Virus record (IMG/VR): IMGVR_UViG_3300027754_000075
Location: 8,748-72,747 of that record
DNA from: a virus
DNA length: 64,000 bases
Direction: 5' to 3' (one strand)
Shown one piece after another: positions 1-64,000 of the stretch. Both the position numbers and the translations under genes were made by a program. Positions within the stretch are counted from its first letter, which is position 1; each line of letters starts with the position of its first letter. The notes beneath the pieces are model-generated. The model was not told the DNA's origin and searched no databases. It saw only the letters and a list, made by a program, of their open reading frames with translations.

Positions 1-357
1 AGAGAGCATCTCATCCAACTCATCATATTTAATCACATAAAGTTTTCCAATAACTTCTTCCCAGGTATATTGCCTTGATTTTCTCCAGTGAAAGTTCATT
101 CCTCTAAACCCCCACCTTTCCAGTGAAGTACAGGCAATCAGTGGATGTTGATCGTATTGTATTTTTGGAGTTTTAGCTCTATAAACAAACGTATAAAACT
201 TTCCTGGTTCTGGATATAATACTTCTTCTTTTAAAACATCCATAATCTCAATCATCAGGTCTTCTGGATCACTACTACCAGACTTCTTGATTTTTTTTCT
301 CAATTCTGCCATTCTGGGAGGAATTTTCCCCACATATTGACCAAATCCTTCTGCCAT
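1..357 (-). CDS. gp2: DNA end protector-like protein (3' end runs off the window)
   Basis: Not in the ORF track. The ATG at 357-355 overlaps the gp4 stop (TAATG). Translation MAEGFGQ...PEPGKFYTFVYRAKTPKIQYDQHPLI...GFRGMNFHW resembles the gp2 family, and the gene sits next to gp4. Confidence 0.65.
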   Translation of the reverse strand, partial: MAEGFGQYVGKIPPRMAELRKKIKKSGSSDPEDLMIEIMDVLKEEVLYPEPGKFYTFVYRAKTPKIQYDQHPLIACTSLERWGFRGMNFHWRKSRQYTWEEVIGKLYVIKYDELDEMLS

Positions 358-809
358 TACTTCAACCCAAGTTCAGTTTCGGTTATTACCTTAAACTCCA
401 ATCTACGATCTTTACACCATTCATCTGCGGCATTCCATTTTGATTGATTGACTGCGTATGTCTGAACCTCATAAAGATATGATTTAGTCACTCTTGATTT
501 TTGTTTAGGTGGTACTGTTTGTCTTTTTGGTTTCACTTCTATCACATAAGTCTTAATCTCTTCGTTACTTTCTTTAACTTTGATGATAAAATCCGGAAAG
601 TATCTATGAACACGATTATCTACCGGAGAAACATAAGGAATCCAAAACTCTTCTGAACCATACTCCATAATATTTTCATTTCTATCACACCACTGCATAA
701 ATTTGAGTTCCCAAGAACTTCTGTATATGATATTATTCACGTCTCCTTTATATTTCTGCGGATTTTGAGGGTGAAATCTACCCTGATGGTATTTTCCGTC
801 TCTTGGCAT
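357..809 (-). CDS. gp4: head completion nuclease
   Basis: NPQKYKGD...IIYRSSWE...EEFWIPY...HRYFPDF...IEVKP motifs (TnsA-like PD-(D/E)XK, T4 gp4). Confidence 0.92.
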   Translation of the reverse strand: MPRDGKYHQGRFHPQNPQKYKGDVNNIIYRSSWELKFMQWCDRNENIMEYGSEEFWIPYVSPVDNRVHRYFPDFIIKVKESNEEIKTYVIEVKPKRQTVPPKQKSRVTKSYLYEVQTYAVNQSKWNAADEWCKDRRLEFKVITETELGLK

Positions 810-838
810 TTCCTAACTACATAATATATAAGTACAAG

Positions 839-846
839 TATTTATA
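839..846 (-). promoter_or_regulatory. T4-type late promoter TATAAATA for gp4-gp2
   Basis: Exact TATAAATA on the minus strand, 30 nt upstream of the gp4 start. Confidence 0.75.
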
Positions 847-847
847 G

Positions 848-1693
848 ATGCCTGCAAAAGTTAGTGTAGATAAAATTAAGGCAAATCTACTTCAACCAGC
901 ACTTACATCACATTTTATTGTTGATATACCTTTTCCAAAGTATGGTACAAGTGAAGGTGGGTTTGGACAATATTTAATTTCTAATGGTGTGAAGTATGAT
1001 GGAGAAAAGTTGAGATTGTTGTGCTCAGAAGCAACTTTGCCCGGTTCATCACTCGCAACTCACGAAAATAATAGTGATTTTACTGGAGTGACCGAAAAAT
1101 TTGCCTATCGTAGATTATATGATGATAGAATTGATTTTACTTTTTATGTTGATGCCGAGAATTATCTTCCAATTAGATTTTTTGAATCCTGGATTAAATA
1201 TATTATTGGAGAAAGTATTGCATCAGGTGCTGGTAGAATTTCATCAAAAAAACCAGAGTACTTTTATCGGGCCCGGTATCCAGAGTATTATATTGCTGAA
1301 CAAGGACTCACAATTACTAAATTTGAAAGAACTTCAAAAAATAAAAAGAGTGCTGATCACGAGGGCAATACTTTAATTTATAATTTTGTGAATTCATATC
1401 CAATATCAATCACATCAATGCCGGTTTCTTATGATGCATCTTCATTACTAAAATGTACCGTATCCTTTAGTTATATTCGATATTATGTCGGGGCTAAAGA
1501 TTACCCATCTACACCAGAGTCTTCATCAAGATCTCCAAATGGAGCAGCAGATAGTCCATTTACAGGAGCACAATTAGATAATATAGAGGCACTTGATATT
1601 GAATATACTCAAGCACTAGCATCAGGAAATAATGATAGAATTGAGGCAGCAGATATTGCAGTAACTCAATTCCAACAATCAATACGAAGATAA
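848..1693 (+). CDS. baseplate tail-tube initiator (gp54/gp19-fold)
   Basis: LCSEATLPG...KFAYRRLYDD.IDFTFYVD...FFESW...YPISI...LLKCTVSFSY tube-fold motifs; lies divergent from gp4. Confidence 0.65.
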   Translation: MPAKVSVDKIKANLLQPALTSHFIVDIPFPKYGTSEGGFGQYLISNGVKYDGEKLRLLCSEATLPGSSLATHENNSDFTGVTEKFAYRRLYDDRIDFTFYVDAENYLPIRFFESWIKYIIGESIASGAGRISSKKPEYFYRARYPEYYIAEQGLTITKFERTSKNKKSADHEGNTLIYNFVNSYPISITSMPVSYDASSLLKCTVSFSYIRYYVGAKDYPSTPESSSRSPNGAADSPFTGAQLDNIEALDIEYTQALASGNNDRIEAADIAVTQFQQSIRR

Positions 1694-1743
1694 CCTCCAA
1701 TATTCTAATCTAAATAATCATAACTGAAATTCTATAGGTCATT

Positions 1744-2463
1744 ATGCCTTTACCAAAACCCACGACACCGATTTACGAACTTGAGTTGCCTTCTACTGGT
1801 GAATCAATTAAATACAGACCCTTTCTTGTTAAAGAAGAAAAGGTGCTGTTGATTGCACTAGAGAGTGAAGATACTAAACAGATTACTACTGCAATCAAAA
1901 CTGTAATTAAGAGTTGTATTATTACTAAAAATATTAAAGTGGAATCACTTCCAACTTTTGATATTGAATATTTGTTCTTAAATATTCGTGGTAAATCTGT
2001 GGGAGAAGAGATTGAAGTAAATATCATCTGCCCAGATGATGAAGAAACAAATACTCTCGTAAAGATTGATTTGGATTCAATCAAGGTTCAAAAGAACGAA
2101 GATCATACCAATCAAATTAAGATTGATTCTACAATTATGATGGAAATGAAGTATCCATCTTTGGAGCAATTTATTAAGACTAACTTTGATTTTAAAAATG
2201 ATAATACGATGGATCAATCTTTTGATTTGATTAGTTCTTGTATTGATAAAATTTATACAGAAGAAGAAGTGTGGATTGCTGCTGATGTTACAAAAAAAGA
2301 ACTAATTGACTTTTTGGAGCAATTAAATTCTTCACAGTTTAAGCAAATTGAAAAGTTCTTTGAGACTATGCCCAGACTTTCTCATAAAATCAAAGTTACA
2401 AATCCAAAGACCGAAGTTGAAAGTGAAGTTATTTTAGAAGGGTTAGCAAGTTTTTTCGCATAG
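1744..2463 (+). CDS. gp26: baseplate hub assembly protein
   Basis: MPLP...YELELPSTG..IKYRPFLVKEEK...FDIEYLFLNIRGKSVGE...FFETMP...LEGLASFF. Confidence 0.9.
   Translation: MPLPKPTTPIYELELPSTGESIKYRPFLVKEEKVLLIALESEDTKQITTAIKTVIKSCIITKNIKVESLPTFDIEYLFLNIRGKSVGEEIEVNIICPDDEETNTLVKIDLDSIKVQKNEDHTNQIKIDSTIMMEMKYPSLEQFIKTNFDFKNDNTMDQSFDLISSCIDKIYTEEEVWIAADVTKKELIDFLEQLNSSQFKQIEKFFETMPRLSHKIKVTNPKTEVESEVILEGLASFFA
2451..2457 (+). promoter_or_regulatory. candidate -1 ribosomal frameshift site T TTT TTC
   Basis: Correctly phased X XXY YYZ heptamer one codon before the gp26 stop; the -1 frame is open into gp51. Confidence 0.6.
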
Positions 2464-2474
2464 CCCTGGTCCAC

Positions 2475-2639
2475 ATGGACCTTGAGAATTATTTTCGTCT
2501 TAACTTTGCCCTAATGCAATATCATAAATATTCACTTACAGAAATTGAAAATATGATACCTTGGGAAAGGGATATTTACGTTGAATTATTAAAACAACAT
2601 TTAGAAGAAGAAAAACTCAAACAACAACAAAATGGATAA
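2475..2639 (+). CDS. gp51: baseplate hub assembly catalyst (54 aa)
   Basis: Not in the ORF track. MDLENYFRLNFALMQYHKYSLTEIENMIPWERDIYVELL is the gp51-type motif. Confidence 0.85.
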   Translation: MDLENYFRLNFALMQYHKYSLTEIENMIPWERDIYVELLKQHLEEEKLKQQQNG

Positions 2640-5013
2640 TCAATCATCAACAGGAGGATCTATAGTTGCCGTCAAAAAGAACGGTGAAGATCTTGTTGAT
2701 GAACAAATTGACGAAAGAATTTTAAGACTTCTAGGACTTGAATATATTTTTGATATTGATTATGATACATATACGTCTCTTCTAAAGGAGAAGATGGTTG
2801 CTGCCAGAATGGCAAAGACTCAAATTCCTACAGAAGAGGCAGAACTTCTTACGAATGAATATAAAAAGATTAGAGGAAAGAAAGGTAGGTTTAAGGTTAA
2901 AAAGATTACATCAGATAGTTTTAAAAAAGGAAGTGCAGTTGGAATTAATTTAGGAAAACAAAAGGCACTTATAGGAAAACCACAATTAGCACTTCCTCCT
3001 GCTGATAAGATGACGGGAGGAAATGATATAAAAGAAATTATTGATGCTCTTGCTGAAATAATTAAAAGTCTTACGAGTCAAAATAAACTTGCAAAGGATT
3101 CTGCAGAAAAATCTAGAATTGCTGGAGAAGCAGGACAGAGAGGTGAAAAAGAATCAAAATTAGAGAAGGGATTTAAGTTTGCAATCAAGGCAGCAGAAAA
3201 GATTATTGCTCCCATTAAATCTTTGCTTGATAGAATTATTGATTTCTTTGTTGCTATTTTTGTCGGAAGAGCACTGATTAAACTCTTAGATTGGTTTAGT
3301 GATTCTAAAAATCAAGACAAAATCAAAGCAATTGGTAGATTTTTAGGAGACCAGTGGCCTAAACTTCTTGCTCTTTATATAATGTTCGGAACTGGTTTAG
3401 GAAAGTTTGTTGGATTTTTAACCAAGATTGTTATTCGTGGAGGTATTAAACTTGCAGCTGCTGCAGCAGGATTATTAGCAAAGGCAGGTGTCGGAAAGGC
3501 AGCAGGAGCAGCAAAGTTTCTTGGTGGAAAATATGGAAAACTTTTAGGAGCAGGATTAGAACTTACTGCAACTGTCGGCACCACAATGGCCGTAAGTAAA
3601 GGTATTGAAAATTTTGGTGGAATTGGTGGAGAAGAACAAAAGACTCAAGGATATTCTGGTGGTGGATTTGTAATTCCAAAGTTTGCCGGTGGTGGGTTAA
3701 ACTTTAAAGGTATGATGGGTGGTGCCGGAATGGGTTCTATGTTTGGACCTCTTGGTATGTTACTGGGTGCTGGTCTTGGGTCTGGAAAAATTCAAGAAAC
3801 TGTGAGTGGTCTGATTGGGGGACAAAAAGGTGTAGATAAAGTTCCGGCAATGCTCACGGATGGTGAGTTTGTAATGTCTCGTGGTGCCGTGCAGAAGTAT
3901 GGTGTGGATACTCTGGAGTCAATGAATGCTGCTGGTGGAGGAACTAATCAACCAAAGATTGTTTCTGGAACCACTTATGCTGCTGGTGGTGGGATGATTG
4001 GTGGTAAACCTATGAATAAATCATCAAGTTCTCCTATTGAACCAAAGATTCCTACATTATCTCCAATTAATTTATCATCTTCCAGTTCTTCTAATGTAAA
4101 TGTAGGTTCAGGAAATAATGCAATTGATATATCTGCAAATTTAATTAAAAAAGAGGAGGCACTTTCTTCGTTATCTCCAGGAAAAAATGACTATATTGTT
4201 CCTGGAGGAAAAAGTGTAGTTAGTGGAACTGACTGGTCTAATATTGGTCCAAAGACTAAAATTTATGCATATCCAGATAGTAAAGGAATTCCAACAATAG
4301 GTTGGGGAGCAACTTTTTATGATGGGATTACAAGTGGGACAAAATCTGTTAAATTAGGAGATTCAATTACAAAAGAAAATGCAGATAAGACACTTGCAAA
4401 TAATATTGGAATTTTGGCAAAAAAATATTCTAAAGAAATTGCAAATTGGTCAAAAATGTCTCCTCAACAACAATCTGCAATTCTATCAATTGGATATAAT
4501 GCAGGACCAAATGCACCATTAGGAGCATATCCAAAATTATCTGCGGCAATTAAATCTGGAAATATGGTTGAGGTTGCAAATAATATTACTCGTGATGGCC
4601 CAAGTGCAGAAAGAATTGCAAACGAAAAAAAACTTTTACTATCTGGACCCAAAGATCTGACAAAACAAACCACAGCACCATCAAAAATAACGACTCCAAT
4701 TGCAAAAAATCAACCAAATATGTTTCAAAAATTTGGTTCAGCAATCTCATCAATAATGTCTCCCTCAGCATTAGCTGAGCAACCTTCAGCATCTTCTAAA
4801 TTAAATCCTGCTCAGATACAAACTCAAAATAATGTTCCAAAAATAAACCCACCATCAAAATCAAAAGTAAAGGTTGTTTATGCAACATCACCTGGTGGTA
4901 TACCAAAATTAAATACTTCTTCTGGTGCATCTCCATCAGTCCCTTCTTTTAGTGCAGTACATCCAAATTCTGAAAGCAGAAGAAGAAATGCTGCCGTTCT
5001 TGGAGTTAAGTAA
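2632..5013 (+). CDS. tape-measure-like virion protein with GH24-type lysozyme domain
   Basis: Helical N-terminus and Gly/Ala hydrophobic middle; DKVPAMLTDGEFV motif; EEAL...AYPDSKGIPTIGWG...SAILSIGYNAG lysozyme motif. Confidence 0.7.
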   Translation: MDNQSSTGGSIVAVKKNGEDLVDEQIDERILRLLGLEYIFDIDYDTYTSLLKEKMVAARMAKTQIPTEEAELLTNEYKKIRGKKGRFKVKKITSDSFKKGSAVGINLGKQKALIGKPQLALPPADKMTGGNDIKEIIDALAEIIKSLTSQNKLAKDSAEKSRIAGEAGQRGEKESKLEKGFKFAIKAAEKIIAPIKSLLDRIIDFFVAIFVGRALIKLLDWFSDSKNQDKIKAIGRFLGDQWPKLLALYIMFGTGLGKFVGFLTKIVIRGGIKLAAAAAGLLAKAGVGKAAGAAKFLGGKYGKLLGAGLELTATVGTTMAVSKGIENFGGIGGEEQKTQGYSGGGFVIPKFAGGGLNFKGMMGGAGMGSMFGPLGMLLGAGLGSGKIQETVSGLIGGQKGVDKVPAMLTDGEFVMSRGAVQKYGVDTLESMNAAGGGTNQPKIVSGTTYAAGGGMIGGKPMNKSSSSPIEPKIPTLSPINLSSSSSSNVNVGSGNNAIDISANLIKKEEALSSLSPGKNDYIVPGGKSVVSGTDWSNIGPKTKIYAYPDSKGIPTIGWGATFYDGITSGTKSVKLGDSITKENADKTLANNIGILAKKYSKEIANWSKMSPQQQSAILSIGYNAGPNAPLGAYPKLSAAIKSGNMVEVANNITRDGPSAERIANEKKLLLSGPKDLTKQTTAPSKITTPIAKNQPNMFQKFGSAISSIMSPSALAEQPSASSKLNPAQIQTQNNVPKINPPSKSKVKVVYATSPGGIPKLNTSSGASPSVPSFSAVHPNSESRRRNAAVLGVK

Positions 5014-5016
5014 GAT

Positions 5017-8016
5017 ATGGAAACTCCAAAGTTATCTCCTGCAAAAATAAATCCAACAAAACTTTTACCAGGAATATCTATATCTACAAAAAAAATATCT
5101 ACAGAAAGTCTTCAGGAAGAAAGTGTTAGTGTACTTAAAAGTGATTTGTTTATTATCAAAAAGCAAGTCTTTAAGGTTCGTGATTTAATTCAGACTTCTA
5201 CACTTATAAAGCAGTCAGAACTTGAAAAGAAAAGAAAATCAACAGAAAAAAAAGAAGCAGAAAAACAAGAAAATAAGTTAGAGGCAAAACCAGAAGAAAA
5301 AAAAGACAAACTAAAAATGCCTTCTATGCCAAAACTTGGGTTTTTGGATAGAATTAAGAACTTTCTTTTTTCAGTTCTTCTTGGATATATCTCAATTAAA
5401 CTTTTACCACATCTTCCAAAACTTGTAGGTATTGTAAGTATTATTGGAAATGTGATGGAGTTTATGATAGATTTGGGTGGAAATATATTAGATAAAGTAG
5501 TCACATTTATTGATTGGGGATATAAGGCAATAGATGCGACTCGTGGATTTATGAAAAGTTTTGGTGGAGACTTTTCATTAAAAATCTTTGATACTTTTAC
5601 TGGTGCCGTGAGTGGTGTGATTGATGCTGCGATTATTGCAGCACTTGCCCTCTCTACTCAAGGTATGGGGGGTGGAGGTGGTCCTGATGGTGGAAAGGGT
5701 GGAGGTCCTCTAAAAAGTGGAAAACAACTCTGGAAAGAATATGATCAAAAAAGAGCATTCATAAGAAAAAAACACGGAGATGCTGCTGCAAGAATATATG
5801 ATAATGAAATATCAAATGGTAAAACTCCAAAACAAGCATTTGAAAATCTCAAGAAAAGATACATTTCGAAAGGAAAAATAGTATCACAAAGGCAATTGGG
5901 TCTTGGGGAAATTAAAGGAAGTAAACTTTTTGGTAAAGGAATTGATAAAGTACCTGGTAGATTGGCAACAAGAATCCTTGGGAGAAGTGGTAAGAAAGCA
6001 GTTCTTGGATTTGCAAAACCTTTTCTAAAACGACTTCCTATTATTGGAGCACTAATTGATTTTGGTTTATCTGTTGCTCTTGGAGAAGACCCAGGTAGAG
6101 CAGCATTTAAAGCAATCGGTGCAGGTCTTCTTGGATTTGTTGGTGCTGCTATTGGTACAGTAGTCCCTGTTGCAGGAAATCTTGTAGGTGGTATAATTGG
6201 TGGAATTGCTGGTGATGCACTTGGTGGAGCACTTTATGATATGTTCTTTGGTGGTAAAAAACCAAAAGCACAAAAATCTCAAACAGTAAAAGCAGCAGGT
6301 GGTGGCCCTGCTCCAGTAACCAGAGGTAATAAAATCGTTGGAGGAGCAGTTAAGAGAACCATATCAAGGAAACCTGTTAAAAGAGGAGTAAAGGTTCAGG
6401 TTACAAAAGTTAAACCTGGTAGTTCTATTGGTGGAAAGAAAAAGATTGAAAAGATATTTCCAGAGGTGCCAACAAAGGATAAGGGTAAAAATGTAAACCC
6501 TCTTGGTTATATGCAATCTTCTTATAATATTGCAACAAAAACTCCTTCCTTTGGAGCACTTTTTGCACTTCCACTCAAGGCACAACTTGGAGAAAAACCA
6601 AGTTCTGTGGATTATATGAAGGCAGCAGAAGAATTGTCCGGATGGATGCAGAATACTTTTAGAGGCACTGCCGGATATGCTGGTGGTGGAAAAGTAGAGG
6701 CAGGAATGTTTGGTGGTGAGGATACAACAAATGTAATCGCAAAATCTTTAGAAGAAAATATTTCATCAAAGGTTGATGCTGCAATTAAAGAGTTGCAAAA
6801 GCAATTGATGTTAAAAGAAGGAGAAAAGGAAACTGGTCAAAAGAAAACTGGTCCTGATGAAGGTGCTATGGGAACCGGGGAATATTCTCCAGAAGGTCTT
6901 CAGGGTGAAATATACCAATATCTTCTTTCAAAAGGACTGGACGATACCCATGCTCTGGGTCTGATGGCAAATATATCCAGAGAAAGTGGATTTAGACCTG
7001 GAGTTGAAGAAGAAGGTGGTGGAGGTGGAGTTGGATTATTTCAATATACTAATGAACCAAGAAAAGGTAATTTTTTAAAAGCAGTTCCAAACTATAAAAC
7101 AAATTGGAAGGGTCAAATTGATTATGCTCTCAAAGAACCAGGAGAACCAGGTCCACAGTGGATTGCTATGAAGTTTTCTTCACCACAAGAAGCAGCAGAT
7201 TGGTTTATGAGAAAATGGGAGAGACCTGCAGAATATATTCAAAACACAGAAGGACCCAAAATACACGCAGAGTATATTAAAAGTCTTGAAAAATATAAAA
7301 GTAAAACTGGAAACGGATATAATTTACCATCTGCAGATATTGGAAGTAAAGGTAATGCTGTTCAATATGTTACTGGAGATGTAAATTATAAAGGAGATGG
7401 GCAACAATTTTATTATGATCTTGCTGGTCATGGATTGCCTGGAAATTATCATGATCATATTGCTTTTGCTACGATTGCAGATAAAGAAATAGCAAAGAAA
7501 AAACTAAGAGCAGCAAATATCGAAACTGGAAGTGAATATAGAGCAGGAGATCCTGGATATCACGGTAAAAATTTGGCAGTTGATGTTCCGGGGGGTCAAT
7601 GGGGTGGGTCTGGTGCAATTGGACAAAAAGAATTTGCTGGATCTAGAAAGGTAAGACAAGTTTTAGGAATAGGAGCATACTTAAAAGGTGGGAGAGTTAC
7701 AAAAACCACTCTTGCAACTCTTGCCGAAGACGGAAGACCAGAATTTGTTTTTGATGCTGACACCACAAAGGGATTGGATTTCCTTGCACCAAATCTCTTG
7801 GAATATTTGAATGCTGCAAAAACTAAGACTCAATTAATGAGCATTCTTCAATCTTATGCGGGATATGAAGATGGTGCAGAGCAGACGGTGATTGTAATGA
7901 ATAATCCTCAAATGATTCCAATACCAATTCCAACAGGAAATTCTGGTTCAATTGGTGGTATGAGTCGTTCATCCAGTATAGATACAACATATGATACTCA
8001 ATATGCAAATGCATAA
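5017..8016 (+). CDS. second tape-measure-like protein with tail-lysozyme and possible peptidase domains
   Basis: LPIIGALIDFG-type tape-measure segments; GLMANISRESGF...GVGLFQY...WERP tail lysozyme; HDHIAF and GYHGKNLAVDV (M15-like); LAEDGRPEFV. Confidence 0.65.
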   Translation: METPKLSPAKINPTKLLPGISISTKKISTESLQEESVSVLKSDLFIIKKQVFKVRDLIQTSTLIKQSELEKKRKSTEKKEAEKQENKLEAKPEEKKDKLKMPSMPKLGFLDRIKNFLFSVLLGYISIKLLPHLPKLVGIVSIIGNVMEFMIDLGGNILDKVVTFIDWGYKAIDATRGFMKSFGGDFSLKIFDTFTGAVSGVIDAAIIAALALSTQGMGGGGGPDGGKGGGPLKSGKQLWKEYDQKRAFIRKKHGDAAARIYDNEISNGKTPKQAFENLKKRYISKGKIVSQRQLGLGEIKGSKLFGKGIDKVPGRLATRILGRSGKKAVLGFAKPFLKRLPIIGALIDFGLSVALGEDPGRAAFKAIGAGLLGFVGAAIGTVVPVAGNLVGGIIGGIAGDALGGALYDMFFGGKKPKAQKSQTVKAAGGGPAPVTRGNKIVGGAVKRTISRKPVKRGVKVQVTKVKPGSSIGGKKKIEKIFPEVPTKDKGKNVNPLGYMQSSYNIATKTPSFGALFALPLKAQLGEKPSSVDYMKAAEELSGWMQNTFRGTAGYAGGGKVEAGMFGGEDTTNVIAKSLEENISSKVDAAIKELQKQLMLKEGEKETGQKKTGPDEGAMGTGEYSPEGLQGEIYQYLLSKGLDDTHALGLMANISRESGFRPGVEEEGGGGGVGLFQYTNEPRKGNFLKAVPNYKTNWKGQIDYALKEPGEPGPQWIAMKFSSPQEAADWFMRKWERPAEYIQNTEGPKIHAEYIKSLEKYKSKTGNGYNLPSADIGSKGNAVQYVTGDVNYKGDGQQFYYDLAGHGLPGNYHDHIAFATIADKEIAKKKLRAANIETGSEYRAGDPGYHGKNLAVDVPGGQWGGSGAIGQKEFAGSRKVRQVLGIGAYLKGGRVTKTTLATLAEDGRPEFVFDADTTKGLDFLAPNLLEYLNAAKTKTQLMSILQSYAGYEDGAEQTVIVMNNPQMIPIPIPTGNSGSIGGMSRSSSIDTTYDTQYANA

Positions 8017-8030
8017 CAGACATTAATCAA

Positions 8031-9380
8031 ATGGCATCAGAAAAAACTGTATTAAGACAAGTCAGAGAAGTCAACATTGCTCAATGTATCATTGAGTCAA
8101 ATACTGGTGGTGATCAAAAAGATATTGTAGATTTAATTACGGACATTTATTATTATGAAAGCATTCTTGAACCGTCAATTCGCACAAATATCATTTATGT
8201 AGATACCGGAAAAACAATTCAAAAAGGTCAAACTACACAAACATTAATTGAAGGACTTCCACTTCAGGGAACAGAATCTGTTAAAATTAAAATCACCGAT
8301 GGTAATGATGTCAAACTTGAGTTTGAGCAGTTTGTAACTCAAATTGTTCCGGTTGGACAAGACACAACAAAATCTGTGGTAACTCTTGATTTGGTTTCGG
8401 AAGAGGGAATTATTAATTATAAAACAAAGATAAATCAAAGATTTGATGGTAAAATTTCAGAACACGTCAAAAAAATTTTAACAGATAAACAATATCTGGG
8501 AACAGAAAAGAAATTGGATATTGAGGCAACAGAAAATACTTATAATTTTATTGGAAATCAAAAAAGACCTTTTTACTCTATTTTATGGTTAGCAAAAAAA
8601 TCAATTCCATCTCTTCAAGGAGCAAAACAAAATACTGCAGGATATTTTTTCTATGAAACTTCAGAGGGATTTAAATTTAAATCTATTGATTCTTTATTAA
8701 GTCAAGAAAAAAAGAAATCTTTCATTTACAATCAAACTCCAGATAGTGTTGGTGAAAATCTTCCCTCTGGATATTCTGCAAAAATTTTAGAACATAGTGT
8801 TGATGATGTAAGTGGTGATATTCAATCAAAATTATCAATGGGAACTTACTCAACAAGGACAATTCTTTTTGACCCTTTTAATTGTTATTATGAGGTAATC
8901 ACCAAAGATGCTGAGGAAACAGAACAAAATCTTAAACTTGCAGGAAAAAATCTTCCAAAACTCAATCCAAGATTTATTCGTGAAGGTCAAAAACAAGAAT
9001 ACTCAAGAACTCAATATATGTTAGTTGATAAAGGAACTTTACCTACAGGAGATACGAAACAACAAATTACAAAATCTACAGAACCAAATTTTGATCCAAA
9101 AAATATTTTAAATCAGTCTGTAATGAGATATAATCAAATGTTCAATACCAAGACAAACATTACAATTACTGCAGATTTTAGTTTACACGCAGGAGATATA
9201 ATTTTTATAGATTCTCCAGAACTTTCAAATAAGAATACTCAAGAACTTAATAAACAATTTGGTGGTAATTATTTGATTGCCGACCTCTGTCACTATATTA
9301 ATATACTAAAGGGTGGATATACAAAATTAACCTTGGTTCGTGATTCACTTGGTAAAACTGGATCTTTCACAAATGATTGA
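8031..9380 (+). CDS. baseplate hub protein (gp27-like)
   Basis: IYYYESIL, AGYFFYETSEGFKFKSIDSL, LHAGD, GGNYLIADLCH, TKLTLVRDS; lies immediately before gp5. Confidence 0.65.
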   Translation: MASEKTVLRQVREVNIAQCIIESNTGGDQKDIVDLITDIYYYESILEPSIRTNIIYVDTGKTIQKGQTTQTLIEGLPLQGTESVKIKITDGNDVKLEFEQFVTQIVPVGQDTTKSVVTLDLVSEEGIINYKTKINQRFDGKISEHVKKILTDKQYLGTEKKLDIEATENTYNFIGNQKRPFYSILWLAKKSIPSLQGAKQNTAGYFFYETSEGFKFKSIDSLLSQEKKKSFIYNQTPDSVGENLPSGYSAKILEHSVDDVSGDIQSKLSMGTYSTRTILFDPFNCYYEVITKDAEETEQNLKLAGKNLPKLNPRFIREGQKQEYSRTQYMLVDKGTLPTGDTKQQITKSTEPNFDPKNILNQSVMRYNQMFNTKTNITITADFSLHAGDIIFIDSPELSNKNTQELNKQFGGNYLIADLCHYINILKGGYTKLTLVRDSLGKTGSFTND

Positions 9381-9431
9381 TCTTAACCTGTTAAATAGTC
9401 ATAATCAAAAAATTATATCTATGAGCATCAA

Positions 9432-11132
9432 ATGACCGAAGGAACATTATTTAACTCTGGATTTTTAGGAGCAAGTTTTAATTGGTGGATCGGACAGATT
9501 GCCGATGATTCTTATTGGAGAGATAATATTGTTTCTGGTAAATTTGATGATAAGAACAATGTTCCTGGATGGGGAAGAAGATATAAAGTTCGTATCATAG
9601 GTCTTCACGATCAAGAAGAAGAATCAATAGATTCGGATCAACTTCCCTGGGCCCAGGTAATGTATCCAATTACTGCTGGTGGAGGTCAGGCAAAGTCTGG
9701 AGCAACTTCGGCACTTCGTCAAGGAAACTTTGTATTTGGCTTCTTCTTGGATGGTGCCGATCAACAAGTTCCTGTAATTATGGGAGTGCTCGGTAATAAT
9801 GCCCAGACAGCACTGAATACTAAACCAGAGAATTATAAACCTTTCAGTGGATATTCAAAAGGAAAAGATCCGGATCCTAATATCAAAGTCCCTGCTGATG
9901 GACTTACAACAAAAAAACCTGGATCAAAACCTGCAAGTCCTAAATCTGGTGTAACTGCGGGTCCTGGTGGTCTAGATCCATCAAGAACACCAACTAAAAG
10001 AGAGTTTGCTGCCGCACAATCTGCAAGAGCAGAAGCAGCAGCAAGAGGTTTATCAAAAGAAGCAACAGAAGCATTAGTTGGAGAAAGAACAGTTGCCGCA
10101 ACAAAAGCAGAAGCAGCAGAATCTCAATCACCAACTTCTCCTACGCAACCAGGAGCAACGATTGAGCAACCAGATAATCCACATCTTATGTCTGTTGCCG
10201 ATATACAAAGAAACACTATGTATTTGGAAAAGATCGTAATCTTAAATCCTTGCGATTTGGTTGGGTCTGCACTGAAAGCAATTCAGACAGAAATAGATAA
10301 TCTTACAAAGAAAATTGATAGTGTTCTACAAGCAGCACAAAGTTATGTTGATGCTGCCTCAACTCTTATTAGTGACATACAAAAACTAATTGCAGATGTT
10401 GCTTGTATTATTGCAAAATATCTGAAAATGATTTTTGATAAGATTTTAGAATATATTCTCAAAAAAATAAATTGTGCTCTTGCACCAGCAACTGATGCAA
10501 TACCACCAAACTTAAGATTTAAGTTTTTTGATATTCGTGAAAAAATCACCGAATTGATTAATTGTTTATTCAGTAAAATTACAAATGGACTCTGTGGTCA
10601 GGTTCAGGGATTTTTAAACGATCAGACAGGAACCGGATCAAATTCTACACTTGATACAAAAACCATTATTCAAAATGGGTATACTACAACCACTCCGATT
10701 TGTTCTGTAGAAATTTTAACAGGGCAAATGATTGCACTTAATCTTCCACAAATTGTTGAGGGAATTGATACTTCTCTGAATAGTGTATCTAATTTTTTAG
10801 AAGACATTCAATCACTTCTGTCCGATGTGAGTGGAACAATTTCGGACATCTCTGGAATTGTAAATGGAATTTCTGGAAGTCTATCTGCTGCAATGAACTT
10901 TACAAATTTGAGTGTGAATATTTTTGGTTGTGATTTAGGATTAAGTTGTCCTGCATCAGATTATTATACTTTACAGGAGGGTTCTGGTGGTAGTGAAGAA
11001 GTGCAGTTACCAAGAATTCCTGCTGTTGCAGCATCTGCACAAAACCCTGTATCTGTAACTATCCCAGAAGAAGTTCCATATGCATCTCCGACATCAGAGA
11101 CCAAAGACGTAGATTATAGAGATTATGGATAA
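9432..11132 (+). CDS. gp5: baseplate hub/central spike N-terminal part (OB fold) with helical C-terminus
   Basis: FNWWIGQI...RYKVRIIGLH...LPWAQVMYP...VFGFFLDG.D.Q.PVIMG is the Gp5_OB signature. No lysozyme domain seen. Confidence 0.85.
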   Translation: MTEGTLFNSGFLGASFNWWIGQIADDSYWRDNIVSGKFDDKNNVPGWGRRYKVRIIGLHDQEEESIDSDQLPWAQVMYPITAGGGQAKSGATSALRQGNFVFGFFLDGADQQVPVIMGVLGNNAQTALNTKPENYKPFSGYSKGKDPDPNIKVPADGLTTKKPGSKPASPKSGVTAGPGGLDPSRTPTKREFAAAQSARAEAAARGLSKEATEALVGERTVAATKAEAAESQSPTSPTQPGATIEQPDNPHLMSVADIQRNTMYLEKIVILNPCDLVGSALKAIQTEIDNLTKKIDSVLQAAQSYVDAASTLISDIQKLIADVACIIAKYLKMIFDKILEYILKKINCALAPATDAIPPNLRFKFFDIREKITELINCLFSKITNGLCGQVQGFLNDQTGTGSNSTLDTKTIIQNGYTTTTPICSVEILTGQMIALNLPQIVEGIDTSLNSVSNFLEDIQSLLSDVSGTISDISGIVNGISGSLSAAMNFTNLSVNIFGCDLGLSCPASDYYTLQEGSGGSEEVQLPRIPAVAASAQNPVSVTIPEEVPYASPTSETKDVDYRDYG

Positions 11133-11169
11133 ATAGGTATATGAAAGAAAAAAGTAAGAATTTTAAATA

Positions 11170-14100
11170 ATGGCAACTCAAGAATCATTTCTTAATTTAT
11201 CATATGATACTAAAAACACGAGAATCAATCAACTAATTGATCAGATTTTTAAGGATGTTTCAGAGGATGACATTAAAGTTGGACTTATTGATCCGATTTT
11301 AGGATATGTTGTAGAAGTTAGTATTTGTGAGGCAAATGATTATGCAAAAGATAATCCTGGAACTGCCTTTATTTTTAGAGATGCAAATAATTCAATTCAA
11401 TATTTAAATATTAATGAAGTTAATGCCCTGACTCCAGAAGTTCTTGTTTCTTCTGCAAGTACTTGTAGTGGAATTCAGACTCGTAAAAAATGTGGAGAAG
11501 GACCACCAAGAATTCAATTTTTTGGTGGTGGTGGTGTTGGTGCTCAGGCAAATGCAATCGTAGGAGTTGATGGTGCGATTCTGGCAGTTGATGTAATTAC
11601 AGGTGGGTTTGGATATCAATATCCACCTATAGTGAGAGCAATTGATGAATGTCAGTATGGCAGTGGTGCTACTTTGTCATCAGAACTCGGTGAACTTTCA
11701 GAAACCTTCGTAACATTTGAAGACGAAAATGATTTTGAAGATTATGAAATCTGTCCAGATACAACTGTTGGATATGGTAGAAATTGGGGTCCTAATGGTG
11801 AAGATTTAGGTCCTTGGGAACCTGAAACTTATACAGATGTTGGTAAAGATCCTATTCGTGAAGAGATTGATGCCTATCAAAAATCACTTCTAAAAACAAG
11901 TAATCCATTTTGGACGACAAAATCAACTCCACCAAAATCAATTACTGCTGCGGGTAAAAAATATAACATTCCATATGTCGTCACAGACTTTAGGTGGAGT
12001 GATTTTATGAATCTATATGCCATTTCACCTGTTCCACCATCAAATGTAAGTGGAACTGATGAGGCAGGAAAACTTTTTGTCTTTGATTGGGATGTAGATT
12101 TTCCATACGATGGAGAATATACCTTTAGAGGATTATGTGATAATGTATCAAAATTATATGTAGATAATATTCAATTATTTGATCTTGGAAGTTTTAATGA
12201 TGCGGTGCGACCAACAAAAAAAGAATTAAAGGCAGGTCCACATAACATTCGTATTGATTTATTAAATCTTCCAATTTTAGAAGTTGAAAGAAAACAAAAT
12301 AAAAAACCAGATGTAATTAGACGACCTGGTTTTGATACGACTACAACGACAATTGAACCTGGAATTTATCTTGATTTAACTCAATATCGTGCCGATGAAG
12401 AAGTTTATTGTAATTTTGGAACATTATTTACTGATGGACCATCACTTAATATCCCTGAAGTTGGTATTGTGGAAGGAAGAACTGATGGATTTGCAGGAAA
12501 GGCAATTACTGTAGGTCCTGGAGCAAGACCTCTGGGTGGTGATTTTGGAGGAGAAGTATTTTTGAAGGGAGGAAGACTTTATGGTCCGATTACGATTGTT
12601 CCAAATCCAGAGTATAAACGATCTGATCTTTTTATTGGAATGGCTGCCGGAATGATTAATGATGCTAATGTTGAACTGAATCAAAATACTGCATTTTATG
12701 GATCAAACCAATCCTGGGTTCCGTATATATCTCACATTCAAAGTTTGACTGGTAGAGGTGCAGAAGGAGAAGGAAGTGGATTTGCTGGTACATTATTTCA
12801 GGAATCTTTGAATGCCTTTGCAATACTTGATAAATTTAGACCAGAAGATCCTGATAATAATAACTATACTCCTATTAAATATGAAGGAGTTACTTCTTTT
12901 ACTCTCACAACTTCAGGTGGATTTTTTAGAAGAATTACTCAACCAATCACCACATCATCAACTGTAAGAAAATCAACTTATGTAGAAATCGAAGAACCTG
13001 TATTTGAGGTTGTAGGAAATGCTACTGTAGATGTTCCAAGAGCATCAGCACCATCTACGATTCGAAATGAAAATATTTTTAATACCGTCGATTATATCTC
13101 AAAGGCAAATCGTACTCTTTGGAGAACAAATCCAGCAGCATCACTCACATCGGGTTTACTTGATCGTTATGGTGTATGTCCTTTTGATACTTCAAGTGCA
13201 GAGGCACAGGTTGAATCATTTGCAGGAATTCATACTATTATTTGGAATAATATAAACTTTCCGGTCACTGGTGATTATAGAATTCAAATTGCTGTGGATG
13301 ATAATGTCTCTCTTTATATTGGTGAAACTTTAATTCGTAAAGAAGGTTTTTATGCACCAGGAAAAAGAAATCCAGATTTAGATCAAGTTTATACATTCAA
13401 TCAAGGAAACTATACGATTCGTGCAGAGTTAGAAAATATTGAAGTTGGACCGATTGCTATAAGAAACCCAATGGTTCTTGCAGTCAATATTGAGACTACA
13501 TTTACAACCGGAGAAGTTGTATCCCCAAAATCTTTTAATGAAAATCCAATGGGAATTTCGGTGAGTATTGATGCCCCACCACTTCCTGTTCCAAAAGAAC
13601 CAGCACCAATTCAAACTGGAAGATGCCCTCCAAGTCCAATCTGGTCAACAAGATTGCCAACATCAAAGGAACAGTGGTATCCAGTGAGACGTACTACAGG
13701 TGATCCAACCAAGGGAACTGCCTGGTCCAAATTTATGAATCGGTATGCAATCTCACCAGTTCCACCATTTGATGTTGATGAAACTGATAGTGCAGGAGTT
13801 AATTTTATAAACACCTGGACTGTTGAACTTCCATATCCTGGATTTTATGGAGTTCGTGGAACTGTAGATAATAGTGGAAGAGTTTTAATTGATGGAAAAG
13901 AAGTATCAAAGTTAGATTCATTTGGTGTATCCAATCCAAGATTAGAAAAAGTTTATTTGGAAAAAGGATCTCATCAAATTGAAGTTGAAGTTTTTAATAC
14001 ACCTATAGAAAGAGCATTTGATATTCCAATCAAAGTTTTTAGTACCAGAGATTGGGAAGTATCTGTTCCATCCGCAGGACCATCGGTGAGTGATATAATA

Positions 14101-15999
14101 CTGGTCGATATGCTTCGGTATTATACTGAAGATTTTAGTGGACCAGCAGGTGCAACACACTTTTTTACCACTAATCCAGCAAACGAATTTATAGAAGGAA
14201 ATCTTTTAAAACCTGAAAATTCTCAAGGTTCTGCGTGGAAGATGTTTAAAGAATCTACAAATGTTGCCGGAACAGTTCCAGTGTATCGTTTATTTAATGG
14301 TGGAGATCACTTATATACAATTGATGGTGGTGAAAAAAGTTCTGCAATAAGAAGTGGATATTCCTTTGAAGGAATTGTTGGTCTTGTATACTCACAACCA
14401 GGACCAGATCGAATTGAAGTTTTTAGATTTTATAGACCTCCTGGAGTTGGTGGATCTGGTCCGATTCCAGGAGAACATTTTTATACTGCAGATACAAATG
14501 AAATACCAACATTACCTGCACTTGGTTATGTAAGTGAAGGTATTGCATTTTATGCTCCTACTGCAATACCAAATGCAGCACCTGCAAATACCGACACAAA
14601 AATTGCAACAAGACCTTATGGTTCCGGAACAAATAAAGATGGTGTGACTTATGAAGGTCCTGCTCTTGCAAGTTATGTTCCTGGTTTGATATCTCCGTTC
14701 TTTGAGAACACTCTGACTCCAACAGAAGAAATTCAGGGAAAAACATTTATTATGACTTGGAGAAATGTTGATTTCCCTGAAGATGGTAAATATAATCTAA
14801 CTGCACTAGCAGATGATTTAGTAATCGTTCGAGTTGATGGAGTAGAGGTAGGAAGGGCTAAGGTATTTGAGGACAGAAGAACATTTTTGTTTAATGCAAC
14901 AAAAGGAAAAAGAACAGTACAATTAGAACTTTCAAATATTAGAGTACCAAATACTGGATTCAGAGAAAATCCTGTGGTGACTTTTGTAGAGATTATTAAA
15001 AACTCATCAGTCAGTAAAGTTGCTCCTCTTCCCTGGACAACAAATCCTATTGGTGTTTCTGCGATTTTAATTCCACCACCCTGTCCTAAACTAGTTAAGG
15101 GAAAGGGAATTATATCAAGAGTGATTGTAGAAGATCCTGGAAATGGTTATGCCTGTCCTCCTGGACTAAAACTGAATCCAGAAACCGGAAAATGTGAACC
15201 TCCACCCAAAGAATGTCCTGAAGGTCAAACACTGGATCCAAAAACCGGAGAATGTATCAATCTTTGTCCAGATGATAAAGTATATGATAAAGTCACTAAA
15301 AAATGTATCACACCACCGATTGATTGTCCTCCAGGTCAGAAATATGACCCAGTAACTCAAAGATGTGTAGATTTACCACCAGGACCACAACCACCAGGAC
15401 CACAACCACCAACAGGTGAATTGCCCCCTCCACCACAATATCCTGTTTGTCTAATACTTGATGATGTAGTTGTCGAAAATCCTGGAATCAACTATAATTG
15501 TGGAGTAGATGAACTTCAAATTGTTCCGGATAATGGTGTAATTTTAGATTATGTTTGTGATTCTTTTGGAAGAATCTCTAGAGTCAAAATTCTAGATAAT
15601 GGTACTTGTTTCCCAGAATCTCCTACAATCACTATGGTATCGGATACTGGAGTGAATGCTTCCTTCCGACCAGTATTCAGAGTTGTAAGAGATCCGATTG
15701 ATCCTGCTCTGACCAGAGACAATCAGAAACTCATTCAGGTTACCGATCTTGTTGGTCTCAAACAAACTGGATACATAGATGGAAGACCTTATTATGGTGC
15801 CGTTTTCTATGAAAATGGTATTCGTTATGCAGGATACTATAAGACAGTCGGAACACTCATTCGTGTTTATGATACTCTTCAAGAAAGCATCACGGCAGAA
15901 GTCACAACTGCTCCAAGTGCAATTGAGAAGTTTGGTACCGATAACAATAGCAACAATCCCAGACTTAATATTCCTGGAACTCCCACAAACCTCATTTAA
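11170..15999 (+). CDS. large virion protein with PA14-like repeats, HFYT repeats and Cys/Pro-rich repeats
   Basis: Repeated FP.DG.Y....DD/DN...L.VD modules; HFFT/HLYT/HFYT triplet; four CP.G...D..T..C units. Confidence 0.7.
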   Translation: MATQESFLNLSYDTKNTRINQLIDQIFKDVSEDDIKVGLIDPILGYVVEVSICEANDYAKDNPGTAFIFRDANNSIQYLNINEVNALTPEVLVSSASTCSGIQTRKKCGEGPPRIQFFGGGGVGAQANAIVGVDGAILAVDVITGGFGYQYPPIVRAIDECQYGSGATLSSELGELSETFVTFEDENDFEDYEICPDTTVGYGRNWGPNGEDLGPWEPETYTDVGKDPIREEIDAYQKSLLKTSNPFWTTKSTPPKSITAAGKKYNIPYVVTDFRWSDFMNLYAISPVPPSNVSGTDEAGKLFVFDWDVDFPYDGEYTFRGLCDNVSKLYVDNIQLFDLGSFNDAVRPTKKELKAGPHNIRIDLLNLPILEVERKQNKKPDVIRRPGFDTTTTTIEPGIYLDLTQYRADEEVYCNFGTLFTDGPSLNIPEVGIVEGRTDGFAGKAITVGPGARPLGGDFGGEVFLKGGRLYGPITIVPNPEYKRSDLFIGMAAGMINDANVELNQNTAFYGSNQSWVPYISHIQSLTGRGAEGEGSGFAGTLFQESLNAFAILDKFRPEDPDNNNYTPIKYEGVTSFTLTTSGGFFRRITQPITTSSTVRKSTYVEIEEPVFEVVGNATVDVPRASAPSTIRNENIFNTVDYISKANRTLWRTNPAASLTSGLLDRYGVCPFDTSSAEAQVESFAGIHTIIWNNINFPVTGDYRIQIAVDDNVSLYIGETLIRKEGFYAPGKRNPDLDQVYTFNQGNYTIRAELENIEVGPIAIRNPMVLAVNIETTFTTGEVVSPKSFNENPMGISVSIDAPPLPVPKEPAPIQTGRCPPSPIWSTRLPTSKEQWYPVRRTTGDPTKGTAWSKFMNRYAISPVPPFDVDETDSAGVNFINTWTVELPYPGFYGVRGTVDNSGRVLIDGKEVSKLDSFGVSNPRLEKVYLEKGSHQIEVEVFNTPIERAFDIPIKVFSTRDWEVSVPSAGPSVSDIILVDMLRYYTEDFSGPAGATHFFTTNPANEFIEGNLLKPENSQGSAWKMFKESTNVAGTVPVYRLFNGGDHLYTIDGGEKSSAIRSGYSFEGIVGLVYSQPGPDRIEVFRFYRPPGVGGSGPIPGEHFYTADTNEIPTLPALGYVSEGIAFYAPTAIPNAAPANTDTKIATRPYGSGTNKDGVTYEGPALASYVPGLISPFFENTLTPTEEIQGKTFIMTWRNVDFPEDGKYNLTALADDLVIVRVDGVEVGRAKVFEDRRTFLFNATKGKRTVQLELSNIRVPNTGFRENPVVTFVEIIKNSSVSKVAPLPWTTNPIGVSAILIPPPCPKLVKGKGIISRVIVEDPGNGYACPPGLKLNPETGKCEPPPKECPEGQTLDPKTGECINLCPDDKVYDKVTKKCITPPIDCPPGQKYDPVTQRCVDLPPGPQPPGPQPPTGELPPPPQYPVCLILDDVVVENPGINYNCGVDELQIVPDNGVILDYVCDSFGRISRVKILDNGTCFPESPTITMVSDTGVNASFRPVFRVVRDPIDPALTRDNQKLIQVTDLVGLKQTGYIDGRPYYGAVFYENGIRYAGYYKTVGTLIRVYDTLQESITAEVTTAPSAIEKFGTDNNSNNPRLNIPGTPTNLI
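15150..15440 (+). repeat. four Cys-pair repeats followed by a Pro-rich PPGPQ tandem
   Basis: CPPGLKLNPETGKC, CPEGQTLDPKTGEC, CPDDKVYDKVTKKC, CPPGQKYDPVTQRC; ccaccaggaccacaa occurs twice. Confidence 0.85.
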
Positions 16000-16011
16000 T
16001 TTTTATATCTA

Positions 16012-16632
16012 ATGTCATCTGCAACAAATACTGTTAACGATAGATCTGGTAACACAACTTCTCACAAAACATATACTGCAAATTGTATTGGAAGTAATGA
16101 TCATGGATCAATTACTTTAGGTCATCTTCATAAACCAGGTGATGTAATTGCAGATGTTTTAATTCAGGCTTCTGATGGAAGACATTCGATTGTTCTAGAT
16201 AAGGATGGTCCCAGAAAAGCATGTACTCAAATCACTGCTCCAGGTAGAATTTCAATCGTATCGGGAGAAGATAAAAAGGAGGCAGAAGATACTTTGGTGA
16301 TTTGTGCAAAAAATGGAAACATTGACATTATTGCAAGAAATGGTAAAATTAGAATGCAAGCAACCGATATTGAAATGGTTGCTGTGGGTGAAGGAGGAAG
16401 CAAGGGAAATATTACAATGAATGCAAGTGAAAATATAAAAATGGACGGAAAAAAAGTTTTGGTAAATGCCAAGACTTTTCTAAAACTAGCAAGTCCTGGA
16501 AATGTAGAAATGGCAGCAAATAGTGGTATGAAAATATACTCATCAATGATTCGTCAAATTACTGATGCAGTTGCAGTCAAAGATAGTAAGGTTGGTGGAA
16601 AGGATTTTCAGTCTAAAGAATCTTGTAAATAA
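16012..16632 (+). CDS. gp5 C-terminal-like beta-helix spike protein
   Basis: Short alternating beta repeats (NGNIDIIARNGKIRMQATDIEM, GNITMNASENIKM); position in the hub module. Confidence 0.5.
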   Translation: MSSATNTVNDRSGNTTSHKTYTANCIGSNDHGSITLGHLHKPGDVIADVLIQASDGRHSIVLDKDGPRKACTQITAPGRISIVSGEDKKEAEDTLVICAKNGNIDIIARNGKIRMQATDIEMVAVGEGGSKGNITMNASENIKMDGKKVLVNAKTFLKLASPGNVEMAANSGMKIYSSMIRQITDAVAVKDSKVGGKDFQSKESCK

Positions 16633-16644
16633 GAGGTAAAACAA

Positions 16645-17307
16645 ATGTCAGATTGTGTAGATGATATTGCAGTAGGTGGACAACTTGTTGTAGGTGCTGG
16701 TGTACCAGTTGCACTTGGAGTTGGTCCCACAAAAATCAGAGGTTCTTCTTTTGTAGAAGGACCATTACAGGTTGGTGCGGCACAACAATTTTCAACCGCA
16801 CAGGCATCACTAATGGTCGGAATTTCTGCAAATGAAGATGTAAAAACTGCACCAATATATTCTCTTTGGTGTAAATTAATGGCAAGGTTTGAAAAATTTG
16901 TAAGAGTTGATGAACTTCTAAAATCAAGGTTTATTGAGGCAGATATTGTAAGAACAAGAATTCTTCAGGCATCAATCAAAAACTTTATTATTGACCATCC
17001 TACGAAACCAGAAAAGAAACTCATTCATTCTTGTTTAGAAGGTCCAGAAAACGCAGTATATTGTCGTGGAAAAGTTCTGAATCGAACAGAAATTGAACTC
17101 CCGGAATACTGGACAAAATTGATTGATGAAACTACTATTACAGTCTCTCTCACTCCAATTGGAGCACATCAGGATATTATTGTAAAAAGAATTGGGGATA
17201 ATAAGGTCTATCTTCAGTCCAAATCTGGAATTCCAATCAATTGTTTTTATCATATCTTTGCAACAAGAAGAGATGTAGAAATATTGATTACTGAGGTTGA
17301 TGCATAA
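16645..17307 (+). CDS. structural protein with C-terminal HP...LEGPE chaperone-like domain
   Basis: KNFIIDHPTKP..KLIHSCLEGPENAVY.RGK...IELPEYW; paralogous to the next gene. Confidence 0.55.
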   Translation: MSDCVDDIAVGGQLVVGAGVPVALGVGPTKIRGSSFVEGPLQVGAAQQFSTAQASLMVGISANEDVKTAPIYSLWCKLMARFEKFVRVDELLKSRFIEADIVRTRILQASIKNFIIDHPTKPEKKLIHSCLEGPENAVYCRGKVLNRTEIELPEYWTKLIDETTITVSLTPIGAHQDIIVKRIGDNKVYLQSKSGIPINCFYHIFATRRDVEILITEVDA

Positions 17308-18047
17308 TGGCATTTTCATTTCAGAATTATGGAACATTTTCGGGTCCCGGAGCACAATATACCTTTCGTCAAAATGATGATTTTACAAATATATTTGAGG
17401 ACCCAACATTTAATTTAGATGATGTCTCAATGGTACTCTTGAGTACTCCATCAGATTATGTTTACTTACATTTAGATGGTACAAGTACTGCAAATGTAAC
17501 TTTGGAAAGAAGCACTGGTCCGATTACACAATTTTTCGTTGATGCAACAACTTCATATTTTAATGGCAGTGTAACTATTGATCTAAATTTAAATGTTCTT
17601 GGAACATTAACTGTTTCTGGTGTTAACATAATCTCAGACATTAATCTTGCAAAAGCACTTCCTGCAAAACCGTTTGATATTCCACATCCCTCCAAACCAG
17701 AAACACATCGTCTGCGATATATTAGTTTAGAAGGACCAGAAATTGCAGTATATTTTCGTGGAAAATTGGAAGATACAAATGTAATTGAACTTCCAGAATA
17801 TTGGAAAGATTTGATTCATCTAGAGTCAATAAGTGTAAACTTAACACCATATGGAACTTATCAAGAACTTTATGTGGAAAAAATAGTCTGGGGACAAAAA
17901 ATCATAATCAAAAATAGAGAAAGTGGACCAACAAATTGTTATTTTACTGTTTATGCAGAAAGAAAAGATATGGAAAAATTGATTGTTGAATATGAGGGAA
18001 TATCTGTCAAAGATTATCCGGGACAAGATTGGTTAAATTTGAGATAA
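17307..18047 (+). CDS. structural protein with C-terminal HP...LEGPE chaperone-like domain
   Basis: KPFDIPHPSKP..RLRYISLEGPEIAVYFRGK...IELPEYW; TAATG-coupled to the previous gene. Confidence 0.55.
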   Translation: MAFSFQNYGTFSGPGAQYTFRQNDDFTNIFEDPTFNLDDVSMVLLSTPSDYVYLHLDGTSTANVTLERSTGPITQFFVDATTSYFNGSVTIDLNLNVLGTLTVSGVNIISDINLAKALPAKPFDIPHPSKPETHRLRYISLEGPEIAVYFRGKLEDTNVIELPEYWKDLIHLESISVNLTPYGTYQELYVEKIVWGQKIIIKNRESGPTNCYFTVYAERKDMEKLIVEYEGISVKDYPGQDWLNLR

Positions 18048-18052
18048 ATCCC

Positions 18053-18081
18053 TTGACAAAACCTCCCCAGTGTCCTATAAT
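18053..18081 (+). promoter_or_regulatory. sigma70-type early promoter
   Basis: Exact TTGACA-17nt-TATAAT. Confidence 0.85.
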
Positions 18082-18096
18082 ACATAAGCAATCAAA

Positions 18097-18285
18097 ATGA
18101 CTCAAATGCAAGAAGAGTATCTGACAAGATGCGTTGTAGACACCCTCAAAAGAACAGTATATTTGTATTCTAACGAAGGTGGTGAGAAGAAAGTGTCCTG
18201 TGACACTGTAGATGAGTTTATGAATGTATTACAATATGTTCGTAGTACATTAGAAGAAGATAAATTAGTATATACAGGCCCCTGA
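18097..18285 (+). CDS. small hypothetical protein
   Basis: 62-aa ORF immediately after the consensus promoter. Confidence 0.75.
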   Translation: MTQMQEEYLTRCVVDTLKRTVYLYSNEGGEKKVSCDTVDEFMNVLQYVRSTLEEDKLVYTGP

Positions 18286-18296
18286 TAAAACATAAA

Positions 18297-18464
18297 ATGT
18301 CATTACTATCACAAAAAGACAGACAACTTGCTCTCGAAGCACTAGATTTCTACTTATTCAGTAAAGGTAATGATTTTACTGAAGAAAAGAGGGCAGAAGT
18401 AAATGCTCTTCTGAATTGGGTTAACCTGGAATTCTATAAAAATGATCATAAATCTCTGGTATAA
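18297..18464 (+). CDS. small hypothetical protein (55 aa)
   Basis: Not in the ORF track. MSLLSQKDRQLALEALDFY...; operon-like spacing. Confidence 0.65.
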   Translation: MSLLSQKDRQLALEALDFYLFSKGNDFTEEKRAEVNALLNWVNLEFYKNDHKSLV

Positions 18465-18612
18465 TAAAGATATGAATCAGTGGAGATGGACACTTACAGA
18501 CCCATCCACTTTTGATATGGAATCGGGGCAAAGTTTAAATCTCCGTGATGCGATGAACGATGTTGCAAATACTGTTGAATATCTTATCAGTAAATCAAAA
18601 CAAAGTGAGTAA
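18442..18612 (+). CDS. small hypothetical protein (56 aa)
   Basis: Not in the ORF track. MIINLWYNKDMNQWRWTLTD...MESGQ...AMNDVANTVEYL; overlaps the previous ORF. Confidence 0.65.
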   Translation: MIINLWYNKDMNQWRWTLTDPSTFDMESGQSLNLRDAMNDVANTVEYLISKSKQSE

Positions 18613-18757
18613 TATTACTCACAAAAATCATACATAAAAGAGTAAGCAAGAATTTTTACTCGTGGATTATTTTCACGCATTTCTTTTAAGTTATTCTGTA
18701 ATGATATGTGCTCTTATCATTAAAATATCCAGATATTAAACTTTCTTTTTGTAAATC

Positions 18758-18783
18758 CAAAACCTCCAATGAAGGAGGTTTTG
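18758..18783 (+). terminator. hairpin terminator ending the small early operon
   Basis: CAAAACCTCC-aatgaa-GGAGGTTTTG, 10-bp stem. Confidence 0.65.
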
Positions 18784-18790
18784 TTGTATG

Positions 18791-18797
18791 ATAAATA
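18791..18797 (+). promoter_or_regulatory. late promoter core ATAAATA
   Basis: 30 nt upstream of the 18828 start; the motif recurs before most structural genes. Confidence 0.65.
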
Positions 18798-18827
18798 ACT
18801 TATAACGGAAACTATAAGTAATAAAAA

Positions 18828-21800
18828 ATGGGTCTCTCCAGATTAGATAATTTTCTTAAGTCAGTACGTGGTACAATTTTATACGTTGACCCTAGTAGTC
18901 TTGACTCAACTGATAGTATTGAAAATCAAGGAAATAGTTTAACACGTCCATTTAAAACAATTCAACGAGCACTGGTTGAATCCGCAAGATTTTCATATCA
19001 AATTGGTCTGGATAATGATAGATTTGATAAGACCACGATTCTTGTTTATCCCGGAGATCATATTATTGATAATCGTCCTGGTTGGATTCCGGATGGTGCA
19101 AATAATTATAGACTTCGTGATGGACAAACCTCTAATGATTTCCCACCCTTTGATTTAACAACGACTTTTGATTTATCTTCTCCCGATAATCAACTTTATA
19201 AACTGAACAGTATTCACGGTGGTGTGATTATTCCTCGTGGTACTTCACTTGTTGGACTGGATTTAAGAAAAACAAAAATCCGTCCCAAATATGTACCAAA
19301 CCCAACAAATGATAATATTGAAAGGTCTTGTATCTTTCGTGTTACTGGTACTTGTTATTTCTGGCAGTTCTCACTGTTTGATGCAGATCCAAATGGACAG
19401 TGTTACACAGATTATACAGACAACTTATTTGTTCCCAATTTTTCACATCATAAACTTTCGTGTTTTGAGTATGCAGATGGTGTAAATGATGTAAGTATTA
19501 GTGATGCTTTTCAGACATATTCTACGGATCGCACAGATCTGGAAATGTATTATGAGAAGGTTGGTCTTGCATATGGACAGGCATCAGGTCGTCAGATTCA
19601 ACCAGATTATCCTTCTTCTGGTCTTGATATTCAACCAAAAATTGGTGAGTATCGTATTGTAGGCCCAACAGGAGGTAATATTGGAATTACAAGTATTCGT
19701 GCCGGAAATGGTATCACTCCGACCACAACCATTACTGCAACATTAGACTCCCTAACCGGATTGGATGTTGATACTGCATTTAGAATCAATAGTGTATCAG
19801 ATAACGATTATAATGGAGAGTTTGTTGTTACAAGTGTTCCTGCAACAAATCAGATTACTTATCAGGTTCAAAATGCGCCAGTAAATGCTCTTCCTTCGGT
19901 CACAGGAGCATCTTTATTTCTCAAAACTGATACTGTTGCTTCTGCATCTCCATATATTTTTAACGTTTCCTTGCGTTCTGTTTATGGAATGTGTGGAGTT
20001 CTGTCGGATGGTGATAAGGCAACAGGATTTAAGTCGATGGTTCTTGCACAATTTACAGGAATCAGTCTACAAAAAGATGATCGTGCATTCGTTCTTTATA
20101 ATACAACTACCGGACAATATACAGACAGCACTACTCCTGGAAATGAGAATTTAAGTATCAATTCAAGAGCAGTTTATAAACCAGCATATGAGAGTTTTCA
20201 TATTCGAACCATTAATGATGCATATATTCAGAACGTATCTATTTTTGCAATTGGATTTCATTCACACTTTAATGCAGAAAGTGGTGGAGATCAGTCAATT
20301 AATAACTCCAACTCCAACTTTGGATCAAAATCACTTCTTGCAACTGGATTCAAGAGAAATGCATTTCCAAGAGATGATGTGGGGTATATTACTCACGTAA
20401 TTCCACCAAGAGAAATTGAAACTCTCGAAGGAACGATTGAATTTATTGGAATCGATGTTGCAAAAACTGTTGGAGTTGCAAGCACAAGTCGTCTATATCT
20501 TTATAATGAAACAAATGCCTCAACTCCACCACAAAATGTTCTTCAGGGATACCGAGTCGGTGCAAAAACAGATGACACTCTGAATGTATTGATTTCGAGT
20601 TCTGGATCGTCTCAAGAGTATTCGGCAAATATTGTAATGCCGGACACTCAAGGATCTGCAAATGAGACCATCGCAATCAAATCCTTTCAGGTTGGTCAAT
20701 CTGCTACAGGCGTGAGCAGTATTACCTCAAATGTTTTTACATTTACGCAACCTCATACTTTTATTGAAGGAGAATCGGTTCGTATAAAGAGTTTTACTGG
20801 GAATATACCCGATGGAATTATTTCAAATGTAATTTACTATGCAATTACTTCTGGAACTGGAATAACTTCTACTACACAAATTAAACTTGCAAAAACACCA
20901 AACGACGCAATTAATGATACACCAATTTCAGTAAATAATAAGGGTGGAATTCTTACAATCGAAAGTCGAGTTGTTGATAAAACTCCTGGTAGTTTTGGAC
21001 ATCCGATTCAGTATGATACTTCTCAAAATAACTGGTATATAAATGTTTCTGCTGCATCTACACAAAACAGTATTTACTCCACGATTGTTTCATTAGGAAC
21101 TACTGCTCTTGGAGCATCTACACCCAGATCATATCTCTATCGTAAAGTAGATCCAAGAAGTGTTCTGGATACAATTTATAGACTTCGTTATGTAATTCCT
21201 GCATCTGCGGGTGTTACATCTGCAAGACCACCACTGGACGGATTTATTATTCAAGAATCTTCCACTACAATTGGTTCATCAAACGCAGAAGTTGCGATAC
21301 CATTTAGTCCAACAACAGTATCAATCTCAAACGAAAATCAATTAAGAAACTTCCGCATTATTTCAAATGCAAGTTGGGATGGGACATATGCATATTTTAA
21401 TACAGAGCTTCCTCACGAACTGTCTATTGGAAGTCAGGTAAGTGTTCTAAATGTTGTAAGTTCTACAAATACTGCGGGAACAGTCAACTCTGGATTTAAT
21501 TTTAATTATAATGTTGTAGGAATCTCAAGTCTCAAACAGTTTATAGTAGGTCTAACCACAAATCCTGGAATTTTTACAAATAATGTTTCGAGTCGAACAA
21601 CATCACTTCCAAGATTTGTTCGCAAACAATACAAAGAAACTCTAATTGTTTATAGAGCTCAACAAATAGAACCTTATATTCCCGGAGAGCAGGATGGTGT
21701 ATATCACTTATTAGTTGTAAATGCATCTAATAGTCCATCTATTGCACCTTTTACAGGATTGCGATTCTCTCAACCTATTCAAAATTTATACCCACAACTG

Positions 21801-24692
21801 AATCGTGATAATCCAGTTTCAGATCCAAAGGCAGCAACATCATTTGCTCTCTCAAGTCCAATCGGTCAGGTTGTTGTTGATGACCCACAAAGTAGCATTA
21901 CAAAAGAGAGTTTAAGTAAGGGTCTGGTTGATTTTGGTGTAGGAATTGGTCTTACTGATATTGTATCTTCTAGCACTGGAATTGCACATACTTTTCATAC
22001 TACAATCGATCACGGATTTAATCCCATCACATCTGTTGGTATTACAAGCACTGGTATTGCTTATGGTGGTGGATCTGGTGGAGTTGAAAATCTTTATAAT
22101 GCAAGATTGGTCGGATTTGCAGGATCAACAACGGGAGCAAATGCAACTGCAAGAATCACTGTAAATGCATCTGGATCAATTACTGCAGTCAAGATTATTG
22201 ATGGTGGTTCTGCATATGGAATCGGAAATACTCTTGCGGTGGTTGGAGTCGCAACAACATCTGGATTCGTTCGGGGATATGTAACTGTAACCGGAGTTCA
22301 TAATCATATTGGAGAATGTCTCACGGTTGCCGGAGTTGTTCCTGCTGCTCTGGATGGTTATAATGGTGTTTATAAAATCACTGGTATTGCAACCGGAAAT
22401 ATAAAACAACTTCAGGTCGAATCTGCATCAGCAGTTGGAAATGCATCTACGACTGGAATTGGAGTTACTGTAACTGCATATTCCCGAGCAATTAATGCAG
22501 GGAAATCAATTGATATTACTACACTTACTTATAATAATGTAACTGGAATCTCAACGATTACCACGATTCAGAATCACGGATTATCAGTCGGAAATAAAAT
22601 TACCATCGGTGGAGCAAACTCTTCTCTCTTTAATTCAGATTTTCTGGTTAAAAAAGTCAATAGTCTGGTTCAATTCGAAACCTTTGTTGGAATCGGAACT
22701 ACATCTCCGGCCACCACAGGAACAAAAACAATCTATATCAAGGCATTTGGATCACAAGGAGGAACAGTTACTCCGGAAGATGAGAATATTGCCGGAAGAT
22801 TAGAACCACAATATGCAGGGATTACAACAACTCTTTCTTCTGCAATCAACACTGCAACGGTTGATAACTTTAATATACAAAATATCACTAGTTTAGATTT
22901 GAATATTGGAGATTATTTACTGATTGATTCTGAAATAATGAGAATCAAAACAACAGTCACAGGAAACCCTGTTTTTGTTTTTAGAGGAGTTTATGGAACG
23001 AATGCATCTACTCACGATAATGGTTCTGTTGTTCGTAGAATCAAACTTCGTCCGATTGAATTAAGAAGACACTCTATTATTCGTGCATCGGGACATACCT
23101 TTGAGTATGTTGGATTTGGTCCAGGAAATTATTCTACAGCATTCCCAGATCGTCAAGACAGAGTTCTATCAGATCAAGAAGAACTGCTCTCACAATCCAC
23201 CAAAGTGAATGGTGGTCTGGTTGTATTTACAGGAATGAATGATCGTGGTGCATTCTATGTGGGAAATAAGAAAGTAAACTCTGCAACAGGACAAGAACAG
23301 GTCTTTGATTCTCCAATTCCGACTGTGACCGGAGAAGATATTTTATCTGCAGTGAGTGTCGGATTTGATGCTCTCACTCCTCTTGAAATTTCTGTTTCTC
23401 GTTCTATTCGTGTTGAGGGTGGAACAGACGGAACACTCATCTCTGAATTTGATGGTCCAGTAATCTTCAATCAAAAGATTACCTCAAATGCACCTGATGG
23501 AATTGAGGCAAATAGTATTTTCCTTCAGGGAGATGCAACAGTATCACGTAAGTATACTGTTGGAGTCACACAACCAACAGTTTCAGGAAACCCTGGAGAT
23601 ATTGCTTATTATTCAGATCCAAATCGGGGTGGATATGTTGGTTGGGTTTATACTTTAGAAAATGATTGGTATCGTTTTGGAAATATAAGCATTTCTGAAA
23701 CCGAAAATCATATGATTTTTGATCGTGTCGGAATTGCAACTACTAGTGCAGGAACTTCTAGACTTGTAATCGGTGCAGGTTCTTCACTCTTCTCTGTGAA
23801 TGCAACTGGTGGTGTTGGAATTGGAACAACTGCAAATCAATATAAACTGAATGTAAATGGAAATACAAATATTGGTGGGACAATTACTGCATCTTATTTC
23901 TCTGGTGATGGTAGTTCTCTTATAAATCTAAATGCTGCTGCACTTGGATGGACTCAAATATCTGGAGGCATCTATAATACTGCACTTAATAATGTTGGTA
24001 TCGGTACTTCTGTTCCAAGGTTTAATTTAGAACTAGGTGCAGTCGGTTCTTCATCAACATCACTTCACGTAAATGGTACTTCTACATTTATTGGATTAGT
24101 TACTACAGGTAATGTAGTTGTTGGTGGAATGTTAACCTCTACGTCATTCCGATTGGATGGTTCATCAAGTAATATTCGTGCAGGTATTATTACTACAACA
24201 ACATTAAATGTTGGTATTGGTGGAACCATACTAACAACAAGTGGTTCAAATGTTGGAATTGGAACCACAGTACCAAGAGCAAAACTTGATATTGAGGGTC
24301 ACACAAGATTTAAGACCTATAGTGAAAATGTAGAATACTTATCGGTTGTTGCAAATCAGGTAACCATAGACCTTTCCAAGGCACAGTCATTTATTTGTAC
24401 TGCAACAAGTAATATTAATCAGTTTAATCTACTCAACCCACCTTCTGCATCCACTGAATTTGCGATTAAAATAGATCAGGATTCTACAGGAAGTCGCACT
24501 GTTGGTATTGATACCTTTAAGGATTCTGTTGGAACTGCAATTCCTGTTTATTGGCCTGGTGGTGGTGTTCTTCCGATTGTAACTCCAACAGCAAGTCGTT
24601 CTGATATTTACATCTTTAAAACTTTTGATGGTAGTAATATTACCAGTGTAGGACTTTATGGAGTGGTTGTCGGTCAAAACTTTGCTAACTAA
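18828..24692 (+). CDS. very large tail fibre/spike structural protein (1954 aa)
   Basis: ILYV...RPFKTIQRA beta-helix entry; IRASGHTFEYVGFG; VGIGT repeats; C-terminal IDLS...W.GG..P..T...DI domain. Confidence 0.8.
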   Translation: MGLSRLDNFLKSVRGTILYVDPSSLDSTDSIENQGNSLTRPFKTIQRALVESARFSYQIGLDNDRFDKTTILVYPGDHIIDNRPGWIPDGANNYRLRDGQTSNDFPPFDLTTTFDLSSPDNQLYKLNSIHGGVIIPRGTSLVGLDLRKTKIRPKYVPNPTNDNIERSCIFRVTGTCYFWQFSLFDADPNGQCYTDYTDNLFVPNFSHHKLSCFEYADGVNDVSISDAFQTYSTDRTDLEMYYEKVGLAYGQASGRQIQPDYPSSGLDIQPKIGEYRIVGPTGGNIGITSIRAGNGITPTTTITATLDSLTGLDVDTAFRINSVSDNDYNGEFVVTSVPATNQITYQVQNAPVNALPSVTGASLFLKTDTVASASPYIFNVSLRSVYGMCGVLSDGDKATGFKSMVLAQFTGISLQKDDRAFVLYNTTTGQYTDSTTPGNENLSINSRAVYKPAYESFHIRTINDAYIQNVSIFAIGFHSHFNAESGGDQSINNSNSNFGSKSLLATGFKRNAFPRDDVGYITHVIPPREIETLEGTIEFIGIDVAKTVGVASTSRLYLYNETNASTPPQNVLQGYRVGAKTDDTLNVLISSSGSSQEYSANIVMPDTQGSANETIAIKSFQVGQSATGVSSITSNVFTFTQPHTFIEGESVRIKSFTGNIPDGIISNVIYYAITSGTGITSTTQIKLAKTPNDAINDTPISVNNKGGILTIESRVVDKTPGSFGHPIQYDTSQNNWYINVSAASTQNSIYSTIVSLGTTALGASTPRSYLYRKVDPRSVLDTIYRLRYVIPASAGVTSARPPLDGFIIQESSTTIGSSNAEVAIPFSPTTVSISNENQLRNFRIISNASWDGTYAYFNTELPHELSIGSQVSVLNVVSSTNTAGTVNSGFNFNYNVVGISSLKQFIVGLTTNPGIFTNNVSSRTTSLPRFVRKQYKETLIVYRAQQIEPYIPGEQDGVYHLLVVNASNSPSIAPFTGLRFSQPIQNLYPQLNRDNPVSDPKAATSFALSSPIGQVVVDDPQSSITKESLSKGLVDFGVGIGLTDIVSSSTGIAHTFHTTIDHGFNPITSVGITSTGIAYGGGSGGVENLYNARLVGFAGSTTGANATARITVNASGSITAVKIIDGGSAYGIGNTLAVVGVATTSGFVRGYVTVTGVHNHIGECLTVAGVVPAALDGYNGVYKITGIATGNIKQLQVESASAVGNASTTGIGVTVTAYSRAINAGKSIDITTLTYNNVTGISTITTIQNHGLSVGNKITIGGANSSLFNSDFLVKKVNSLVQFETFVGIGTTSPATTGTKTIYIKAFGSQGGTVTPEDENIAGRLEPQYAGITTTLSSAINTATVDNFNIQNITSLDLNIGDYLLIDSEIMRIKTTVTGNPVFVFRGVYGTNASTHDNGSVVRRIKLRPIELRRHSIIRASGHTFEYVGFGPGNYSTAFPDRQDRVLSDQEELLSQSTKVNGGLVVFTGMNDRGAFYVGNKKVNSATGQEQVFDSPIPTVTGEDILSAVSVGFDALTPLEISVSRSIRVEGGTDGTLISEFDGPVIFNQKITSNAPDGIEANSIFLQGDATVSRKYTVGVTQPTVSGNPGDIAYYSDPNRGGYVGWVYTLENDWYRFGNISISETENHMIFDRVGIATTSAGTSRLVIGAGSSLFSVNATGGVGIGTTANQYKLNVNGNTNIGGTITASYFSGDGSSLINLNAAALGWTQISGGIYNTALNNVGIGTSVPRFNLELGAVGSSSTSLHVNGTSTFIGLVTTGNVVVGGMLTSTSFRLDGSSSNIRAGIITTTTLNVGIGGTILTTSGSNVGIGTTVPRAKLDIEGHTRFKTYSENVEYLSVVANQVTIDLSKAQSFICTATSNINQFNLLNPPSASTEFAIKIDQDSTGSRTVGIDTFKDSVGTAIPVYWPGGGVLPIVTPTASRSDIYIFKTFDGSNITSVGLYGVVVGQNFAN

Positions 24693-24703
24693 AACAAAGT
24701 AAA

Positions 24704-26374
24704 ATGAAACAAACAACTTTAGATCTAAATGGACCTATTTTAGGATTTTCTACAAATCCTCAAGATGTTACGGTCAATAATGCAGGTATAGCAACATTTA
24801 TTGGAATTGCAACTGCGTATTTTATAAGTCAAAATCCAACAAATATATTTTCATCAAACACTGGAATTGTGACTCATCGTTGGTATGCTGCTGGAATTGG
24901 TGCTCTGTCTGATGGAGCCAATACAACTCTAGGGGCAACTCTCTCTGGTACTGCAACAACAACATTAACTGTGAGTAGTGCAACAAGTCCGACAACAAGT
25001 GGCATACAACTTTTTGTAAGTGCAGATTATGTACCATCTGCATATCAATCATCATCTCCAATTACTGCAGGGACTGCTCGTTCTACAGGAAATGCAATCA
25101 ATGAAATATTGTTCTCAAATACTGCAACACTAACAGTAAACCCCTTTGTATCAATTTCAGCACAACCATCAAGTTCTACAGTTGCTCAAGGACAAACAAC
25201 AACATTTTCGGTAACAGCAGCATCAAGTAATAATACTGATATTGCATATCAGTGGTATATTGGTGGTTCTCCAGTATCAGACGGAACCTCTGGTGGAAGT
25301 ACAATTAGTGGAGCAAATACAAACATTCTTACTGTTACTACTAGTTCCGGAACTCCTGCAGGAAATTCTAATGTTTTCGTTTCTGTTTCTCATCCAACTG
25401 CAGCAAATTCTCCTGTGGTTTCAAATACCGTGACTTTATCTGTTGTTGCCGCAAGACAAATTATTAATGTAGAAACTTTTAATCAAGGTAGTGGAGATGC
25501 ATCTTTATCAAGTTACAATATCTTTAATGGAGAATTGACTATTGAACCATCACCTGGAGCACCACAAGGAACCGCATTTTGTTTTTATGCCCCAGAAAGA
25601 GACGTTGAGGTGTTTATAGATTTATATGCTTCTACTGGTTCTAATAATGGTGGTTACGTTGCTGGACAAGGAGGAGTATCAACAATTAAAATGACATTAC
25701 AACAAAATGTTGAATATGTGATTTCCCCTTTACCTCAAGTATCTGGTGGTGCTGGTGTTTTTCTCTGGAGAAAAGCATCTCTCATTGCCTGCTGTGGTGG
25801 TGGAGGAAATGCTGGTAATGGTGGAAATGGTGGTGATGGTGGTGGAGTAAATGTTTCTGGACAAAATGGATCTGGTAGAGGTGCTGGTGCCGGAGCAATT
25901 AGAATTTCAGCAGGAAGTCTACCTACAACTAGTGGTATTTTTGGATCTCTTGTAGGTGGGACCATTCCCCTTGCTTCTGGAGATAGCAATGCAAGTGGTA
26001 CTTCTGGAGGAAGAGCTCTTGGGTGTACAAAGGGTGGTACTTCAGGATCCAATAGTTATTGGATGAATAGTGGATATTCTCCATGTCAAGATGTGGGAAG
26101 AACTAAATTAATCAATGCAAATGGTCAAGTAGTCCCTTCTAGCACTGACACAATTCAAAGGGGACATAAAGTTGGTTATGCTATTCGTCAAACTGCTGGA
26201 AGAGGATTAAATGGTGGTGGTAATGGAGCAAATGGTGCTACTGGTGGTGATGGTGGTGATGGTGGGGGGGGAGGAGGTGGTGGAAGTGGTTATACCGATG
26301 GTTCGATCACAGTGGTTGCCACACGTCAAGGTGGCCATTCAGGGCAACCAAGGGTTGTAATTAGAAAAGTATAA
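24704..26374 (+). CDS. Ig-like domains plus Gly-rich tip adhesin
   Basis: ISAQPSSSTV...FSVTA...YQWY Ig motif; GGGG-rich C-terminal half. Confidence 0.7.
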   Translation: MKQTTLDLNGPILGFSTNPQDVTVNNAGIATFIGIATAYFISQNPTNIFSSNTGIVTHRWYAAGIGALSDGANTTLGATLSGTATTTLTVSSATSPTTSGIQLFVSADYVPSAYQSSSPITAGTARSTGNAINEILFSNTATLTVNPFVSISAQPSSSTVAQGQTTTFSVTAASSNNTDIAYQWYIGGSPVSDGTSGGSTISGANTNILTVTTSSGTPAGNSNVFVSVSHPTAANSPVVSNTVTLSVVAARQIINVETFNQGSGDASLSSYNIFNGELTIEPSPGAPQGTAFCFYAPERDVEVFIDLYASTGSNNGGYVAGQGGVSTIKMTLQQNVEYVISPLPQVSGGAGVFLWRKASLIACCGGGGNAGNGGNGGDGGGVNVSGQNGSGRGAGAGAIRISAGSLPTTSGIFGSLVGGTIPLASGDSNASGTSGGRALGCTKGGTSGSNSYWMNSGYSPCQDVGRTKLINANGQVVPSSTDTIQRGHKVGYAIRQTAGRGLNGGGNGANGATGGDGGDGGGGGGGGSGYTDGSITVVATRQGGHSGQPRVVIRKV

Positions 26375-26377
26375 ATA
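26370..26377 (+). promoter_or_regulatory. late promoter TATAAATA overlapping the upstream stop codon
   Basis: Exact T4 late consensus; the TAA at 26372-26374 is the stop of the preceding gene. Confidence 0.75.
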
Positions 26378-26408
26378 ATAATAACTAACAGGTTGGCGTT
26401 CTCCACCT

Positions 26409-28298
26409 ATGGCTGCAGTAAATAAGAATTTCGTCATAAAAAATGGGTTAGAAGTAGATACTAACCTGATTGTTGCAGATTCTCAAACTAATAAAGTAGG
26501 TATTGGTACCACAGTTCCACAATACATTCTACACGTTAATGGTGGTATTGGTGTAACTAATGCTTATGTAAGTGGTATTGCAACGATTACAACTGGGATT
26601 GTTACCAATCTTACCAGTACAAATCTTAATGTAACTGGTGTTGGTACAATTGTAACCGGTAATATTACCAATCTAACAAATACCAATCTCAATGTAACTG
26701 GTATTGCAACGATTGCAACACTGAATGCAACTGGAATCGGTGTTACTAACTTTACAGTTTATAATAATCTTTCTATTGGTGGAATCTCTACATTCACCAA
26801 TGGGCCAGTACTGATTGGTTCTGGTACTTCTACAGGAACAGCATCACAGAGACTTCAGGTAACTGGTGGGACTTATGTTTCTGGTAATCTTGGTATTGGG
26901 TCCACAAATCCAACATCTGCTCTCTTTGTTGTTGGTGATGCAAGAGTCACTGGTGTTATTACCGCAACTACATTTAGTGGAAATGTAAATGCTGGTGTGG
27001 GAACCATTACCACATTGGGTTCTACAAGTGGAACCATAACAAACCTGACTGGCACTGCAGGAACGATTACTACCCTGAATAGTACATCAGGAACCATAAC
27101 AAACCTGACTGGTACTGCAGGAACCATTACGACTTTTAATAGTACTTCTGGAACCATAACAAACCTGACTGGTACTGCAGGAACCATTACGACTTTTAAT
27201 AGTACTAATTTAAGGAGCACCAATCTCAATGTTACTGGTATCAGTACATTAGGAACAGTAAAAATATCATCAGGTATTATTACTGCAACATCAGGAGTTG
27301 TGACTTACTTTGGTGATGGTAACTTTCTAAACCTAACCTCTAATCCAAGTAGAGGTATTGGTATTGGTACTATTGGTGGTGTTGTTGGGTATGCAGTCAC
27401 CTTTATTAACTTTAAAGGTGCAGGAGTTTCTACAACACAATATAACTCAAACACTGGTATTGCAACCATCTTCTTTGAGGGTGGAGGAGGTGGAGGTGGT
27501 TCAATCAGTATTAGTACCACAGCACCAATATCTCCTGGTTCTGGTGACTTATGGTACAGTCCAGATTATGGAAGAACTTTTATCTATTATGATGAGAGTG
27601 TTGTTGGATATGGTACTGATGCATTCTGGGTAGATGCTGCACCCTTTAATGTTGGTGTGATTACATCTACAGCATTTGCTCCTGCTTCGGCATCTGCTCC
27701 AAGTATTCATTTTGCTGGTGATGTTCAGACTGGATTTTTCTCTCCGAGTTCTGGAAATATTACTGCGGTTTCGGTTGGTTCATCAATACTGAATGTAAAT
27801 CCTTCTGGTATTATTGTAACCGGTGTGGTGACTGCAACCTCTTTTGTTGGTAATGGTAGTGGACTGACTGGTGCTGGTTCTACAGTATTCATTGATACTA
27901 CAACAAATCAAGAGTTCTTCCCCCTCTTTACTGCAACTACATCAGGAACTATTACTGCATCAGGTATTTCTACCTCTAAACTGAAATATAATCCTTCTAC
28001 AGGAACTATGACTGCAGTTGATTTTAATTCCACTAGTGATATAAATCTCAAAGAGAATATTCATACAATAGGAAATGCATTAGAAATCACAGAACAACTT
28101 CGTGGTGTTTCATTTGACTGGAAAGAAACTGGTAGAAGTTCTTATGGTGTGATTGCACAAGAACTGGAAGAAGTACTCCCAGAACTCGTAAAACAAGGTG
28201 AAGTTAAATCAGTCAACTATAATGGTATTATTGGAGTATTGATAGAAGCAATCAAAGAACTCAAGAAAGAAGTAAAAGAGCTTAAAATTGATAAATAA
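26409..28298 (+). CDS. tail fibre with C-terminal peptidase S74 intramolecular chaperone
   Basis: KNFVIKNGLEV N-terminus; VGIGT repeats; FNSTSDINLKENI...GVIAQE...VNYNG..GVLIEAIKEL. Confidence 0.85.
   Translation: MAAVNKNFVIKNGLEVDTNLIVADSQTNKVGIGTTVPQYILHVNGGIGVTNAYVSGIATITTGIVTNLTSTNLNVTGVGTIVTGNITNLTNTNLNVTGIATIATLNATGIGVTNFTVYNNLSIGGISTFTNGPVLIGSGTSTGTASQRLQVTGGTYVSGNLGIGSTNPTSALFVVGDARVTGVITATTFSGNVNAGVGTITTLGSTSGTITNLTGTAGTITTLNSTSGTITNLTGTAGTITTFNSTSGTITNLTGTAGTITTFNSTNLRSTNLNVTGISTLGTVKISSGIITATSGVVTYFGDGNFLNLTSNPSRGIGIGTIGGVVGYAVTFINFKGAGVSTTQYNSNTGIATIFFEGGGGGGGSISISTTAPISPGSGDLWYSPDYGRTFIYYDESVVGYGTDAFWVDAAPFNVGVITSTAFAPASASAPSIHFAGDVQTGFFSPSSGNITAVSVGSSILNVNPSGIIVTGVVTATSFVGNGSGLTGAGSTVFIDTTTNQEFFPLFTATTSGTITASGISTSKLKYNPSTGTMTAVDFNSTSDINLKENIHTIGNALEITEQLRGVSFDWKETGRSSYGVIAQELEEVLPELVKQGEVKSVNYNGIIGVLIEAIKELKKEVKELKIDK
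27000..27206 (+). repeat. 60-bp tandem repeat (about 3.5 copies, 30-bp sub-period)
   Basis: Encodes GTITT(L/F)NSTSGTITNLTGTA; a related unit occurs near 44070-44160. Confidence 0.9.
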
Positions 28299-28323
28299 AA
28301 CAAAGAAAACCAAGCAATTAACG

Positions 28324-28386
28324 ATGATGTTAAGTACAACTACAAACTATGAAGTCTTTGGTATTGTAAGTGGAGGTTTCTTCTAA
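28324..28386 (+). pseudogene. 20-aa remnant of a fibre gene (MMLSTTTNYEVFGIVSGGFF)
   Basis: The last 17 sense codons and stop are identical to the 3' end of 29384..30178. Confidence 0.75.
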
Positions 28387-28447
28387 TTATGGCACCTTTA
28401 TTATCACGACTTGGTTTAGGAAGAAGTGGTTTTGGATTTGGTAAGAA
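28332..28447 (+). repeat. 116-bp perfect direct repeat, copy 1
   Basis: Identical to 30124-30239. Confidence 0.95.
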
Positions 28448-29339
28448 CTCTGGTAGTGTCCCTTTTTCTGCTACTGGTGGCACAAAAACAACTTCTGGTT
28501 TGTATACAATTCATACTTTTACAACACCAGGTTCAGAAACTTTTACCGCATCCGGAAGACAAACTAATGTTGAAATTATTGCGGTAGGTGGTGGTGGTGG
28601 TGGTGGAGGAGGAGATTGTGGTCCACCAGATTTCCCATCAGCTGATGGAATATCAGGATCTTCTGGAGGAATATCAAAAGGAACTTTTACTTTCTCTCCT
28701 GGAAATTATACAGTATATGTTGGTGGTAGGGGAGATGCTGGGGGAGGACACAACACCGGAACAAATAATAGTGGATCTGGGTTTAGAAATAACGGCGGAG
28801 GAGATCCTGGTGGTCAAGGTGGTGATGGGAGTTCTGGAAATGGCGGCGGCGGAGGTGGTTTTTCTGGAGTATCGCAACCTCCTGGTCCAGGGGCTATTTT
28901 TTATATTGTAGCTGGTGGCGGCGGTGGTGGTGGAGGTGGAGGTGCTCCTGGTGGATCTCCAGGAGGTGGTAGTTCGAGAGGTGGTTCTGGTTCCTATGTA
29001 CCTGGTTCAACATCTGGACAAAATGGTCCAGGAAGAACTGGAGATAATGGTGGATTTGGCGGTGGTGGAGGAGGATATACTGGACCGGGTGTTATAACCA
29101 CAATTCCTGCTGGAGGTGGAACTAGAAATAATGGTGGATCAAATTTTACTAACCCTATAGGAACAATCTTAAGTACACATGGAGGTGGAGGTGGAACATC
29201 GAGACCAGCAGATGCTCCTCCTGCAACTTATCCAACAATACCTAGTCCTGCTGGATCTGGTGGTGGTGGTGCCAGTTGTGGAGGAGGAAGTGCTGGTATG
29301 GGGCAAGATGGAGTTATTGTAATACGATATTTAACTTAA
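28389..29339 (+). CDS. Gly-rich tip adhesin A (gp38-like polyglycine type)
   Basis: ATGGTKT...YTIHTFT, VGGGGGGG runs, GQDGVIVIRY end. Confidence 0.75.
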   Translation: MAPLLSRLGLGRSGFGFGKNSGSVPFSATGGTKTTSGLYTIHTFTTPGSETFTASGRQTNVEIIAVGGGGGGGGGDCGPPDFPSADGISGSSGGISKGTFTFSPGNYTVYVGGRGDAGGGHNTGTNNSGSGFRNNGGGDPGGQGGDGSSGNGGGGGGFSGVSQPPGPGAIFYIVAGGGGGGGGGGAPGGSPGGGSSRGGSGSYVPGSTSGQNGPGRTGDNGGFGGGGGGYTGPGVITTIPAGGGTRNNGGSNFTNPIGTILSTHGGGGGTSRPADAPPATYPTIPSPAGSGGGGASCGGGSAGMGQDGVIVIRYLT

Positions 29340-29383
29340 AAAAATGATAAATAATATTATACTAAGCCGAGTAATCAACGACG

Positions 29384-30178
29384 ATGGCAATTAAAATTTC
29401 AGGAACTACTGTTATCGATGACAGTAGGAATATACAAAATATAGGCATAGCCACCGCTACTACATTCGTTGGAGCACTTACTGGAAATGCGACTGGATTA
29501 TCTGGCACTCCTAATATTACTGTTGGTAATATTGTAGGTGTAGCACTTACATTATCTGGTAATCTTACGGTTAATGGTACTCAAACCATTATCAATACTA
29601 CTAACTTAGAAATCACAGATCCATTAGTCGGTATTGGTTCTGGTAATACCACAGACGCTCAAGCAGATGGTGATGGTATCCAGATTTATGGTGCAACTAA
29701 CAAGACATTAACATTTAATAATACCAAAAAAGCATTTGAGACTAATGTTGCTTGGGCACCAAACGAAACAAGGATTATTACAGGTGCAGAAAAAATCCAT
29801 AGACAATCTGGCAATACCGTAACACTTACCTATAACTCTTCATCAAGTTCTAATGTTGGATATACTACTAATCCAAGTGGTGATGTAACAGTAAATGTTG
29901 TAGGTATTCCAACATCAAGTGATTTTGACGATCATTCTATAAGTTTTACAGTTATCACAAGATCCACAGGAACTGCAAGAACTTGTACGGCAGTAACACT
30001 AAATGGTGTAACTGAAAATATTCGTTGGGCTGGTGGTTCTTTGAGTGGAGCACTTTCAGGTGTAACGACTGCAACAGGACACGCAATCTTTAGTTTTACT
30101 GGTATCAATACTGTTGGTTCTGCAAGTACAACTACAAACTATGAAGTCTTTGGTATTGTAAGTGGAGGTTTCTTCTAA
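29384..30178 (+). CDS. short tail fibre with C-terminal tip-docking domain
   Basis: MAIKISGTTVIDDSRN; LTVNGTQTIINTT.LEITD; ends FGIVSGGFF; paralog of 50201. Confidence 0.75.
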   Translation: MAIKISGTTVIDDSRNIQNIGIATATTFVGALTGNATGLSGTPNITVGNIVGVALTLSGNLTVNGTQTIINTTNLEITDPLVGIGSGNTTDAQADGDGIQIYGATNKTLTFNNTKKAFETNVAWAPNETRIITGAEKIHRQSGNTVTLTYNSSSSSNVGYTTNPSGDVTVNVVGIPTSSDFDDHSISFTVITRSTGTARTCTAVTLNGVTENIRWAGGSLSGALSGVTTATGHAIFSFTGINTVGSASTTTNYEVFGIVSGGFF

Positions 30179-30239
30179 TTATGGCACCTTTATTATCACG
30201 ACTTGGTTTAGGAAGAAGTGGTTTTGGATTTGGTAAGAA
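30124..30239 (+). repeat. 116-bp perfect direct repeat, copy 2
   Basis: Identical to 28332-28447. Confidence 0.95.
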
Positions 30240-31200
30240 AACTATTGCTGCTATTTTTAGTGCTTATGGGGCACAATTTCAAAACGCAAACTCTTTTAGT
30301 GATTCAAGCACATCTGCAATTGATGGCACAGCAAATTATGGGGCTGTTTTTTCCTATGGAGGATCAGAAGTTTTTATCTATGGTAATTTTTCCGCAGCCG
30401 ATATCCAAACAACGATTAATTTTTATACAGGACCAGGCACTCCAGCACCTTTGACTCCAAATATTGTTGGTTTGAGGGGATATAGACTTTATAGATATCC
30501 TAATAGTGCTGCTACTGGTAGTGTTGTTAAATTTACTGGTGAAGGGGTTGGAACTGATAATCATTTGATTCACGTAAGAGGTAATGGATCAACTCAAGGG
30601 TATGTAAGTGCTCCGCATCCAAATTGGAAAACATTAGATCCCGCAGGAGAATATACTTTACTTGCAAATAAAACTTTCTTTCAGGGTGGAATAACTGGTG
30701 TATTCTCTGGAAATAATACAACTATTGATAATGATGCACCGACAAGAAATAGGGTTAAATTATTAGCAGGGTCTGGGGGATCACCTGGAAGTGGTGATAT
30801 TGCAGGAGGACCTGCTGGGGGAAATGGATATTCTTTCGGAGCTGGTTGTAGAGGTGCTGGTGGGGGTGGAGGAGGAACTCAAAATGCTGCTGGGGGTGGT
30901 GGTGGCGGGCCGCACAGAACAGGAACTCCTCCATTACCCGGAAGTGGATTTTCTGGTGGAAGGGGATCTGGGGGTGCTGCAGGTAGTGGATATGATGGAT
31001 GGTATGGTGGTGGTGGTGGTGGCAGCGATGGTGGTGATTGCAGTGGTAGTGGGTACGGTGGTGGAGGGTCAAGTAGAGTTGATCCTGGACTTTCTGGAAC
31101 AAATTCATTTTACCCACCAGCAGGTCCTTCAGTTACTCCGTACTGGTACATGAATGTTCCTACTTGGGGAAGTGGTAAAATTATAGGACATAAATCATAA
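30181..31200 (+). CDS. Gly-rich tip adhesin B
   Basis: First 19 aa identical to 28389; GYDGWYGGGGG and GGGGSS motifs. Confidence 0.75.
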   Translation: MAPLLSRLGLGRSGFGFGKKTIAAIFSAYGAQFQNANSFSDSSTSAIDGTANYGAVFSYGGSEVFIYGNFSAADIQTTINFYTGPGTPAPLTPNIVGLRGYRLYRYPNSAATGSVVKFTGEGVGTDNHLIHVRGNGSTQGYVSAPHPNWKTLDPAGEYTLLANKTFFQGGITGVFSGNNTTIDNDAPTRNRVKLLAGSGGSPGSGDIAGGPAGGNGYSFGAGCRGAGGGGGGTQNAAGGGGGGPHRTGTPPLPGSGFSGGRGSGGAAGSGYDGWYGGGGGGSDGGDCSGSGYGGGGSSRVDPGLSGTNSFYPPAGPSVTPYWYMNVPTWGSGKIIGHKS

Positions 31201-31228
31201 CTTAAATTATTTTTGTTATTTTAGAATT

Positions 31229-31825
31229 ATGAAAACTTTTTTTGATTTTATATATGTGGGAGAAAATATTGTTTCTTCTTGTGATTGTAAAAATTTAATA
31301 AAATATTTTGAAAAGCATAAAGAACTTCAGGAACCAGGAAAACAAGGAAACCGTGATATTAATAAAGAATTAAAATCTTCAACAGATATTTGTTTTATTC
31401 CGGAAGATTCTTCAAATAAAGAATGCGTTAGACATCTTAACCCTTTTCTAAAATCTCTTGATAAAGAAGTTTTAGATGTTTATCTAAAAAGATTTGAATT
31501 AGGTCTCACTCAAATGGAAAAATGGTTGTTATGTCCATATTTTAACATTCAAAGATATTTTCCTGGAGAAGGTTATTTTAATTGGCATTCTGAATCATCT
31601 TCCAAGATGTCTGCGAATAGAAAGTTTGTTTGGATGTTTTATTTGAATAGTGTTAAAAATGGAGGAACAGAATTTTATCATCAAAATTTATGTACAGAAG
31701 CAAAGGAAGGTTCTTTGGTTATATGGCCTGCTGATTGGACACATTTGCACAGAGGACAAATTGGACAAAATGAAGTAAAATATATTTTGACCGGATGGTA
31801 TACTTTTAATGGAGAAGCTTCTTAA
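31229..31825 (+). CDS. 2OG-Fe(II) oxygenase (prolyl hydroxylase-like)
   Basis: IQRY.PG..YFNWHSE...WMFYLN...GGTEF...WPADWTHLHRG...KYILTGW. Confidence 0.88.
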   Translation: MKTFFDFIYVGENIVSSCDCKNLIKYFEKHKELQEPGKQGNRDINKELKSSTDICFIPEDSSNKECVRHLNPFLKSLDKEVLDVYLKRFELGLTQMEKWLLCPYFNIQRYFPGEGYFNWHSESSSKMSANRKFVWMFYLNSVKNGGTEFYHQNLCTEAKEGSLVIWPADWTHLHRGQIGQNEVKYILTGWYTFNGEAS

Positions 31826-32380
31826 ATGTTTAAAATAAGATCGGACAATATGTTTTCATTACCAATCTACACTGTTAGAACACAGAATTGGAAAGAAAAA
31901 AAGAAAAAAATAAAAAAAGAAATCAATTTTAAAAATATAGAAAAAAAAGAACTTCATACTTTTGGAACAGATAGGCAAAATGATGGTAAATCATATATAA
32001 AACATTTTAGTAATATTTTTAAAGAAGAATTGGATCTTTTTTTGGATGAAATAAAAAAAGAATCTATGATTATAACTGACATGTGGACTGTCAGATATAG
32101 ACACTCAGAATATCAATCAGTTCATAATCATGGTTCTTTTGGATTTTCCTCAGTTCTTTATTTGGATTTCAATTCAAAACTTCACGATACAACTAATTTT
32201 ATTTCACCATTTAATGATTTTTATACAGATCATTTAACTTGGTATGTTCCATATGATATTGAAGAAGGAGATTTTTTATTTTTTCCTTCAGTAGTCCTTC
32301 ACCATTGTACTCCAAATTTTTCCTTTATAACTAGAAGATGTATAGGATTTGATATTAAGTTTGAACTACCTAGGAGTTAA
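31826..32380 (+). CDS. putative 2OG-Fe(II) oxygenase (TIGR02466-like)
   Basis: QSVHNH...FSSVLY...EGD..FFPS..LH...RRCIGFD. Confidence 0.8.
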   Translation: MFKIRSDNMFSLPIYTVRTQNWKEKKKKIKKEINFKNIEKKELHTFGTDRQNDGKSYIKHFSNIFKEELDLFLDEIKKESMIITDMWTVRYRHSEYQSVHNHGSFGFSSVLYLDFNSKLHDTTNFISPFNDFYTDHLTWYVPYDIEEGDFLFFPSVVLHHCTPNFSFITRRCIGFDIKFELPRS

Positions 32381-32381
32381 A

Positions 32382-33077
32382 ATGACTTTTACTGATGAAC
32401 AAATAAAAATACAACAAAAAGAAAGATATCTTTCATGTTGGAGTCGGAATGAAAATTTTGACACAGATGGATATCTTTTTATTAAAAATTTTTTAGATCT
32501 AGAAAATTTAAATCATCCAAAAGATGTTATTCCGGGAATAAAAGAATATTTTGGAAACATAAATTTGTGGGATCATAGGAATGAAGATCAAGTACCAGGA
32601 TCCTCGTCAAGAATAAAATATCCTCCATATAAAAAATTATATTATGAAACGAAAGAAAAAATTGAAAATATATTAGGAAGAAAACTTTACACAACATATT
32701 ACCTTGATAGAATATACTACCCAAATCAACAACTTTATAAACATTTGGACAGAGATGCTTGTGAGATTTCTGTGTCTATTCACTTATCTTCAAATCTAAA
32801 AGAAAATTGGCCTTTTAAATTGGAAACAAGAACTTGGTATACGAATAAAAAAATGAAAGAACTTTGGAAAGAAGGTGAAGAAGTAGAGATTCTTTTCAAT
32901 CCCGGAGATGCAATAATTTACATGGGATGTGAAGTTCCACACTGGAGAGATCCTTTAAAATCGAAACATAATAAATTGAGTCGTATTTTTAAAAATGATG
33001 ATACATACTATCATCAATTATTTTTTCATTATGTTTTTTCAAATGGTGATAGGGCACATTATTATCGACATGTATGA
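32382..33077 (+). CDS. 2OG-Fe(II) oxygenase-like protein
   Basis: LYKHLDRDACEISVS...PGDAIIY.G...HWR...HQLFFHY; start moved to the ATG after AGGAG at 32372. Confidence 0.8.
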   Translation: MTFTDEQIKIQQKERYLSCWSRNENFDTDGYLFIKNFLDLENLNHPKDVIPGIKEYFGNINLWDHRNEDQVPGSSSRIKYPPYKKLYYETKEKIENILGRKLYTTYYLDRIYYPNQQLYKHLDRDACEISVSIHLSSNLKENWPFKLETRTWYTNKKMKELWKEGEEVEILFNPGDAIIYMGCEVPHWRDPLKSKHNKLSRIFKNDDTYYHQLFFHYVFSNGDRAHYYRHV

Positions 33078-33732
33078 AAAAAATAAAAAAAATATGGAAA
33101 AAACTTTAAAAGATTTAAATGAGACTTGGAAAGAAACTCCTTTTGAAAAAAAACACTTTTTAGATACTTATGATAATGAATTTTTTAAATTTAAAAATAA
33201 ATTAGATTTAAGAATTCTAGAACTTGGAATTGATAAAGGCGGATCTCTTGAACTGTGGGAATCTTATTTTTCTAACTTATCCTTATTAGTTGGAGTTGAA
33301 AAAGACAATTCAAAAATAGAGGGAAATTTTGGTGATAAAATCAGAATTGAAATAGGAGATTTGAGTAAAATAGAATTTTATGATAGAATAAAAAGATATG
33401 GATCATTTGATATTATTATTGATGATGCATCACATAAAGCATCGGATATAATTTTATCTTTCAATAATCTTTTCCCAATCCTTTCTGTTGGTGGAATATA
33501 TTGTATTGAAAATGTTTATTACTCAGGAACTGGAGAGTACAATAACCAATCCCTTCAAAAATTTATTCAAGATTTGATTATAAATGCAAATGGAATTACT
33601 GATTGTTTAGATTTGCCCGAGAGAATGAATCAATTTTCTTGGTGGATAAAATCTATTCATATAGAAAATCAATTAATTATTATTAGAAAAGGATTATGGA
33701 ACTATGAGAAAAGACATTCTGGTTGTAGATAA
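33070..33732 (+). CDS. class I SAM-dependent methyltransferase (sugar O-methyltransferase-like)
   Basis: ILELGIDKGGSL.LW...FDIIIDDASH...GGIYCIE; start is 33070 or 33094. Confidence 0.8.
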   Translation: MYEKNKKNMEKTLKDLNETWKETPFEKKHFLDTYDNEFFKFKNKLDLRILELGIDKGGSLELWESYFSNLSLLVGVEKDNSKIEGNFGDKIRIEIGDLSKIEFYDRIKRYGSFDIIIDDASHKASDIILSFNNLFPILSVGGIYCIENVYYSGTGEYNNQSLQKFIQDLIINANGITDCLDLPERMNQFSWWIKSIHIENQLIIIRKGLWNYEKRHSGCR

Positions 33733-34228
33733 CTTTATAGGACCAACAGATCTTGGTGCAGCATATTTAGATTTAAGAAACAATTTTTATTGGAATGTTG
33801 CTTCAGATGCTCCAGGATCAAATATAAGAAAGGCTGCTTTTGGAAGAGGATTTGAGCATCAAGATCTTTTAAAAGCATATGATACTATTCCTATGGTAAG
33901 TTATTTTGATAATTACATTAAAAGCAGAGGATTGCCAAACTGTGGGTCATTAAGACAATTTTATGTCAATTGTGTTAAACCTGGAGATAAATTTAACTAT
34001 CATGAAGATAGATCAGGAAGCACTGTTTTGATATACGTAAACCCAGTATGGAAATGGCATTGGGGATCTGGTACAAAATTTAAAAAAGGTTTTAAAACTT
34101 TTATCGTTAAACCAAAACCAGGGAGAATGATTTGTTTTCCTGGCAAAACAAAACATAAACCCATTCCCCCAAATTTTTGGTATAATGATTTTGGTAGATT
34201 GTCTATTGCATTTCAATATGAGTTATAA
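33704..34228 (+). CDS. 2OG-Fe(II) oxygenase
   Basis: YHED...TVLIYVNPVW...WGSGT.F...PKPGR...H...RLSIAF. Confidence 0.8.
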   Translation: MRKDILVVDNFIGPTDLGAAYLDLRNNFYWNVASDAPGSNIRKAAFGRGFEHQDLLKAYDTIPMVSYFDNYIKSRGLPNCGSLRQFYVNCVKPGDKFNYHEDRSGSTVLIYVNPVWKWHWGSGTKFKKGFKTFIVKPKPGRMICFPGKTKHKPIPPNFWYNDFGRLSIAFQYEL

Positions 34229-34830
34229 TTAAATAATTGATAATCTTTGAAATAATACTCTCGAATCCAACTTTTTACTTCATCCTCACATTTTAATTTA
34301 TCATAAAAATCTGTTGGTAATCTATCATAAGTATATCTTTTACATTTAACTGACAAATTAACATTAAAATTTTCACTTATCCATTGCAAAAAATTTTCAC
34401 CAAATCCATCTTCATATTTCCATACTTTTGTAGTTGGAGATAAAAATTTATACTGATCTAAAAACCAATTTGTTTCATAACTTGTTATCTCTTTTTCAAA
34501 AGTTAAGTAACTGAACAAATTTTCTTTGCTTGAAAGTATAAAATCTATATTAATTTTATTATTATGCAAAACTTGACTTATTGAAGAAATGAATTTATTA
34601 TATGGATCTCTAACCACACAAAATTTTGGCAAATCTTTTACATTTAAATAATAATCATATAATGGATAATGTAAATGATGTTGGTTTACTCCTCTAATTT
34701 GAGATTCATCTTTTTTTGAATTCCATTCATTTGCAATAAATAATTTTATGACATGTCTACCTGCAGTTCTTGGTATATGAACAAAATATAATTCTCTTTC
34801 TTTATCAACAAGTTTGGGCATCAGATACAT
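34213..34830 (-). CDS. sulfotransferase (Sulfotransfer_2-like)
   Basis: YFVHIPRTAG (5'-PSB), VVRDPY..FISS (3'-PB), YYFKDYQLFNY end. Confidence 0.8.
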   Translation of the reverse strand: MYLMPKLVDKERELYFVHIPRTAGRHVIKLFIANEWNSKKDESQIRGVNQHHLHYPLYDYYLNVKDLPKFCVVRDPYNKFISSISQVLHNNKINIDFILSSKENLFSYLTFEKEITSYETNWFLDQYKFLSPTTKVWKYEDGFGENFLQWISENFNVNLSVKCKRYTYDRLPTDFYDKLKCEDEVKSWIREYYFKDYQLFNYNSY

Positions 34831-34850
34831 TAAATAATTATAGATTATAT

Positions 34851-35480
34851 ATGGATATAAAATTACATTCTCTTTTTCCGACCGCTGTTATTTCAGTTCT
34901 TGATAATAATTTTAAATTAACTCAAGAAGAAAAGAAAGTGATTTGGAAATATAAATTAGATGAAAGTGATAATTATCACAACTGTTATGCAAGTAAAAGT
35001 GGTAGAATATTGGAAGATCGTCGTCTCAAACGTTTAAAAAAACATTGTCAACATTATCTTGATTTATATGTAAAAGATATAATGAAGTGCGATAATAAGA
35101 TTCAAATTACAAATTCATGGGGTAACTATTCTTTCACGGGCAATTGCCACAGAAATCATCGTCATTCAAATAGTGTTTTAAGTGGTATTTATTATGTGCA
35201 ATGTAATAATTCAATTCCTATTTTACAATTTGAAAGTCAAACATCTAGATATTTCTTAGAATATAGAGTTGAGGAACAAACTGTTTTTAATAGTTCAACA
35301 TATCAGATAAAATTAGAGGATGGTATGTTAGTAATTTTTCCATCACACATCTGGCATTCTGTTCCCGAAAATAAATCATCTAATTGGAGAATATCCATGG
35401 CATTTAATTCTTTTCTTTTGGGAGAAATTGACAATTATGGATATGAAGAATTGAAAATTAAAAGCACCAATCATGTCTAA
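34851..35480 (+). CDS. putative 2OG-Fe(II) oxygenase (TIGR02466-like)
   Basis: LFPT...ITNSWGN...HRHSNSVLSGIYY...IFPSHIWHSV...RISMAFN; start reassigned to MDIK. Confidence 0.85.
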   Translation: MDIKLHSLFPTAVISVLDNNFKLTQEEKKVIWKYKLDESDNYHNCYASKSGRILEDRRLKRLKKHCQHYLDLYVKDIMKCDNKIQITNSWGNYSFTGNCHRNHRHSNSVLSGIYYVQCNNSIPILQFESQTSRYFLEYRVEEQTVFNSSTYQIKLEDGMLVIFPSHIWHSVPENKSSNWRISMAFNSFLLGEIDNYGYEELKIKSTNHV

Positions 35481-36108
35481 TTCTACAATATTCCCTCTTT
35501 TTTCAACGCCAGTATATAAAACAGAAATTTTATTTAATGAAAAAGAACAATATTTTTTAAAAAATAAATTAGATAAAATAAATTATTTAAAATATGACTC
35601 TGATAATGGATATTCAACAAAACAAAAAAATATATTAAATATATCTTCTCTTTTTAATATAAAACGCCAAATAAATGATCATGTTAATAAGTATGTTTTT
35701 GAAACTTTATGTTTAAACAAAATTGATTTGTACATAACTTCTTCCTGGATAAATCTTCACCAAAAAGGAAATTATGCACAACCACATATACATCAAAATT
35801 CTATTTTTAGTGGAGTTTTATATTTAGAAGTTCCAAACGAAAATTGTGGACAAATTACCTTTCACTTTCCTTTTCAATTACCAACCTTTACATCAAATAC
35901 AATTTATCCAGGAGTAAAAAATAGGAATATATACAATTCACACTCTTGGAGTTTTAATCCAAAATCAGGAGATTTATTAATTTTTCCTTCTCATCTAATG
36001 CACGATGTTGGAATAAATCAATCAGATCAAAACAGATATAGTTTGTCATTTAATTATTTTGCTAGAGGTAAAATATCAGGAGAAAAAACAAAAGAATTAT
36101 ATATTTAA
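35473..36108 (+). CDS. putative 2OG-Fe(II) oxygenase (TIGR02466-like)
   Basis: LFSTP...SSWIN...HIHQNSIFSGVLY...IFPSHLMH.V...RYSLSFN. Confidence 0.85.
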   Translation: MSNSTIFPLFSTPVYKTEILFNEKEQYFLKNKLDKINYLKYDSDNGYSTKQKNILNISSLFNIKRQINDHVNKYVFETLCLNKIDLYITSSWINLHQKGNYAQPHIHQNSIFSGVLYLEVPNENCGQITFHFPFQLPTFTSNTIYPGVKNRNIYNSHSWSFNPKSGDLLIFPSHLMHDVGINQSDQNRYSLSFNYFARGKISGEKTKELYI

Positions 36109-36132
36109 ATAAATAACTTAAAAAGGTATAAA

Positions 36133-36309
36133 ATGGCAATTTCATCTGAAGGACTATCTCAAGAAGAATATGAAAATTTAGATATGTTTCCATCTTGGAA
36201 TTTGATTGATGGTGTTTGGACTCCTCCAATTCCTAAACCAACTGATGGAATGATATATTGCTGGGATGAAGAAAATGAAAATTGGAAATGTGCAAATATT
36301 CAGGAATAA
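36133..36309 (+). CDS. small Trp/Pro-rich protein (58 aa), fibre-associated type
   Basis: Not in the ORF track. FPSWNL...WTPPIPKPTDG..YCWDEE...W; has its own late promoter at 36109; same motif as 49846. Confidence 0.7.
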   Translation: MAISSEGLSQEEYENLDMFPSWNLIDGVWTPPIPKPTDGMIYCWDEENENWKCANIQE

Positions 36310-36433
36310 AATTTTTTACAATTGTTGCAATTAAGAAAATGTCACCTTTATTGGAACGATTTGTTCTGATGATAAGTGTAGAGTGAATGTGAACTTTAAC
36401 TTCTTTTGATTGATAAATATCTAAAAAACCACA

Positions 36434-36766
36434 ATGGCAGTTCCAGCAGTCAATATTACAATTGAACAGGGTGCGGATTTTGCATCTTCATTTACGATTA
36501 CAAATGCAAATGGTTCTGTATATTCATTAGTAGGTGCAAGTGCAGTCGCAAAAATCAAAAAGTTTCCAGAGTCCACTACTTCTTATTCTTTCTCAACCAC
36601 GATTACAATCGCAACAGGTGTGATTGCTCTTGCGATGACCGATACTGTTACTTCCACAATCACTCCAGGAAGATATTTTTATGATATCTTGGTCACAAAC
36701 AGTTCCGGACTCAAAACCAGAGTGATTGAAGGAATGGCTCTGGTGACTGCAGGTATCTCGACATAA
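36434..36766 (+). CDS. small structural adaptor (BppU/Ig-like)
   Basis: NITIEQGADF...GRYFYDILV...TRVIEG motif. Confidence 0.6.
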   Translation: MAVPAVNITIEQGADFASSFTITNANGSVYSLVGASAVAKIKKFPESTTSYSFSTTITIATGVIALAMTDTVTSTITPGRYFYDILVTNSSGLKTRVIEGMALVTAGIST

Positions 36767-36791
36767 ATATTTAAAATTTCTTACCTTACTC

Positions 36792-37115
36792 ATGGCAGAT
36801 TTTAAGGTATCTCAAAACAGTGAGTCAAGTGCTCATAGTGTGAAATTGAGTTCTGGTAATAGTTTTACAATCAGTCAGGAGAAAACAGTAGTGGCAGAAT
36901 TTCTTTCAGATTTAGCAGACGTTGCAGTCTCAAATCTTCCTGCAAGTGATAACTATGTTCTGACATATGATGCATCACTTCAAAAATATACTTTAGTTCC
37001 TGCAGATCAAGTTTTACAATCTGCTGCCGAGGATAATCAACTTCCTCAAGAGTTTATAGACCAACTGGATGTTGCTCTAGATGATAAAATTGATGTGGAT
37101 GCGGGAGGCTTTTAA
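36792..37115 (+). CDS. hypothetical structural protein
   Basis: LSDLADV...YVLTYD fibre-type motif; ends IDVDAGGF. Confidence 0.6.
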   Translation: MADFKVSQNSESSAHSVKLSSGNSFTISQEKTVVAEFLSDLADVAVSNLPASDNYVLTYDASLQKYTLVPADQVLQSAAEDNQLPQEFIDQLDVALDDKIDVDAGGF

Positions 37116-37146
37116 AATCATAAATAGGTAGAAAGAGTATAAAAAG

Positions 37147-38598
37147 ATGCCAGCTCCTGTTTTACAGTTTAAGAGGGGTCTTCTTGCTGATCTTCCCGGT
37201 CTTAGGGATGGTGAACCCGGATTTACAACTGATTCATATGACTTATATGTAGGTATTGATAGTACCACAAATAATAATAAGTTTTTTGGTTCTCATCGTT
37301 ACTGGACAAAAAATACAGCATCTACAGGAAGTGGTGTTAATTTTGTAGAGGGTGCTGCAAATGGAATACAATATATCACTCTCAAGTCACCAGATACTCT
37401 TGCAGGTATCACAACCTTTGTGCTTCCGGGGTCTCAGGGTTCGGCATCTTCCGTTCTGACGAATGATGGTAGTGGAAATCTAAGTTGGTCAAGTGGTTCT
37501 GCATCTCCGGTTTTTAGTGGTATTGCATCTTTTACAGACACAACCAACAATACTTTAGGTGACGAGAATACTGGTGCGGTTCAAATTGATGGTGGTCTTG
37601 GTATTGCAAAAAACCTTACAGTTAAGCAAAATCTTCATGTTGGTGGGTATGCAGAGTTTGTTGGAGTCGTAACATTTAAGGGTGGAACAATTAATATTGG
37701 TGATGGAAACACCGATGATATTAATGTCGGTGGTGAGTTTATTTCAAGTCTCCTTCCAAATACCGATGATGCTCACGATTTAGGTACTAATGCAAAGAGA
37801 TGGAGAAATCTGAATGTAGTAAGTGTTGCGACTACAAATATTAGTGTTACTGGTCTTTCTACCTTTACTGGTGCTATTGATGCGAACGGTGGTGCTGATA
37901 TTTCTGGTGGTGAAACAACTCTTTCTTCGGCAACGGTATCTGACCTAACTTCTGGTAGAGTAGTTCTTGCCGGAACTTCCGGTTCTATTCAAGATAGTGC
38001 AAATCTTACCTTTGGTGCTGGTGGACTCGTTATTGGTGCTAGTGGTATTAATGTTACTGGCGTTTCTACTTTCTCTACAGATTTGGTTGTTGGTGGTGAT
38101 ATAAGAATTAATGGTAATGATATTAAGGCATCTGATGGTACAACTGCGATTACACTTGCAGGTAACGATGTTACGATTGCTGATGACCTCACAGTTGGTG
38201 GAAACCTTTATGTAAATGGATCTACAACTCAAGTTAATACTGCTGCTCTTACAGTAGAAGACAGAACGATTGATTTGGGTATTGTGAATGGTGCTGCTCC
38301 TTCAGGTGCAACCACTTGGGATTTGGGTGTTCTCTTCAATTACCATGCAAGTGGTGCTGCAAAAAAATCAGCAGTTATTTGGGAACATGTAGACTCAAGA
38401 TTTAAGTTCGCAAGTGTTCTTACTGCTGACACTGATGGTTCAACTGTAGACACCCCACAACTTACAGTCACGACATTTGCACCGATTGAGATTGCATCTC
38501 TCTTTGTGAATGATTGTGCAGGAGCATCACAGGTAATTTCTTGCACAGGAACTACAAGAAAACTAGAAAACATTACGATTGACTGTGGAACTTTCTAA
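37147..38598 (+). CDS. tail fibre with Mtd/hyaluronidase-like N-terminus
   Basis: LQFKRG...L.DGEPGFTTD; NLYVNGSTTQVNT..LTVEDR; ends IDCGTF. Confidence 0.75.
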   Translation: MPAPVLQFKRGLLADLPGLRDGEPGFTTDSYDLYVGIDSTTNNNKFFGSHRYWTKNTASTGSGVNFVEGAANGIQYITLKSPDTLAGITTFVLPGSQGSASSVLTNDGSGNLSWSSGSASPVFSGIASFTDTTNNTLGDENTGAVQIDGGLGIAKNLTVKQNLHVGGYAEFVGVVTFKGGTINIGDGNTDDINVGGEFISSLLPNTDDAHDLGTNAKRWRNLNVVSVATTNISVTGLSTFTGAIDANGGADISGGETTLSSATVSDLTSGRVVLAGTSGSIQDSANLTFGAGGLVIGASGINVTGVSTFSTDLVVGGDIRINGNDIKASDGTTAITLAGNDVTIADDLTVGGNLYVNGSTTQVNTAALTVEDRTIDLGIVNGAAPSGATTWDLGVLFNYHASGAAKKSAVIWEHVDSRFKFASVLTADTDGSTVDTPQLTVTTFAPIEIASLFVNDCAGASQVISCTGTTRKLENITIDCGTF

Positions 38599-38623
38599 TA
38601 AATAAGAGAAACTTTCTTATTTT

Positions 38624-38800
38624 ATGACCGAAGAAGACTATGCAGCCGTGATTGCATCATATCAACAAAAAGCATTTGAGTTGTTTAATCAAAATATTGT
38701 TTTAGAAACACAGGTTAATAGTTTAACAAAAACAATCAATTCTTTAACTTCTCAAATTGAACAATATGAGTTAAGAGATATTGATTTAGGCAAAAATTAA
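38624..38800 (+). CDS. small coiled-coil protein (58 aa), possible fibre chaperone
   Basis: Not in the ORF track. YQQKAFELFNQNIVLETQVNSL heptads; late promoter at 38598. Confidence 0.65.
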   Translation: MTEEDYAAVIASYQQKAFELFNQNIVLETQVNSLTKTINSLTSQIEQYELRDIDLGKN

Positions 38801-38873
38801 TTTTGATAAATATATAATAATCTTCCAATATATATTGGATTCTTATGGTATATACCAAATATGAGGAATTTGA

Positions 38874-40448
38874 ATGGCAGCACCCATTATTAAAATAAAA
38901 AGATCTTCTGTTCCGGGAAAGAAACCGACAGTAGATCAGTTACCTTTAGGTGAATTAAGTCTCAATACTTATGATGCAGAAATCTTTGTTCGCAGAGAAA
39001 GATCTGGAATTGGTACAGATATTGTAAGTGTTGGTATTGGTGCAACAGTTACAAACATCTTATATGTTACAAAAGATGGGAGTGATACAAATACCGGTCA
39101 AAAACTTGGAGATGCAAAGGCAACGATTGCAGGAGCAGTTTCAATTGCAACCACCGGGACAGTAATTAAAGTTTCGGCAGGAACATACTCAGAAAATAAT
39201 CCAATTAATATTCCACAACAAGTAAGTATTGTGGGTGATAGTTTAAGAGAAGTTACAGTCTCTCCACAAAATACTGGAGATCTTTTTTATGTTACAAATG
39301 GAAATTATATTGCAGAAATGTCTTTTGTTGGGGCAGCAAATACAGGAGCAATTTTTGCATTTAATCCTTCTGGCGCAGGAAATATAACACAATCACCTTA
39401 CATTCAAAACTGTACTAATTTTGTTCCAAACAGTATTGGAATGAAAATAAATGGAAATCATGCATCAGGAAATACAAAAAGCATGGTTCTTGATTCTTAT
39501 ACTCAATATAATCAAGGAGGAATAGGAGTTTCAATTACTAATAATGGTTACGCACAATTAGTTTCACTCTTTACTATTTGTAATGATGTTGCAGTATATT
39601 GTGGGTCTGGTGGTGCATGTGATTTAACAAACTCAAATTCTTCTTTTGGTAATTATGGATTAGTTGCAGATGGAGTAAGTAGTATTCAACAGACTGGAAT
39701 TATTACAGCATCTGCAGATGCAGGAGCAACTACTTTTACAATATCTGGAATTGGAACTTCAAGATTGTTTGATGGACAGGTAGTTTATATTGAAGACTTA
39801 TATTATGAAGTTGAATCAATTACCATTGGTGCTGGTGGAACTGGATATACAAATGTCCCAACAATTACAATTAGTTCGCCAGGAACTTCTTGGGGAATTG
39901 CTGCAGAAGTAACTGCAACAGTCACGAATGGATCTATAAGTGCAGTAAGTTTATTTTCTTCGGGAAGAGGATTTGAGACTGTGCCGACAATTACAGTATC
40001 TGCACCAGATGTTGGAATCAATACTGCAGTTTTGTCTGTTAATGTAAAACCAAAATATTATAGTATTATAAGTTGCACTCAACCATCTTCTGGTATTTGC
40101 ACATTTACAATTAATGAACAATTACCATATGCAGTTGGTGTAGGAACAACGGTACCTATTTTTAAACAAAGTCGTATTCTTGCTTCTGGTCATTCTTTTG
40201 AATATGTTGGGTCTGGAACCGCAATTGAGACTGCACTACCGTCTACTGGTGGTGTTGCTATACAAGAAAATGAAGTTGATATGAGAAATGGTGGGTTGGT
40301 TGTTTATACGAGCACCGATCAATCAGGAAATTTTAGAATAGGTGATGGTGTCACCATTGATCAAAATTCAGGAACAATCTTTGGTAATTTCTATCAAAGA
40401 AGTGTTCTTGCAAATGTAACACCATATATCCTAGCACTTGGAGGTTAA
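38874..40448 (+). CDS. tail spike-like protein (beta-helix/pectin-lyase-like)
   Basis: IKIKRS...LGELSLNT; ILYVTKDGSD; GDSLREV; SPYIQNCT; ILASGHSFEYVGSG; GAGGA RBS. Confidence 0.75.
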   Translation: MAAPIIKIKRSSVPGKKPTVDQLPLGELSLNTYDAEIFVRRERSGIGTDIVSVGIGATVTNILYVTKDGSDTNTGQKLGDAKATIAGAVSIATTGTVIKVSAGTYSENNPINIPQQVSIVGDSLREVTVSPQNTGDLFYVTNGNYIAEMSFVGAANTGAIFAFNPSGAGNITQSPYIQNCTNFVPNSIGMKINGNHASGNTKSMVLDSYTQYNQGGIGVSITNNGYAQLVSLFTICNDVAVYCGSGGACDLTNSNSSFGNYGLVADGVSSIQQTGIITASADAGATTFTISGIGTSRLFDGQVVYIEDLYYEVESITIGAGGTGYTNVPTITISSPGTSWGIAAEVTATVTNGSISAVSLFSSGRGFETVPTITVSAPDVGINTAVLSVNVKPKYYSIISCTQPSSGICTFTINEQLPYAVGVGTTVPIFKQSRILASGHSFEYVGSGTAIETALPSTGGVAIQENEVDMRNGGLVVYTSTDQSGNFRIGDGVTIDQNSGTIFGNFYQRSVLANVTPYILALGG

Positions 40449-40458
40449 TTAAAAAATT

Positions 40459-40800
40459 ATGGCACTACCACTCAACATATTTAAGACAATCACTAATGTA
40501 GTATCAACCAATTCAGTTGGAATTTATACTGCCCCAGTTGGATATGCTTCTGTAGTTATTCTTGCACAAGCTGCAAACACTGGAAATACAACAGCAACAG
40601 TCACATTCTCTCATCAAAGAACTGTTGCTGGAATTGCAGTTACCACAGAAATTGTTAAAAGTTTTCCAATACCTGCTAATGATTCAGCAAGTTTTCTTGA
40701 TGGAAAGTTGGTTTTGGAATCAAACGATGTCTTGGTTATATCAGGAAGTAATTCTTCTAATATTAAATTTACCGGAAGTATTCTGGAAACACTTAAGTAA
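40459..40800 (+). CDS. small virion structural protein
   Basis: IYTAP...AQAAN...IPAND...GKLVLESND...SILE. Confidence 0.65.
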   Translation: MALPLNIFKTITNVVSTNSVGIYTAPVGYASVVILAQAANTGNTTATVTFSHQRTVAGIAVTTEIVKSFPIPANDSASFLDGKLVLESNDVLVISGSNSSNIKFTGSILETLK

Positions 40801-40819
40801 AGAGAGAGAAATAAAATAA

Positions 40820-41953
40820 ATGGCAAAGTTAGTCAGTGGTCGGTTACCAAGATTAAATGTAGGAATTGCTTCTTATAGTGAAAATCAAACAACACTATCA
40901 GTTGTAGGGATTTCATCTTTTCAGCAAGTAGTTCTAAATGGTTCAGTCAGTACTGGTACAACTACTGGGACTTCGGGGCAATATTTAAAATCTGTTGGAA
41001 TAGGTGTAACTTGGGCATCATTTCCAACATTAAGAACCGGAAATGTTTTTACTGCAGGAGTTGCACAAACTTCCTTTGCAGTTTCTTATAATGTTGGTTT
41101 TGTTGATGTTTATATAAATGGTGTTCGTTTAACAGACAGTGAATTCACCGGAACAAGTGGAACTTCTATTGTTCTTAATGAATCTTGTTTTGGTGGAGAA
41201 ACAGTAGATATTCTTGCGTATAACACTACAAGCACTGGTTCGGGAGGTGGAGGAATCAGCACTGAATCTCAAACTTTAAATAATGTATTAGGACTTGGGA
41301 ATACCTCATCCAATGGGATGAGTGTTGGTGTTATTACTGCAACTTCTTTTGTTGGAAATTTAACAGGAACAGCAACCTATGCGACTAATGCTGGTATAGC
41401 AACTTATGCGACTAATGCTGGTATAGCAACTTATGCGACTAATGCTGGAATAGCAACTTATGCTACTAATGCTGGTATAGCAACAAATGCTCAAGGTTTA
41501 ACTGGTACTCCTAATATATCTGTGGGTATCGTTACAGTAACAGACTCTCGTATTCAATCTGTTGCTGAAAAGACAACACTTGTGAATGGTAACACAGTAA
41601 GTCTTGTTTATAACACTGGTGGTGGTAATATTGCAATCTGTACCAATCCAAGTGGTGATATTACACTGAATGTAACTGGTATCCCTACTGATAGTACATT
41701 TGATAATTACTCACTTGCCTTTAGTGTGATTGTATCAAATACAGGAACAGCAAGAAGTTGTACTGCAATTAATCTGAATGGATTATCAAGAACAATTAAA
41801 TGGTTTGGTGGTTCTCTTGCAGCAGCAATCACTGGCGTGACTACATCAAATGGATATGATAGTTATAGTTTTACTGGAATCAATACTGTAGGTTCTGCAA
41901 GTACAACTGCAAATTATATTGTACTTGGAAGTGTAAATGGAAGTTATAGATAA
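40820..41953 (+). CDS. short tail fibre with C-terminal tip-docking domain
   Basis: DVYINGVRL domain; ATYATNAGI repeats; C-terminal domain homologous to 29384 and 50201. Confidence 0.75.
   Translation: MAKLVSGRLPRLNVGIASYSENQTTLSVVGISSFQQVVLNGSVSTGTTTGTSGQYLKSVGIGVTWASFPTLRTGNVFTAGVAQTSFAVSYNVGFVDVYINGVRLTDSEFTGTSGTSIVLNESCFGGETVDILAYNTTSTGSGGGGISTESQTLNNVLGLGNTSSNGMSVGVITATSFVGNLTGTATYATNAGIATYATNAGIATYATNAGIATYATNAGIATNAQGLTGTPNISVGIVTVTDSRIQSVAEKTTLVNGNTVSLVYNTGGGNIAICTNPSGDITLNVTGIPTDSTFDNYSLAFSVIVSNTGTARSCTAINLNGLSRTIKWFGGSLAAAITGVTTSNGYDSYSFTGINTVGSASTTANYIVLGSVNGSYR
41371..41484 (+). repeat. 27-bp tandem repeat, four copies
   Basis: agcaac(c/t)tatgc(g/t)actaatgctgg(t/a)at; a related array lies near 47770-47930. 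Confidence 0.9.
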
Positions 41954-42714
41954 TGTCTCCAATTTTAACTAGAATTCCATATAGCAAGGGACTTGGTTCA
42001 AGAACTTTTATTGCAGTTAGTGTTCCTATTATTTCAAACGGATTAATATTATCCCTAGACGCAGGAAATGCTGCTTCTTATCCTGGTTCTGGAACTACTT
42101 GGACTGATGTGAGTGGCAATATTAATACCGGAACTCTTGTGAATGGTGTTGGGTATTCTGCGAGTAATGGAGGTGCTTTGACTTTTGATGGGACGAATGA
42201 TTATGTTCTTGCAAATAATACAAATTTGAATTCTTTAAGTTTAACTTCTAGATTTTCAAACACAAGTGTTTCTCACTTTTCTTGGGTTTATCCAACTGGT
42301 GCTGGTGTATTAGTTTCTGAATTGGGACAAACAGCACCAAATTCAGGATACCACGATAGCAATATTGAAATAAGTGCAGGTGGGGCATTTAGTTTTTCAA
42401 CTTGGCACAATGGTCTTACAAGTAAGGTAGTTTCTTCAAATCAATCATTTAATATTTGGTATTATGTTGGATTTACTTATGATGGAACAACTTTAACTGC
42501 TTATATAAATGGTTCATCAATTGGAACAACCACTTTTGCAAGAGTGCCACCAAGTCAAACTCATTATGCTTTATTTGCTACTGATGCTACTAATATGGGA
42601 ACAGGAGGTTATGGTGTAGGAAGATGTGCTGCTTTTTCTGTATACAACAGAGCACTCACAGCAGCAGAAGTCTCACAAAACTTCCAAGCACTTAGAGGAA
42701 GATTTGGAGTTTGA
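41953..42714 (+). CDS. LamG/concanavalin A-like lectin tip protein
   Basis: GLILSLDAGN..SYPGSGTTWTD; FDGTNDY; WYYVGFTYDG...YING; YNRALTAAEV.QNF. Confidence 0.85.
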   Translation: MSPILTRIPYSKGLGSRTFIAVSVPIISNGLILSLDAGNAASYPGSGTTWTDVSGNINTGTLVNGVGYSASNGGALTFDGTNDYVLANNTNLNSLSLTSRFSNTSVSHFSWVYPTGAGVLVSELGQTAPNSGYHDSNIEISAGGAFSFSTWHNGLTSKVVSSNQSFNIWYYVGFTYDGTTLTAYINGSSIGTTTFARVPPSQTHYALFATDATNMGTGGYGVGRCAAFSVYNRALTAAEVSQNFQALRGRFGV

Positions 42715-42725
42715 GATGGTAAATT

Positions 42726-42733
42726 TATAAATA
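42726..42733 (+). promoter_or_regulatory. late promoter TATAAATA
   Basis: Exact consensus, followed by an unusually long leader to 42818. Confidence 0.75.
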
Positions 42734-42817
42734 ATCATACGATGCCTAGTGCTAGTCACGAACATGGTAGAAAAGTAATGTAAACAATTTTTCCCACCCC
42801 CCCTAGCACTTAAAACC

Positions 42818-45800
42818 ATGGCATTTAACAGAGATTTATCCCAACTCGCAAATTTTCTAGAAGTTAATTCTGACGGAACTTTCATTAATATTATACCATC
42901 AACTTCTCAAACAAATTTAGGTATTGGTACAAATAACCCAACAGCAAAACTTGATGTTCTTGGTAATGCAAGAGTTTCTGGTAATTTATCTGCAACTAAT
43001 ATTAATGCTTCTGGTATTGTTACTGCTACTTCAGGTTTTGTTGGTGCTTTAACTGGTTTAGCTAGTTCTGCTACTCAACTTGCAACTGGAAGAACTATAG
43101 CAATTACTGGAGATTTAACTTATACTAGTGGGTCATTTAATGGTACTGGTAATGTAACAGGAACAGGAACATTAGCAAACACTACAGTTACTCCTGGTTC
43201 TTATGGGTCTTCAACAGAAGTTGCTACATTTACTGTTGACTCCAAAGGTAGATTAACTGCTGCTGGTACCGCATCTGTTGGAACTGCACTTACAGTTGCT
43301 GGTGACTCTGGTTCAGAAAACATCAGTCTTCTTAGTGAAACTCTTACGATTTCTGGTGGTACTAACTTAACTTCATCTGCTGCATCTAATACTGTTACTG
43401 TTAACCTTGACCCAAACATTTCTTTAACAAGTGTTGTTGCATCTGGTATTATTACTGCTACCAGTGGTTTCTCTGGTAATGTAACTGGAAACTTAACTGG
43501 TAACATTAACTCTTCTGGAGTTTCTACAGTTACTTCACTGAATGCAACAAACATTAATGCATCAGGTATCGTAACTGCTACTCAATTTAAAACTGGTGCA
43601 TCAGGATCTGCAATTGGAATTAATACCAATACAATTTCTGGACCTGCAACAATTACAATTGACCCTGCTGCTGTTGGTGATAATACTGGATTAGTTGTAA
43701 TCAAAGGTGACCTACAGATTGATGGTACTACAACCACCATTAATTCTACAACCTTAACTGTTGATGATAAAAATATTGTTCTTGGTTCTGGTGCTGCTAA
43801 TGATGCAGCTGCAGATGGTAGTGGTATTACTATTGAATCCGGTAATGGTAATAAAACCTTCCAATTTGAAGATACTGGAGACAACTTAGGTTCTTCAGAG
43901 AACTTGAATGTTGCATCAGGTAAAGTTTATAAAGTTAATAATACTGAAGTTCTTTCTAATAATACTTTAGGAAGTGGTGTCGTTAACTCGTCTTTGACTT
44001 CTGTTGGAACTCTTACTAACTTAAGTGTTGGTAATGTTAATTCAAGTGGTATCGTTACTGCTGTTACAGTCAATAGCACTAATGGAACTATTACAAACCT
44101 GACTGGTACTGCAGGAACTATAACCACATTTAACAGTACTAATGGAACCATTACCAATCTGAATGCAACTAATATTAATGCATCTGGTATTATTACTGCT
44201 ACCAGTGGTTTCTCTGGTAATGTAACTGGAAACTTAACTGGCAACATTAACTCTTCTGGAGTTTCTACATTTACTTCACTGAATATAACTAATATTAATG
44301 CATCAGGTATTGTAACTGCTACCAGTGGTTTCTCTGGTAATGTAACTGGAAACATTAACTCTTCTGGAGTTTCTACAGTTACTTCATTGGTTGCAACAAA
44401 CATTAATGCTTCTGGTATCATAACTGCTACTTCAGGTTTCGTTGGCGCTTTAACTGGTTTGGCCAGTTCTGCTACTCAACTTGCAACTGGAAGAACTATA
44501 GCAATTACTGGAGACTTAGCATATACCAGTGGATCATTTAATGGTACCGGTAATGTGACCGGAACAGGAACATTAGCAACAGTTAACTCTAATGTTGGAT
44601 CCTTTGGTTCACAAACTTTAATCCCTGTTGTTACTGTTAATGCAAAAGGATTGGTGACTTCAGTAACAACAGCAGCAGTTGGAACTGCATTAACAGTTGC
44701 TAGTGACTCTGGTTCAGTAGATATTGAACTCTTAACAGAAACCTTAACAATCTCAGGTGGAACTAATCTTACCTCAGTTGGTTCTGGTAATACTCTTACT
44801 GTTAACCTTGATAATAATATCTCACTAACAAGTGTTGTTGCCTCTGGTATCATAACTGCTGCTCAATTTGTGACTGGTGCATCAGGATCTGCGATTGGAA
44901 TTAATACCAATACAATATCTGGTCCTGCAACGATTACAATTGACCCTTCTGCTGTTGGAGATAATACCGGTGCAGTTAGAATTAAGGGTGACTTATTTGT
45001 TGATGGTACTCAATTTATTGTTAACTCCACAACTATAGAACTTGCCGATTTTATTGTTGGTATTGCTTCTACTGCTACTTCAGATATACTTGCGGATGGT
45101 GCGGGTATTAAGATTGGACCAGACAATACTTTAACTTACGATCATACTAATACATCATTAAAGTCGAGTGAAAACTTTAATCTTGCTTCTGGTAAGACTT
45201 ATAAGATTAATGGAACCGATGTTCTTTCTAATAATACTTTAGGAAGTGGTGTCATTAACTCGTCTTTGACTTCTGTTGGAACTCTTACTAACTTAAGTGT
45301 TGGTAATATTAATTCAAGTGGTATTGTAACTGCTACTACATTTGTTGGAGCACTCACCGGAAATGTATCTGGTAATATTAACTCTTCTGGAGTATCAACT
45401 GTTACTAATTTAAATATTGGTGGTTATGTTTCTATTGCAAATACTACTGGTGTTGCAAATCAGATTCTTTCTTCTACTGGAGTAGGAGTAAGTTGGAAAA
45501 CCTTTAATGACCTATTACCACAAACAAGAACAACACAAACCTTTACTGCGACTGCAAACCAAACATTATTCAGTTTTGTATATAATGTAAACTTCCTTGA
45601 TGTATTTGTGAATGGTGTTAAGTTATCTTCTGGAGAATTCACTGCAAGTAACGGTAGTACAATCACTCTCTCTGAAGGTGCATTTGCGAATGATACTGTT
45701 GAGTTTGTTTCTTATGCAACTCTTGGTGCTGGTACAGGACAAGTTAGCAGTCTGAATGATTTAACTGATGTTACACTTACTGGTATTACAACAGGAAACC

Positions 45801-46615
45801 TTCTTGCATATAATGGTTCAGAGTTTGTTAATACGTCAAATATTAATGTAACTGGTATTATTACTGCAACCACATTTGTTGGGGGACTTACTGGAACAGC
45901 AACATCAACGACTAATATTCCTAATTTAACTGGGGCAATCACATCAGTTAATACTACAACCTCATTAGGTTCCTTTACATCACTACAACTCTTAACAGCA
46001 CTCACTGATGAGACTGGTTCTGGTTCTGCTGTATTTGCTACAAGTCCTACTCTAGTTACTCCTGCGTTAGGAACACCTTCTTCTGGTACTCTTACTAGTT
46101 GTACTGGGTTACCATTAACAACTGGTGTGACTGGAACTTTACCTGTTGCTAATGGCGGTACTGGTGTTACTACCAGTACCGGTACTGGTAGTGTTGTACT
46201 TTCTGCATCTCCAACATTTACTGGAACGGTAGGTGCTGCTGCAATAACTGCAACTGGTGACATCGCAGCTGCAAACTTTAACTCTACTTCTGATATCAAC
46301 CTCAAAGAAAATATCAGACAGGTTGAAAGTGCATCCGAACTCGTTTCTAAACTTGAGGGTGTTCACTTCTCTTGGAAGGAAACTGGAAAAGAAACAATTG
46401 GTGTGATTGCTCAACAAATTGAAGAGCACTTACCACAACTGGTTCAGACTCATACTATAGTGACACTTTCAGGGGCCCAGAAACAATTACTTTCTGGTGA
46501 TACTCACAAGACCGTTAATTATAATGGTCTGATTGGAGTTCTAATTGAGGCAGTGAAAGAGCAAGGTGCTCAGATTGCTGCTCTTCAGGCAGAAATTGAA
46601 GAACTCAAAAAATAA
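42818..46615 (+). CDS. long tail fibre with internal duplications and peptidase S74 chaperone
   Basis: VDSKGRLTAA and INASGIVTAT repeats; FNSTSDINLKENI...GVIAQQ...VNYNGLIGVLIEAVKE. Confidence 0.85.
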   Translation: MAFNRDLSQLANFLEVNSDGTFINIIPSTSQTNLGIGTNNPTAKLDVLGNARVSGNLSATNINASGIVTATSGFVGALTGLASSATQLATGRTIAITGDLTYTSGSFNGTGNVTGTGTLANTTVTPGSYGSSTEVATFTVDSKGRLTAAGTASVGTALTVAGDSGSENISLLSETLTISGGTNLTSSAASNTVTVNLDPNISLTSVVASGIITATSGFSGNVTGNLTGNINSSGVSTVTSLNATNINASGIVTATQFKTGASGSAIGINTNTISGPATITIDPAAVGDNTGLVVIKGDLQIDGTTTTINSTTLTVDDKNIVLGSGAANDAAADGSGITIESGNGNKTFQFEDTGDNLGSSENLNVASGKVYKVNNTEVLSNNTLGSGVVNSSLTSVGTLTNLSVGNVNSSGIVTAVTVNSTNGTITNLTGTAGTITTFNSTNGTITNLNATNINASGIITATSGFSGNVTGNLTGNINSSGVSTFTSLNITNINASGIVTATSGFSGNVTGNINSSGVSTVTSLVATNINASGIITATSGFVGALTGLASSATQLATGRTIAITGDLAYTSGSFNGTGNVTGTGTLATVNSNVGSFGSQTLIPVVTVNAKGLVTSVTTAAVGTALTVASDSGSVDIELLTETLTISGGTNLTSVGSGNTLTVNLDNNISLTSVVASGIITAAQFVTGASGSAIGINTNTISGPATITIDPSAVGDNTGAVRIKGDLFVDGTQFIVNSTTIELADFIVGIASTATSDILADGAGIKIGPDNTLTYDHTNTSLKSSENFNLASGKTYKINGTDVLSNNTLGSGVINSSLTSVGTLTNLSVGNINSSGIVTATTFVGALTGNVSGNINSSGVSTVTNLNIGGYVSIANTTGVANQILSSTGVGVSWKTFNDLLPQTRTTQTFTATANQTLFSFVYNVNFLDVFVNGVKLSSGEFTASNGSTITLSEGAFANDTVEFVSYATLGAGTGQVSSLNDLTDVTLTGITTGNLLAYNGSEFVNTSNINVTGIITATTFVGGLTGTATSTTNIPNLTGAITSVNTTTSLGSFTSLQLLTALTDETGSGSAVFATSPTLVTPALGTPSSGTLTSCTGLPLTTGVTGTLPVANGGTGVTTSTGTGSVVLSASPTFTGTVGAAAITATGDIAAANFNSTSDINLKENIRQVESASELVSKLEGVHFSWKETGKETIGVIAQQIEEHLPQLVQTHTIVTLSGAQKQLLSGDTHKTVNYNGLIGVLIEAVKEQGAQIAALQAEIEELKK
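46451..46495. other. 45-bp in-frame insertion in the S74 domain
   Basis: Adds HTIVTLSGAQKQLLS relative to the S74 paralog at 26409; contains the hairpin CCAGAAA-7nt-TTTCTGG. Confidence 0.6.
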
Positions 46616-46636
46616 TTTGAGTTGAAATTAAATTTG

Positions 46637-46666
46637 AAGGAGGAAGAGAAATCTTCCTCCTTTTTT
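46637..46666 (+). terminator. intrinsic terminator
   Basis: AAGGAGGAAGA-GAAA-TCTTCCTCCTT followed by a T-run. Confidence 0.9.
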
Positions 46667-46696
46667 CATAAATAAGACATAGGAAAGACATAGTTA

Positions 46697-48757
46697 ATGG
46701 CCAATACCAGAGAATTATCACAACTTGCATCCGTAATATCAGTTGCTGATGAAACTAGAAATGTTGGTATTGGAACAACAACTCCAACATCAAAACTTCA
46801 TGTTTCTGGTGATGTAAGAGTTTCTGGTGTAGTGACTGCTACTACATTCGTTGGTGATGGTAGTGCTCTTACTGGTATTAGTGGAGGTTCTTCTTCTCAA
46901 TTTGTAACTACAACAGCAGGTATTCATACTTTATCTAATGTTGGTATTGGAACCACAACACCAACATCAAAACTTCACGTTATTGGTGATGTAAGAGTTT
47001 CTGGTGTAGTGACTGCTACTACATTCCTTGGAGCATTAACTGGTACTGCATCATCAACAACTAATATACCAAATCTGACTGGTGCTATTACATCTAATAA
47101 CACCACAACATCATTAGGTTCTTTTACATCAGCACAATTAGCAACAGCATTAACTGATGAAACTGGTTCTGGTTCTGCTGTATTTGCTACTAGTCCTACA
47201 TTAGTCACTCCAGTATTAGGAAGTGCAACAGCAACAAGTATTGTTGTTGGTTCTGGAGTTACAATTAATGCATCAGGTATTAATGCATCTGGTATCGTAA
47301 CTGCACTTGGTGGTATTAGAGGAATTGGTATTTACTCTGGTGGAAATCTTGTAACCACTGGTATTATTACGGCACTCAATTTTATAGGTACTGGAAATAC
47401 ATTTGTTGTAACTAATAATAAAATTGATATTAGTATTTCTGGTGGTTCTCAAGTTAGTGTTGGAACAGCATCACCAGCATCACCATCTTCAGGAAATCTT
47501 TGGTATAATACAAATCTTGGAAGAACTTTTATTTATTATAATGATGGAGATAGTTCTCAGTGGGTAGATGCTGCACCTTTTAATATTGTTAGTGATTCTA
47601 GTAGTGCAGCATCAGTAAGTATAGGAACAGAAGCTCCAGTAGGTCCAACTTCTGGAGATTTATGGTATAATGCAGATTATGCTAGAATTTTTGTTTATTA
47701 TGATAATGGGATTAATTCCCAATGGGTAGATGCCGCACCTTTTAACTATGCTGATGCAAGGTCAGTTTATGCTGATAATGCAGGTATAGCAACTTATGCT
47801 TCTAATGCTGGTATAGCAACCTTTTCAACATCAGCAGGTATATCAACCTTTTCAACATCAGCAGGTATAGCAACTTATGCTTCTAATGCTGGTATAGCAA
47901 CCTTTTCAACATCAGCAGGTATATCAACAAGTGTTATAGGTGGTATAGGATCCATCACACAACTCCAAGTCACTGGAATATCTACATTCACCAATGGACC
48001 TATATTGGTAGGAACAGGAACTTCTACAGGAACCTCATCACAACCACTTCAAGTATCTGGTGGTGCTTATGTTTCTGGTAATCTTGGAGTTGGAGTTACT
48101 AATCCGGCATCCAGAATTGATGTATGGTCTACAACATCAGGTTCCACAGCAATTAGAGCAACTTCGTCACCATCCTTTTCCTCAACTTTATATCCTGGTG
48201 TTATTTCCGGACTTTCTACTACTGGTTCTGGATTTCCAAATTTTGCAGCATCAGGTATTGGAGTAACAAGTGGAGAAATAGGTGTTTATTCTTTCTTCCC
48301 CACATTTACAAATTTCCCAGCAGATAGAGGTCCAAGAAGAGCAGTTGATTTGGTTGGTGGATTTGCAACAAGTACTTGGGGGACAGAATACTTTGCAATT
48401 AATGTAGGTAGAAATGGTGCTGCTAATGATAGTTCTATTCTTACTAATGAACGATTGAGAGTTGATGGTTCTGGTAATGTTGGTATTGGAACCACAACAC
48501 CAACATCAAAACTCCACGTTATTGGTGATGTAAGAGTTACTGGTGTAGTGACTGCAACATCTTTTGTTGGTAGTGGTGCAAATCTCACTGGTGTGATTAG
48601 TGGAGTAGAAATCAAGAGTGCAGGAACATCAGTAGGAACTGGTATTACTAATATTAACTTTGTGGGTGCAACTGCAACTGCAACTGGTTCTGCATCAACA
48701 ATCACGATTACTGTGACTGCAAGCTTCAACGAACTTGACGTTGCATTATTCTCATAA
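46697..48757 (+). CDS. tail fibre protein
   Basis: MANTRELSQLA; NVGIGTTTPTSKLHV three times; two G.LWY...WVDAAPFN modules. Confidence 0.8.
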   Translation: MANTRELSQLASVISVADETRNVGIGTTTPTSKLHVSGDVRVSGVVTATTFVGDGSALTGISGGSSSQFVTTTAGIHTLSNVGIGTTTPTSKLHVIGDVRVSGVVTATTFLGALTGTASSTTNIPNLTGAITSNNTTTSLGSFTSAQLATALTDETGSGSAVFATSPTLVTPVLGSATATSIVVGSGVTINASGINASGIVTALGGIRGIGIYSGGNLVTTGIITALNFIGTGNTFVVTNNKIDISISGGSQVSVGTASPASPSSGNLWYNTNLGRTFIYYNDGDSSQWVDAAPFNIVSDSSSAASVSIGTEAPVGPTSGDLWYNADYARIFVYYDNGINSQWVDAAPFNYADARSVYADNAGIATYASNAGIATFSTSAGISTFSTSAGIATYASNAGIATFSTSAGISTSVIGGIGSITQLQVTGISTFTNGPILVGTGTSTGTSSQPLQVSGGAYVSGNLGVGVTNPASRIDVWSTTSGSTAIRATSSPSFSSTLYPGVISGLSTTGSGFPNFAASGIGVTSGEIGVYSFFPTFTNFPADRGPRRAVDLVGGFATSTWGTEYFAINVGRNGAANDSSILTNERLRVDGSGNVGIGTTTPTSKLHVIGDVRVTGVVTATSFVGSGANLTGVISGVEIKSAGTSVGTGITNINFVGATATATGSASTITITVTASFNELDVALFS

Positions 48758-48768
48758 ATAACTAAAAA
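48753..48768 (+). promoter_or_regulatory. extended late-promoter motif CATAAATAACTAAAAA
   Basis: The same 16-mer occurs at 50177, 52072 and 62329. Confidence 0.7.
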
Positions 48769-48776
48769 AAAATAAG

Positions 48777-49184
48777 ATGGCACTTAAAAGAACTAAAATA
48801 CTCAATGTTCAGTCCATAACAGGTATTGCAACTGTTGGTATTTTGACTGTTGGTATTACATCTACTGCTGGTGGTGTTGGTATTGCCTCTACGTCTTACC
48901 TTCGTGGTGTTATAATGCATAATACTGGTCTTGCGACTTGTACCTCATCACTTTACATTTATCCAACTGGAACCTCAACGCCTGTGACTGGTGTTGGTAT
49001 TACCGCACATCGTCTTGTAAGAGTAGACCTTGCATCTAATGAGACTTTCTTCTTTGAGACAAACTATCCAATCGTAATGACTGGATCTGATAAGATTGTT
49101 GTAGAGGTTACTGCTCCCAATAGTGGTGGTGTTGGTATTGGTAGTGTCGTGAACTATCAAATCCTTGGCGATACTGATATTTAA
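48777..49184 (+). CDS. small virion structural/adaptor protein
   Basis: Beta-rich, GVIMHNTG...NETFFFE..YPIV; precedes a Gly-rich tip. Confidence 0.6.
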   Translation: MALKRTKILNVQSITGIATVGILTVGITSTAGGVGIASTSYLRGVIMHNTGLATCTSSLYIYPTGTSTPVTGVGITAHRLVRVDLASNETFFFETNYPIVMTGSDKIVVEVTAPNSGGVGIGSVVNYQILGDTDI

Positions 49185-49195
49185 GAGGTATAAAG

Positions 49196-49849
49196 ATGGG
49201 TGCAAGAAGTACTAGAAATACAACACAAAATAATCGCAGTGACGGACACTTATTAGAGTACTTCCGTAATACTTTTCTTCGTGGTGGTGGTGGTACTAAT
49301 GCTTCTGTTACCGCAAGCTATGTGATTGTGGGCGGCGGCGGTGGCGCTGTAATTAGTGGCGCTGATGGCTTGGGCGGTGATGTAATAAATGGAGATACAC
49401 CAATTCCAAATGGGTCCTATTCAATAACTATTGGATCCGGTGGCAGCAGAGGCGGAGGGCTTGGAAGTTCATCTTCTTTTATGAGTTTTATCGCTGCGGG
49501 CAGCACCAGAACCACAACGGTAACAGTTAACGGGGAAACATTCTCAGGCAAAGACGCAGGCTCGCCAAATTCAGCAATAAAAGGATCAGGCGCTTTAGCT
49601 TCTTCTATCTATTTTGTAGCAGCTTCTTGCAGCAATGGCGAATCTAGCGAAAGAAGATGTGATGTTTCAGGAGGGACTTGGGATCCAGGTGGATATAGAA
49701 ACGGGGATGGAAACAATGGAGTTGTTATACTGACAATACCAACAATTTACAACTCAAGAATTGTTGCATCGGGCGCAGTTGTAACAACAAGCGGCAGTAA
49801 TACAATATATAGATTTAATTCCTCCGGTTCTTTGGTGACATCATCATGA
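49196..49849 (+). CDS. Gly-rich tip adhesin (short)
   Basis: YVIVGGGGG, YSITIGSGG, GNNGVVIL, TIYRFNSSGSL. Confidence 0.7.
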   Translation: MGARSTRNTTQNNRSDGHLLEYFRNTFLRGGGGTNASVTASYVIVGGGGGAVISGADGLGGDVINGDTPIPNGSYSITIGSGGSRGGGLGSSSSFMSFIAAGSTRTTTVTVNGETFSGKDAGSPNSAIKGSGALASSIYFVAASCSNGESSERRCDVSGGTWDPGGYRNGDGNNGVVILTIPTIYNSRIVASGAVVTTSGSNTIYRFNSSGSLVTSS

Positions 49850-50172
49850 AACTCTACAAAATGGCCCAAATTGATCCAACAACTAATAAAATTTTGCACA
49901 TCTCAATATGGGATGATCCAAGCAAAGCGCCTGATTTGGTTGAGCTTCCAGATCTGGCAATTGTCGGAATTACACTAGAAGAGCTAACCCAGAGAATAGA
50001 ATCTGAAAAAGCAAAAATTCAGGAGATAGACAGATTAAGAGAAGAACGGGCAGAAAAGGATTACTTAATGCGGAGGGAAGCACCAGTACCTTATCCAACT
50101 GATGGAGAAAGATATACTTGGAACGAAGAAACTATAAGTTGGGATTTAGTAAGTACTGTTGTAACTAACTAA
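49846..50172 (+). CDS. fibre-associated protein with Trp/Pro motif
   Basis: EAPVPYPTDGERYTWNEETISW; ATGA overlap with the tip gene. Confidence 0.6.
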   Translation: MKLYKMAQIDPTTNKILHISIWDDPSKAPDLVELPDLAIVGITLEELTQRIESEKAKIQEIDRLREERAEKDYLMRREAPVPYPTDGERYTWNEETISWDLVSTVVTN

Positions 50173-50200
50173 CTAACATAAATAACTAAAAAGAAATAAG

Positions 50201-51082
50201 ATGTCGGTCACAAGAGTACAACTAGTTGGAAATGTAAGTACTGGTGCAAGTTTTGCAGGTATTGTGACTGCAACATCTTTTAGTGGTAATGTAACTGGTA
50301 CTGCAAGTACTGCTTCTTTTGCAACGACTTCTTTTGGTCTTTCTGGAAGTCCTAATATTACTGTAGGAACTGTTACTGGTAATCTTACTGGTAATGCAAC
50401 TGGATTATCTGGTACTCCTAATATTACTGTTGGAAATATTGTAGGTGCAGCACTTACACTTTCTGGTAATCTAACTGTTAATGGTACTCAAACCATTATC
50501 AACACTACAAACCTTGAAATCACAGACTCTTTGATTGGTATTGGTTCTGGTAATACCACAGATGCTCAAGCAGATGGTGATGGTATCCAGATTTATGGTG
50601 CAACTAATAAGACATTAACATTTAATAATACTAAGAAAGCATTTGAGACTAATGTTGCTTGGGCTACAACTGATACAAGGTTTATAAGTGTTGCAGAAAA
50701 ACTTGTAAGAGTAGATGGAAATACTGTTTCATTAGTATACAATACAACTGGTGCTAACATTGGATTTGCAACTAATCCATCAGGTAACATTACTTTAGCA
50801 GTTACTGGTATTCCAACATCAAGTGATTTTGATAATCACGTCATTACTTTTAGTGTATTTGTAAATCAAACTGGTACTGCAAGGTCTTGTACTGCAGTAA
50901 CACTAAATGGAGTCACACCAACGATTAAATTTGCAGGTGGTTCTTTGAGTGCTGCTATTTCTGGTGTAACCACAACATCTGGTTTTGACATTTATAGTTT
51001 TACTGGAATCAATACAGTAGGAAGTGCAAGTACAACTGCTAACTATGCAGTTCTTGGTGTTGTGAATGGAGGATTTAGATGA
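50201..51082 (+). CDS. short tail fibre with C-terminal tip-docking domain
   Basis: Paralog of 29384; ends VLGVVNGGFR. Confidence 0.75.
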   Translation: MSVTRVQLVGNVSTGASFAGIVTATSFSGNVTGTASTASFATTSFGLSGSPNITVGTVTGNLTGNATGLSGTPNITVGNIVGAALTLSGNLTVNGTQTIINTTNLEITDSLIGIGSGNTTDAQADGDGIQIYGATNKTLTFNNTKKAFETNVAWATTDTRFISVAEKLVRVDGNTVSLVYNTTGANIGFATNPSGNITLAVTGIPTSSDFDNHVITFSVFVNQTGTARSCTAVTLNGVTPTIKFAGGSLSAAISGVTTTSGFDIYSFTGINTVGSASTTANYAVLGVVNGGFR

Positions 51083-52008
51083 GTCCTATTATATCAAGAA
51101 CTGGTTTTAGTCTTGGATTTGGAAGACGTAGAGGTGGTGGTGCGATACAGAGCATAAAACCATTGAATATTTCTCCATCAGTATCTGGGAAAAGTATTTG
51201 GGATTTGGGAGTTGATGGAAAACTAACGTTAAATACAGGTACAGATTACACAGTAACAGTTGATAGTCCTATTACTGTTGATTTTAAAATCTGGGGAGCA
51301 GGTGGCGGTGGTGGTTCTTCAGGTGGTGGTGGCGGAGGTGGCTCTGCTACAGGCACGATGAATCTTTTGAACGGAACCTCATATATTATAAGTATTGGTT
51401 CTGGCGGATACAAAACTACTGATTATGTTGCCACAAGTTCTCAAGGAGGAGGTGGTGGAGTTGGCCCAGGATCCTACCCTGCTGGAACTGGTGGTGGATA
51501 TAGTGGAATATTTAGAACTAGTAAAACTCAAGGAAATGCTGTAGTTATTGCCGGAGGTGGTGGTGGTGGGGGATACAATGGCGCAGGTGGTGCTGGAGGT
51601 TACCCATCCGGATCTAATGGTGGTGGTCCATCTGGAGGAGGTGGAGGCACTCCCACTGCTGGGGGTGCTGGGGGTGCTGGGGGTGGTGGCACTGGTCAAA
51701 GTGGATCTGCTTTAACTGGTGGATATTCTGTATCGGGTTCATTAGGTGCTCCTGGTGGAGGAGGTGGCGGTGGATATTATGGTGGCGGTGGCGGTGGATC
51801 ATCCCAAGCTGATACTGGAGGAGGTGGAGGAGGTGGATCAAACTACCAAAATCCAACATACCTCACATCAGTCACTCAATATTCTGGTAGTGGTACCACT
51901 GCAGGAAATTCTTCAGATCCTGACAGAGGAAGTTCTGGTAGTGGTCAACCTTTTCCAGGTTCTTCTGGATCCCCATATGCTGTACCAGGATCTATTGTTT
52001 TATCTTAA
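51079..52008 (+). CDS. Gly-rich tip adhesin
   Basis: KIWGAGGGGG, GGGYSGIF, VIAGGGGGGG, GGGGYYGGGGG, GGGGSNY (gp38/ALK-type polyglycine pattern). Confidence 0.8.
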   Translation: MSPIISRTGFSLGFGRRRGGGAIQSIKPLNISPSVSGKSIWDLGVDGKLTLNTGTDYTVTVDSPITVDFKIWGAGGGGGSSGGGGGGGSATGTMNLLNGTSYIISIGSGGYKTTDYVATSSQGGGGGVGPGSYPAGTGGGYSGIFRTSKTQGNAVVIAGGGGGGGYNGAGGAGGYPSGSNGGGPSGGGGGTPTAGGAGGAGGGGTGQSGSALTGGYSVSGSLGAPGGGGGGGYYGGGGGGSSQADTGGGGGGGSNYQNPTYLTSVTQYSGSGTTAGNSSDPDRGSSGSGQPFPGSSGSPYAVPGSIVLS

Positions 52009-52095
52009 CTCGTTTACTAATCACCATAAGAACTCTCAAATAATGAAATGATTACTCATCATTCATAAGAACATAAATAACTAAAAAGTAATAAT

Positions 52096-53544
52096 ATGGC
52101 TCTCAACTTTCCTAATAGTCCTACACTTAATCAAGTTTACACTGATACCACATCTGGGTTCTCATATCAGTGGAATGGAACTGTATGGATAAGTTTTAGT
52201 GCAGCATCATCAAACCAAATCAAAGTACTTGACGATATTTCTGGTTCTTTCACAGGAATCGCATTTACCTTTGCACTTACCTCAAGTAGCGCATCAATCT
52301 CACCACCGAATGCACAATCACTGATTATCAACCTTGGTGGTGTAATCCAAGACCCATCTGATGATTATATTGTTTCTGGAAGTAATATTATATTCTCCAC
52401 TGCTCCTAATAATGGATTAAGTTTCTCTGGAGTTTCATTAGGACCTGCAATCCCAGTCACTACAATACCATCTGGTACTGTGACTGGTGGTTCATTTACA
52501 GTTGCTGGTATTCTTTCCACAACAAACCTTTTTGTTTCTGGTATTTCTACCTTTGTTGGTCTTGCGACTCATACTGGAACAATCTTTGGAAGTAACTTAT
52601 CACTAACTGGTGTTGCGACTGCAACCGAGTTTGATATCTCTGGATCATCAAATACACTTACTGCTGGTGGTCTTAGTGTTGGTGTTGCGACTGCAACCGA
52701 GTTTGATATCTCTGGATCATCAAATACACTTACTGCTGGTGGTCTTAGTGTTGGTGTTGCAACTGCCACTACATTTGTTGGAGCACTCACTGGTAATGCA
52801 ACTGGTCTTTCTGGTACTCCTAATATTACTGTTGGAAATATAACTGGTTCTGCAGCAACTTTTACAAACTTAACTGTTAATGGTACTCAAACCATTATCA
52901 ATACTACTTCATTAGAAATCACAGATAAGAATATTGGTATTGGTAGTACAAGTTCTCCAACTGATGCACTTGCTGATGGTGCTGGTATTACGATTTATGG
53001 AACAACAAATAAAACAATCACCTGGGAAAGAGATACTGGATGCTTTGAGTATAATCAACCAAGTAAGTTTAAGGGTGTTATTGAGACTGTATCCACTGCA
53101 TCAACTTATGACCTAGGTGGTGGTAGAGTTGTTCTTGAGTTAGATGTAAGAAATGCAACGACTTATACTCATAGTCTAACGAATGGTACAGTAGGTATTG
53201 TGTCCTTTAAGAATATGCCTGCGGATACTGGTGTTTCTAATGGTACAACAATCACTGTCCTGTTTACTCAAAACTCTGCTGGTACTGCAAATACAACAGT
53301 AGCAACTGGTATTGGTACTAACTGTTTTATTGTTGGATTTGAGGATGGAGCAACAGTCGCAGGTATTTCAACCAGAGCACTTGTAGGTAGTGCAACGACT
53401 GTAACACTCTCAACAACTGGTAGTGATAGAGACTTTGTATCATTCTTTGTGCATTATACTGGTGGTACGAATACTACTGCATCAAGTTATCAGGTTTATG
53501 CCACCAAGAACGGTGGATTCCGTCAAGGAACCGTAGGAGTTTGA
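52096..53544 (+). CDS. tail fibre with C-terminal tip-docking domain
   Basis: MALNFPNSPT...YQWNGTVW; LDDISGSF...GGVIQDP; ends YATKNGGFRQGTVGV. Confidence 0.75.
   Translation: MALNFPNSPTLNQVYTDTTSGFSYQWNGTVWISFSAASSNQIKVLDDISGSFTGIAFTFALTSSSASISPPNAQSLIINLGGVIQDPSDDYIVSGSNIIFSTAPNNGLSFSGVSLGPAIPVTTIPSGTVTGGSFTVAGILSTTNLFVSGISTFVGLATHTGTIFGSNLSLTGVATATEFDISGSSNTLTAGGLSVGVATATEFDISGSSNTLTAGGLSVGVATATTFVGALTGNATGLSGTPNITVGNITGSAATFTNLTVNGTQTIINTTSLEITDKNIGIGSTSSPTDALADGAGITIYGTTNKTITWERDTGCFEYNQPSKFKGVIETVSTASTYDLGGGRVVLELDVRNATTYTHSLTNGTVGIVSFKNMPADTGVSNGTTITVLFTQNSAGTANTTVATGIGTNCFIVGFEDGATVAGISTRALVGSATTVTLSTTGSDRDFVSFFVHYTGGTNTTASSYQVYATKNGGFRQGTVGV
52609..52760 (+). repeat. 72-bp perfect tandem duplication
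   Basis: GVATATEFDISGSSNTLTAGGLSV twice, identical at DNA level. Confidence 0.92.
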
Positions 53545-53548
53545 TACT

Positions 53549-54547
53549 ATGGCACCTCTTTTTACTGGAAGTAAGTTTGCGTTTGGTTTAAGTCCTCTTG
53601 TTGCTGCTGCTGTTGAACCTGTTGTTGCAGGAGTTTATTTGGATTATGGTTGGTATGGAGGAGCAGAGGGAAGTACAGCCGTAGATAGAATAGATTGGGC
53701 AAATGACACAGTTACTGCGTCTGCCAGAGGATCTAATCGTGCATCAAGCAGCAGAGGTGGAGGTTTGTCAAATCTTACACATGGTTGGTTTTCTGGTGGT
53801 TATATAGAAGCACTCGGTGGTGGCATGAGCACGGTTGATAGAATAACCTATGCAAGTGACCTGTCAGGAGGAAGTGCAAGAGCAAACTGCCCACAATCAT
53901 CAAATGGGCGTCCAGGTGGATTTAGCAATACCACATATGGATATTGGGGTCCAGGAATGAGTAGCAACGGTGGTGCCGCAAGTAGTGAGATTACCAGAGT
54001 TGATTTTGCTAATGATTTAACTGCTCCCGCAAACAGAACTAATACTGCATCTCCGTATATAGCACATACTGGAGGTGCTTCTGATTTCTCAACCTATGGA
54101 TGGTTGTTAGGCGGTGGGTTCGGTGGCGCAGGGGGGGTAACTGGTCCAACCTGGTCATCAGTTTATAGATTGACCTATGCAAGTGACACTTCTGCATTAT
54201 CTACAAGAGGAAATTTGGCAAATATGTCAACTGGATTTGCATGTGGAAATCAAACACATTGTTGGATTGGTGGATCTAATGATAGTCTTGTAAGTTCAAT
54301 AACTAGAGTAACATTTTCAAATGATTTAGCAACATCAACCAATAGAGGAAATTTGGTAAGAGCAATGCGCCGCAGTGGATCTGGAAGCAATACTTATATT
54401 TGGTGGGCCGGTGGTTATGTGAGTGGTACTTCTTATAGTGACGTTGAAAGAATGGAATATGTAAATGATTTATCAACACTCTCTCCAAGAGGTCCCATGT
54501 CTCTTTCTCGTACATGCTTGGCAACAAATCATATGACTTTGGGATAA
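53549..54547 (+). CDS. six-repeat Kelch-like beta-propeller tip protein
   Basis: Six units of about 45-55 aa: YGW..GG....S.VDRI.(Y/F)ANDT.....RG. Confidence 0.7.
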   Translation: MAPLFTGSKFAFGLSPLVAAAVEPVVAGVYLDYGWYGGAEGSTAVDRIDWANDTVTASARGSNRASSSRGGGLSNLTHGWFSGGYIEALGGGMSTVDRITYASDLSGGSARANCPQSSNGRPGGFSNTTYGYWGPGMSSNGGAASSEITRVDFANDLTAPANRTNTASPYIAHTGGASDFSTYGWLLGGGFGGAGGVTGPTWSSVYRLTYASDTSALSTRGNLANMSTGFACGNQTHCWIGGSNDSLVSSITRVTFSNDLATSTNRGNLVRAMRRSGSGSNTYIWWAGGYVSGTSYSDVERMEYVNDLSTLSPRGPMSLSRTCLATNHMTLG

Positions 54548-54548
54548 T

Positions 54549-55127
54549 ATGATTGAGATTTTTGATGATTTGTTTTGTGAAGAAGATTTAAATAAAATTG
54601 AAAATAATTTTACCTCAAATCATTTTCCTTGGTATCTTTCTGGAAATTTTACAGTTAATGATTTTCATTATCAAAATTTAAAAAATAAAACAACAAAAGA
54701 ATATCTTCAATTTTGTCATGTGTTTTATGATGAGGATATTCATAACAAAGATTGTCAATATGAAAAATCTCCATATTTTTTTCCAATACAAACAATATTA
54801 AATAAATACCCAATAAAAAATTTAAAGAGAATTAAGGCAAATTTTCAACCAAGGTGTGAATCTTTTAAATCATATGAACACAATACTCCACACATCGATT
54901 GTTTAACTTTTCACGATGTTATTTTATATTATGTAAATGAAAGTGATGGCGACACTTTTATTTTTGATAAAGAAATGAATATTTTAAAAAGAATAGAGCA
55001 TAAGAGAGGAAGATTAGTTAGATTTAATGGGGCATATTTTCATGCAGGGTCTCATCCATCAAAGAATAACAGTAGGATTACAATAAATTTCAATACACTA
55101 ACTTCATACAAACAATTTTTATTATAA
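54549..55127 (+). CDS. 2OG-Fe(II) oxygenase
   Basis: RIKANF...NTPHID...LYYVNESDGDT...FHAG...RITINFN. Confidence 0.82.
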   Translation: MIEIFDDLFCEEDLNKIENNFTSNHFPWYLSGNFTVNDFHYQNLKNKTTKEYLQFCHVFYDEDIHNKDCQYEKSPYFFPIQTILNKYPIKNLKRIKANFQPRCESFKSYEHNTPHIDCLTFHDVILYYVNESDGDTFIFDKEMNILKRIEHKRGRLVRFNGAYFHAGSHPSKNNSRITINFNTLTSYKQFLL

Positions 55128-55181
55128 ATAAACCAAGTAAAAGTAAGTTTTTCTTAAAAATATTGCTTAATAAATTTAAAA

Positions 55182-55832
55182 ATGTCTGTTTTGATTGCTC
55201 TTCCTTGTTATGGGGGATTGGTGAGTGAAAAAACCACCTCATCATTATTTAAACTGGGAAAGTTATTTTCTCGTCAGGATATTCCTCATGGACTATTAAC
55301 TCTCGCAAATTCTTCTTTGATTACTCATGGAAGATCTAAGATTGCTAATTTTTTCATAAATAATACGAATTATGAGTATCTATTTTTTCTTGATAGTGAT
55401 ATTGGGTTTGATTCAAAGTATGTGATTCGTTTAATAAATCATCATAAAGATATTGTTTCTGGAGCATATCCAATGAAGACAATACCTATTCGTTATAACT
55501 TTACATTATCAAAACCTGAGGTGAGAGATGGTAATTTAATTGGAATTGATAGTATTGGAATGGGATTTGTTTTAATTCATAGAAAGGTTTTTTTAGATAT
55601 TGCTAAATCACATCCAGAACTTAAATATTTTCCAGGACTTGATAAAAGTAATGAAAAACCAACTGAAAAAGAATATCATAATTCATATCATTACTTTTCT
55701 GAAATGAAAAAAGATTCTCAGTTTTTATCAGAAGATATAAGTTTTTTTCATAGAGCAAAATCAATCGGTTATGAAATTTGGTTGGATACTTCTATAGAAT
55801 TAGAACATATTGGTTCTCACGTTTTTAAGTAA
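55182..55832 (+). CDS. GT-A fold glycosyltransferase
   Basis: IALPCYGG, SLITHGR, LFFLDSDI (DxD), GMGFVLIHR, SEDISF...H.G. Confidence 0.8.
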   Translation: MSVLIALPCYGGLVSEKTTSSLFKLGKLFSRQDIPHGLLTLANSSLITHGRSKIANFFINNTNYEYLFFLDSDIGFDSKYVIRLINHHKDIVSGAYPMKTIPIRYNFTLSKPEVRDGNLIGIDSIGMGFVLIHRKVFLDIAKSHPELKYFPGLDKSNEKPTEKEYHNSYHYFSEMKKDSQFLSEDISFFHRAKSIGYEIWLDTSIELEHIGSHVFK

Positions 55833-55862
55833 AATTTAAAATAATTCAAACACATTTAATTT

Positions 55863-56477
55863 ATGAGACGTAATATTATTATTGCTGACAATTTTTATGA
55901 CAATCCAGATGAGATTAGAAATGTTGCTATTAATTTAGAATATCCAGAACAAAATAAAGACAACACATATCCGGGAAGAAATTCATCTAAAACTTATTAT
56001 ACAAAAGAAGCACATCAAAAAATACAAAATCTTATTGGTAAAAAAATAAATTATGTTCCAAGTTCTGCATGTGGAGATTTTAGAATCTCGTATGAGGAGG
56101 ACACTTGTAAACAATATATTCATGTTGATGGAGATTATGATTGGGGAGGAGTTATTTTTTTAAATCCACCAGAACAATGCATTGTTGATGCAGGAACTTC
56201 TTTCTATAGACACAAATCATTAAGAACAGAGAAAGCACCCATAAATTCAAAAGATGGTGCAATATTTGGATATACGAATTATCAAGAAGTGAGAAAAAGT
56301 ATGATTTATGAAGATGGTTTTGATAAGTCTAAATGGGATTGTTATTTGACCACACCTATGATTTATAATAGAATAGTATTGTTTCGTCCTTGGTTATGGC
56401 ACTCTCATTCAAAAAATTTTGGAGACAATATTTACAATTGCAGATTAGTTCAATTACTATTCTATAAAAATGAATAA
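55863..56477 (+). CDS. 2OG-Fe(II) oxygenase (DUF6445-like)
   Basis: IADNFYDNPD...YPGR...IHVD...WGGVIFL...GTSFYRH...YNR..LF...WHS...FG...RLVQ. Confidence 0.78.
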   Translation: MRRNIIIADNFYDNPDEIRNVAINLEYPEQNKDNTYPGRNSSKTYYTKEAHQKIQNLIGKKINYVPSSACGDFRISYEEDTCKQYIHVDGDYDWGGVIFLNPPEQCIVDAGTSFYRHKSLRTEKAPINSKDGAIFGYTNYQEVRKSMIYEDGFDKSKWDCYLTTPMIYNRIVLFRPWLWHSHSKNFGDNIYNCRLVQLLFYKNE

Positions 56478-57294
56478 AACATATTTTTTTATGTCAGGTC
56501 TTCCAAGGTCTGGGAGCACTCTTTTAAAAAGTATTCTCAATCAAAATCCAGAAATACATTGCAGCCCTATTTCTCCAGTACTGGATTTAATGTTTCACAC
56601 TCAACAATACTTTTTAACAAGTGAGCAGGCACTGGCATATCCAAAACCAAATCAAGAAAAATTAATTATCTCAGATCTAATCAAACAATTCTATAGTGAT
56701 AAAAATGAAAGAGTAATTATAGATCATTCTCGTGCTTGGGTAAATAATTTAAAAAGAATTGAATTTTATATTACGGAGACTCCAAAAATTTTATGCCCTG
56801 TTCGGGATATTTTGGAAATATTGACATCATTTATTATACTCGTTCATAAAAATCAAAATAAGATTTCATTTATTGATAAAAGTTTGATCAAAGCAAATAT
56901 GCCGATTACTGATGATAATCGTTGTGAGTTTTTAATGAGTTCAATTGGAATAGTTGGATTATCGATGCAGGCTTTTCGTGAAGGATATGCTAATGGGCAT
57001 GGGAAATATTTTTATAATATTGAATATGAAGATCTTATATGTAATCCAGAAAAAACTTTAGATGGGATTTATAATTATCTTGAATTGGATTATTATAAGC
57101 ACGATTTAAATTGTATTGAAAATAATTACAAAGAATTAGACTCTCAAATTTGGGGGATTGATGATATGCACAAAGTTCGTAAAGAAATTAAAAAAATATC
57201 CCCAAAACCAAAAAATGTTTTGACAACACATATTATGAACAAATATGTTAATAAGGAATTTTGGCGTAAAAAATACAATACATTTTTATTATAA
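56470..57294 (+). CDS. sulfotransferase (Sulfotransfer_3-like)
   Basis: FMSGLPRSGSTLLKSILNQNP; PVRDI.EILTS; IEYEDL..NP. Confidence 0.88.
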   Translation: MNKTYFFMSGLPRSGSTLLKSILNQNPEIHCSPISPVLDLMFHTQQYFLTSEQALAYPKPNQEKLIISDLIKQFYSDKNERVIIDHSRAWVNNLKRIEFYITETPKILCPVRDILEILTSFIILVHKNQNKISFIDKSLIKANMPITDDNRCEFLMSSIGIVGLSMQAFREGYANGHGKYFYNIEYEDLICNPEKTLDGIYNYLELDYYKHDLNCIENNYKELDSQIWGIDDMHKVRKEIKKISPKPKNVLTTHIMNKYVNKEFWRKKYNTFLL

Positions 57295-57301
57295 AAAAAT
57301 T

Positions 57302-59074
57302 ATGAAATCGGGTGCAAGTGAATCTTCTTATATTTTTCTTCAAAATTATATAAAGATTCCAAAACATATACATATTTCCCACATACCACAAGATCTTTAT
57401 AAATCAAGAAAACAAGTAAAGATTTTATGGGCTCAACATGCATATGACCAACCACATTATATTAATTTTAATAAAAATGTGATTGATTTGATTATATGTC
57501 CATCTGAATGGGCAAAGGAACAATTCATTAAATATCTTAAAGTTCCAGAAAACAAATTAAAGGTGATTAAAACGGGAGTAAATGAGATTTTTACTCCATC
57601 AAAAAACAAAACCAAAACTTTTATTCACACATCTATTCCATATAAAGGTTTGGAATTATTGCCATATATTTTTCCCAAAGTTTTAGAAAAACATCCAGAT
57701 GCGAAACTTAAAGTTTTTTCATCTATGGGACTTTATGAAATAGAAGAAGATCCATATAAAAAAATATATGAAAAACTAAAATCAATTCCAAATGTAGAAT
57801 ATTCTCCTGCAGTCGATCAAAATGAGTTAGTAAAAGCATATCAAGAAGCAGCATTTTTCATTCATCCAAATATATGGGAAGAAACTTTTTGTGTTTCTAT
57901 GGTTGAAGGAATGTCGTGTGGTTGCTATCCAATTATTACAGATATTGGAGCAATACCTGAGATTTCTAAAGGTATTGCAAGTATAGTTCCAATAGAAGGA
58001 ACTCGAACATCCTCTAAATATGAAGTAACAGAGACATTCATAAATAACTTTGTTGAGGCATGTATTAATGCTTGCAATGTTTTCGAAAAAGATCGGTTAT
58101 ATTATGATAAAATTTCATTAAAGATTTCAAATATTACAAAAAAATGTTATGATTGGGGAACAATTTCACAAAAATGGAAACAATTATTAGAGGAGTATCA
58201 AATGAGTGAAAAATTTGAAGAGTTAAATATTATTACATCTCAAGAAGCAATAAGAGAAGATAAAGATTATTTAAAACAGGCATTTGACAATGTTCTCAAA
58301 TGGGAAGAAAGTGATAAAGAACTTGCACAAGGAAGAACTAACTTTCAACTAGAAAAGTTTTTTCTTCTCGAACAATATACAATTCCTGCTGCATTTCAAG
58401 CTGCTATCAAGAATAGACGTTCTATGGCAGAGGCATATATGCAAAAACTCATTGAAATGAAACAAAAGTATCGTGAATTTGAATATAAGTGGAAAGATAA
58501 AGATAAAACTCAACCTATTGAATGGTACGCTACTGGTCCCAATTCTGGAGGGACTAAATTGTGCTGGTATGATTTGGATAAATTTGAAATTACCAATTTT
58601 TTAAAATCTGCAGAACTTGAAATCAGAGATCGGATTCAACAAATACAATTCTTTGATCGTATTATTGAAAAACTAATTGAAAAAAATGGAGGAAAATTAG
58701 TTACCAAAGAGCAATTTGAAGATGAGGATCACGTTTATTGGGAACGTCGTTTTGCTGAACAAGCATTTGACGAAATTATTTCCAAACAAAGTGGAATTTC
58801 TATCGGAAATCTTCATTCAATGCGCCGTGGTACTGCTCCTACATTGGTTACTGGAGATCAAAACATAATAAAAGGTGGTTATCCGGAACTTGGACTTGCT
58901 CTAAATCCAGAAACTTCTCTTCAGTTTCTTCAAGAACTTCAACAAAAAATTATTTCTGGTATGGAAGAGATTACAGGAGAAAAATCTGGCATTTTAAAAG
59001 AACAATCTCAACAACTTCCACAAGAATCTTTTTTTAATAATGATTCTGGTATGCAATTTTATCATGAAGAATGA
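57302..59074 (+). CDS. GT4 (GT-B) glycosyltransferase fused to a C-terminal helical domain
   Basis: GASE, CPSEW, FIHTS.PYKGL, WEETFCVSMVEGMSCG; in-frame internal SD and ATG at 58202. Confidence 0.82.
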   Translation: MKSGASESSYIFLQNYIKIPKHIHISHIPQDLYKSRKQVKILWAQHAYDQPHYINFNKNVIDLIICPSEWAKEQFIKYLKVPENKLKVIKTGVNEIFTPSKNKTKTFIHTSIPYKGLELLPYIFPKVLEKHPDAKLKVFSSMGLYEIEEDPYKKIYEKLKSIPNVEYSPAVDQNELVKAYQEAAFFIHPNIWEETFCVSMVEGMSCGCYPIITDIGAIPEISKGIASIVPIEGTRTSSKYEVTETFINNFVEACINACNVFEKDRLYYDKISLKISNITKKCYDWGTISQKWKQLLEEYQMSEKFEELNIITSQEAIREDKDYLKQAFDNVLKWEESDKELAQGRTNFQLEKFFLLEQYTIPAAFQAAIKNRRSMAEAYMQKLIEMKQKYREFEYKWKDKDKTQPIEWYATGPNSGGTKLCWYDLDKFEITNFLKSAELEIRDRIQQIQFFDRIIEKLIEKNGGKLVTKEQFEDEDHVYWERRFAEQAFDEIISKQSGISIGNLHSMRRGTAPTLVTGDQNIIKGGYPELGLALNPETSLQFLQELQQKIISGMEEITGEKSGILKEQSQQLPQESFFNNDSGMQFYHEE

Positions 59075-59679
59075 AGCAAAAAATTATTATAGTTGATAAT
59101 TTTTACGAAAATCCATGGGAATTTCATCAAGCAGCAATCAATGCTGAATATGAAACTTATCAAAATGCAAATTATCCCGGAAGAAATACAACCCAAAAGT
59201 TTTTTAGTGAAGAAGCACATAAAAAATTATGTCAAATATTGGGCAGAAAAATTATTCCTTCAAATGATTCTTCTTGTGGTAGTTTTCGTTCGGTTTTAGA
59301 AGATGAAAAAGGAAAACTTACAGTTCACAGTGATTCATTTGATGATTGGGCAGGAGTTTTATATCTAACTCTTCCTAGTCATTGTGAAGGAAAACCAGGA
59401 ACAAGTTTTTACATTCATAAACAAACTGGACTTGATCATTTTCCTACAGACGAAGAAATTAAAATGTCTGGATGGACCAATGTTTGGGAAATAAAACAAG
59501 GATTTTCAACAGTTGATACTAATGATCCAAGTGCTTGGAATAAATATTCCACAATTTTTATGAGGTATAATCGTTTGGTTTTATTTGACACCAAATTATG
59601 GCACAGTCCAGAACCTGGTTTTGGCAACTCTTTAAATAATTCTAGAATAGTGCAATTATTTTTTTTAAAAAACGTTTAA
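59071..59679 (+). CDS. 2OG-Fe(II) oxygenase (DUF6445-like)
   Basis: Paralog of 55863: VDNFYENP, YPGR, VHSD, WAGVLYL, LWHS, RIVQLFF. Confidence 0.78.
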   Translation: MKQKIIIVDNFYENPWEFHQAAINAEYETYQNANYPGRNTTQKFFSEEAHKKLCQILGRKIIPSNDSSCGSFRSVLEDEKGKLTVHSDSFDDWAGVLYLTLPSHCEGKPGTSFYIHKQTGLDHFPTDEEIKMSGWTNVWEIKQGFSTVDTNDPSAWNKYSTIFMRYNRLVLFDTKLWHSPEPGFGNSLNNSRIVQLFFLKNV

Positions 59680-59687
59680 ATTACAAA

Positions 59688-60356
59688 ATGAACCCTTTAT
59701 CAAATATTTTAATTAAATCGAATGTTATAACACAAAAAGGAATTGATTTTTTTGTTGATTATATCAAATCACAAAAACAAAGTGATCTTGAAATATTTGA
59801 TGCAAAGACATCAAATGTGCAAAATAAAAACATTAAAAATCCTACATGGAAAACTGACAAATCAGTTAGGGATACTCAAACAGTTTCAATTGATTCTATT
59901 TTGCCTCAAACACACGATTTATTGAAAAATGTCGTTACCAATATTATAAATCCATTTTATAATATTGAAATACATGATAGTGAAATTCCACAATTGTTAG
60001 TCTATAATGTGGGGGGGCATTATAATCCCCATATTGATGGTGAGTCTCCATGGACCAATCCAGATAAAAGTGTTATTTGGAGAAAAATTGCAGACAGAGA
60101 TTTATCAGTTATTCTTTATTTGAATGATGATTTTGAAGGTGGAGATCTTATTTTTCCTGATCTTCACATTCACATTAAACCAAAACCTGGTCTTCTAGTC
60201 ACCTTTCCATCCACACATTTGTATAGACATGGAGTTACTCCAATATCTAAAGGAAAACGTTATGCAATTATAACTTGGATGACTATTAAAGGATTCCCAA
60301 CAGTTAAGGATCAAGAAGAAGAGTTTTCAAAAAAATTTAATATAGATTTGACATAA
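59688..60356 (+). CDS. prolyl 4-hydroxylase-like 2OG-Fe(II) oxygenase
   Basis: Y..GGHYNPHID...LSVILYLNDDFEGGDL.F...FPS...Y.HGVTP...G.RYAIITW. Confidence 0.9.
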   Translation: MNPLSNILIKSNVITQKGIDFFVDYIKSQKQSDLEIFDAKTSNVQNKNIKNPTWKTDKSVRDTQTVSIDSILPQTHDLLKNVVTNIINPFYNIEIHDSEIPQLLVYNVGGHYNPHIDGESPWTNPDKSVIWRKIADRDLSVILYLNDDFEGGDLIFPDLHIHIKPKPGLLVTFPSTHLYRHGVTPISKGKRYAIITWMTIKGFPTVKDQEEEFSKKFNIDLT

Positions 60357-60376
60357 TCACAGACCTGATATATAAT
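60348..60376 (+). promoter_or_regulatory. sigma70-type early promoter
   Basis: Exact TTGACA-17nt-TATAAT, followed by an AGGAGG RBS. Confidence 0.85.
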
Positions 60377-60408
60377 ACTCCTGAATACATTATAAGGAGG
60401 ATGAACTT

Positions 60409-61029
60409 TTGGCGATGCAATCAATTTGGTATTATTCAAACTTACCAGAAGATATCGTAAATATCATAGAACGAGACCTCACAGAGAACTTTGATCCCTC
60501 AATGGGTGACAGTCGTTTACACGGTGATGCTCTCAACAAAGAAAAAAGAAACTCACAAAATACCTGGATACCAACAACACACTGGGTTGCTGGTTTCCTG
60601 TGGCACTATGTACAGAGAGCAAATCGTGAGAACTTTCTGTATGATTTGAGAAATATTGATGGTGAAAGTCTTCAATATACTCGTTATGAGGCAGGACAGT
60701 TTTATGGGTGGCATAATGATGCAGGACTTGCAACACAATACAAACCTCAATCAGTTGGTAATCGTGCAGAAGGACTTGCAAACGACTTTGTGAATGAGAA
60801 CATTGAACTTGTAAGGAAACTTTCATTCTCACTGCAACTTTCGGATCCTGATGATTACGAAGGTGGCAACGTACAACTTTTAGATGAGGCAGGACAAAGT
60901 TATATCGCACCAAGAAAGCGTGGAACGATTGTACTTTTTGACTCCCGTACTCAACATCGGGTTCTTAAAGTAACGAAAGGAACTCGTAAGAGCATTGTAG
61001 GCTGGGTTGTGGGAAAAAGGTGGTGTTGA
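60409..61029 (+). CDS. PKHD-type 2OG-Fe(II) hydroxylase
   Basis: QYTRY..GQFYGWHND...RKLSFSLQLSDP.DYEGG...FDSR..HRV..VTKG.RKSIVGW; TTG start. Confidence 0.9.
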   Translation: MAMQSIWYYSNLPEDIVNIIERDLTENFDPSMGDSRLHGDALNKEKRNSQNTWIPTTHWVAGFLWHYVQRANRENFLYDLRNIDGESLQYTRYEAGQFYGWHNDAGLATQYKPQSVGNRAEGLANDFVNENIELVRKLSFSLQLSDPDDYEGGNVQLLDEAGQSYIAPRKRGTIVLFDSRTQHRVLKVTKGTRKSIVGWVVGKRWC

Positions 61030-61066
61030 CCCCCGATGGAGGTAATACTATAAGAGGACACAAACT

Positions 61067-61783
61067 ATGGAACAAATGAACGAACTGCAACTGCAATGGC
61101 AGGAAAGGACGAATACAGGAACTTCTTGGACTCATAATGAAAGTTTTGAGAAGAATGGATACCTGGTTATCAAGGACTTATGGGACCCAGAAGAACTTTA
61201 TCATCCACTTCCACCAGAAAGAGGACAGATAAACTACTGGGGCAAGAATATGGATCAGTTTAATCACGATCCAGTAGAGCAACAAGTAGAGGGATCACTG
61301 GCACGTTATTGGCACCCACAATATCGTAAGATTCATACTGGTATTCGTCTCAAACTAGAAGAAGTCATTGGTCGGAAACTTTATAATACTTATTATTATG
61401 ATCGTTTTTATTTCCCAGGACAACCACTATTAAAACACGCAGACAGAGATGCCTGTGAGATTTCTGTGAGTGTTCATATCTCTACAACTGTCAAAGAATG
61501 CTGGCCTTTTATCATCAAGACCCCAGACACTTATGTGGATAAGAAGAAAAAGGATGTAGTATTGGTTCCTGGTGAAGAACGTTCTTTATGTTTAGAACCT
61601 GGTGATGGATTACTTTATAAAGGATGTGAGAGACCACATTGGAGAGATCCAATGCCCGGTGGAAAGAAACGTAAGAAACTTTTTGGTAAGTCAATAACAG
61701 AAGATTACTACCATCAAATATTTTTTCATTATTGCCTCCAAGATGGACAGAGAGCACACACGGCTTGGGATAAAGCACGTTGA
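61067..61783 (+). CDS. 2OG-Fe(II) oxygenase-like protein
   Basis: KHADRDACEISVS...PGDGLLYKGCERPHWR...YHQIFFHY; paralog of 32382. Confidence 0.82.
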   Translation: MEQMNELQLQWQERTNTGTSWTHNESFEKNGYLVIKDLWDPEELYHPLPPERGQINYWGKNMDQFNHDPVEQQVEGSLARYWHPQYRKIHTGIRLKLEEVIGRKLYNTYYYDRFYFPGQPLLKHADRDACEISVSVHISTTVKECWPFIIKTPDTYVDKKKKDVVLVPGEERSLCLEPGDGLLYKGCERPHWRDPMPGGKKRKKLFGKSITEDYYHQIFFHYCLQDGQRAHTAWDKAR

Positions 61784-61786
61784 GAT

Positions 61787-62341
61787 ATGAAAACTCCACT
61801 CTTCTCTTACCCCTCTTATCAGTATCAAGTAAATGATTGGTCGTTTAAGAAAAAATCACTACTCAACAGAATCAACTCTCAAAAGTTTGTAAGAACCTCT
61901 ATACAAACCTTTGAGAGCGACAGAAGCACAAACAATAAGTCTTACGTTCACTATTTCCAAGACTTAATTCGTCCAGAGTTATTTGAGTTTTGTAAAGAAG
62001 CAGAAGTATCTTGTAGTATGACTGATTGTTGGACGGTGAGATATCGCAAAGGTGATTATCAAACAGTTCACAATCATCGTTCCTGGGGTTTCTCACTTGT
62101 TCTTTATGTTGAGTATGACCCAAAAGTTCATACTCCCACAACATTTGTATGTCCTTGGCAAGACCCAAGAACTGACACAACAAGTCTTGTATGTCCTCAA
62201 GATGTTTGTGAAGGAACATTGTTTATTGTTCCTTCTTATACACTTCATTATGCAACACCGAATCTATCAAACAAAACCAGAACAGTTATATCAGCAGACT
62301 TACTTCCTAAACTTCCAGAACATCAAACCATAAATAACTAA
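61787..62341 (+). CDS. putative 2OG-Fe(II) oxygenase (TIGR02466-like)
   Basis: YQTVHNH...EGTLFIVPS..LH...RTVIS; paralog of 31826. Confidence 0.8.
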   Translation: MKTPLFSYPSYQYQVNDWSFKKKSLLNRINSQKFVRTSIQTFESDRSTNNKSYVHYFQDLIRPELFEFCKEAEVSCSMTDCWTVRYRKGDYQTVHNHRSWGFSLVLYVEYDPKVHTPTTFVCPWQDPRTDTTSLVCPQDVCEGTLFIVPSYTLHYATPNLSNKTRTVISADLLPKLPEHQTINN

Positions 62342-62352
62342 AAAAAAGTATT

Positions 62353-62532
62353 ATGTACCGCATACAAAAGTCAGAGAACATTCAGGGACAACTTAAAGAG
62401 ATCTATTATCAAGGTAATTATCGTTGGAATACTGATTTCAGTGTTCGTAAACTTTATGAAACTGCAGAAGAAGCACAAGCAGACCTATATTCTTTTGGTG
62501 GTGAAATAAGTGCCGAAGTCGTTGGTGAATAA
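62353..62532 (+). CDS. small hypothetical protein (59 aa)
   Basis: Not in the ORF track. MYRIQK...IYYQGNYRW...RKLY; late promoter at 62329. Confidence 0.7.
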   Translation: MYRIQKSENIQGQLKEIYYQGNYRWNTDFSVRKLYETAEEAQADLYSFGGEISAEVVGE

Positions 62533-62551
62533 GCACCAATAGACCATCTTA

Positions 62552-62601
62552 CAAACTGTCCACTCACCCTCTGGAATCCCACCAGAGGGTTTTATAGTAT
62601 G
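62552..62601 (+). promoter_or_regulatory. promoter/stem-loop element
   Basis: AAACTGTCCAC, then hairpin ACCCTCTGG-7nt-CCAGAGGGT, then TATAGT. Confidence 0.6.
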
Positions 62602-62624
62602 TAAGAATCCAAGAAGAACCAAGA

Positions 62625-62726
62625 GTGTCCCTTTCTAACCTTGACCGATTAATTTTTATCATATCATTTCTTGCATTTATGAACTGGGGAACTCGTATCG
62701 TTAAAGTTGTTCTGACTTCTTTTTAA
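62625..62726 (+). CDS. small hydrophobic peptide (33 aa, GTG start)
   Basis: SLSNLDRLIFIISFLAFMNWGTRIVKVVLTSF; the stop abuts the next ATG. Confidence 0.45.
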   Translation: MSLSNLDRLIFIISFLAFMNWGTRIVKVVLTSF

Positions 62727-63146
62727 ATGCTCACGATTTATACAAGCGGTTATTCATACTCTCACAAGCACTGCTGTGCCCTTGTAATCTGGTTTTGTGA
62801 GAAGTATCTACCCAGACATAAGATTGAGATAGAAGTTCTTCACAGGGGTCTTGTGAGAGAAGGTGTTTATGGTTGGTGTAGTATTCAGGATTGTGACTGG
62901 AGACCACGAAGTTTTTTGATTGAGATTCATAATCGTCTTTCAAAAGAAGATTATATGAAGACAATATTTCACGAAATGCAACATATTTTACAACATATTC
63001 GTGGTGATTTAAGAGATAAGAGAGGTATTCGTTGCTGGAAAGGTATTGATTGTTCTGATTTAGATTATAAAGAAATGCCATGGGAAACCGATGCTCATCA
63101 AAGAGAACTGGATCTTTATGAAGAGTACTTGACAGAGCATTCATAA
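62727..63146 (+). CDS. HExxH zinc metallopeptidase-like protein
   Basis: TIFHEMQHILQH and PWE.DA motifs. Confidence 0.75.
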   Translation: MLTIYTSGYSYSHKHCCALVIWFCEKYLPRHKIEIEVLHRGLVREGVYGWCSIQDCDWRPRSFLIEIHNRLSKEDYMKTIFHEMQHILQHIRGDLRDKRGIRCWKGIDCSDLDYKEMPWETDAHQRELDLYEEYLTEHS

Positions 63147-63157
63147 ATTGATATAAT
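63129..63157 (+). promoter_or_regulatory. sigma70-type early promoter
   Basis: Exact TTGACA-17nt-TATAAT. Confidence 0.8.
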
Positions 63158-63234
63158 ACCTTTGTGAGGGTTGATAAGCATGTATAAGATTCTTTAAGGG
63201 TAAATAATAAAAAATAATCTTATCTTAATTTAAG

Positions 63235-63474
63235 ATGACAAATTCCTACATTTGGTTTCTTCCATTCGGTGTTATTCTTTATTTGATGATAATGGACGAA
63301 AACATTACAAAATATGTAATACTACTCTTTGAGTCTCTTTCTGTTTATGCCGAAAGAAGATTTTTAATGATTAAACTTCATCCCTTCTGGTTCACAAATC
63401 CAATCTCTCAAAGAATAATGATGAAGAAATATGAAAAAATGGCACAAAAACTCTTGACAAATCATAAACCATAA
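63235..63474 (+). CDS. small hypothetical protein with hydrophobic N-terminus
   Basis: 79-aa ORF in the sense direction. Confidence 0.65.
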   Translation: MTNSYIWFLPFGVILYLMIMDENITKYVILLFESLSVYAERRFLMIKLHPFWFTNPISQRIMMKKYEKMAQKLLTNHKP

Positions 63475-63483
63475 AATCAGTTT

Positions 63484-63533
63484 AGAAACCGGCACACAGA
63501 CCCCTTTACGGGGGTCTTTTTTTGTGCTATACT
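63484..63533 (+). promoter_or_regulatory. terminator-like stem-loop embedded in a promoter element
   Basis: AAACCGGCACAC, then AGACCCC-6nt-GGGGTCT, a T-run and extended -10 TGcTATACT. Confidence 0.65.
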
Positions 63534-63558
63534 ACACTCATAAACACAAACATCCCTG

Positions 63559-63741
63559 ATGTCTGAACGATCCGAAATCTTAATGAAACAAGTCTGGGAT
63601 GTAAATGCATCCACAGAAGAAGAACTGGTCTCATCGGTTCTTAAACTTGCGGTAGAACATATTCAATCTTATAATGCCCAGAATGATATGATTGTTTTGG
63701 ATAAAAATGACCTCCTACAACTTGCAGAGGAACTCAAATGA
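63559..63741 (+). CDS. small hypothetical protein
   Basis: 60-aa ORF after the promoter element. Confidence 0.7.
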   Translation: MSERSEILMKQVWDVNASTEEELVSSVLKLAVEHIQSYNAQNDMIVLDKNDLLQLAEELK

Positions 63742-63953
63742 ACGGATGGAGTCTTCTACAAGAACAAATGGATGCCGAAAAGAAGCAAAAGAGGAATGAT
63801 GCTCTTGGACTAATTATTGAGTCTGTATTACAACCAGACCATAAACTACGTCAGTGTGCTCATAATCAAAAATGCTATAATGAGTTGATGGAATGGAGAG
63901 AAGAAGCATTAGTGTATCTCAATCAACGCCGAAAAGATGAGTTTGATGTATGA
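63738..63953 (+). CDS. small hypothetical protein
   Basis: ATGA overlap; ESVLQPDHKLRQCAHNQKCYNELMEWR. Confidence 0.7.
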   Translation: MNGWSLLQEQMDAEKKQKRNDALGLIIESVLQPDHKLRQCAHNQKCYNELMEWREEALVYLNQRRKDEFDV

Positions 63954-64000
63954 TTGACCCCAAAGATGATGCTCCGTGGCTTGATACCAAGTATGATGGT
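63950..64000 (+). CDS. hypothetical protein (truncated by window end)
   Basis: ATGA overlap; MIDPKDDAPWLDTKYDG is open to the edge. Confidence 0.5.
   Translation, partial: MIDPKDDAPWLDTKYDG

Follow-up and report, generated by a model that had tools for sequence, protein, structure and literature searches.

A 116-nt direct repeat at two fibre/tip junctions of a freshwater T4-like cyanophage relative, with a probable scar of a deleted fibre gene

The DNA analysed, here called the window, is 64,000 nt long (positions 8,748-72,747 of IMGVR_UViG_3300027754_000075) and belongs to a 72,747-nt contig from a metagenome assembly that is estimated to hold ~35% of a genome; the phage is a freshwater myovirus related to T4-like cyanophages. 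The window contains five fibre/tip gene pairs plus tipA, an orphan tip gene that lacks its own fibre. The orphan lies between an upstream fibre gene and one complete pair, fib264 and tipB, in the following order:

26409..28298, + strand: o629, upstream fibre gene encoding 629 aa, with an intramolecular-chaperone domain at the C-terminus (Pfam Peptidase_S74, E 1.3e-16) and matches to many PHROG tail-fibre families
28289..28298, + strand: TGATAAATAA, a 10-mer seen again at 29345-29354; it includes the late-promoter-like ATAAATAA (28291-28298), placed 33 nt ahead of the ATG of the mini-ORF
28299..28323, + strand: leader J1, which by local alignment with J2 is a diverged version of the leader found ahead of MAIK-type fibre genes
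28324..28386, + strand: putative relic mini-ORF, 20 codons long; after the start and two odd codons come the terminal 17 codons of a class-I fibre
28332..28447, + strand: repeat copy 1, 116 nt
28372..28376, + strand: GGAGG, Shine-Dalgarno-like, within the relic; the tipA ATG follows 12 nt later, and a twin at 30164-30168 precedes tipB
28389..29339, + strand: tipA, 316 aa, with a glycine-rich body behind a putative docking peptide of 19 aa
29340..29383, + strand: intergenic J2, with TGATAAATAA at 29345-29354 and the conserved MAIK-fibre leader; identical in the related contig L075
29384..30178, + strand: fib264, 264 aa, ending ...NYEVFGIVSGGFF; PHROG 36132 (E 2.7e-18), homologues at 65-75% identity
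30124..30239, + strand: repeat copy 2, 116 nt
30181..31200, + strand: tipB, 339 aa, with the same 19-aa peptide as tipA, a different body and a glycine-rich C-terminal half

The original prediction named a perfect repeat between 28332-28447 and 30124-30239, and the two copies are indeed identical at 116/116 positions, in direct orientation and 1792 nt apart. The identity cannot be extended leftward by a single base, and on the right mismatches begin at once. This is the longest exact repeat (>=20 nt) of the window, followed by repeats of 81 nt and 68 nt, both within tandem-type arrays; the chance expectation of a repeated 116-mer in 64 kb is effectively zero, and exactly two copies are present in the whole 72,747-nt contig. 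Each copy comprises 1 nt, 17 sense codons (STTTNYEVFGIVSGGFF), TAA, TT, 19 tip codons (MAPLLSRLGLGRSGFGFGK) and 2 nt; the reading frames thereby confirm that the repeat joins the 3' end of a fibre to the 5' end of a tip and that the tips part after GFGFGK, where they read N and K before diverging. Within a system of fibre-plus-tip cassettes, the repeat forms the module at the junction, made up of the fibre end with its GGAGG, the stop, a 2-nt spacer and the docking peptide. Its perfect identity is to be read with the caveat that a de Bruijn assembler keeps a repeat longer than k as one node, in which a few real differences between the copies may be collapsed. As J1 and J2 have diverged while the repeat is perfect, the history of the locus needs gene conversion, a recent recombination patch or assembler collapse.

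T4-type late promoters are marked by a TATAAATA-like box that precedes late (structural) genes by a short, fixed interval. The + strand carries 16 copies of the motif ATAAATAA, the - strand a single one; nine of the 16 (sites 28291 and 29347 among them) lie 23-58 nt upstream of + strand gene starts. In box and spacing these sites fit the T4-type consensus and are candidate late promoters. The motif upstream of copy 1 is overlapped by the final codons and stop of o629. Both further elements foreseen for copy 1 were recovered: the fibre-like leader, as the J1-J2 alignment score is reached by just 39 of 2000 shuffles, and the mini-ORF, with the product MMLSTTTNYEVFGIVSGGFF and a stop 2 nt ahead of the tipA ATG (28389). 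That the 20-codon ORF preserves coupling, as originally predicted, is conjecture: besides fibre-end codons, the relic supplies the GGAGG of tipA, and one tipA homologue, in the related contig L073, has no fibre relic before it. The reading of the mini-ORF as a relic fits the related contig L071, in which an intact long fibre ending ...NYELFGIVSGGFF precedes a tipA homologue, J2 and a MAIK-type fibre; copy 1 is thus probably the scar of a deleted upstream fibre. In contig L073 the o629-end/J1/mini-ORF/repeat junction is kept at 99% identity over 317 nt and the scar precedes a different intact body; the same contig carries a tipA homologue alone, without fibre relic, and upstream of this homologue the remnant of a tip 3' end. 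Relics are common in such loci.

Homologues of tipA are found in L071, L067/L072, L073, L074 and L075. The AF2 model of tipA is of low confidence (pLDDT 49.8); its VIA matches are headed by the Pam3 fibre gp24 (7ypx_A, Z 11.7, rmsd 2.7 over 172 residues, 27% identity), followed by the Bxb1 tail tip (9d93_Qa, Z 11.0) and the ALK glycine-rich domain (Z 8.8-9.5), and the next row has Z 3.2. Foldseek gave no match at E <= 0.001, the best being E 1.7e-3, with ALK glycine-rich-domain structures as the top rows (about 2e-3). Neither tip matches a Pfam family at E <= 10, and sequence searches of the tips against PDB chains gave no match; a six-frame search of the contig with PF21722 (Gly_rich_2) gave nothing at E <= 1. 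The same family is matched by four of nine homologues aligned with tipA (best E 2.6e-22), which gives the tipA family a likeness to the PF21722 and ALK/LTK glycine-rich domains while tipA and tipB themselves fall below Pfam thresholds. On the low-confidence model, the body of tipA is predicted to resemble most the receptor-binding domain of Pam3 gp24, a beta-sandwich with a glycine-rich lattice. The model of tipB is also of low confidence (pLDDT 44.0), with unrelated glycosidases as best match (Z 5.4). Thirteen tipB homologues have bodies that begin at GAQFQ behind N-termini of at least six kinds, and the synteny of tipB with a downstream oxygenase gene is kept in L069. Neighbours of tipB in the ESM Atlas include viral clusters with PF12810 or PF21722 (scores 0.85-0.88), which may serve as leads only.

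The remaining fibre/tip pairs of the window follow the same plan:

40820..42714, + strand: 377-aa fibre ending ...NGSYR; the tip that follows (253 aa, starting MSPILTRIPYSKG) has a body that lacks glycine richness
48777..49849, + strand: class-IV pair, in which a 135-aa protein ending NYQILGDTDI precedes a glycine-rich tip of 217 aa
50201..52008, + strand: class-II pair, a 293-aa fibre ending ...GVVNGGFR, then, after an ATGA overlap, a 309-aa glycine-rich tip starting MSPIISRTGFSLGFGRRR
52096..54547, + strand: class-III pair, a fibre of 482 aa ending ...KNGGFRQGTVGV and separated by 4 nt from a 332-aa tip starting MAPLFTGSKFAFG

At the class II and III junctions GGAG likewise lies within the final fibre codons. 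Further pairs of this kind are present in related phages, including the isolate Synechococcus phage Bellamy, in which gp43/44, gp50/51 and gp53/54 are annotated as 'hypothetical'. When the window and the loci of its relatives are combined, 26 non-redundant junctions result; in 26/26 the distance from fibre stop to tip start is -4 to +15 nt, a closeness imposed by the collection rule, which admitted tip starts from -26 to +38 nt. The first 19-25 residues of the tips, rich in glycine and phenylalanine, match the class of the upstream fibre C-terminus at 20/26 junctions, the classes having been defined after viewing the very data scored. By class, a fibre of class I is followed by its own peptide in 8/10 cases, class II in 4/4, class III in 6/7 and class IV in 2/5, the three class IV misses being IV-like by eye; pairs of two different named classes number zero among the 26. 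Class matching might come from linkage of adjacent genes alone.

The bodies behind these peptides are exchanged. L067 carries the tipA body (83% aa) behind a class-III peptide, and two more bodies stand behind the tipA/tipB-type peptide in L073 and L076; all bodies behind that peptide part right after GFGFGK, and in an hhalign comparison of the tipA and tipB families the peptide alone aligns. Judged from these alignments, tip bodies are swapped exactly at the boundary of the putative docking peptide. A class-III fibre in L018/L067 is followed by two tips with near-identical N-termini, the junctions of which share 73 nt with 2 mismatches, and in L008 three tip-like ORFs follow one fibre; these loci set a precedent for more than one tip per fibre.

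The tips are probably a variant of gp38-like or Pam3-like adhesins. In PMC9608196, Pam3 gp24 (freshwater myocyanophage; PDB 7ypx) is described as having a TNF-like beta-sandwich that continues as a glycine-rich lattice; receptor recognition is assigned to these domains, the variable loops at the distal end being the proposed contact with the host receptor. At its N-terminus a helical bundle, responsible for trimerisation, attaches gp24 to the baseplate, and the chaperone gp25 is required. On that description, the predicted body of tipA shares the TNF-like fold and glycine-rich part (low-confidence model), whereas the tips, unlike the whole fibre gp24, have no helical domain, start with a Gly/Phe-rich peptide of 19-25 residues and follow a separate fibre gene. 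The gp38 adhesins of T2/T6/S16-type Straboviridae are, according to PMC12032242, encoded separately just downstream of the distal fibre gene and attached to the fibre tip by their N-terminal part; they are monomers in which a folded attachment domain at the N-terminus is combined with a beta-helix domain and a polyglycine sandwich of three layers, their specificity part varies rapidly and their glycine-rich motifs are proposed as recombination hotspots for modular shuffling. The separate tip gene directly downstream of a fibre gene is shared with the gp38 system so described; in contrast, the attachment part here is a short peptide and the body of tipA looks TNF-like in its predicted model. 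Pfam and PDB sequence searches detected no relationship between gp38 and the tips, and the S16 gp38 structure is not among the fold matches listed for the low-confidence tipA model; a likeness in fold may nonetheless exist. Branched fibres and dual tailspikes, which place several receptor-binding proteins on one adaptor or fibre, are found in Klebsiella and Salmonella phages and coliphages; these use folded anchor domains, with a distinct docking site for each protein. Conserved N-terminal docking parts and exchangeable C-terminal specificity parts are common to those systems and the present one, but tipA and tipB carry an identical short peptide and so would use the same site.

The preferred reading, held with a probability of about 0.6, is that the locus consists of paired fibre/tip cassettes, that copy 1 is a deletion scar, that tipA and tipB are both likely mounted on fib264 and that the junction is an exchange patch. 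The fibre genes come in pairs with separately encoded tip genes that start -4 to +15 nt from the fibre stop; the docking peptide would be specific to the class of the fibre C-terminus and the rest of the tip an exchangeable receptor-binding body. Copy 2 would be the working fib264/tipB junction; at copy 1 the fibre body of an upstream fibre-tipA module would have been deleted, leaving a late promoter, leader, start codon and 17 terminal codons before an intact tipA. Since the docking peptide of tipA is still identical to that of tipB, both tips are most likely made late and mounted on fib264; a virion would then bear two receptor specificities on one fibre type, and the junction sequence would double as a homology patch for exchange of tip bodies between phages. 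The anatomy, the recurring junctions, the matching of classes and the swaps of bodies at the peptide boundary are observed; docking, co-mounting, expression and the sequence of events are inferred. A wider and more tentative proposal is a plug-and-socket code, in which at least four peptide classes (19-25 residues) may steer adhesins of unrelated folds to class-matched fibres; tips with the same plug would be co-mounted to give virions of mixed specificity and host-range bet-hedging, with the nucleotide-conserved junction as a built-in crossover site through which phages in a co-infection could exchange receptor specificities, no dedicated recombinase being needed.

It is also conceivable, but unlikely, that tipA is an orphan on its way out, its fibre deleted and the tip no longer assembled or useful, with the mini-ORF and repeat as a neutral recent scar of illegitimate recombination. 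The frequency of relics in these loci, including the tip 3'-end remnant of L073, agrees with such decay. The dN/dS of tipA is 0.45-0.64 overall and about 1.0 over the first 134 codons when compared with L073, above the 0.27-0.29 of the fibre; this fast evolution may fit either diversifying selection or relaxed constraint. Cassette-free genomes co-occur as well: contigs that join o629 straight to the fibre start (90% likeness, 30-43 nt on the shorter side) are present in runs X2 and X6, a hint that tipA may be dispensable in nature, and the closest relative of o629, L077, lacks the whole tipA/fib264/tipB region. Against decay, tipA retains a 316-codon frame through slippage-prone GGN runs; it has also kept a promoter motif with normal spacing, its GGAGG and a docking peptide that does not differ from that of tipB, and the same scar before another intact body in L073 indicates that the arrangement outlasted at least one further exchange.

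Less probable again is that tipA is functional but docks on another class-I fibre in the remaining ~65% of the genome, so that fib264 would not be common to both tips. The only complete class-I fibre of the contig is fib264, the only other class-I fibre end in 72.7 kb being the relic; because the contig is ~35% complete a further one could exist elsewhere, and several fibre paralogues of one class do occur in related contigs. However, the docking peptides of the two tips are identical over 19 residues and 57 nt, so any class-I socket taking tipA should also take tipB, and every other fibre/tip pair seen is adjacent.

That the arrangement is an assembly product, with fibre-tipA and fibre-tipB strain haplotypes chained via a shared 116-nt node, is very improbable. 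The contig does come from a metagenome assembly, the repeat exceeds many assembler k values, strain variants are present in the same runs and Logan contigs (k=31) are unable to bridge the repeat. The relic junction is nevertheless also found in Logan contigs of runs X2 and X3, which cover 28145-28361 (o629 end, J1, 30 nt of repeat) with 0 differences, and of X6, which covers 28205-28361 with 1 difference. The o629-J1-repeat junction is thus present in 3/4 runs examined and the tipA-J2-fibre junction in 4/4 (X2, X3, X6, X8); L075 reproduces the tipA end, J2 and fibre start, and a 6186-nt contig spans 30210-31500. A simple haplotype bubble cannot make either junction, both being seen in independent runs and in L073 and L075, and this recurrence makes a chimera unlikely; given both junctions, the contig order is the sole path using all segments.

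A programmed host-range switch, with the tips alternated by an invertase, by a diversity-generating retroelement or through recombination at the repeat, is the least probable reading: a perfect repeat is shared by two alternative tips and T4-type phages recombine efficiently, but the copies are direct rather than inverted, and the earlier idea of switching by recombination at the repeat fails because a crossover would delete tipA and the whole fibre body or amplify both, with no exchange of tips. Phages Mu and P1 have invertible host-range segments with inverted repeats, a serine invertase and two alternative fibre tips per genome. Two alternative tips in one genome are a shared feature; unlike in Mu (G) and P1 (C), the repeats here are direct, and a six-frame search of the contig, a genome fragment, gave no match to Resolvase (PF00239). 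The same kind of search of this fragment gave no match to RVT_1 (PF00078), and the identical copies show no adenine-specific differences of the kind left by a diversity-generating retroelement.

The host range of cyanophages shapes picocyanobacterial populations, and for T4-like cyanophages most receptor-binding proteins bear the annotation 'hypothetical'. A class-specific docking peptide, if true, would provide a simple rule by which adhesins may be found, paired with their fibres and followed through host-range exchange in metagenomes; the plug could likewise serve for exchanging binding bodies in phage-host pairs kept in the laboratory. The orphan tipA with its unchanged plug offers a natural test of whether two specificities can be carried on one fibre.

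The 116-nt direct repeat on which the original prediction rested is confirmed, and the interpretation attached to it is supported in part. Copy 1 (28332-28447) and copy 2 (30124-30239) agree at 116 of 116 positions with a spacing of 1792 nt; the identity has zero leftward extension, with mismatches immediately on the right side, and a repeat search returned the identical 116-nt pair and lengthened it to 146 nt at 90%. No exact repeat of the window is longer (the runners-up, 81 and 68 nt, both lie in tandem-type arrays), and the parent contig has exactly two copies. Because an assembler keeps only one version of a repeat of this length, the perfect identity of the copies is that of the assembled sequence. 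The features of the region are as follows.

26409-28298, upstream fibre gene o629, directly before the cassette, with a Peptidase_S74 chaperone end
28299-28323, leader J1
28324-28386, 20-codon mini-ORF (MMLSTTTNYEVFGIVSGGFF)
28389-29339, tipA
29340-29383, intergenic stretch J2
29384-30178, class-I fibre gene fib264
30181-31200, tipB

As predicted, the repeat joins a fibre 3' end to a tip 5' end: 1 nt, the 17 final fibre sense codons (STTTNYEVFGIVSGGFF), TAA, TT, 19 tip codons (MAPLLSRLGLGRSGFGFGK) and 2 nt. At residue 20 tipA has N and tipB has K, after which the two proteins diverge; the first 19-25 tip residues are referred to here as the docking peptide, the proposed plug for the fibre end, and the rest as the body. 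The mini-ORF stops 2 nt ahead of the tipA ATG, again as first read.

The contig comes from a relative of the T4-like cyanophages, and its gp5-like baseplate hub/lysozyme (PHROG 33098, E 1.3e-180) has Synechococcus phages Bellamy and S-SM2 as best isolate matches (44% identity). The + strand has 16 copies of the 8-mer ATAAATAA and the - strand has one; 9 of the 16 are 23-58 nt upstream of gene starts, among them one 33 nt ahead of the mini-ORF, where a late promoter had been proposed, and one 37 nt ahead of fib264. This placement fits a T4-type late promoter. An intrinsic-terminator scan of 27800-31500 gave 4 sites against 2.5 expected, with 0 in intergenic gaps. Directly downstream of tipB are several 2OG-Fe(II) oxygenase-type genes (31229-36108), orthologues of which adjoin tips in the related loci L069 and L070 and in Bellamy; a 609-aa protein at 57245-59074, among structural genes, has a glycosyltransferase match (PHROG 2170, E 1.6e-30). 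L077, the closest o629 relative (97% aa), carries a wholly different region downstream of its o629-type fibre, without tipA, fib264 or tipB, and the spot behind o629 is therefore considered a hypervariable island.

Since the parent is a linear IMG/VR contig of 72,747 nt, estimated to be 35% complete, mis-assembly has to be considered, specifically the chaining of two haplotypes into a chimeric contig, which had been named beforehand as refuting. Parts of 27900-31500 are present in 20 public runs, every labelled one a freshwater or lake metagenome, and at least half of the sampled words in 9 of the 20. The junctions were checked in Logan contigs (k=31) from four runs other than the likely source (X2, X3, X6 and X8). 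A 217-nt contig in both X2 and X3 matches 28145-28361 with 0 differences, reaching from the o629 end across leader J1 and the start of the mini-ORF to 30 nt into the repeat; an X6 contig covers 28205-28361 with one difference. The passage from the tipA end through J2 to the fibre start is bridged in all four runs (X2 29294-29581, X3 29294-29599, X6 28426-29393, X8 28977-29466), and a 6186-nt contig in X2 and X3 opens with the last 30 nt of copy 2 and continues through tipB. From both sides the Logan contigs end 30 nt inside the repeat, which is how a k=31 graph behaves if, within one sample, the repeat is flanked by two different sequences on each side. Among separate metagenome assemblies, L073 matches 28130-28446 at 99% and L075 has a J2 identical to that of the window. 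A collapsed haplotype pair would be unable to yield both the o629-J1-repeat and the tipA-J2-fibre junctions, and as both recur in independent runs and separately assembled contigs, a chimera is highly improbable.

Copy 1 probably arose by loss of a fibre body. In six relatives (L016, L021, L024, L078, L082 and L084) an o629-type gene is followed directly by a MAIK-type fibre (MAIR in L082, MSIK in L084), and the gap between them holds a stop-overlapping promoter motif and a conserved leader; the window's J2 is this leader. In J1 the promoter overlaps the o629 stop, and behind it come the leader in diverged form and an ATG, which bears out the claimed resemblance to the intact-fibre leader (alignment score reached by 39 of 2000 shuffles). 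The reading of copy 1 as a fibre reduced to a remnant agrees with L071, where a long fibre ending ...NYELFGIVSGGFF precedes a tipA homologue (85%), J2 and a MAIK-type fibre, an arrangement that appears to show the undeleted state of the fibre-tipA module. The simplest history would have two steps: two tandem class-I modules, fibre1-tipA and fibre2-tipB, and then loss of the fibre1 body, after which only the promoter, leader, start codon and last 17 codons were left. That the mini-ORF is in frame had a prior chance of one in three and does not by itself speak for selection. L073 has the same scar, identical across 202 nt upstream of the repeat and with three differences, all within the repeat, before a different body; the scar has thus outlived at least one later body exchange. 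Upstream of a stand-alone tipA homologue, L073 also has a remnant ...GAGQSGVTIYLI* (3648-3792) resembling the 3' end of another tip, and two non-structural genes (385 and 471 aa) lie between its two tips. The 10-mer TGATAAATAA occurs at 28289-28298 and 29345-29354, 1056 nt apart, such that the mini-ORF-tipA cassette plus one copy forms one 1056-nt unit; contigs from X2 and X6 link 28270-28300 to 29364-29402, which, given short sides (30-43 nt) and 90% likeness, weakly suggests that cassette-less genomes co-occur with the cassette form.

Comparison across loci shows tip bodies exchanged exactly where the docking peptide ends. In L018/L067 a tipA body (83% identity) stands behind a class-III peptide (MAPLFTGLKFGFGRSAGEG), downstream of a class-III fibre; all 13 tipB-body homologues (48-91% identity) are alignable from GAQFQ on, while their N-termini vary between class I, class III, class IV-like and at least 3 others. 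In L069 a class-III-like fibre precedes a tipB homologue (65%), and the gene after it is the same oxygenase gene as in the window; in L073 and L076 the window's docking peptide is joined to two further bodies. Every body in a nucleotide alignment of seven junctions diverges right after the GFGFGK codons, and when the family profiles of tipA and tipB are compared with each other, the first 16 columns alone align. One peptide can thus carry unrelated bodies, and one body different peptides. An open frame of at least 1017 aa in L071 (1-3051) has an o629-like N-terminal part and a fib264-like C-terminal part, so fibre shafts too are recombined between neighbouring genes.

The fib264 paralogues of the window are each followed immediately by a second gene. 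A fifth fibre/tip pair (40820-42714) has a 253-aa tip with 12% Gly that is not glycine-rich; an N-terminal peptide of the same kind may thus bear another sort of binding domain.

Further fibre genes of the window and the genes that follow them
50201-51082, fibre ending ...GVVNGGFR; followed by 51079-52008, N-terminus MSPIISRTGFSLGFGRRR
52096-53544, fibre ending ...KNGGFRQGTVGV; followed by 53549-54547, N-terminus MAPLFTGSKFAFG
48777-49184, fibre ending ...NYQILGDTDI; followed by 49196-49849
40820-41953, fibre ending ...NGSYR; followed by 41953-42714, N-terminus MSPILTRIPYSKG

Fibre ends and next ORFs from L003-L076 and the window gave 26 non-redundant junctions. Class I fibre ends precede class I peptides in 8 of 10, class II precede class II in 4 of 4, class III precede class III in 6 of 7, and class IV precede the class-IV pattern in 2 of 5, the remaining three being similar by eye; none of the 26 pairs a named fibre class with a different named peptide class. 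As the classes were set post hoc on the same data and neighbouring genes are co-inherited, this matching is consistent with specific docking, short of proof. Complex prediction with three copies each of fib264 residues 120-264 and tip residues 1-80 (custom alignments) scored 0.01, which speaks neither for nor against docking. The isolate Bellamy (L157, 45239-55499) has fibre and glycine-rich tip pairs built in this way, with every member labelled a hypothetical protein: gp53, ending ...KNGGFNQGSVGV, then glycine-rich gp54; gp50 then gp51; and gp43 then gp44. Against a phage record collection that may lack records close to the window's own genome, fib264 gave only partial matches (4 records of two phages), and neither the DNA of 28100-31400 nor the tipA and tipB proteins gave a match. 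A 556-aa protein of the window (24704-26374), with weak Ig-like matches and a glycine-rich C-terminal half ending ...RVVIRKV (PHROG 24848, E 3e-125), looks like a fibre and tip fused in one polypeptide; a 1265-aa ORF at 42818-46615 has many long internal direct repeats (exact 27-63 nt blocks at offsets of 741-1401 nt).

Neither tipA nor tipB has a Pfam match; 4 of 9 proteins aligned with tipA match PF21722 Gly_rich_2. AF2 modelled tipA with a confident beta core but poor overall quality (pLDDT 49.8). Foldseek against the PDB ranked ALK/LTK glycine-rich domains at the top with E about 2e-3, and no match at E <= 0.001; with an exhaustive structural aligner the same model matched Pam3 fibre gp24 best (7ypx_A; Z 11.7, 172 residues at rmsd 2.7), ahead of a Bxb1 tail-tip chain at Z 11.0 and of ALK domains at Z 8.8-9.5, with a drop to 3.2 for the entry after these. 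Alignment profiles of both tips gave 0 matches to PDB sequences at E <= 1, the ESM Atlas gave sub-0.9 leads only, and modelling of tipB (AF2, pLDDT 44; best Z 5.4 in a fold search) yielded no usable fold. Pam3 gp24 is described as having three parts: a helical domain for docking at the N-terminus, a TNF-like domain, and a glycine-rich domain with distal loops for which host recognition is proposed; the description likens it to S16 gp38 and to ALK (PMC9608196). Given this description and the fold matches, tipA is read as a predicted receptor-binding module of the gp24 kind, however without the helical dock. The dN/dS of tipA against three homologues is 0.45-0.64, and about 1.0 for its first 134 codons against L073, which fits either a fast-evolving binding protein or relaxed constraint; values are 0.27-0.29 for fib264 and 0.19 for tipB against L069, where synonymous sites are near saturation.

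The tipA frame is intact, with a promoter-like box at the customary spacing and GGAGG 12 nt upstream; its docking peptide is identical to that of tipB, and a contig scan found fib264 to be the sole complete class-I fibre. Both tips would be made late and dock on fib264, either on separate fibres or jointly on one trimer. Precedents for several tips behind one fibre are L018/L067, where a class-III fibre is followed by two tips (junctions sharing 73 nt with 2 mismatches, peptides differing at one residue), and L008, with one fibre and then three tip-like ORFs. The mini-ORF may bring ribosomes to where tipA begins; a simpler reason for the retained last codons is the GGAGG that the mini-ORF contains. 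The L073 tipA homologue stands alone, with AGAGG ahead and no fibre relic.

Recombination at the repeat had been proposed to switch, delete or amplify the cassette. The copies are in direct orientation and cannot exchange tips, so switching does not hold; deletion and amplification would be possible by geometry, as a crossover would either duplicate the 1792-nt unit or cut out the tipA body together with J2 and the whole body of the fibre, so that the mini-ORF came to precede tipB; this deleted form would create no new junction. The contig, a 72,747-nt genome fragment, encodes neither a reverse transcriptase nor a serine invertase. The repeat is most aptly regarded as a patch of homology at which genomes exchange material, much as has been suggested for the glycine-rich motifs of gp38 (PMC12032242).

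The feature belongs with two known kinds, fibre-tip adhesins that have genes of their own and glycine-rich receptor binders of the Pam3 type. A literature search outside subscription journals and supplements turned up no account of T4-like cyanophage tips that are encoded separately and bear class-specific N-terminal peptides, and no mention of PF21722; judged by titles and abstract starts, the only cyanophage fibre structure studies among the papers listed were the two Pam3 papers. What is new is the short class-specific peptide, the multiple tips per fibre and the orphan tip as a test of the model: with its docking peptide unchanged, tipA is a test case for the plug model.

What the first reader, a model, noticed from the sequence alone, without database searches (positions are those of the whole stretch)
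30181..36309. Tailoring cluster 1: six 2OG-Fe(II) oxygenases, a methyltransferase and a sulfotransferase directly behind a Gly/Pro-rich adhesin
Seen: the cluster starts 28 nt after the tip B stop with no obvious promoter or terminator. Its genes abut or overlap, it is visibly more AT-rich than the fibre genes, and it ends at a small Trp/Pro protein of the kind that follows another tip (49846). Established: many 2OG oxygenases occur in cyanomyovirus islands and are usually labelled auxiliary metabolic or repair genes, with substrates unknown. Inference: they are late-expressed enzymes that hydroxylate and then methylate or sulfate the adjacent adhesins, travelling as tip plus tailoring enzymes, like a RiPP cluster acting on a virion protein.
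Basis: partly seen in the sequence, partly recalled or inferred. Interest (0 to 1): 0.8.

Follow-up and report, generated by a model that had tools for sequence, protein, structure and literature searches.

The report
Fibre-tip gene followed by oxygenase cassette
In an uncultured T4-like phage related to cyanophages, a glycine-rich tail-fibre-tip gene is followed directly by six iron-oxygenase genes, a methyltransferase and a sulfotransferase, an arrangement that recurs in related phages and suggests, without proving, that the enzymes chemically decorate the fibre tips.

Summary
Behind the Gly-rich ORF 30181-31200 lie six oxygenase-fold genes, an O-methyltransferase, a sulfotransferase and a 58-aa Trp/Pro ORF.

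Three corrections:
- The sulfotransferase is on the minus strand.
- Three of the oxygenases carry HxH...H, not HxD/E...H.
- The AT-richness comes from amino-acid composition. GC3 is the same as in the fibre genes, so it is no sign of foreign origin.

- In 49 dereplicated related phage loci, a Gly-rich gene lies directly upstream of 18 of 65 enzyme runs. Shuffling gene order gives 6.5.
- The T4-type late-promoter motif precedes 60 of 96 fibre genes but almost no Gly-rich or enzyme gene. This fits late read-through from fibre to tip to enzymes.

Against it:
- No modification has been shown.
- The nearest solved relatives of the methyltransferase act on sugars.
- Distant relatives of the oxygenases sit in replication or metabolic regions of other phages.
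- Ends of fibre modules may simply tolerate insertions.

Tandem dioxygenase arrays in cyanophages, and hydroxylation followed by sulfation of co-encoded Gly-rich proteins in bacteria, were both described or predicted in 2010 (PMC2938197). This scan has also flagged fibre-linked arrays on at least eight other genomes. I class this as a variant of a known kind. The hypothesis is testable and unproven.

The parts
29340..29383 (+). Late-promoter-like motif GATAAATAA at 29347, 31 nt before the fibre gene. It is the only such motif upstream of the cluster.
   Evidence: 24 ATAAATA on the + strand of the window, 14 of them 15-52 nt before a + strand start. None between 29348 and 34735.
29384..30178 (+). 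Fibre-like gene (264 aa, phrog_36132). It ends 2 nt before the tip gene.
   Evidence: Paralogues at 50201-51082 and 52096-53544 also precede Gly-rich ORFs.
30181..31200 (+). Tip B: a 339-aa protein with a conserved N-terminal beta-rich half and a Gly-rich C-terminal half. It is the putative receptor-binding tip and the candidate substrate.
   Evidence: 13-sequence family; P253-G254, W274 and Y275 invariant. No Pfam hit. AlphaFold model poor (pLDDT 44).
31229..31825 (+). ox1: 2OG-Fe(II) oxygenase of the Oxy_3 (prolyl-4-hydroxylase-like) family, with H120-S-E122...H174.
31826..32380 (+). ox2: Oxy_5 (PF13759) oxygenase-fold protein with HxH...H.
32382..33077 (+). ox3: phrog_2954 ('ferrochelatase' by name), in fact a double-stranded beta-helix oxygenase with H121-x-D123...H187.
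33070..33732 (+). Class I SAM O-methyltransferase. Its catalytic domain resembles the solved methyltransferases 3ssm and 8ia9.
   Evidence: The start codon is uncertain (32995 or 33070).
33704..34228 (+). ox4: phrog_274 ('DNA endonuclease V' by name), in fact a 2OG oxygenase with H100-x-D102...H151...R165. Weak match to the FlmC family.
34213..34830 (-). Sulfotransferase (PF03567 Sulfotransfer_2) on the opposite strand.
   Evidence: A contig of run X9 spans 33393-35775 with the same order.
34851..35480 (+). ox5: Oxy_5 / TIGR02466 family protein.
   Evidence: 68.8 bits against a cut-off of 62.5.
35473..36108 (+). ox6: Oxy_5 / TIGR02466 family protein.
   Evidence: 96.6 bits.
36133..36309 (+). 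58-aa Trp/Pro ORF with its own late-promoter-like motif at 36109. It shares a C-terminal motif with ORF 49846-50172, which follows another Gly-rich ORF.
   Evidence: The orthologue in L004 is 71% identical and lies in the same position.

Best explanation
The cluster is an accessory cassette of tailoring enzymes attached to the 3' end of a late fibre-to-tip transcription unit of a T4-like phage of the cyanomyovirus lineage. The proposed course is as follows. The late promoter before 29384 drives the fibre gene, the Gly-rich tip gene and, by read-through, the enzyme genes. The enzymes are therefore made in the cytoplasm at the same time as the fibre proteins. The oxygenases add hydroxyl groups. 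The metal-dependent O-methyltransferase and the PAPS-dependent sulfotransferase then cap some of them. The most likely target is the phage's own Gly-rich tip proteins, either their side chains or sugars attached to them. The enzyme set changes together with the tip type.

Shown: the gene content, the catalytic motifs, the recurrence of the tip-to-enzyme order, and the promoter-motif pattern.

Inferred: co-transcription, late timing, the substrate, and the order of the chemical steps.
For: (1) Six oxygenase-fold genes with intact metal-binding motifs, plus an O-methyltransferase and a sulfotransferase.

(2) Conserved tip-to-enzyme order.
- L004 (tip 65% identical): tip, then ox1, ox2, ox3-like, an extra Oxy_5, MT, ox4, ox5, ox6 and the small ORF.
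- L005 (tip 47% identical): tip, then MT, ox1, an Oxy_5 and ox4 on the minus strand.
- L004 also has a second Gly-rich protein (PF21722) followed directly by a Sulfotransfer_2 gene.

(3) Counts across loci. Among 74 IMG/VR loci plus the window, 44 of 106 enzyme runs that have an upstream neighbour sit directly behind a gene with at least 18% Gly. Gly-rich genes make up 108 of 1020 non-enzyme genes. After dereplication to 49 locus groups the count is 18 of 65, against 6.5 +/- 2.3 in shuffles (0 of 5000 shuffles reach 18). Fibre-like genes are directly upstream in only 3 of 65, against 8.8 expected. The gaps are -4 to 113 nt, and 43 of 45 pairs are on the same strand.

(4) Several enzyme families come first behind a Gly-rich gene. 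By BLAST label these are p61b, ox1, MT, ox5-like and ox6-like. By Pfam of the ORFs that follow Gly-rich genes they also include a sulfotransferase, a Trp halogenase and further Oxy_5 proteins.

(5) ATAAATA within 70 nt upstream: 60 of 96 fibre-like genes; 0 of 28 Gly-rich genes that follow a fibre gene; 2 of 18 first enzymes behind a Gly-rich gene; 1 of 84 enzymes behind an enzyme. The chance rate is 0.024.

(6) Contigs of three coded runs from three studies bridge the tip-to-ox1 junction at about 97-98% identity (records 3, 19, 26).

(7) Glycine-rich domains at fibre tips are receptor-binding in cyanophage Pam3 gp24 and in S16 gp38 (PMC9608196, passages). The neighbouring ORF 28389-29339 matches the Gly_rich_2 profile (hhalign 98.6%).

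(8) Iyer et al. 2010 predicted hydroxylation followed by sulfation of co-encoded Gly-rich or tail-collar proteins in bacteria (PMC2938197, passages).
Against: - No mass-spectrometric, expression or genetic data exist for this or any related phage in what I could reach.
- The loci are related phages, so conserved synteny inflates the counts. With stricter dereplication by the first enzyme of each run, the share falls to 9 of 47 (80% identity) and 7 of 38 (60% identity), against a background of 10.6%.
- Gly-rich genes are the last genes of fibre modules. 'Behind a tip' therefore cannot be told apart from 'between two modules', which may simply be a tolerated insertion site.
- Of 108 Gly-rich genes, 63 are not followed by a recognised enzyme. 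In the window, 3 of 5 Gly-rich ORFs are not.
- The solved relatives of the methyltransferase and the family label of the sulfotransferase point to sugars.
- The sulfotransferase is antisense to the proposed transcript.
- Relatives of ox6, p61b and ox1 lie elsewhere in other phages: next to nrdAB, talC, hli and psbA in S-B64 and S-RIM2; among small hypothetical ORFs in S-PM2; and next to clamp loader, late sigma factor, UvsX or helicase genes in other contigs.
- Tip B itself could not be shown to belong to a known adhesin family.
Confidence: 0.4

Rival explanations
1. Permissive-site cargo with a metabolic or secondary-metabolite role. The enzymes act on host metabolites or build or modify a small peptide-derived compound. 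They sit behind tip genes only because the ends of fibre modules tolerate insertions.
For: - Iyer et al. 2010 read the Syn9 tandem dioxygenase and halogenase array as secondary-metabolite synthesis (PMC2938197, passages).
- Sullivan et al. 2010 proposed links to 2OG and nitrogen status (PMC3037559, passages).
- Relatives lie in metabolic-gene regions in S-B64 and S-RIM2.
- Cassette content differs between close relatives at the same junction. L045 has a Gly-rich gene followed by p61b, whereas the window has 7 extra genes between them.
Against: - The sites hold almost only oxygenases, transferases and halogenases. No photosynthesis or carbon-metabolism genes were seen among the ORFs scanned there.
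- No peptide synthetase, precursor peptide or exporter was seen in the window.
- The enzyme genes lack the late motif of their own and lie inside late units.
Confidence: 0.25
2. Host-surface glycan remodelling. The methyltransferase, the sulfotransferases and the glycosyltransferase of the second cluster alter host lipopolysaccharide or other envelope sugars late in infection. This could keep progeny from sticking to debris or block superinfection.
For: - The solved relatives of the methyltransferase are 3ssm ('Methyltransferase') and 8ia9 ('Demethylmacrocin O-methyltransferase'). I recall both as sugar O-methyltransferases.
- The sulfotransferase belongs to a family that PHROGs names galactose-3-O-sulfotransferase.
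- Cluster 2 holds a GT4 glycosyltransferase and a second sulfotransferase with a faint NoeE match.
- Relatives of the sulfotransferase lie beside NolO-like carbamoyltransferases in S-T4, and a carbamoyltransferase lies beside the oxygenases in S-SSM5.
Against: - It does not explain six to fourteen oxygenases.
- None of the enzymes was examined for export signals, and none matched a membrane-protein family.
- It does not explain why the cassettes sit specifically behind Gly-rich genes.
Confidence: 0.2
3. Nucleic-acid repair or modification, as the old 'DNA repair' and 'denV' labels imply.
For: - The ox3 model also matches AlkB.
- PHROG and record names include 'DNA endonuclease'.
- Single phrog_61 genes lie next to replication and repair genes in other T4-like contigs.
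Against: - The 'endonuclease V' and 'ferrochelatase' names are not borne out. These proteins are oxygenases with HxD...H.
- The best fold match of ox3 is a protein prolyl hydroxylase.
- The partners here are an O-methyltransferase and a sulfotransferase, not nucleic-acid enzymes.
Confidence: 0.07

Closest known systems
Tandem dioxygenase (plus tryptophan halogenase) arrays of cyanomyoviruses, type example Syn9 (Iyer, Abhiman, de Souza and Aravind 2010, PMC2938197; passages read)
   Same: Many tandem, mutually distant double-stranded beta-helix dioxygenases in one phage gene row. The oxygenase families are shared with cyanomyoviruses (T4-GC 412, 615 and 155 in S-SM2 and S-SSM5).
   Different: The window has no halogenase and no JmjC member, although related loci do (L051, L072, L070). 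It has an O-methyltransferase and sulfotransferases instead. The published reading was secondary-metabolite synthesis, not fibre modification.
Bacterial operons of beta-hydroxylase, PhyH-methyltransferase and sulfotransferase genes with phage tail-collar or secreted glycine-rich proteins (prediction in PMC2938197)
   Same: The same logic and the same enzyme classes. [quoted passage not shown]
   Different: Those operons are bacterial, often include PAPS synthetase, and are themselves untested predictions. No APS kinase lies on this contig (the contig is 35% complete). No tail-collar domain appeared in the six fibre ORFs scanned with Pfam.
Glycine-rich receptor-binding tip domains: Pam3 gp24 and S16 gp38 (PMC9608196, passages); Pfam PF21722 Gly_rich_2
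   Same: A Gly-rich protein encoded right behind a fibre gene. 36 of 70 Gly-rich ORFs from the window and related loci pass the PF21722 cut-off. ORF 28389-29339 matches that family's profile.
   Different: Tip B itself gives no significant match, and its model is too poor to compare folds. No enzymatic modification is known for gp38 or gp24.
Collagen-type prolyl or lysyl hydroxylation, including viral cases (PBCV-1 prolyl 4-hydroxylase; mimivirus L230 hydroxylase-glycosyltransferase; both recalled, not looked up)
   Same: A virus-encoded 2OG oxygenase would act on a Gly/Pro-rich structural protein. ox1 is Oxy_3 (P4H-like), and the tip has an invariant Pro-Gly.
   Different: The tip has no Gly-X-Y triplet repeat. 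Only one related locus holds a true collagen-repeat protein (L082). The match of ox1 to solved P4Hs is weak (E 0.016).
CmcJ/CmcI step of cephamycin synthesis (as described in PMC2938197)
   Same: A 2OG oxygenase makes a hydroxyl group that a dedicated O-methyltransferase then caps.
   Different: The substrate there is a small molecule. There is no sequence evidence that this methyltransferase is a CmcI orthologue.
RiPP biosynthetic clusters
   Same: A ribosomal product is encoded next to its tailoring enzymes.
   Different: No leader/core precursor, recognition element, protease or exporter was seen. The candidate substrate is a 339-aa virion protein. This is an analogy only.

Membership tests
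Classical 2OG-Fe(II) dioxygenase superfamily (double-stranded beta-helix) | Double-stranded beta-helix fold | tested here: met
   Pfam PF13640 or PF13759 above cut-off for ox1, ox2, ox5 and ox6. ox4 by hhalign to Oxy_3, 95.9%. ox3 by AlphaFold (pLDDT 91.9) and Foldseek to P4H, AlkB and PHD2.
Classical 2OG-Fe(II) dioxygenase superfamily (double-stranded beta-helix) | H-x-D/E...H iron triad | tested here: met
   Met for ox1 (H120, E122, H174), ox3 (H121, D123, H187) and ox4 (H100, D102, H151). See the next row for ox2, ox5 and ox6.
Classical 2OG-Fe(II) dioxygenase superfamily (double-stranded beta-helix) | H-x-D/E...H iron triad in the three Oxy_5 proteins | tested here: not met
   The alignment of 10 Oxy_5 proteins has invariant H105, H107 and H177 (HxH...H), with no conserved acid two residues after either His. 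Pfam itself calls PF13759 'putative'.
Classical 2OG-Fe(II) dioxygenase superfamily (double-stranded beta-helix) | Conserved basic residue after the distal His, to bind 2-oxoglutarate | tested here: met
   ox4 R165 is invariant. R188 is nearly invariant in Oxy_5. R189 is nearly invariant in the ox3 family. K184 is conserved in ox1 orthologues. That these residues bind 2OG is inferred.
Prolyl 4-hydroxylase (for ox1) | Specific similarity to characterised P4Hs and a peptide-binding groove | tested here: inconclusive
   PF13640 at 39.9 bits. Solved P4Hs match only at E 0.016 over 59 residues. No model of ox1 was made.
TIGR02466 / PF13759 family | Score above the curated cut-off | tested here: met
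   ox5 68.8 bits and ox6 96.6 bits against a cut-off of 62.5. ox2 passes Pfam only (39.5 against 27) and fails NCBIfam (17 bits). The solved members 2rg4 and 3bvc are uncharacterised.
Methyltransferases of the 3ssm / 8ia9 type (recalled as MycE/TylE sugar O-methyltransferases) | Catalytic-domain similarity | tested here: met
   phmmer E 4e-16 (3ssm, residues 193-328 of 419) and 2e-10 (8ia9). A Gly-rich SAM-binding-like motif ELGIDKGGS is visible in the sequence (the motif meaning is recalled).
Methyltransferases of the 3ssm / 8ia9 type (recalled as MycE/TylE sugar O-methyltransferases) | N-terminal auxiliary domain of the approximately 400-aa enzymes | tested here: not met
   The protein has only 220-245 aa. 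The match covers only the C-terminal half of the solved chains.
Sulfotransfer_2 (PF03567) | Full-length match above cut-off, and PAPS-binding motifs | tested here: met
   25.8 bits against 22, covering profile positions 4-252 of 252. HIPRTAG and RDPYNKFISS are visible in the sequence. Their reading as the 5'-PSB and 3'-PB motifs is recalled, not tested.
Gly_rich_2 (PF21722) / gp38-type glycine-rich tip domain, for tip B | Profile match or fold match | tested here: not met
   No Pfam hit at E 0.1. hhalign to a 14-member Gly_rich_2 alignment gives 10.6%. The PDB profile search finds nothing. The model has pLDDT 44. Atlas neighbours score below 0.9 and are leads only.
Gly_rich_2 (PF21722), for the neighbouring ORF 28389-29339 | Profile match | tested here: met
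   hhalign 98.6%, E 1.4e-15, although Pfam hmmscan reported nothing.
Syn9-type dioxygenase/halogenase array | Several tandem dioxygenases of distinct families | tested here: met
   Six in cluster 1, in at least four families (Oxy_3, Oxy_5, phrog_2954, phrog_274).
Syn9-type dioxygenase/halogenase array | Tryptophan halogenase and a JmjC (MINA/No66-like) member | tested here: not met
   None in clusters 1 or 2 of the window. They are present in related loci L051, L072 and L070.
RiPP cluster | Short precursor with leader and core, recognition element, leader protease | tested here: not met
   Pfam and PHROG scans of all ORFs from 28389 to 38598 show none of these families. The scans would not detect a short precursor peptide, so that feature was not tested.

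The most novel reading that the evidence does not exclude
Tail-fibre tips of T4-like aquatic phages are chemically diversified after translation. A swappable set of oxygenases, O-methyltransferases, sulfotransferases and, in relatives, halogenases is inherited together with each Gly-rich tip. It adds hydroxyl, methoxy and sulfate groups to the receptor-binding surface. Host range would then be set by enzyme repertoire as well as by tip sequence. This would also give the long-unexplained, very abundant cyanophage 2OG oxygenases their natural substrate.
Probability: 0.3. Interest if true: 0.85.

Novelty: new variant of a known kind. Interest (0 to 1): 0.5.

Why it matters
2OG-Fe(II) oxygenases are among the commonest accessory genes of marine and freshwater T4-like phages. 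Their substrates have been unknown since the first genomes. The published guesses are DNA repair, 2-oxoglutarate and nitrogen sensing, or secondary metabolites (PMC3037559, PMC2938197).

A reproducible link to Gly-rich fibre-tip genes and to late transcription units turns this into a direct experiment. The experiment is to look for +16, +30 and +80 Da on tip proteins of cultured relatives. If it is positive, phage receptor-binding proteins would carry enzyme-made chemical groups, which matters for predicting host range. If it is negative, the arrays are cargo at tolerated sites, and the search should move to metabolites or host glycans.

This window alone cannot decide. The phage is uncultured, and the same pattern has already been flagged elsewhere in this scan.

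Tried and rejected
- DNA searches of the cluster against phage records, near and distant, found nothing. tblastn with tip B found nothing. Records of the window's own genome, or of one very near it, may be left out of this collection, as those outputs state.
- AT-richness as a sign of foreign origin: rejected, because GC3 is equal.
- The exact T4 late consensus TATAAATA gave 4 hits, not above shuffles. The shorter ATAAATA showed the positional bias.
- The search for related loci with the 7-member Oxy_3 alignment failed because the alignment was too diverse. I used two tighter alignments instead.
- The single-sequence scan with the sulfotransferase gave only 4 short loci, which I did not analyse further.
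- hhalign of the ox3 family against Oxy_3 was not significant (0.2%). The question was settled by fold.
- The tip B model has pLDDT 44, so no fold search was run on it.
- PDB profile searches with the tip B and Gly_rich_2 alignments gave nothing meaningful.
- Clustering Gly-rich proteins with low-complexity masking split them too finely. I did not use it for counting independent events.
- No APS kinase lies on the contig. The contig is 35% complete, so this says little.
- No RNA holder was listed for the stretch.
- Laid contigs: some bins are thinly covered in some runs. The listed joints lie in Gly-rich repeats or have short sides (at most 34 letters) at 85% likeness. I take none as a real deletion, and none joins across the enzyme cluster.
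- Expression timing from the literature: searches found nothing usable. PMC7238727 and its supplement list orthologue groups but no temporal class for oxygenases. The Syn9 transcriptome paper is not held.
- Searches for print on phage fibre hydroxylation or prolyl hydroxylase in cyanophages returned no paper whose title or abstract makes this claim. I judged this from listings only.
- I did not attempt complex prediction. An enzyme with its substrate is a poor use of that tool by its own description.

Full report
**What the window is.**
PHROG scans show a T4-like structural module: tail tube, baseplate hub, gp5-like hub-lysozyme, a 1954-aa fibre and many further fibre-like ORFs. The window lies on a 72.7-kb IMG/VR virus contig rated 35% complete. 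A tail protein is at most 48% identical to cultured phages. The best matches are Synechococcus myoviruses. The phage therefore belongs to the cyanomyovirus lineage, but its host is not known. Near-identical DNA is held by runs labelled freshwater or lake metagenome.

**The observation.**
The Gly-rich ORF 30181-31200 is followed after 28 nt by ox1, ox2, ox3, MT, ox4, ST, ox5, ox6 and a 58-aa ORF, all tightly packed.
- Four oxygenases pass Pfam cut-offs.
- ox4 is sub-threshold. Its family profile matches Oxy_3 (95.9%) and it keeps HxD...H...R.
- ox3 is named 'ferrochelatase' by PHROGs. It gave a confident model (pLDDT 91.9) whose best structural matches are a Pseudomonas prolyl hydroxylase, AlkB and PHD2. 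Its family keeps HxD...H.
- The three Oxy_5 proteins have HxH...H instead.
- The methyltransferase is closest to the solved chains 3ssm and 8ia9.

The cluster is AT-rich, but GC3 equals that of the fibre genes. The difference reflects Gly-, Ala- and Thr-rich fibres, not a foreign origin. The 58-aa ORF shares a 24-residue motif with the ORF that follows another Gly-rich gene.

**Is the tip an adhesin?**
Not shown. Tip B has 13 relatives in the large protein collection, none named. They share a conserved N-terminal half and a Gly-rich C-terminal half with an invariant Pro-Gly. Tip B has no Pfam, PHROG or PDB match. It has no significant profile match to Gly_rich_2, and its model is poor.

Its neighbour 28389-29339 shares the same N-terminus and does match Gly_rich_2. 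Of 70 Gly-rich ORFs from the window and related loci, 36 pass that family's cut-off. Solved glycine-rich tip domains (Pam3 gp24, S16 gp38) bind receptors (PMC9608196, passages). A receptor-binding tip is therefore a reasonable inference from position and composition.

**Linkage.**
All three IMG/VR loci with a tip B relative keep an ox1 orthologue behind it. The two loci with longer downstream DNA keep a whole cassette. Its order and content differ between them. The L004 cluster lacks a sulfotransferase. One sits instead directly behind another Gly-rich protein further along that locus.

Scans with two oxygenase alignments gave 72 more loci. Simple ORF maps show a recurring pattern of fibre, then Gly-rich gene, then enzymes.
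- Raw count: 44 of 106 enzyme runs have a Gly-rich gene directly upstream. Gly-rich genes are 10.6% of non-enzyme genes.
- After dereplication to 49 locus groups: 18 of 65, against 6.5 expected from shuffling gene order within loci. No shuffle in 5000 reached 18. Other fibre-like genes are directly upstream less often than expected (3 against 8.8).
- Stricter dereplication by the first enzyme weakens this: 21 of 69, 9 of 47 and 7 of 38 at 95, 80 and 60% identity.

The loci are related phages, so none of these figures is a probability of independent events. Several different enzyme families come first behind Gly-rich genes. The Gly-rich proteins are very diverse, with 69 clusters at 70% identity among 108.

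**Transcription.**
The T4-type late motif has a strong positional bias. In the window, 14 of 24 copies lie 15-52 nt before a start codon. Across representative loci it precedes:
- 60 of 96 fibre-like genes;
- 0 of 28 Gly-rich genes that follow a fibre gene;
- 2 of 18 first enzymes behind a Gly-rich gene;
- 1 of 84 enzymes behind an enzyme.

The chance rate is 0.024. In the window the motif at 29347 is the last one before 34736. No terminator-like site follows the tip. This fits read-through from fibre to tip to enzymes, but it is inference. No RNA data were available. How the antisense sulfotransferase is expressed is unexplained.

**Evidence against a fixed tie to fibres.**
- The best cultured relatives of ox6 (39% identity or less) lie between nrdAB-talC and hli-psbA in S-B64 and S-RIM2.
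- The p61b family lies within the fibre region in S-SM2, and among unannotated neighbours (one called 'tail fiber') in Bellamy. It lies at the border of the fibre region in S-SSM5, and among small hypothetical ORFs in S-PM2.
- Distant ox1 relatives (30-41% identity) are single genes next to clamp loader, late sigma factor, UvsX, helicase, head or baseplate genes.
- Relatives of the sulfotransferase occur in three cultured phages, each time at a border of structural genes.

**Prior knowledge.**
Sullivan et al. 2010 found 2OG oxygenases in 14 of 16 cyanomyoviruses and proposed DNA repair or 2OG-related roles (PMC3037559, passages). Iyer et al. 2010 described the Syn9 tandem dioxygenase and halogenase array and read it as secondary-metabolite synthesis. 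In the same paper they predicted that bacterial operons of hydroxylases, methyltransferase fusions and sulfotransferases modify co-encoded tail-collar or glycine-rich proteins, by hydroxylation followed by sulfation (PMC2938197, passages).

Earlier notes of this scan report fibre-linked oxygenase and halogenase arrays on eight other genomes. Those notes led me to that paper. My searches found no paper stating that phage fibre tips are modified by such enzymes (listings only).

**Verdict.**
The genes are real and the pattern is not a chance feature of this window. The tailoring reading is the best single explanation at about 0.4, and it is unproven. The rivals are cargo at tolerated sites acting on metabolites, host glycan remodelling, and nucleic-acid repair. 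This window is a variant of the known array type: it has no halogenase and carries an O-methyltransferase and sulfotransferases. I score interest at 0.5. The question is old and now testable. But this phage is uncultured, the idea has a 2010 precedent, and the scan has met the pattern repeatedly.

Noticed in passing
window 28332-28477 and 30124-30269: A 146-nt direct repeat (90% identical) spans the last codons of a fibre gene and the first codons of the Gly-rich gene. Upstream of 28389 the fibre-end part is only a remnant, because the real fibre gene ends at 28298. It looks like a recombination junction for swapping tip cassettes.
   Followed up: partly
window 54549-62341: A second enzyme cluster starts 1 nt after ORF 53549-54547 (15% Gly). 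It holds a phrog_274 oxygenase, a glycosyltransferase-like ORF, two DUF6445 proteins, a Sulfotransfer_3/1 protein, a 609-aa GT4 glycosyltransferase, two Oxy_3, a phrog_2954 and an Oxy_5. The last three genes have higher GC3 (0.27-0.30). In locus L045 they follow a Gly-rich gene directly, so the first seven genes look like an insertion.
   Followed up: partly
phrog_2954, phrog_274, phrog_1644; L002 10081-10581: Several database names are misleading. 'Ferrochelatase' and 'DNA endonuclease V' families are oxygenases with HxD...H. 'Minor coat protein' phrog_1644 matches DUF6445. The S-RIM2 ORF annotated as 'tail fiber protein' reads like a phrog_274 oxygenase by eye (not scanned).
   Followed up: partly
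L051 6647-8062; L072 8629-9762; L070 6286-6780: Tryptophan halogenase genes lie directly behind a Gly-rich gene (L051) or inside an oxygenase run (L072). A JmjC-domain gene lies inside another run (L070).
   Followed up: no
window 33704-34228: ox4 gives a weak NCBIfam match to the FlmC family of 2OG oxygenases (44.5 bits, far below the cut-off of 240). I recall FlmC as part of the Caulobacter flagellin-modification genes, which would be another surface-filament context.
   Followed up: no
window 26409-28298 and 42818-46615: Two fibre proteins end in a Peptidase_S74 (endosialidase chaperone) domain, which I recall as a self-cleaving C-terminal assembly domain.
   Followed up: no
window 52608-52751; 41310-41538; 47700-47955: A perfect 72-nt tandem duplication lies inside fibre gene 52096-53544. 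Repeats with a 27-nt period lie in two other fibre-region ORFs.
   Followed up: no
window 28300-37200: Near-identical DNA is held by 20 listed runs from 18 coded studies, mostly labelled freshwater or lake metagenome. Ten of them hold at least half of the sampled words, and three may be the source. The nearest cultured relatives are marine Synechococcus phages.
   Followed up: partly

Follow-up and report, generated by a model that had tools for sequence, protein, structure and literature searches.

The region examined extends from position 52096 to 60356 of a window of 64,000 nt (the whole stretch of DNA analysed), taken from IMG/VR record IMGVR_UViG_3300027754_000075, which measures 72.7 kb in full and is only 35 % complete. 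All of its genes lie on the forward strand, beginning with that of a fibre protein of 482 aa (52096–53544), which matches tail fibre and virion structural PHROGs and adjoins the remainder of the cluster. There follow genes for a propeller protein of 332 aa (53549–54547), a 2OG-Fe(II)-oxygenase-like protein of 192 aa (54549–55127), a GT-A-type glycosyltransferase of 216 aa (55182–55832), a DUF6445 protein of 204 aa (55863–56477), a sulfotransferase of 274 aa (56470–57294), a GT4 glycosyltransferase fused to an orphan C-terminal domain (57302–59074, the longest ORF running from 57245), a second DUF6445 protein of 202 aa (59071–59679) and a prolyl-hydroxylase-like (P4H-like) 2OG-Fe(II) oxygenase of 222 aa (59688–60356). 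ORF calling, together with Pfam and profile matches, bears out the open reading frames, gene order and enzyme types given in a preliminary description of this DNA, as well as the start of the 2OG-like gene (54549) 1 nt after the stop of the propeller gene (54547). The gene overlaps it reported held in part: those of 8 nt between the DUF6445 and sulfotransferase genes and of 4 nt between the GT4 and second DUF6445 genes are real, but one of 50 nt between the sulfotransferase and GT4 genes, which appears when the longest GT4 ORF is taken, is probably an artefact of that choice, because the consensus of a 27-row alignment begins at the invariant residue M20 (nt 57302). The stretch from ~53.4 to 60.4 kb, containing the propeller gene and all of the enzymes, is covered by one single contig in each of three runs, at ~97 % identity.

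The translation of 53549–54547 displays the six repeats with a conserved motif noted previously (VDRIDWAND, VDRITYASD, ITRVDFAND, VYRLTYASD, ITRVTFSND and VERMEYVND). AF2 modelling (pLDDT 78.6, pTM 0.80) and Foldseek, which returns Kelch domains of Keap1 and KLHL12 in peptide complexes (TMq 0.70–0.76 among the matches listed), predict that the protein is a six-bladed Kelch-like β-propeller. Its 82 homologues belong to a family that is almost exclusively viral: IMG/VR contains 255 stretches with it, whereas 185,579 prokaryote genomes contain 2 loci. In relatives, as many as six propellers are strung together (36 blades, 1914 aa), and the chains share a short N-terminal peptide; the copy in the window is one small propeller that has mostly lost the RGP motif. 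Conservation within the blades (D, N, T and aromatic residues) may be purely structural; the aromatic at position 23 varies together with one on the inner strand.

With regard to the enzymes, the 2OG-like protein encoded next to the propeller matches phrog_274 (E 5e-36) and falls below the cut-off for PF13640 (E 2e-4; 22.6 bits against 27 bits); no homologue occurs in 65 viral loci fetched by the propeller profile, and it is specific to the window copy. The GT-A-type protein has no Pfam match, but resembles STIV A197 in the PDB (E 7.5e-4 with the single sequence, 3.9e-7 with a profile) and keeps the DxD motif, with D71-x-D73 and E184-D185 both invariant. The first DUF6445 protein (PF20043, E 9.2e-10) has a predicted 2OG-oxygenase fold (AF2 pLDDT 91.2): the Foldseek matches listed are 2OG-Fe(II) oxygenases and halogenases, including WelO5, BesD-like enzymes and EctD, plus a few uncharacterised proteins, with TMq of 0.47–0.61 for the top ten. 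The second (PF20043, E 8.7e-13) is 41 % identical to the first; the HxD motif is missing from the short DUF6445 subfamily. The GT4 protein matches PF00534 (Glycos_transf_1, E 5.3e-15) over residues 118–240 of the 609 aa ORF, and E213 and E221 are invariant in the 27-row alignment. Its conserved C-terminal domain of ~290 aa matched no Pfam or PDB family, occurs as a standalone protein in S-SKS1, and is joined to a GT4 domain in a viral Atlas cluster also.

The sulfotransferase (PF13469, Sulfotransfer_3, E 3.2e-14) conserves a GLPRSGST loop, R112 and S120; the PAPS-binding loop GxPRSGS/T-T-L and a downstream Arg...Ser pair are features of TPSTs as well. The best PDB matches of its profile are TPST1/2 (TPST1, E 4.8e-11), a modest likeness of only 45.7 bits that for most chains does not reach beyond the PAPS-binding N-terminal portion, and polyketide sulfotransferases also score. 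TPSTs are Golgi membrane enzymes of eukaryotes, whereas the enzyme here is viral and its putative acceptor is a tyrosine or a sugar. The P4H-like oxygenase (PF13640, 2OG-FeII_Oxy_3, E 2.4e-16) has invariant residues H115, D117, H181 and R191, and its best PDB profile matches are collagen P3H1 (5.9e-12) and P4H of Bacillus anthracis (1.5e-10). In sequence, therefore, these last two enzymes most closely resemble protein-modifying ones. In line with the reported lack of genes for nucleotide-sugar or PAPS synthesis in the window, the APS kinase, ATP sulfurylase, epimerase, NTP_transferase and GDP-mannose-dehydratase families were not found anywhere in the 72.7 kb record (itself 35 % complete).

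Promoter motifs frame the cluster. A late-promoter-like ATAAATA core lies upstream of the fibre gene (52073–52079, forward strand), and the proposed late promoter TATAAATA is present ahead of the enzyme block (55123–55130, forward strand), with its ATAAATA core at 55124, before the GT-A start at 55182. The exact 8-mer TATAAATA shows no enrichment (4 found, 6.5 expected); of the ATAAATA cores in the window, 24 of 27 are on the forward strand and many sit just upstream of ORF starts. Across relatives, NATAAATA precedes 28 of 43 P4H-like, 22 of 50 DUF6445 and 22 of 119 propeller genes by no more than 100 nt (background 0.027 per 100 nt), with sulfotransferase (0/42) and GT-A genes (4/25) rarely having a late motif of their own. 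As far as motifs go, the case for a late promoter holds, and they suggest timing with virion assembly. The block closes, as had been described, at an early-type promoter on the forward strand (60348–60376), a perfect 12/12 σ70 consensus (TTGACA-17-TATAAT).

In many cyanophage contigs, the genes for the propeller, GT4 fusion, sulfotransferase, DUF6445, GT-A and P4H-like proteins recur together, all in one direction, as a conserved cassette. Among the 65 loci, which were fetched by the propeller profile alone, the GT4 C-terminal domain is found in 48, P4H-like in 45, DUF6445 in 39, sulfotransferase in 36 and GT-A in 30; dereplication to 46 clusters leaves 37, 34, 32, 31 and 24, respectively. Reciprocally, when P4H-like orthologues serve as the anchor, 34 of 38 loci include a propeller (11/11 where loci are at least 15 kb), and none of 42 control loci anchored on distant 2OG genes does. 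Clustering the ORFs of 72 loci returns exactly these six families as the most widespread, and in 128 representative loci all 627 of 627 cassette ORFs are co-directional, the commonest adjacent pairs being propeller>P4H-like (70), sulfotransferase>propeller (53), DUF6445>sulfotransferase (34) and GT-A>propeller (27). The co-occurrence proposed as a check on the preliminary description is thus positive, and propeller and enzyme genes do not assort independently. Typically the order is GT-A, propeller, DUF6445, sulfotransferase, propeller, GT4 fusion, propeller, P4H-like, with enzyme genes alternating with genes for one to six tandem propellers; the window is atypical in having one propeller followed by contiguous, non-alternating enzymes. 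Judged from sequence, the enzyme set comprises a P4H-like 2OG oxygenase, one or two DUF6445 proteins, an A197-like GT-A, the GT4 fusion and a TPST-like sulfotransferase. The proteins encoded upstream in relatives match tail-fibre, baseplate and virion PHROGs, and four of five carrier records encode psbA/psbD. The fibre gene, which has paralogues in Bellamy at 56 % and 45 % identity, is present in only 1 of the 65 propeller loci and is therefore outside the conserved set. Of the overall interpretation put forward earlier, the gene identities, the late promoter (at motif level) and the conserved cassette stand, but the membership of the fibre does not.

Several known systems share parts of this arrangement. 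Mimivirus L230 hydroxylates and glucosylates collagen and chloroviruses glycosylate their capsids, so that there, as proposed here, the cytoplasm is where hydroxylases and glycosyltransferases encoded by the virus modify its structural proteins; these are, however, giant viruses of eukaryotes with collagen or capsid substrates, and sulfation is not known to occur in them. The predicted bacterial operons of Iyer, Abhiman, de Souza and Aravind (2010; PMC2938197) place a β-hydroxylase, a PhyH-type oxygenase and a sulfotransferase with tail-collar or collagen-like proteins, a fibre-like, non-enzymatic partner predicted to be hydroxylated and then sulfated. Propeller-less sulfotransferase loci of the L169 type, in which the same enzyme types sit between collagen-like fibre genes, have exactly such collagen-like and tail-collar-like fibres. 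Those operons are cellular and often include PAPS synthetase, and the available portions of that paper report neither Kelch-like propellers nor two glycosyltransferases; the cassette is viral, has a propeller partner and yielded no PAPS genes, and both systems are predictions. Mycobacteriophages glycosylate their virions with their own glycosyltransferases (Freeman et al. 2023, as cited in PMC12619734 and PMC12801897), as the cassette may do, but as far as the accounts in those citing articles go the subunits of capsid and tail tube bear the glycans at their C-termini, and oxygenases, sulfotransferase and propellers are not involved. Six-bladed Kelch-like propellers are components of other phage particles, as would be the case here: CBB_552 of phage vB_PcaM_CBB was detected in virions by mass spectrometry (PMC5259590), and Kelch-like proteins from Pseudomonas jumbo phages, named 'virion structural proteins', are among the BFVD fold matches. 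These propellers of large myoviruses are 11–18 % identical in sequence to the window protein, and, in the portions of the literature available, tandem chains and linked tailoring enzymes are not reported for them. We found no description in print of a system that combines propellers with tailoring enzymes.

We consider it about an even chance (roughly 0.5) that the region is one copy of a late-expressed system which tailors propeller proteins on the virion. All links between propeller and enzymes are drawn from gene neighbourhood; which protein is modified, in what sequence and by what chemistry, and where on the virion it sits, we infer. In favour of this reading are the co-occurrence and shared direction of the genes, the likeness of two enzymes to protein-modifying ones, the late-type motifs, the structural genes upstream in relatives, the fibre genes of the L169-type loci, the propellers in other phage particles, the nearly virus-only propeller family and the single contigs that span propeller and enzymes. 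Against it count the atypical window copy, the sulfotransferase loci free of propellers, the modest TPST likeness, the possibly structural blade residues, the scarcity of late motifs before sulfotransferase and GT-A genes, the missing HxD motif of the short DUF6445 subfamily and the accessory genes that hypervariable regions beside fibre genes also gather.

A rather unlikely alternative is that the enzymes remodel the host envelope, altering lipopolysaccharide, exopolysaccharide or surface glycoproteins for superinfection exclusion or escape from grazing, with the propellers as unrelated receptor- or glycan-binding neighbours. This is the usual published reading of cyanophage glycosyltransferase clusters, at least in the available part of PMC12801897. 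The sulfotransferase is, moreover, not tied to propellers alone, since 41 of 80 loci anchored on it are without one; S-SRM01 and L169 join it with a nucleotide-sugar epimerase or a 341 aa ORF (by eye a UDP-galactopyranose mutase), and epimerase-family genes lie elsewhere in 5/5 cassette-bearing records. Against this, the few families tested brought up neither a flippase, polymerase or priming transferase nor a nucleotide-sugar gene in the block, two of the enzymes have protein-acting ones as their nearest structural relatives, propeller genes alternate strictly with enzyme genes, and the late motifs suggest timing with virion assembly.

Less probable is that the propellers work in the manner of Kelch substrate adaptors, capturing host proteins as targets for the hydroxylases, transferases and sulfotransferase. 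Protein binding is the role for which Kelch folds are chiefly noted, as in the Keap1 and KLHL12 complexes matched here, and the co-occurrence data fit this equally well as they do propellers as substrates. Chains of up to six with a common N-terminal peptide nevertheless look structural rather than adaptor-like, the genes come last in the late structural module, and a second interaction domain is lacking.

No better placed is the absence of any functional link. Cyanophage hypervariable regions beside fibre genes also gather accessory genes, and the co-occurrence could reflect shared descent of one island. Composition is in keeping with this, with GC falling from ~40 % over the fibre genes to 29–30 % over 54–60 kb (~30 % over 54–56 kb, the AT-rich sequence beginning, by eye, at 54549). 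Bellamy is without the enzyme block and keeps flanks of 70–87 % identity, and two joints, with short sides of 37 and 24 letters, jump from ~51.1–51.8 kb to 60365–60368. The set is, however, kept across proteins only 40–55 % identical, in differing gene orders and in S-SKS1, from another genus (Llyrvirus), with invariant catalytic residues; such conservation would be unexpected for unrelated passengers.

It is more doubtful still that the enzymes make or modify a secondary metabolite, as the available text of Iyer et al. 2010 (PMC2938197) proposes for the tandem dioxygenases of Syn9. Whilst the DUF6445 fold neighbours WelO5, BesD-like enzymes and EctD are small-molecule halogenases or hydroxylases, no scaffold-forming enzyme was seen in the families that are widespread across the 72 loci, and the tie to propeller genes would be left unexplained. 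Very improbable, finally, is DNA hypermodification, with the glycosyltransferases adding sugars to a base that an oxygenase has hydroxylated: DNA is a frequent target of phage glycosyltransferases (PMC12619734, in the part available) and the P4H-like protein has a weak Tet_JBP match (E 0.0024), but the 17.6 bits of that match fall short of the cut-off of 34.9 and PF13640 reaches 60.9, the protein's best structural relatives are prolyl hydroxylases, the sulfotransferase and propellers get no role, and the late promoter position goes with structural genes. The earlier preference for protein decoration over DNA modification is favoured, because the sulfotransferase and P4H-like oxygenase resemble the protein-modifying TPSTs and prolyl hydroxylases.

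If the cassette does tailor propeller proteins, the late motifs at 52073 and 55123 would drive a fibre-propeller-2OG unit and an enzyme unit together with the structural genes. Oxygenases would then hydroxylate propeller side chains in the cytoplasm, the two glycosyltransferases would attach sugars taken from host nucleotide sugars, and the sulfotransferase would sulfate tyrosine or sugar with host PAPS; one candidate site is an exposed S-N-D-T-A-T-A-S loop, present once per blade. The decorated propellers, single or in strings of up to six, would enter the virion as fibre-associated appendages. In this virus the cassette might amount to the complete pathway envisaged previously, with the propeller possibly at the tip of a fibre and the decorated virion perhaps mimicking sulfated host exopolysaccharide.

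The block at 52096–60356 harbours every item listed for it in the preliminary description, which had proposed a late pathway that hydroxylates, glycosylates and sulfates virion proteins. All window genes from about 850 to 64000 are on the plus strand, and the region encodes large proteins resembling fibres, with PHROG matches to tail-fibre and virion families, together with an S74 chaperone domain. A fibre gene (52096–53544) is followed 4 nt later by the gene for a six-repeat propeller protein (53549–54547), and a weak 2OG-like gene (54549–55127) begins one base past the propeller stop codon, as had been noted. Thereafter come a GT-A glycosyltransferase (55182–55832), a DUF6445 gene (55863–56477), a sulfotransferase (56470–57294), a GT4 fusion (57302–59074), a second DUF6445 copy (59071–59679) and a P4H-like oxygenase (59688–60356). 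Real overlaps within the block number two, of 8 and 4 nt; a third, of 50 nt, vanishes if the GT4 gene starts at M20, a start favoured because the consensus of a 27-row alignment begins there and the residue is invariant. Across 54–60 kb the GC content drops from approximately 40 % to 29–30 %, with AT-rich sequence starting, as read by eye, at 54549. A second low-GC block (31229–36108, 26–27 % GC), also singled out in the preliminary description, contains five genes resembling 2OG oxygenases along with a methyltransferase-like gene and, on the minus strand, a Sulfotransfer_2 gene. Paralogues link the flanks of this second block with those of the propeller-bearing one (32400 and 61067, 44 %; 31850 and 61787, 40 %; 29438 and 52096, 71 %; 29510 and 50201, 76 %), and a propeller gene is absent beside it.

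A late-promoter-like sequence, TATAAATA, is found at 55123 on the plus strand. As an exact 8-mer it shows no enrichment within the window (4 observed vs 6.5 expected), and the case for late promoters is built on the strand and position of ATAAATA cores in the window, plus the relatives, rather than on 8-mer frequency. Of these cores, 24 of 27 lie on the plus strand, many just upstream of ORF starts, including those at 52073 (ahead of the fibre gene) and 55124 (ahead of 55182). Amongst relatives, NATAAATA occurs no more than 100 nt upstream of 28/43 P4H-like, 22/50 DUF6445, 22/119 propeller, 5/44 GT4, 4/25 GT-A and 0/42 sulfotransferase genes, set against a background of 0.027 per 100 nt. At the level of motifs, these observations support a predicted late transcription of the cassette. 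A perfect sigma-70 consensus of the early-promoter type (TTGACA-17-TATAAT, 60348–60376) spans the end of the last cassette gene, and a second is present at 63129–63157. Behind the first of these lie a PF13640 oxygenase (60409–61029; 87 % identity to gene 46 of Synechococcus phage Bellamy), a 238-aa protein and a 2OG-FeII_Oxy_5 protein, and the genes of this stretch (60409–62341) are kept in Bellamy, a phage without the cassette.

The propeller protein (53549–54547) consists of six tandem repeats of approximately 47–50 residues, bearing the motif D/T-R-[IVLM]-x-[WYF]-[ASV]-[NS]-D. An AlphaFold2 model from a 55-sequence alignment (pLDDT 78.6, pTM 0.80) contains 24 strands, corresponding to four-stranded blades, and a Foldseek search retrieved the Kelch domains of Keap1, KLHL12 and KLHL3, with TMq values of 0.70–0.76 among the matches listed and E-values down to 1.8e-15. 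No family is assigned to the protein by a Pfam scan, and a Kelch_3 match occurs in only one of the 55 family members; together with the superposition on Kelch structures, this indicates a Kelch-like fold outside the Pfam Kelch families. Homologues in metagenomes number 82, at about 320 aa, and the propeller proteins of relatives extend from 305 to 1914 aa. Of 125 non-identical relatives, 100 are resolved by a blade HMM into 6, 12, 18, 24, 30 or 36 blades, equivalent to between one and six propellers in tandem, the other 25 being fragments or short by one or two blades. At their N-terminus, multi-propeller proteins have in common a short peptide of the form RGIF.L..V...Q..G.W. The consensus of 1546 blades is G-N-S-N-Y-G-[WY]-F-G-G-G-x-x-P-x-S-T-V-D-R-I-D-[YF]-S-N-D-T-A-T-A-S-[PV]-[RK]-G-P-L-S-x-A-R-x-x-L-A-A-T-G, with D26 at 98 %, N25 at 79 % and T or S at position 27 in 88 %; in the model, the [YF]-S-N-D stretch comes after strand B in every blade.

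Within the propeller family of loci L001–L073, blade composition varies with gene neighbourhood. Propellers just downstream of glycosyltransferase genes carry F at position 23 in 82–98 % and N at position 25 in 99 %; where the preceding gene is DUF6445 or the sulfotransferase, position 23 is Y (91 and 57 %, respectively), and tandem single propellers have T at position 25 in 64 %. Because position 23 co-varies with position 7, the pattern may mark subfamilies only. The tyrosine at position 23 was considered as a sulfation site and set aside, given its co-variation with an aromatic of the inner strand and its probable burial; it is retained purely as a lead. A predicted complex of the propeller with the C-terminal domain of the GT4 fusion scored 0.01, which gives no verdict.

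The last gene of the block, 59688–60356, scores 60.9 bits for PF13640 (cut-off 27), and H115, D117, H181 and R191 are invariant in 13 family sequences; these we take to be the HxD...H iron triad and the basic 2OG-binding residue. With the best matches of its profile in the PDB being collagen prolyl 3-hydroxylase 1 (P3H1) and Bacillus anthracis P4H, the protein is a predicted 2OG-Fe(II) oxygenase of the prolyl-hydroxylase type, with a putative activity on peptidyl-proline suggested by this similarity. The same gene bears on DNA modification as a role for the block: hypermodification by a TET/JBP oxygenase plus glycosyltransferase is made unlikely by the placement of this oxygenase outside Tet_JBP, at 17.6 bits vs a cut-off of 34.9. 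The sulfotransferase (56470–57294) scores 54.2 bits for Sulfotransfer_3 (PF13469; cut-off 27), and its PAPS-binding loop and Arg...Ser pair (G10, P12, R13, G15, T17, R112 and S120) are invariant in 22 sequences. A profile of these sequences matches TPST1/2 best among PDB entries (E-value 4.8e-11), followed by polyketide sulfotransferases of the CurM type; the enzyme thus appears TPST-like, with protein tyrosine as a putative acceptor and CurM-type enzymes also scoring.

Two glycosyltransferases accompany these enzymes. The first (55182–55832) has no Pfam family and matches PHROG glycosyltransferases at an E-value of 4.7e-8, with no single stretch passing alone; its profile matches A197, the solved GT-A of STIV, at 3.9e-7, and D71 and D73 of its DxD motif are invariant. 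The second (57302–59074) scores 55.8 bits for Glycos_transf_1 (PF00534; cut-off 26.4), and E213 and E221, which presumably form the E-x7-E motif, are invariant in 27 sequences. This GT4 (GT-B) domain is short: for an N-terminal Rossmann (acceptor) domain, only about 100 residues are available ahead of the Glycos_transf_1 match, and Glyco_transf_4 is matched below cut-off and at its last 54 positions alone. The strongly conserved C-terminal domain of the fusion (about 290 aa) has no Pfam or PDB relative, with Atlas returning its own viral cluster only, and it exists as a stand-alone gene in the cultured cyanophage S-SKS1 and in several contigs. For DUF6445 (PF20043), sequence comparison gave no answer as to kinship, with no match either by hhalign to the P4H-like family or by its profile to PDB sequences, and the answer was supplied by fold search. 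The matches listed by Foldseek for a model of 55863–56477 (AlphaFold2, pLDDT 91.2) are halogenases and oxygenases of the 2OG-Fe(II) type, apart from a few proteins that are uncharacterised (TMq 0.47–0.61 in the top ten), and the predicted fold is the double-stranded beta-helix of 2OG oxygenases. As to the HxD...H metal triad, both window copies and a long subfamily possess HxD, which a short subfamily lacks; N169, R170 and H180 are conserved, as is H117 (invariant in one alignment, 90 % or more in another).

With regard to whether these genes belong together, viral contigs were fetched with the propeller profile alone, giving 255 confirmed stretches from which 65 loci were kept. HMM searches identify the GT4 C-terminal domain in 48 of these, the P4H-like enzyme in 45, DUF6445 in 39, the sulfotransferase in 36 and GT-A in 30, with many loci ending early at contig ends. 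Amongst the 38 loci of at least 15 kb the corresponding counts are 32, 25, 31, 29 and 28, and after merging of near-identical loci into 46 clusters they are 37, 34, 32, 31 and 24. The co-occurrence of propeller, GT4 fusion, sulfotransferase and DUF6445 that the preliminary description had put forward for checking is therefore borne out in the 65 propeller-fetched loci. Its inclusion of the fibre gene (52096–53544) is not, as this gene recurs in one of the 65, and the weak 2OG-like protein (54549–55127) has no counterpart in the propeller loci of relatives. Unsupervised clustering of all ORFs from 72 loci returned the propeller and the five enzymes as the six most widespread families. In the reverse direction, a propeller is present in 34/38 loci fetched with P4H-like orthologues, and in 11/11 of those of at least 15 kb; 42 control loci from the same scan, containing only distant 2OG oxygenases, yielded propeller, sulfotransferase and GT4 C-terminal domain in 0/42. 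Loci anchored on the sulfotransferase contain a propeller in only 39/80. One that lacks it (L169, 182–17943) combines a sulfotransferase with GT-A, a GT2/methyltransferase fusion, DUF6445 and a 341-aa ORF that, as read by eye, is a putative UDP-galactopyranose mutase. A collagen-like fibre borders these genes on each side, one of 2285 aa and a second that ends in a tail-collar-like part; the second possesses an N-terminal motif (MALNFP...WNG..W) in common with the fibre of the window.

The arrangement of the genes in relatives is likewise regular. All 627 cassette ORFs from 128 representative loci are co-directional, and propeller genes are interleaved with enzyme genes, commonly in the order GT-A, propeller, DUF6445, sulfotransferase, propeller, GT4 fusion, propeller, P4H-like. 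The most frequent neighbours are propeller followed by P4H-like (70), sulfotransferase by propeller (53), DUF6445 by sulfotransferase (34) and GT-A by propeller (27), with fibre and baseplate PHROG matches further upstream. The copy in the window is atypical, having a single propeller before the enzymes and none among them. Two small conserved proteins of relatives, one of about 131 aa downstream of the P4H-like gene (23 loci, e.g. L004:11510–11905) and one of about 164 aa between DUF6445 and sulfotransferase (13 loci, e.g. L038:4624–5118), have no Pfam or PHROG family and are absent from the window.

The source record is a 72.7-kb IMG/VR fragment estimated to be 35 % complete, and its nearest records are Kyanoviridae, namely Bellamy and Marine virus AG-345-L05 (a single-cell genome). 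Bellamy keeps the flanking genes at 70–87 % identity and has neither propeller nor enzymes; a near-identity search of the phage collection with the window gave no match. Sequencing runs containing the stretch derive from 13 studies and are labelled freshwater, lake and marine metagenomes, with no RNA runs among those listed. In three runs from different studies a single contig of about 97 % identity covers 53.4–60.4 kb, including the propeller and all enzymes, with even depth throughout, and the flanks are fragmentary and 5–30 times deeper. Two joints with short sides jump from 51.1–51.8 kb to 60365–60368. Depth figures and short-sided joints are weak and are taken as hints only, the joints hinting that the block may be a replaceable unit that ends at the early promoter. 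Across four metagenome runs, the summed contig depth of 50000–53400 and 60400–62500 is 5–30 times that of 53.5–60.4 kb, which suggests that these flanks are common to many co-occurring phage genotypes without the block.

Of five records that carry the cassette, four encode psbA/psbD, among them all three complete genomes (208–223 kb). Amongst cultured phages, S-SKS1 (NC_020851; genus Llyrvirus, host Synechococcus WH7803) alone possesses a partial set (propellers, sulfotransferase, GT4 C-terminal domain protein and P4H-like gene), and it was also the only one matched by tblastn with the propeller. Within S-SKS1, an unannotated frame (L007:11817–13181, minus strand; about 455 codons) that the propeller profile matches strongly occupies the annotation gap between SWZG_00286 and SWZG_00287, and the P4H-like orthologue (L007:11125–11807, minus strand) is split across two frames annotated as two short genes. 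Amongst prokaryotes (185,579 species, one genome each), matches to the propeller profile were confined to two MAG contigs, neither of which has a cassette enzyme near the match.

No genes for PAPS or nucleotide-sugar synthesis, APS kinase and ATP sulfurylase included, were found in the 72.7-kb record. ATP sulfurylase is present in 0/5 carrier records and APS kinase in 0/3 complete carrier genomes; epimerase-family genes are found elsewhere in all five. Both PAPS-pathway families are present in a control genome of Synechococcus elongatus, making supply of PAPS by the host plausible. A 264-aa P-loop protein encoded downstream of propellers and beside nrdA/nrdB (L053:10914–11708 and six other loci) matches APS_kinase over its N-terminal 90 residues (E-value 1.6e-11); as many generic P-loop models also match, it was set aside as a PAPS-synthesis enzyme, a role that is uncertain for it.

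Precedents exist for parts of this arrangement. Iyer et al. 2010 (PMC2938197) predict that, in bacteria, tail-collar or collagen-like proteins are modified by the 2OG oxygenases and sulfotransferases encoded in the same operons, and attribute the dioxygenase arrays they note in cyanophages to secondary metabolism. As in those operons, a non-enzymatic, fibre-like protein shares one neighbourhood here with a sulfotransferase and 2OG oxygenases; several of those operons include a PAPS synthetase (PMC2938197), and in the 72.7-kb record none was found. Other sources describe self-glycosylation as established for mycobacteriophages (PMC12801897, PMC12619734), Kelch-type propellers in phage particles (PMC5259590 among them), and DNA repair, 2OG drawdown and secondary metabolism as suggested roles of cyanophage 2OG oxygenases (PMC3037559; PMC2938197). 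Searches of the open literature yielded no description of a viral cassette in which chains of Kelch-like propellers are joined with 2OG oxygenases of two kinds, a pair of glycosyltransferases and a TPST-like sulfotransferase, and nothing on DUF6445.

The conserved, co-directional and alternating arrangement of enzymes and propellers argues for a functional tie between them, as do the distant-oxygenase control, the essentially viral distribution of the propeller family, and the resemblance of two of the enzymes most closely to protein-modifying ones. That the block ends the late structural module, that fibre and baseplate PHROGs lie upstream, and that propeller-less loci have a collagen-fibre context all point to a putative virion location for the propellers, for which Kelch-type propellers of other phage particles offer a precedent; collagen-like targets sought in the window itself amounted to short G-x-y runs only. 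On this basis the block is interpreted as a system, expressed late, that would hydroxylate, glycosylate and sulfate propeller appendages, and perhaps neighbouring fibres, with the chemistry remaining putative, and we give this a probability of roughly one half. Competing with it are the alternatives, weighed in an earlier part, that the enzymes remodel the host envelope, that the propellers serve as adaptors for host proteins, that the genes form an unlinked island, that small molecules are tailored, or that DNA is modified. Under the reading of appendage modification, we would class the cassette as virus-encoded tailoring of the virus's own structural proteins, in a new form. A bolder and rather doubtful extension envisages 'beads-on-a-string' appendages of cyanophages, in which chains of one to six propellers would have their blade loops hydroxylated, glycosylated and sulfated by dedicated viral enzymes, producing a proteoglycan-like anionic coat on the virion.

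Cyanophages control the most abundant photosynthetic cells of lakes and oceans, their fibre surface sets host range and persistence, and their many 2OG oxygenases have been unexplained since the first genomes. The cassette gives part of these oxygenases a concrete partner, in the form of virus-restricted propellers accompanied by two glycosyltransferases and a sulfotransferase. Should appendage modification be the right reading, the few self-modifications of phages would be extended by protein hydroxylation and sulfation, virion appendages of a new type would be defined, and S-SKS1, cultured on Synechococcus WH7803, would provide an experimental entry point. If the bolder extension also proved true, this would be the first system for protein sulfation to be encoded by a phage, and the appendages would form a new class of surface structure that is widespread among uncultured cyanophages of fresh and marine waters.
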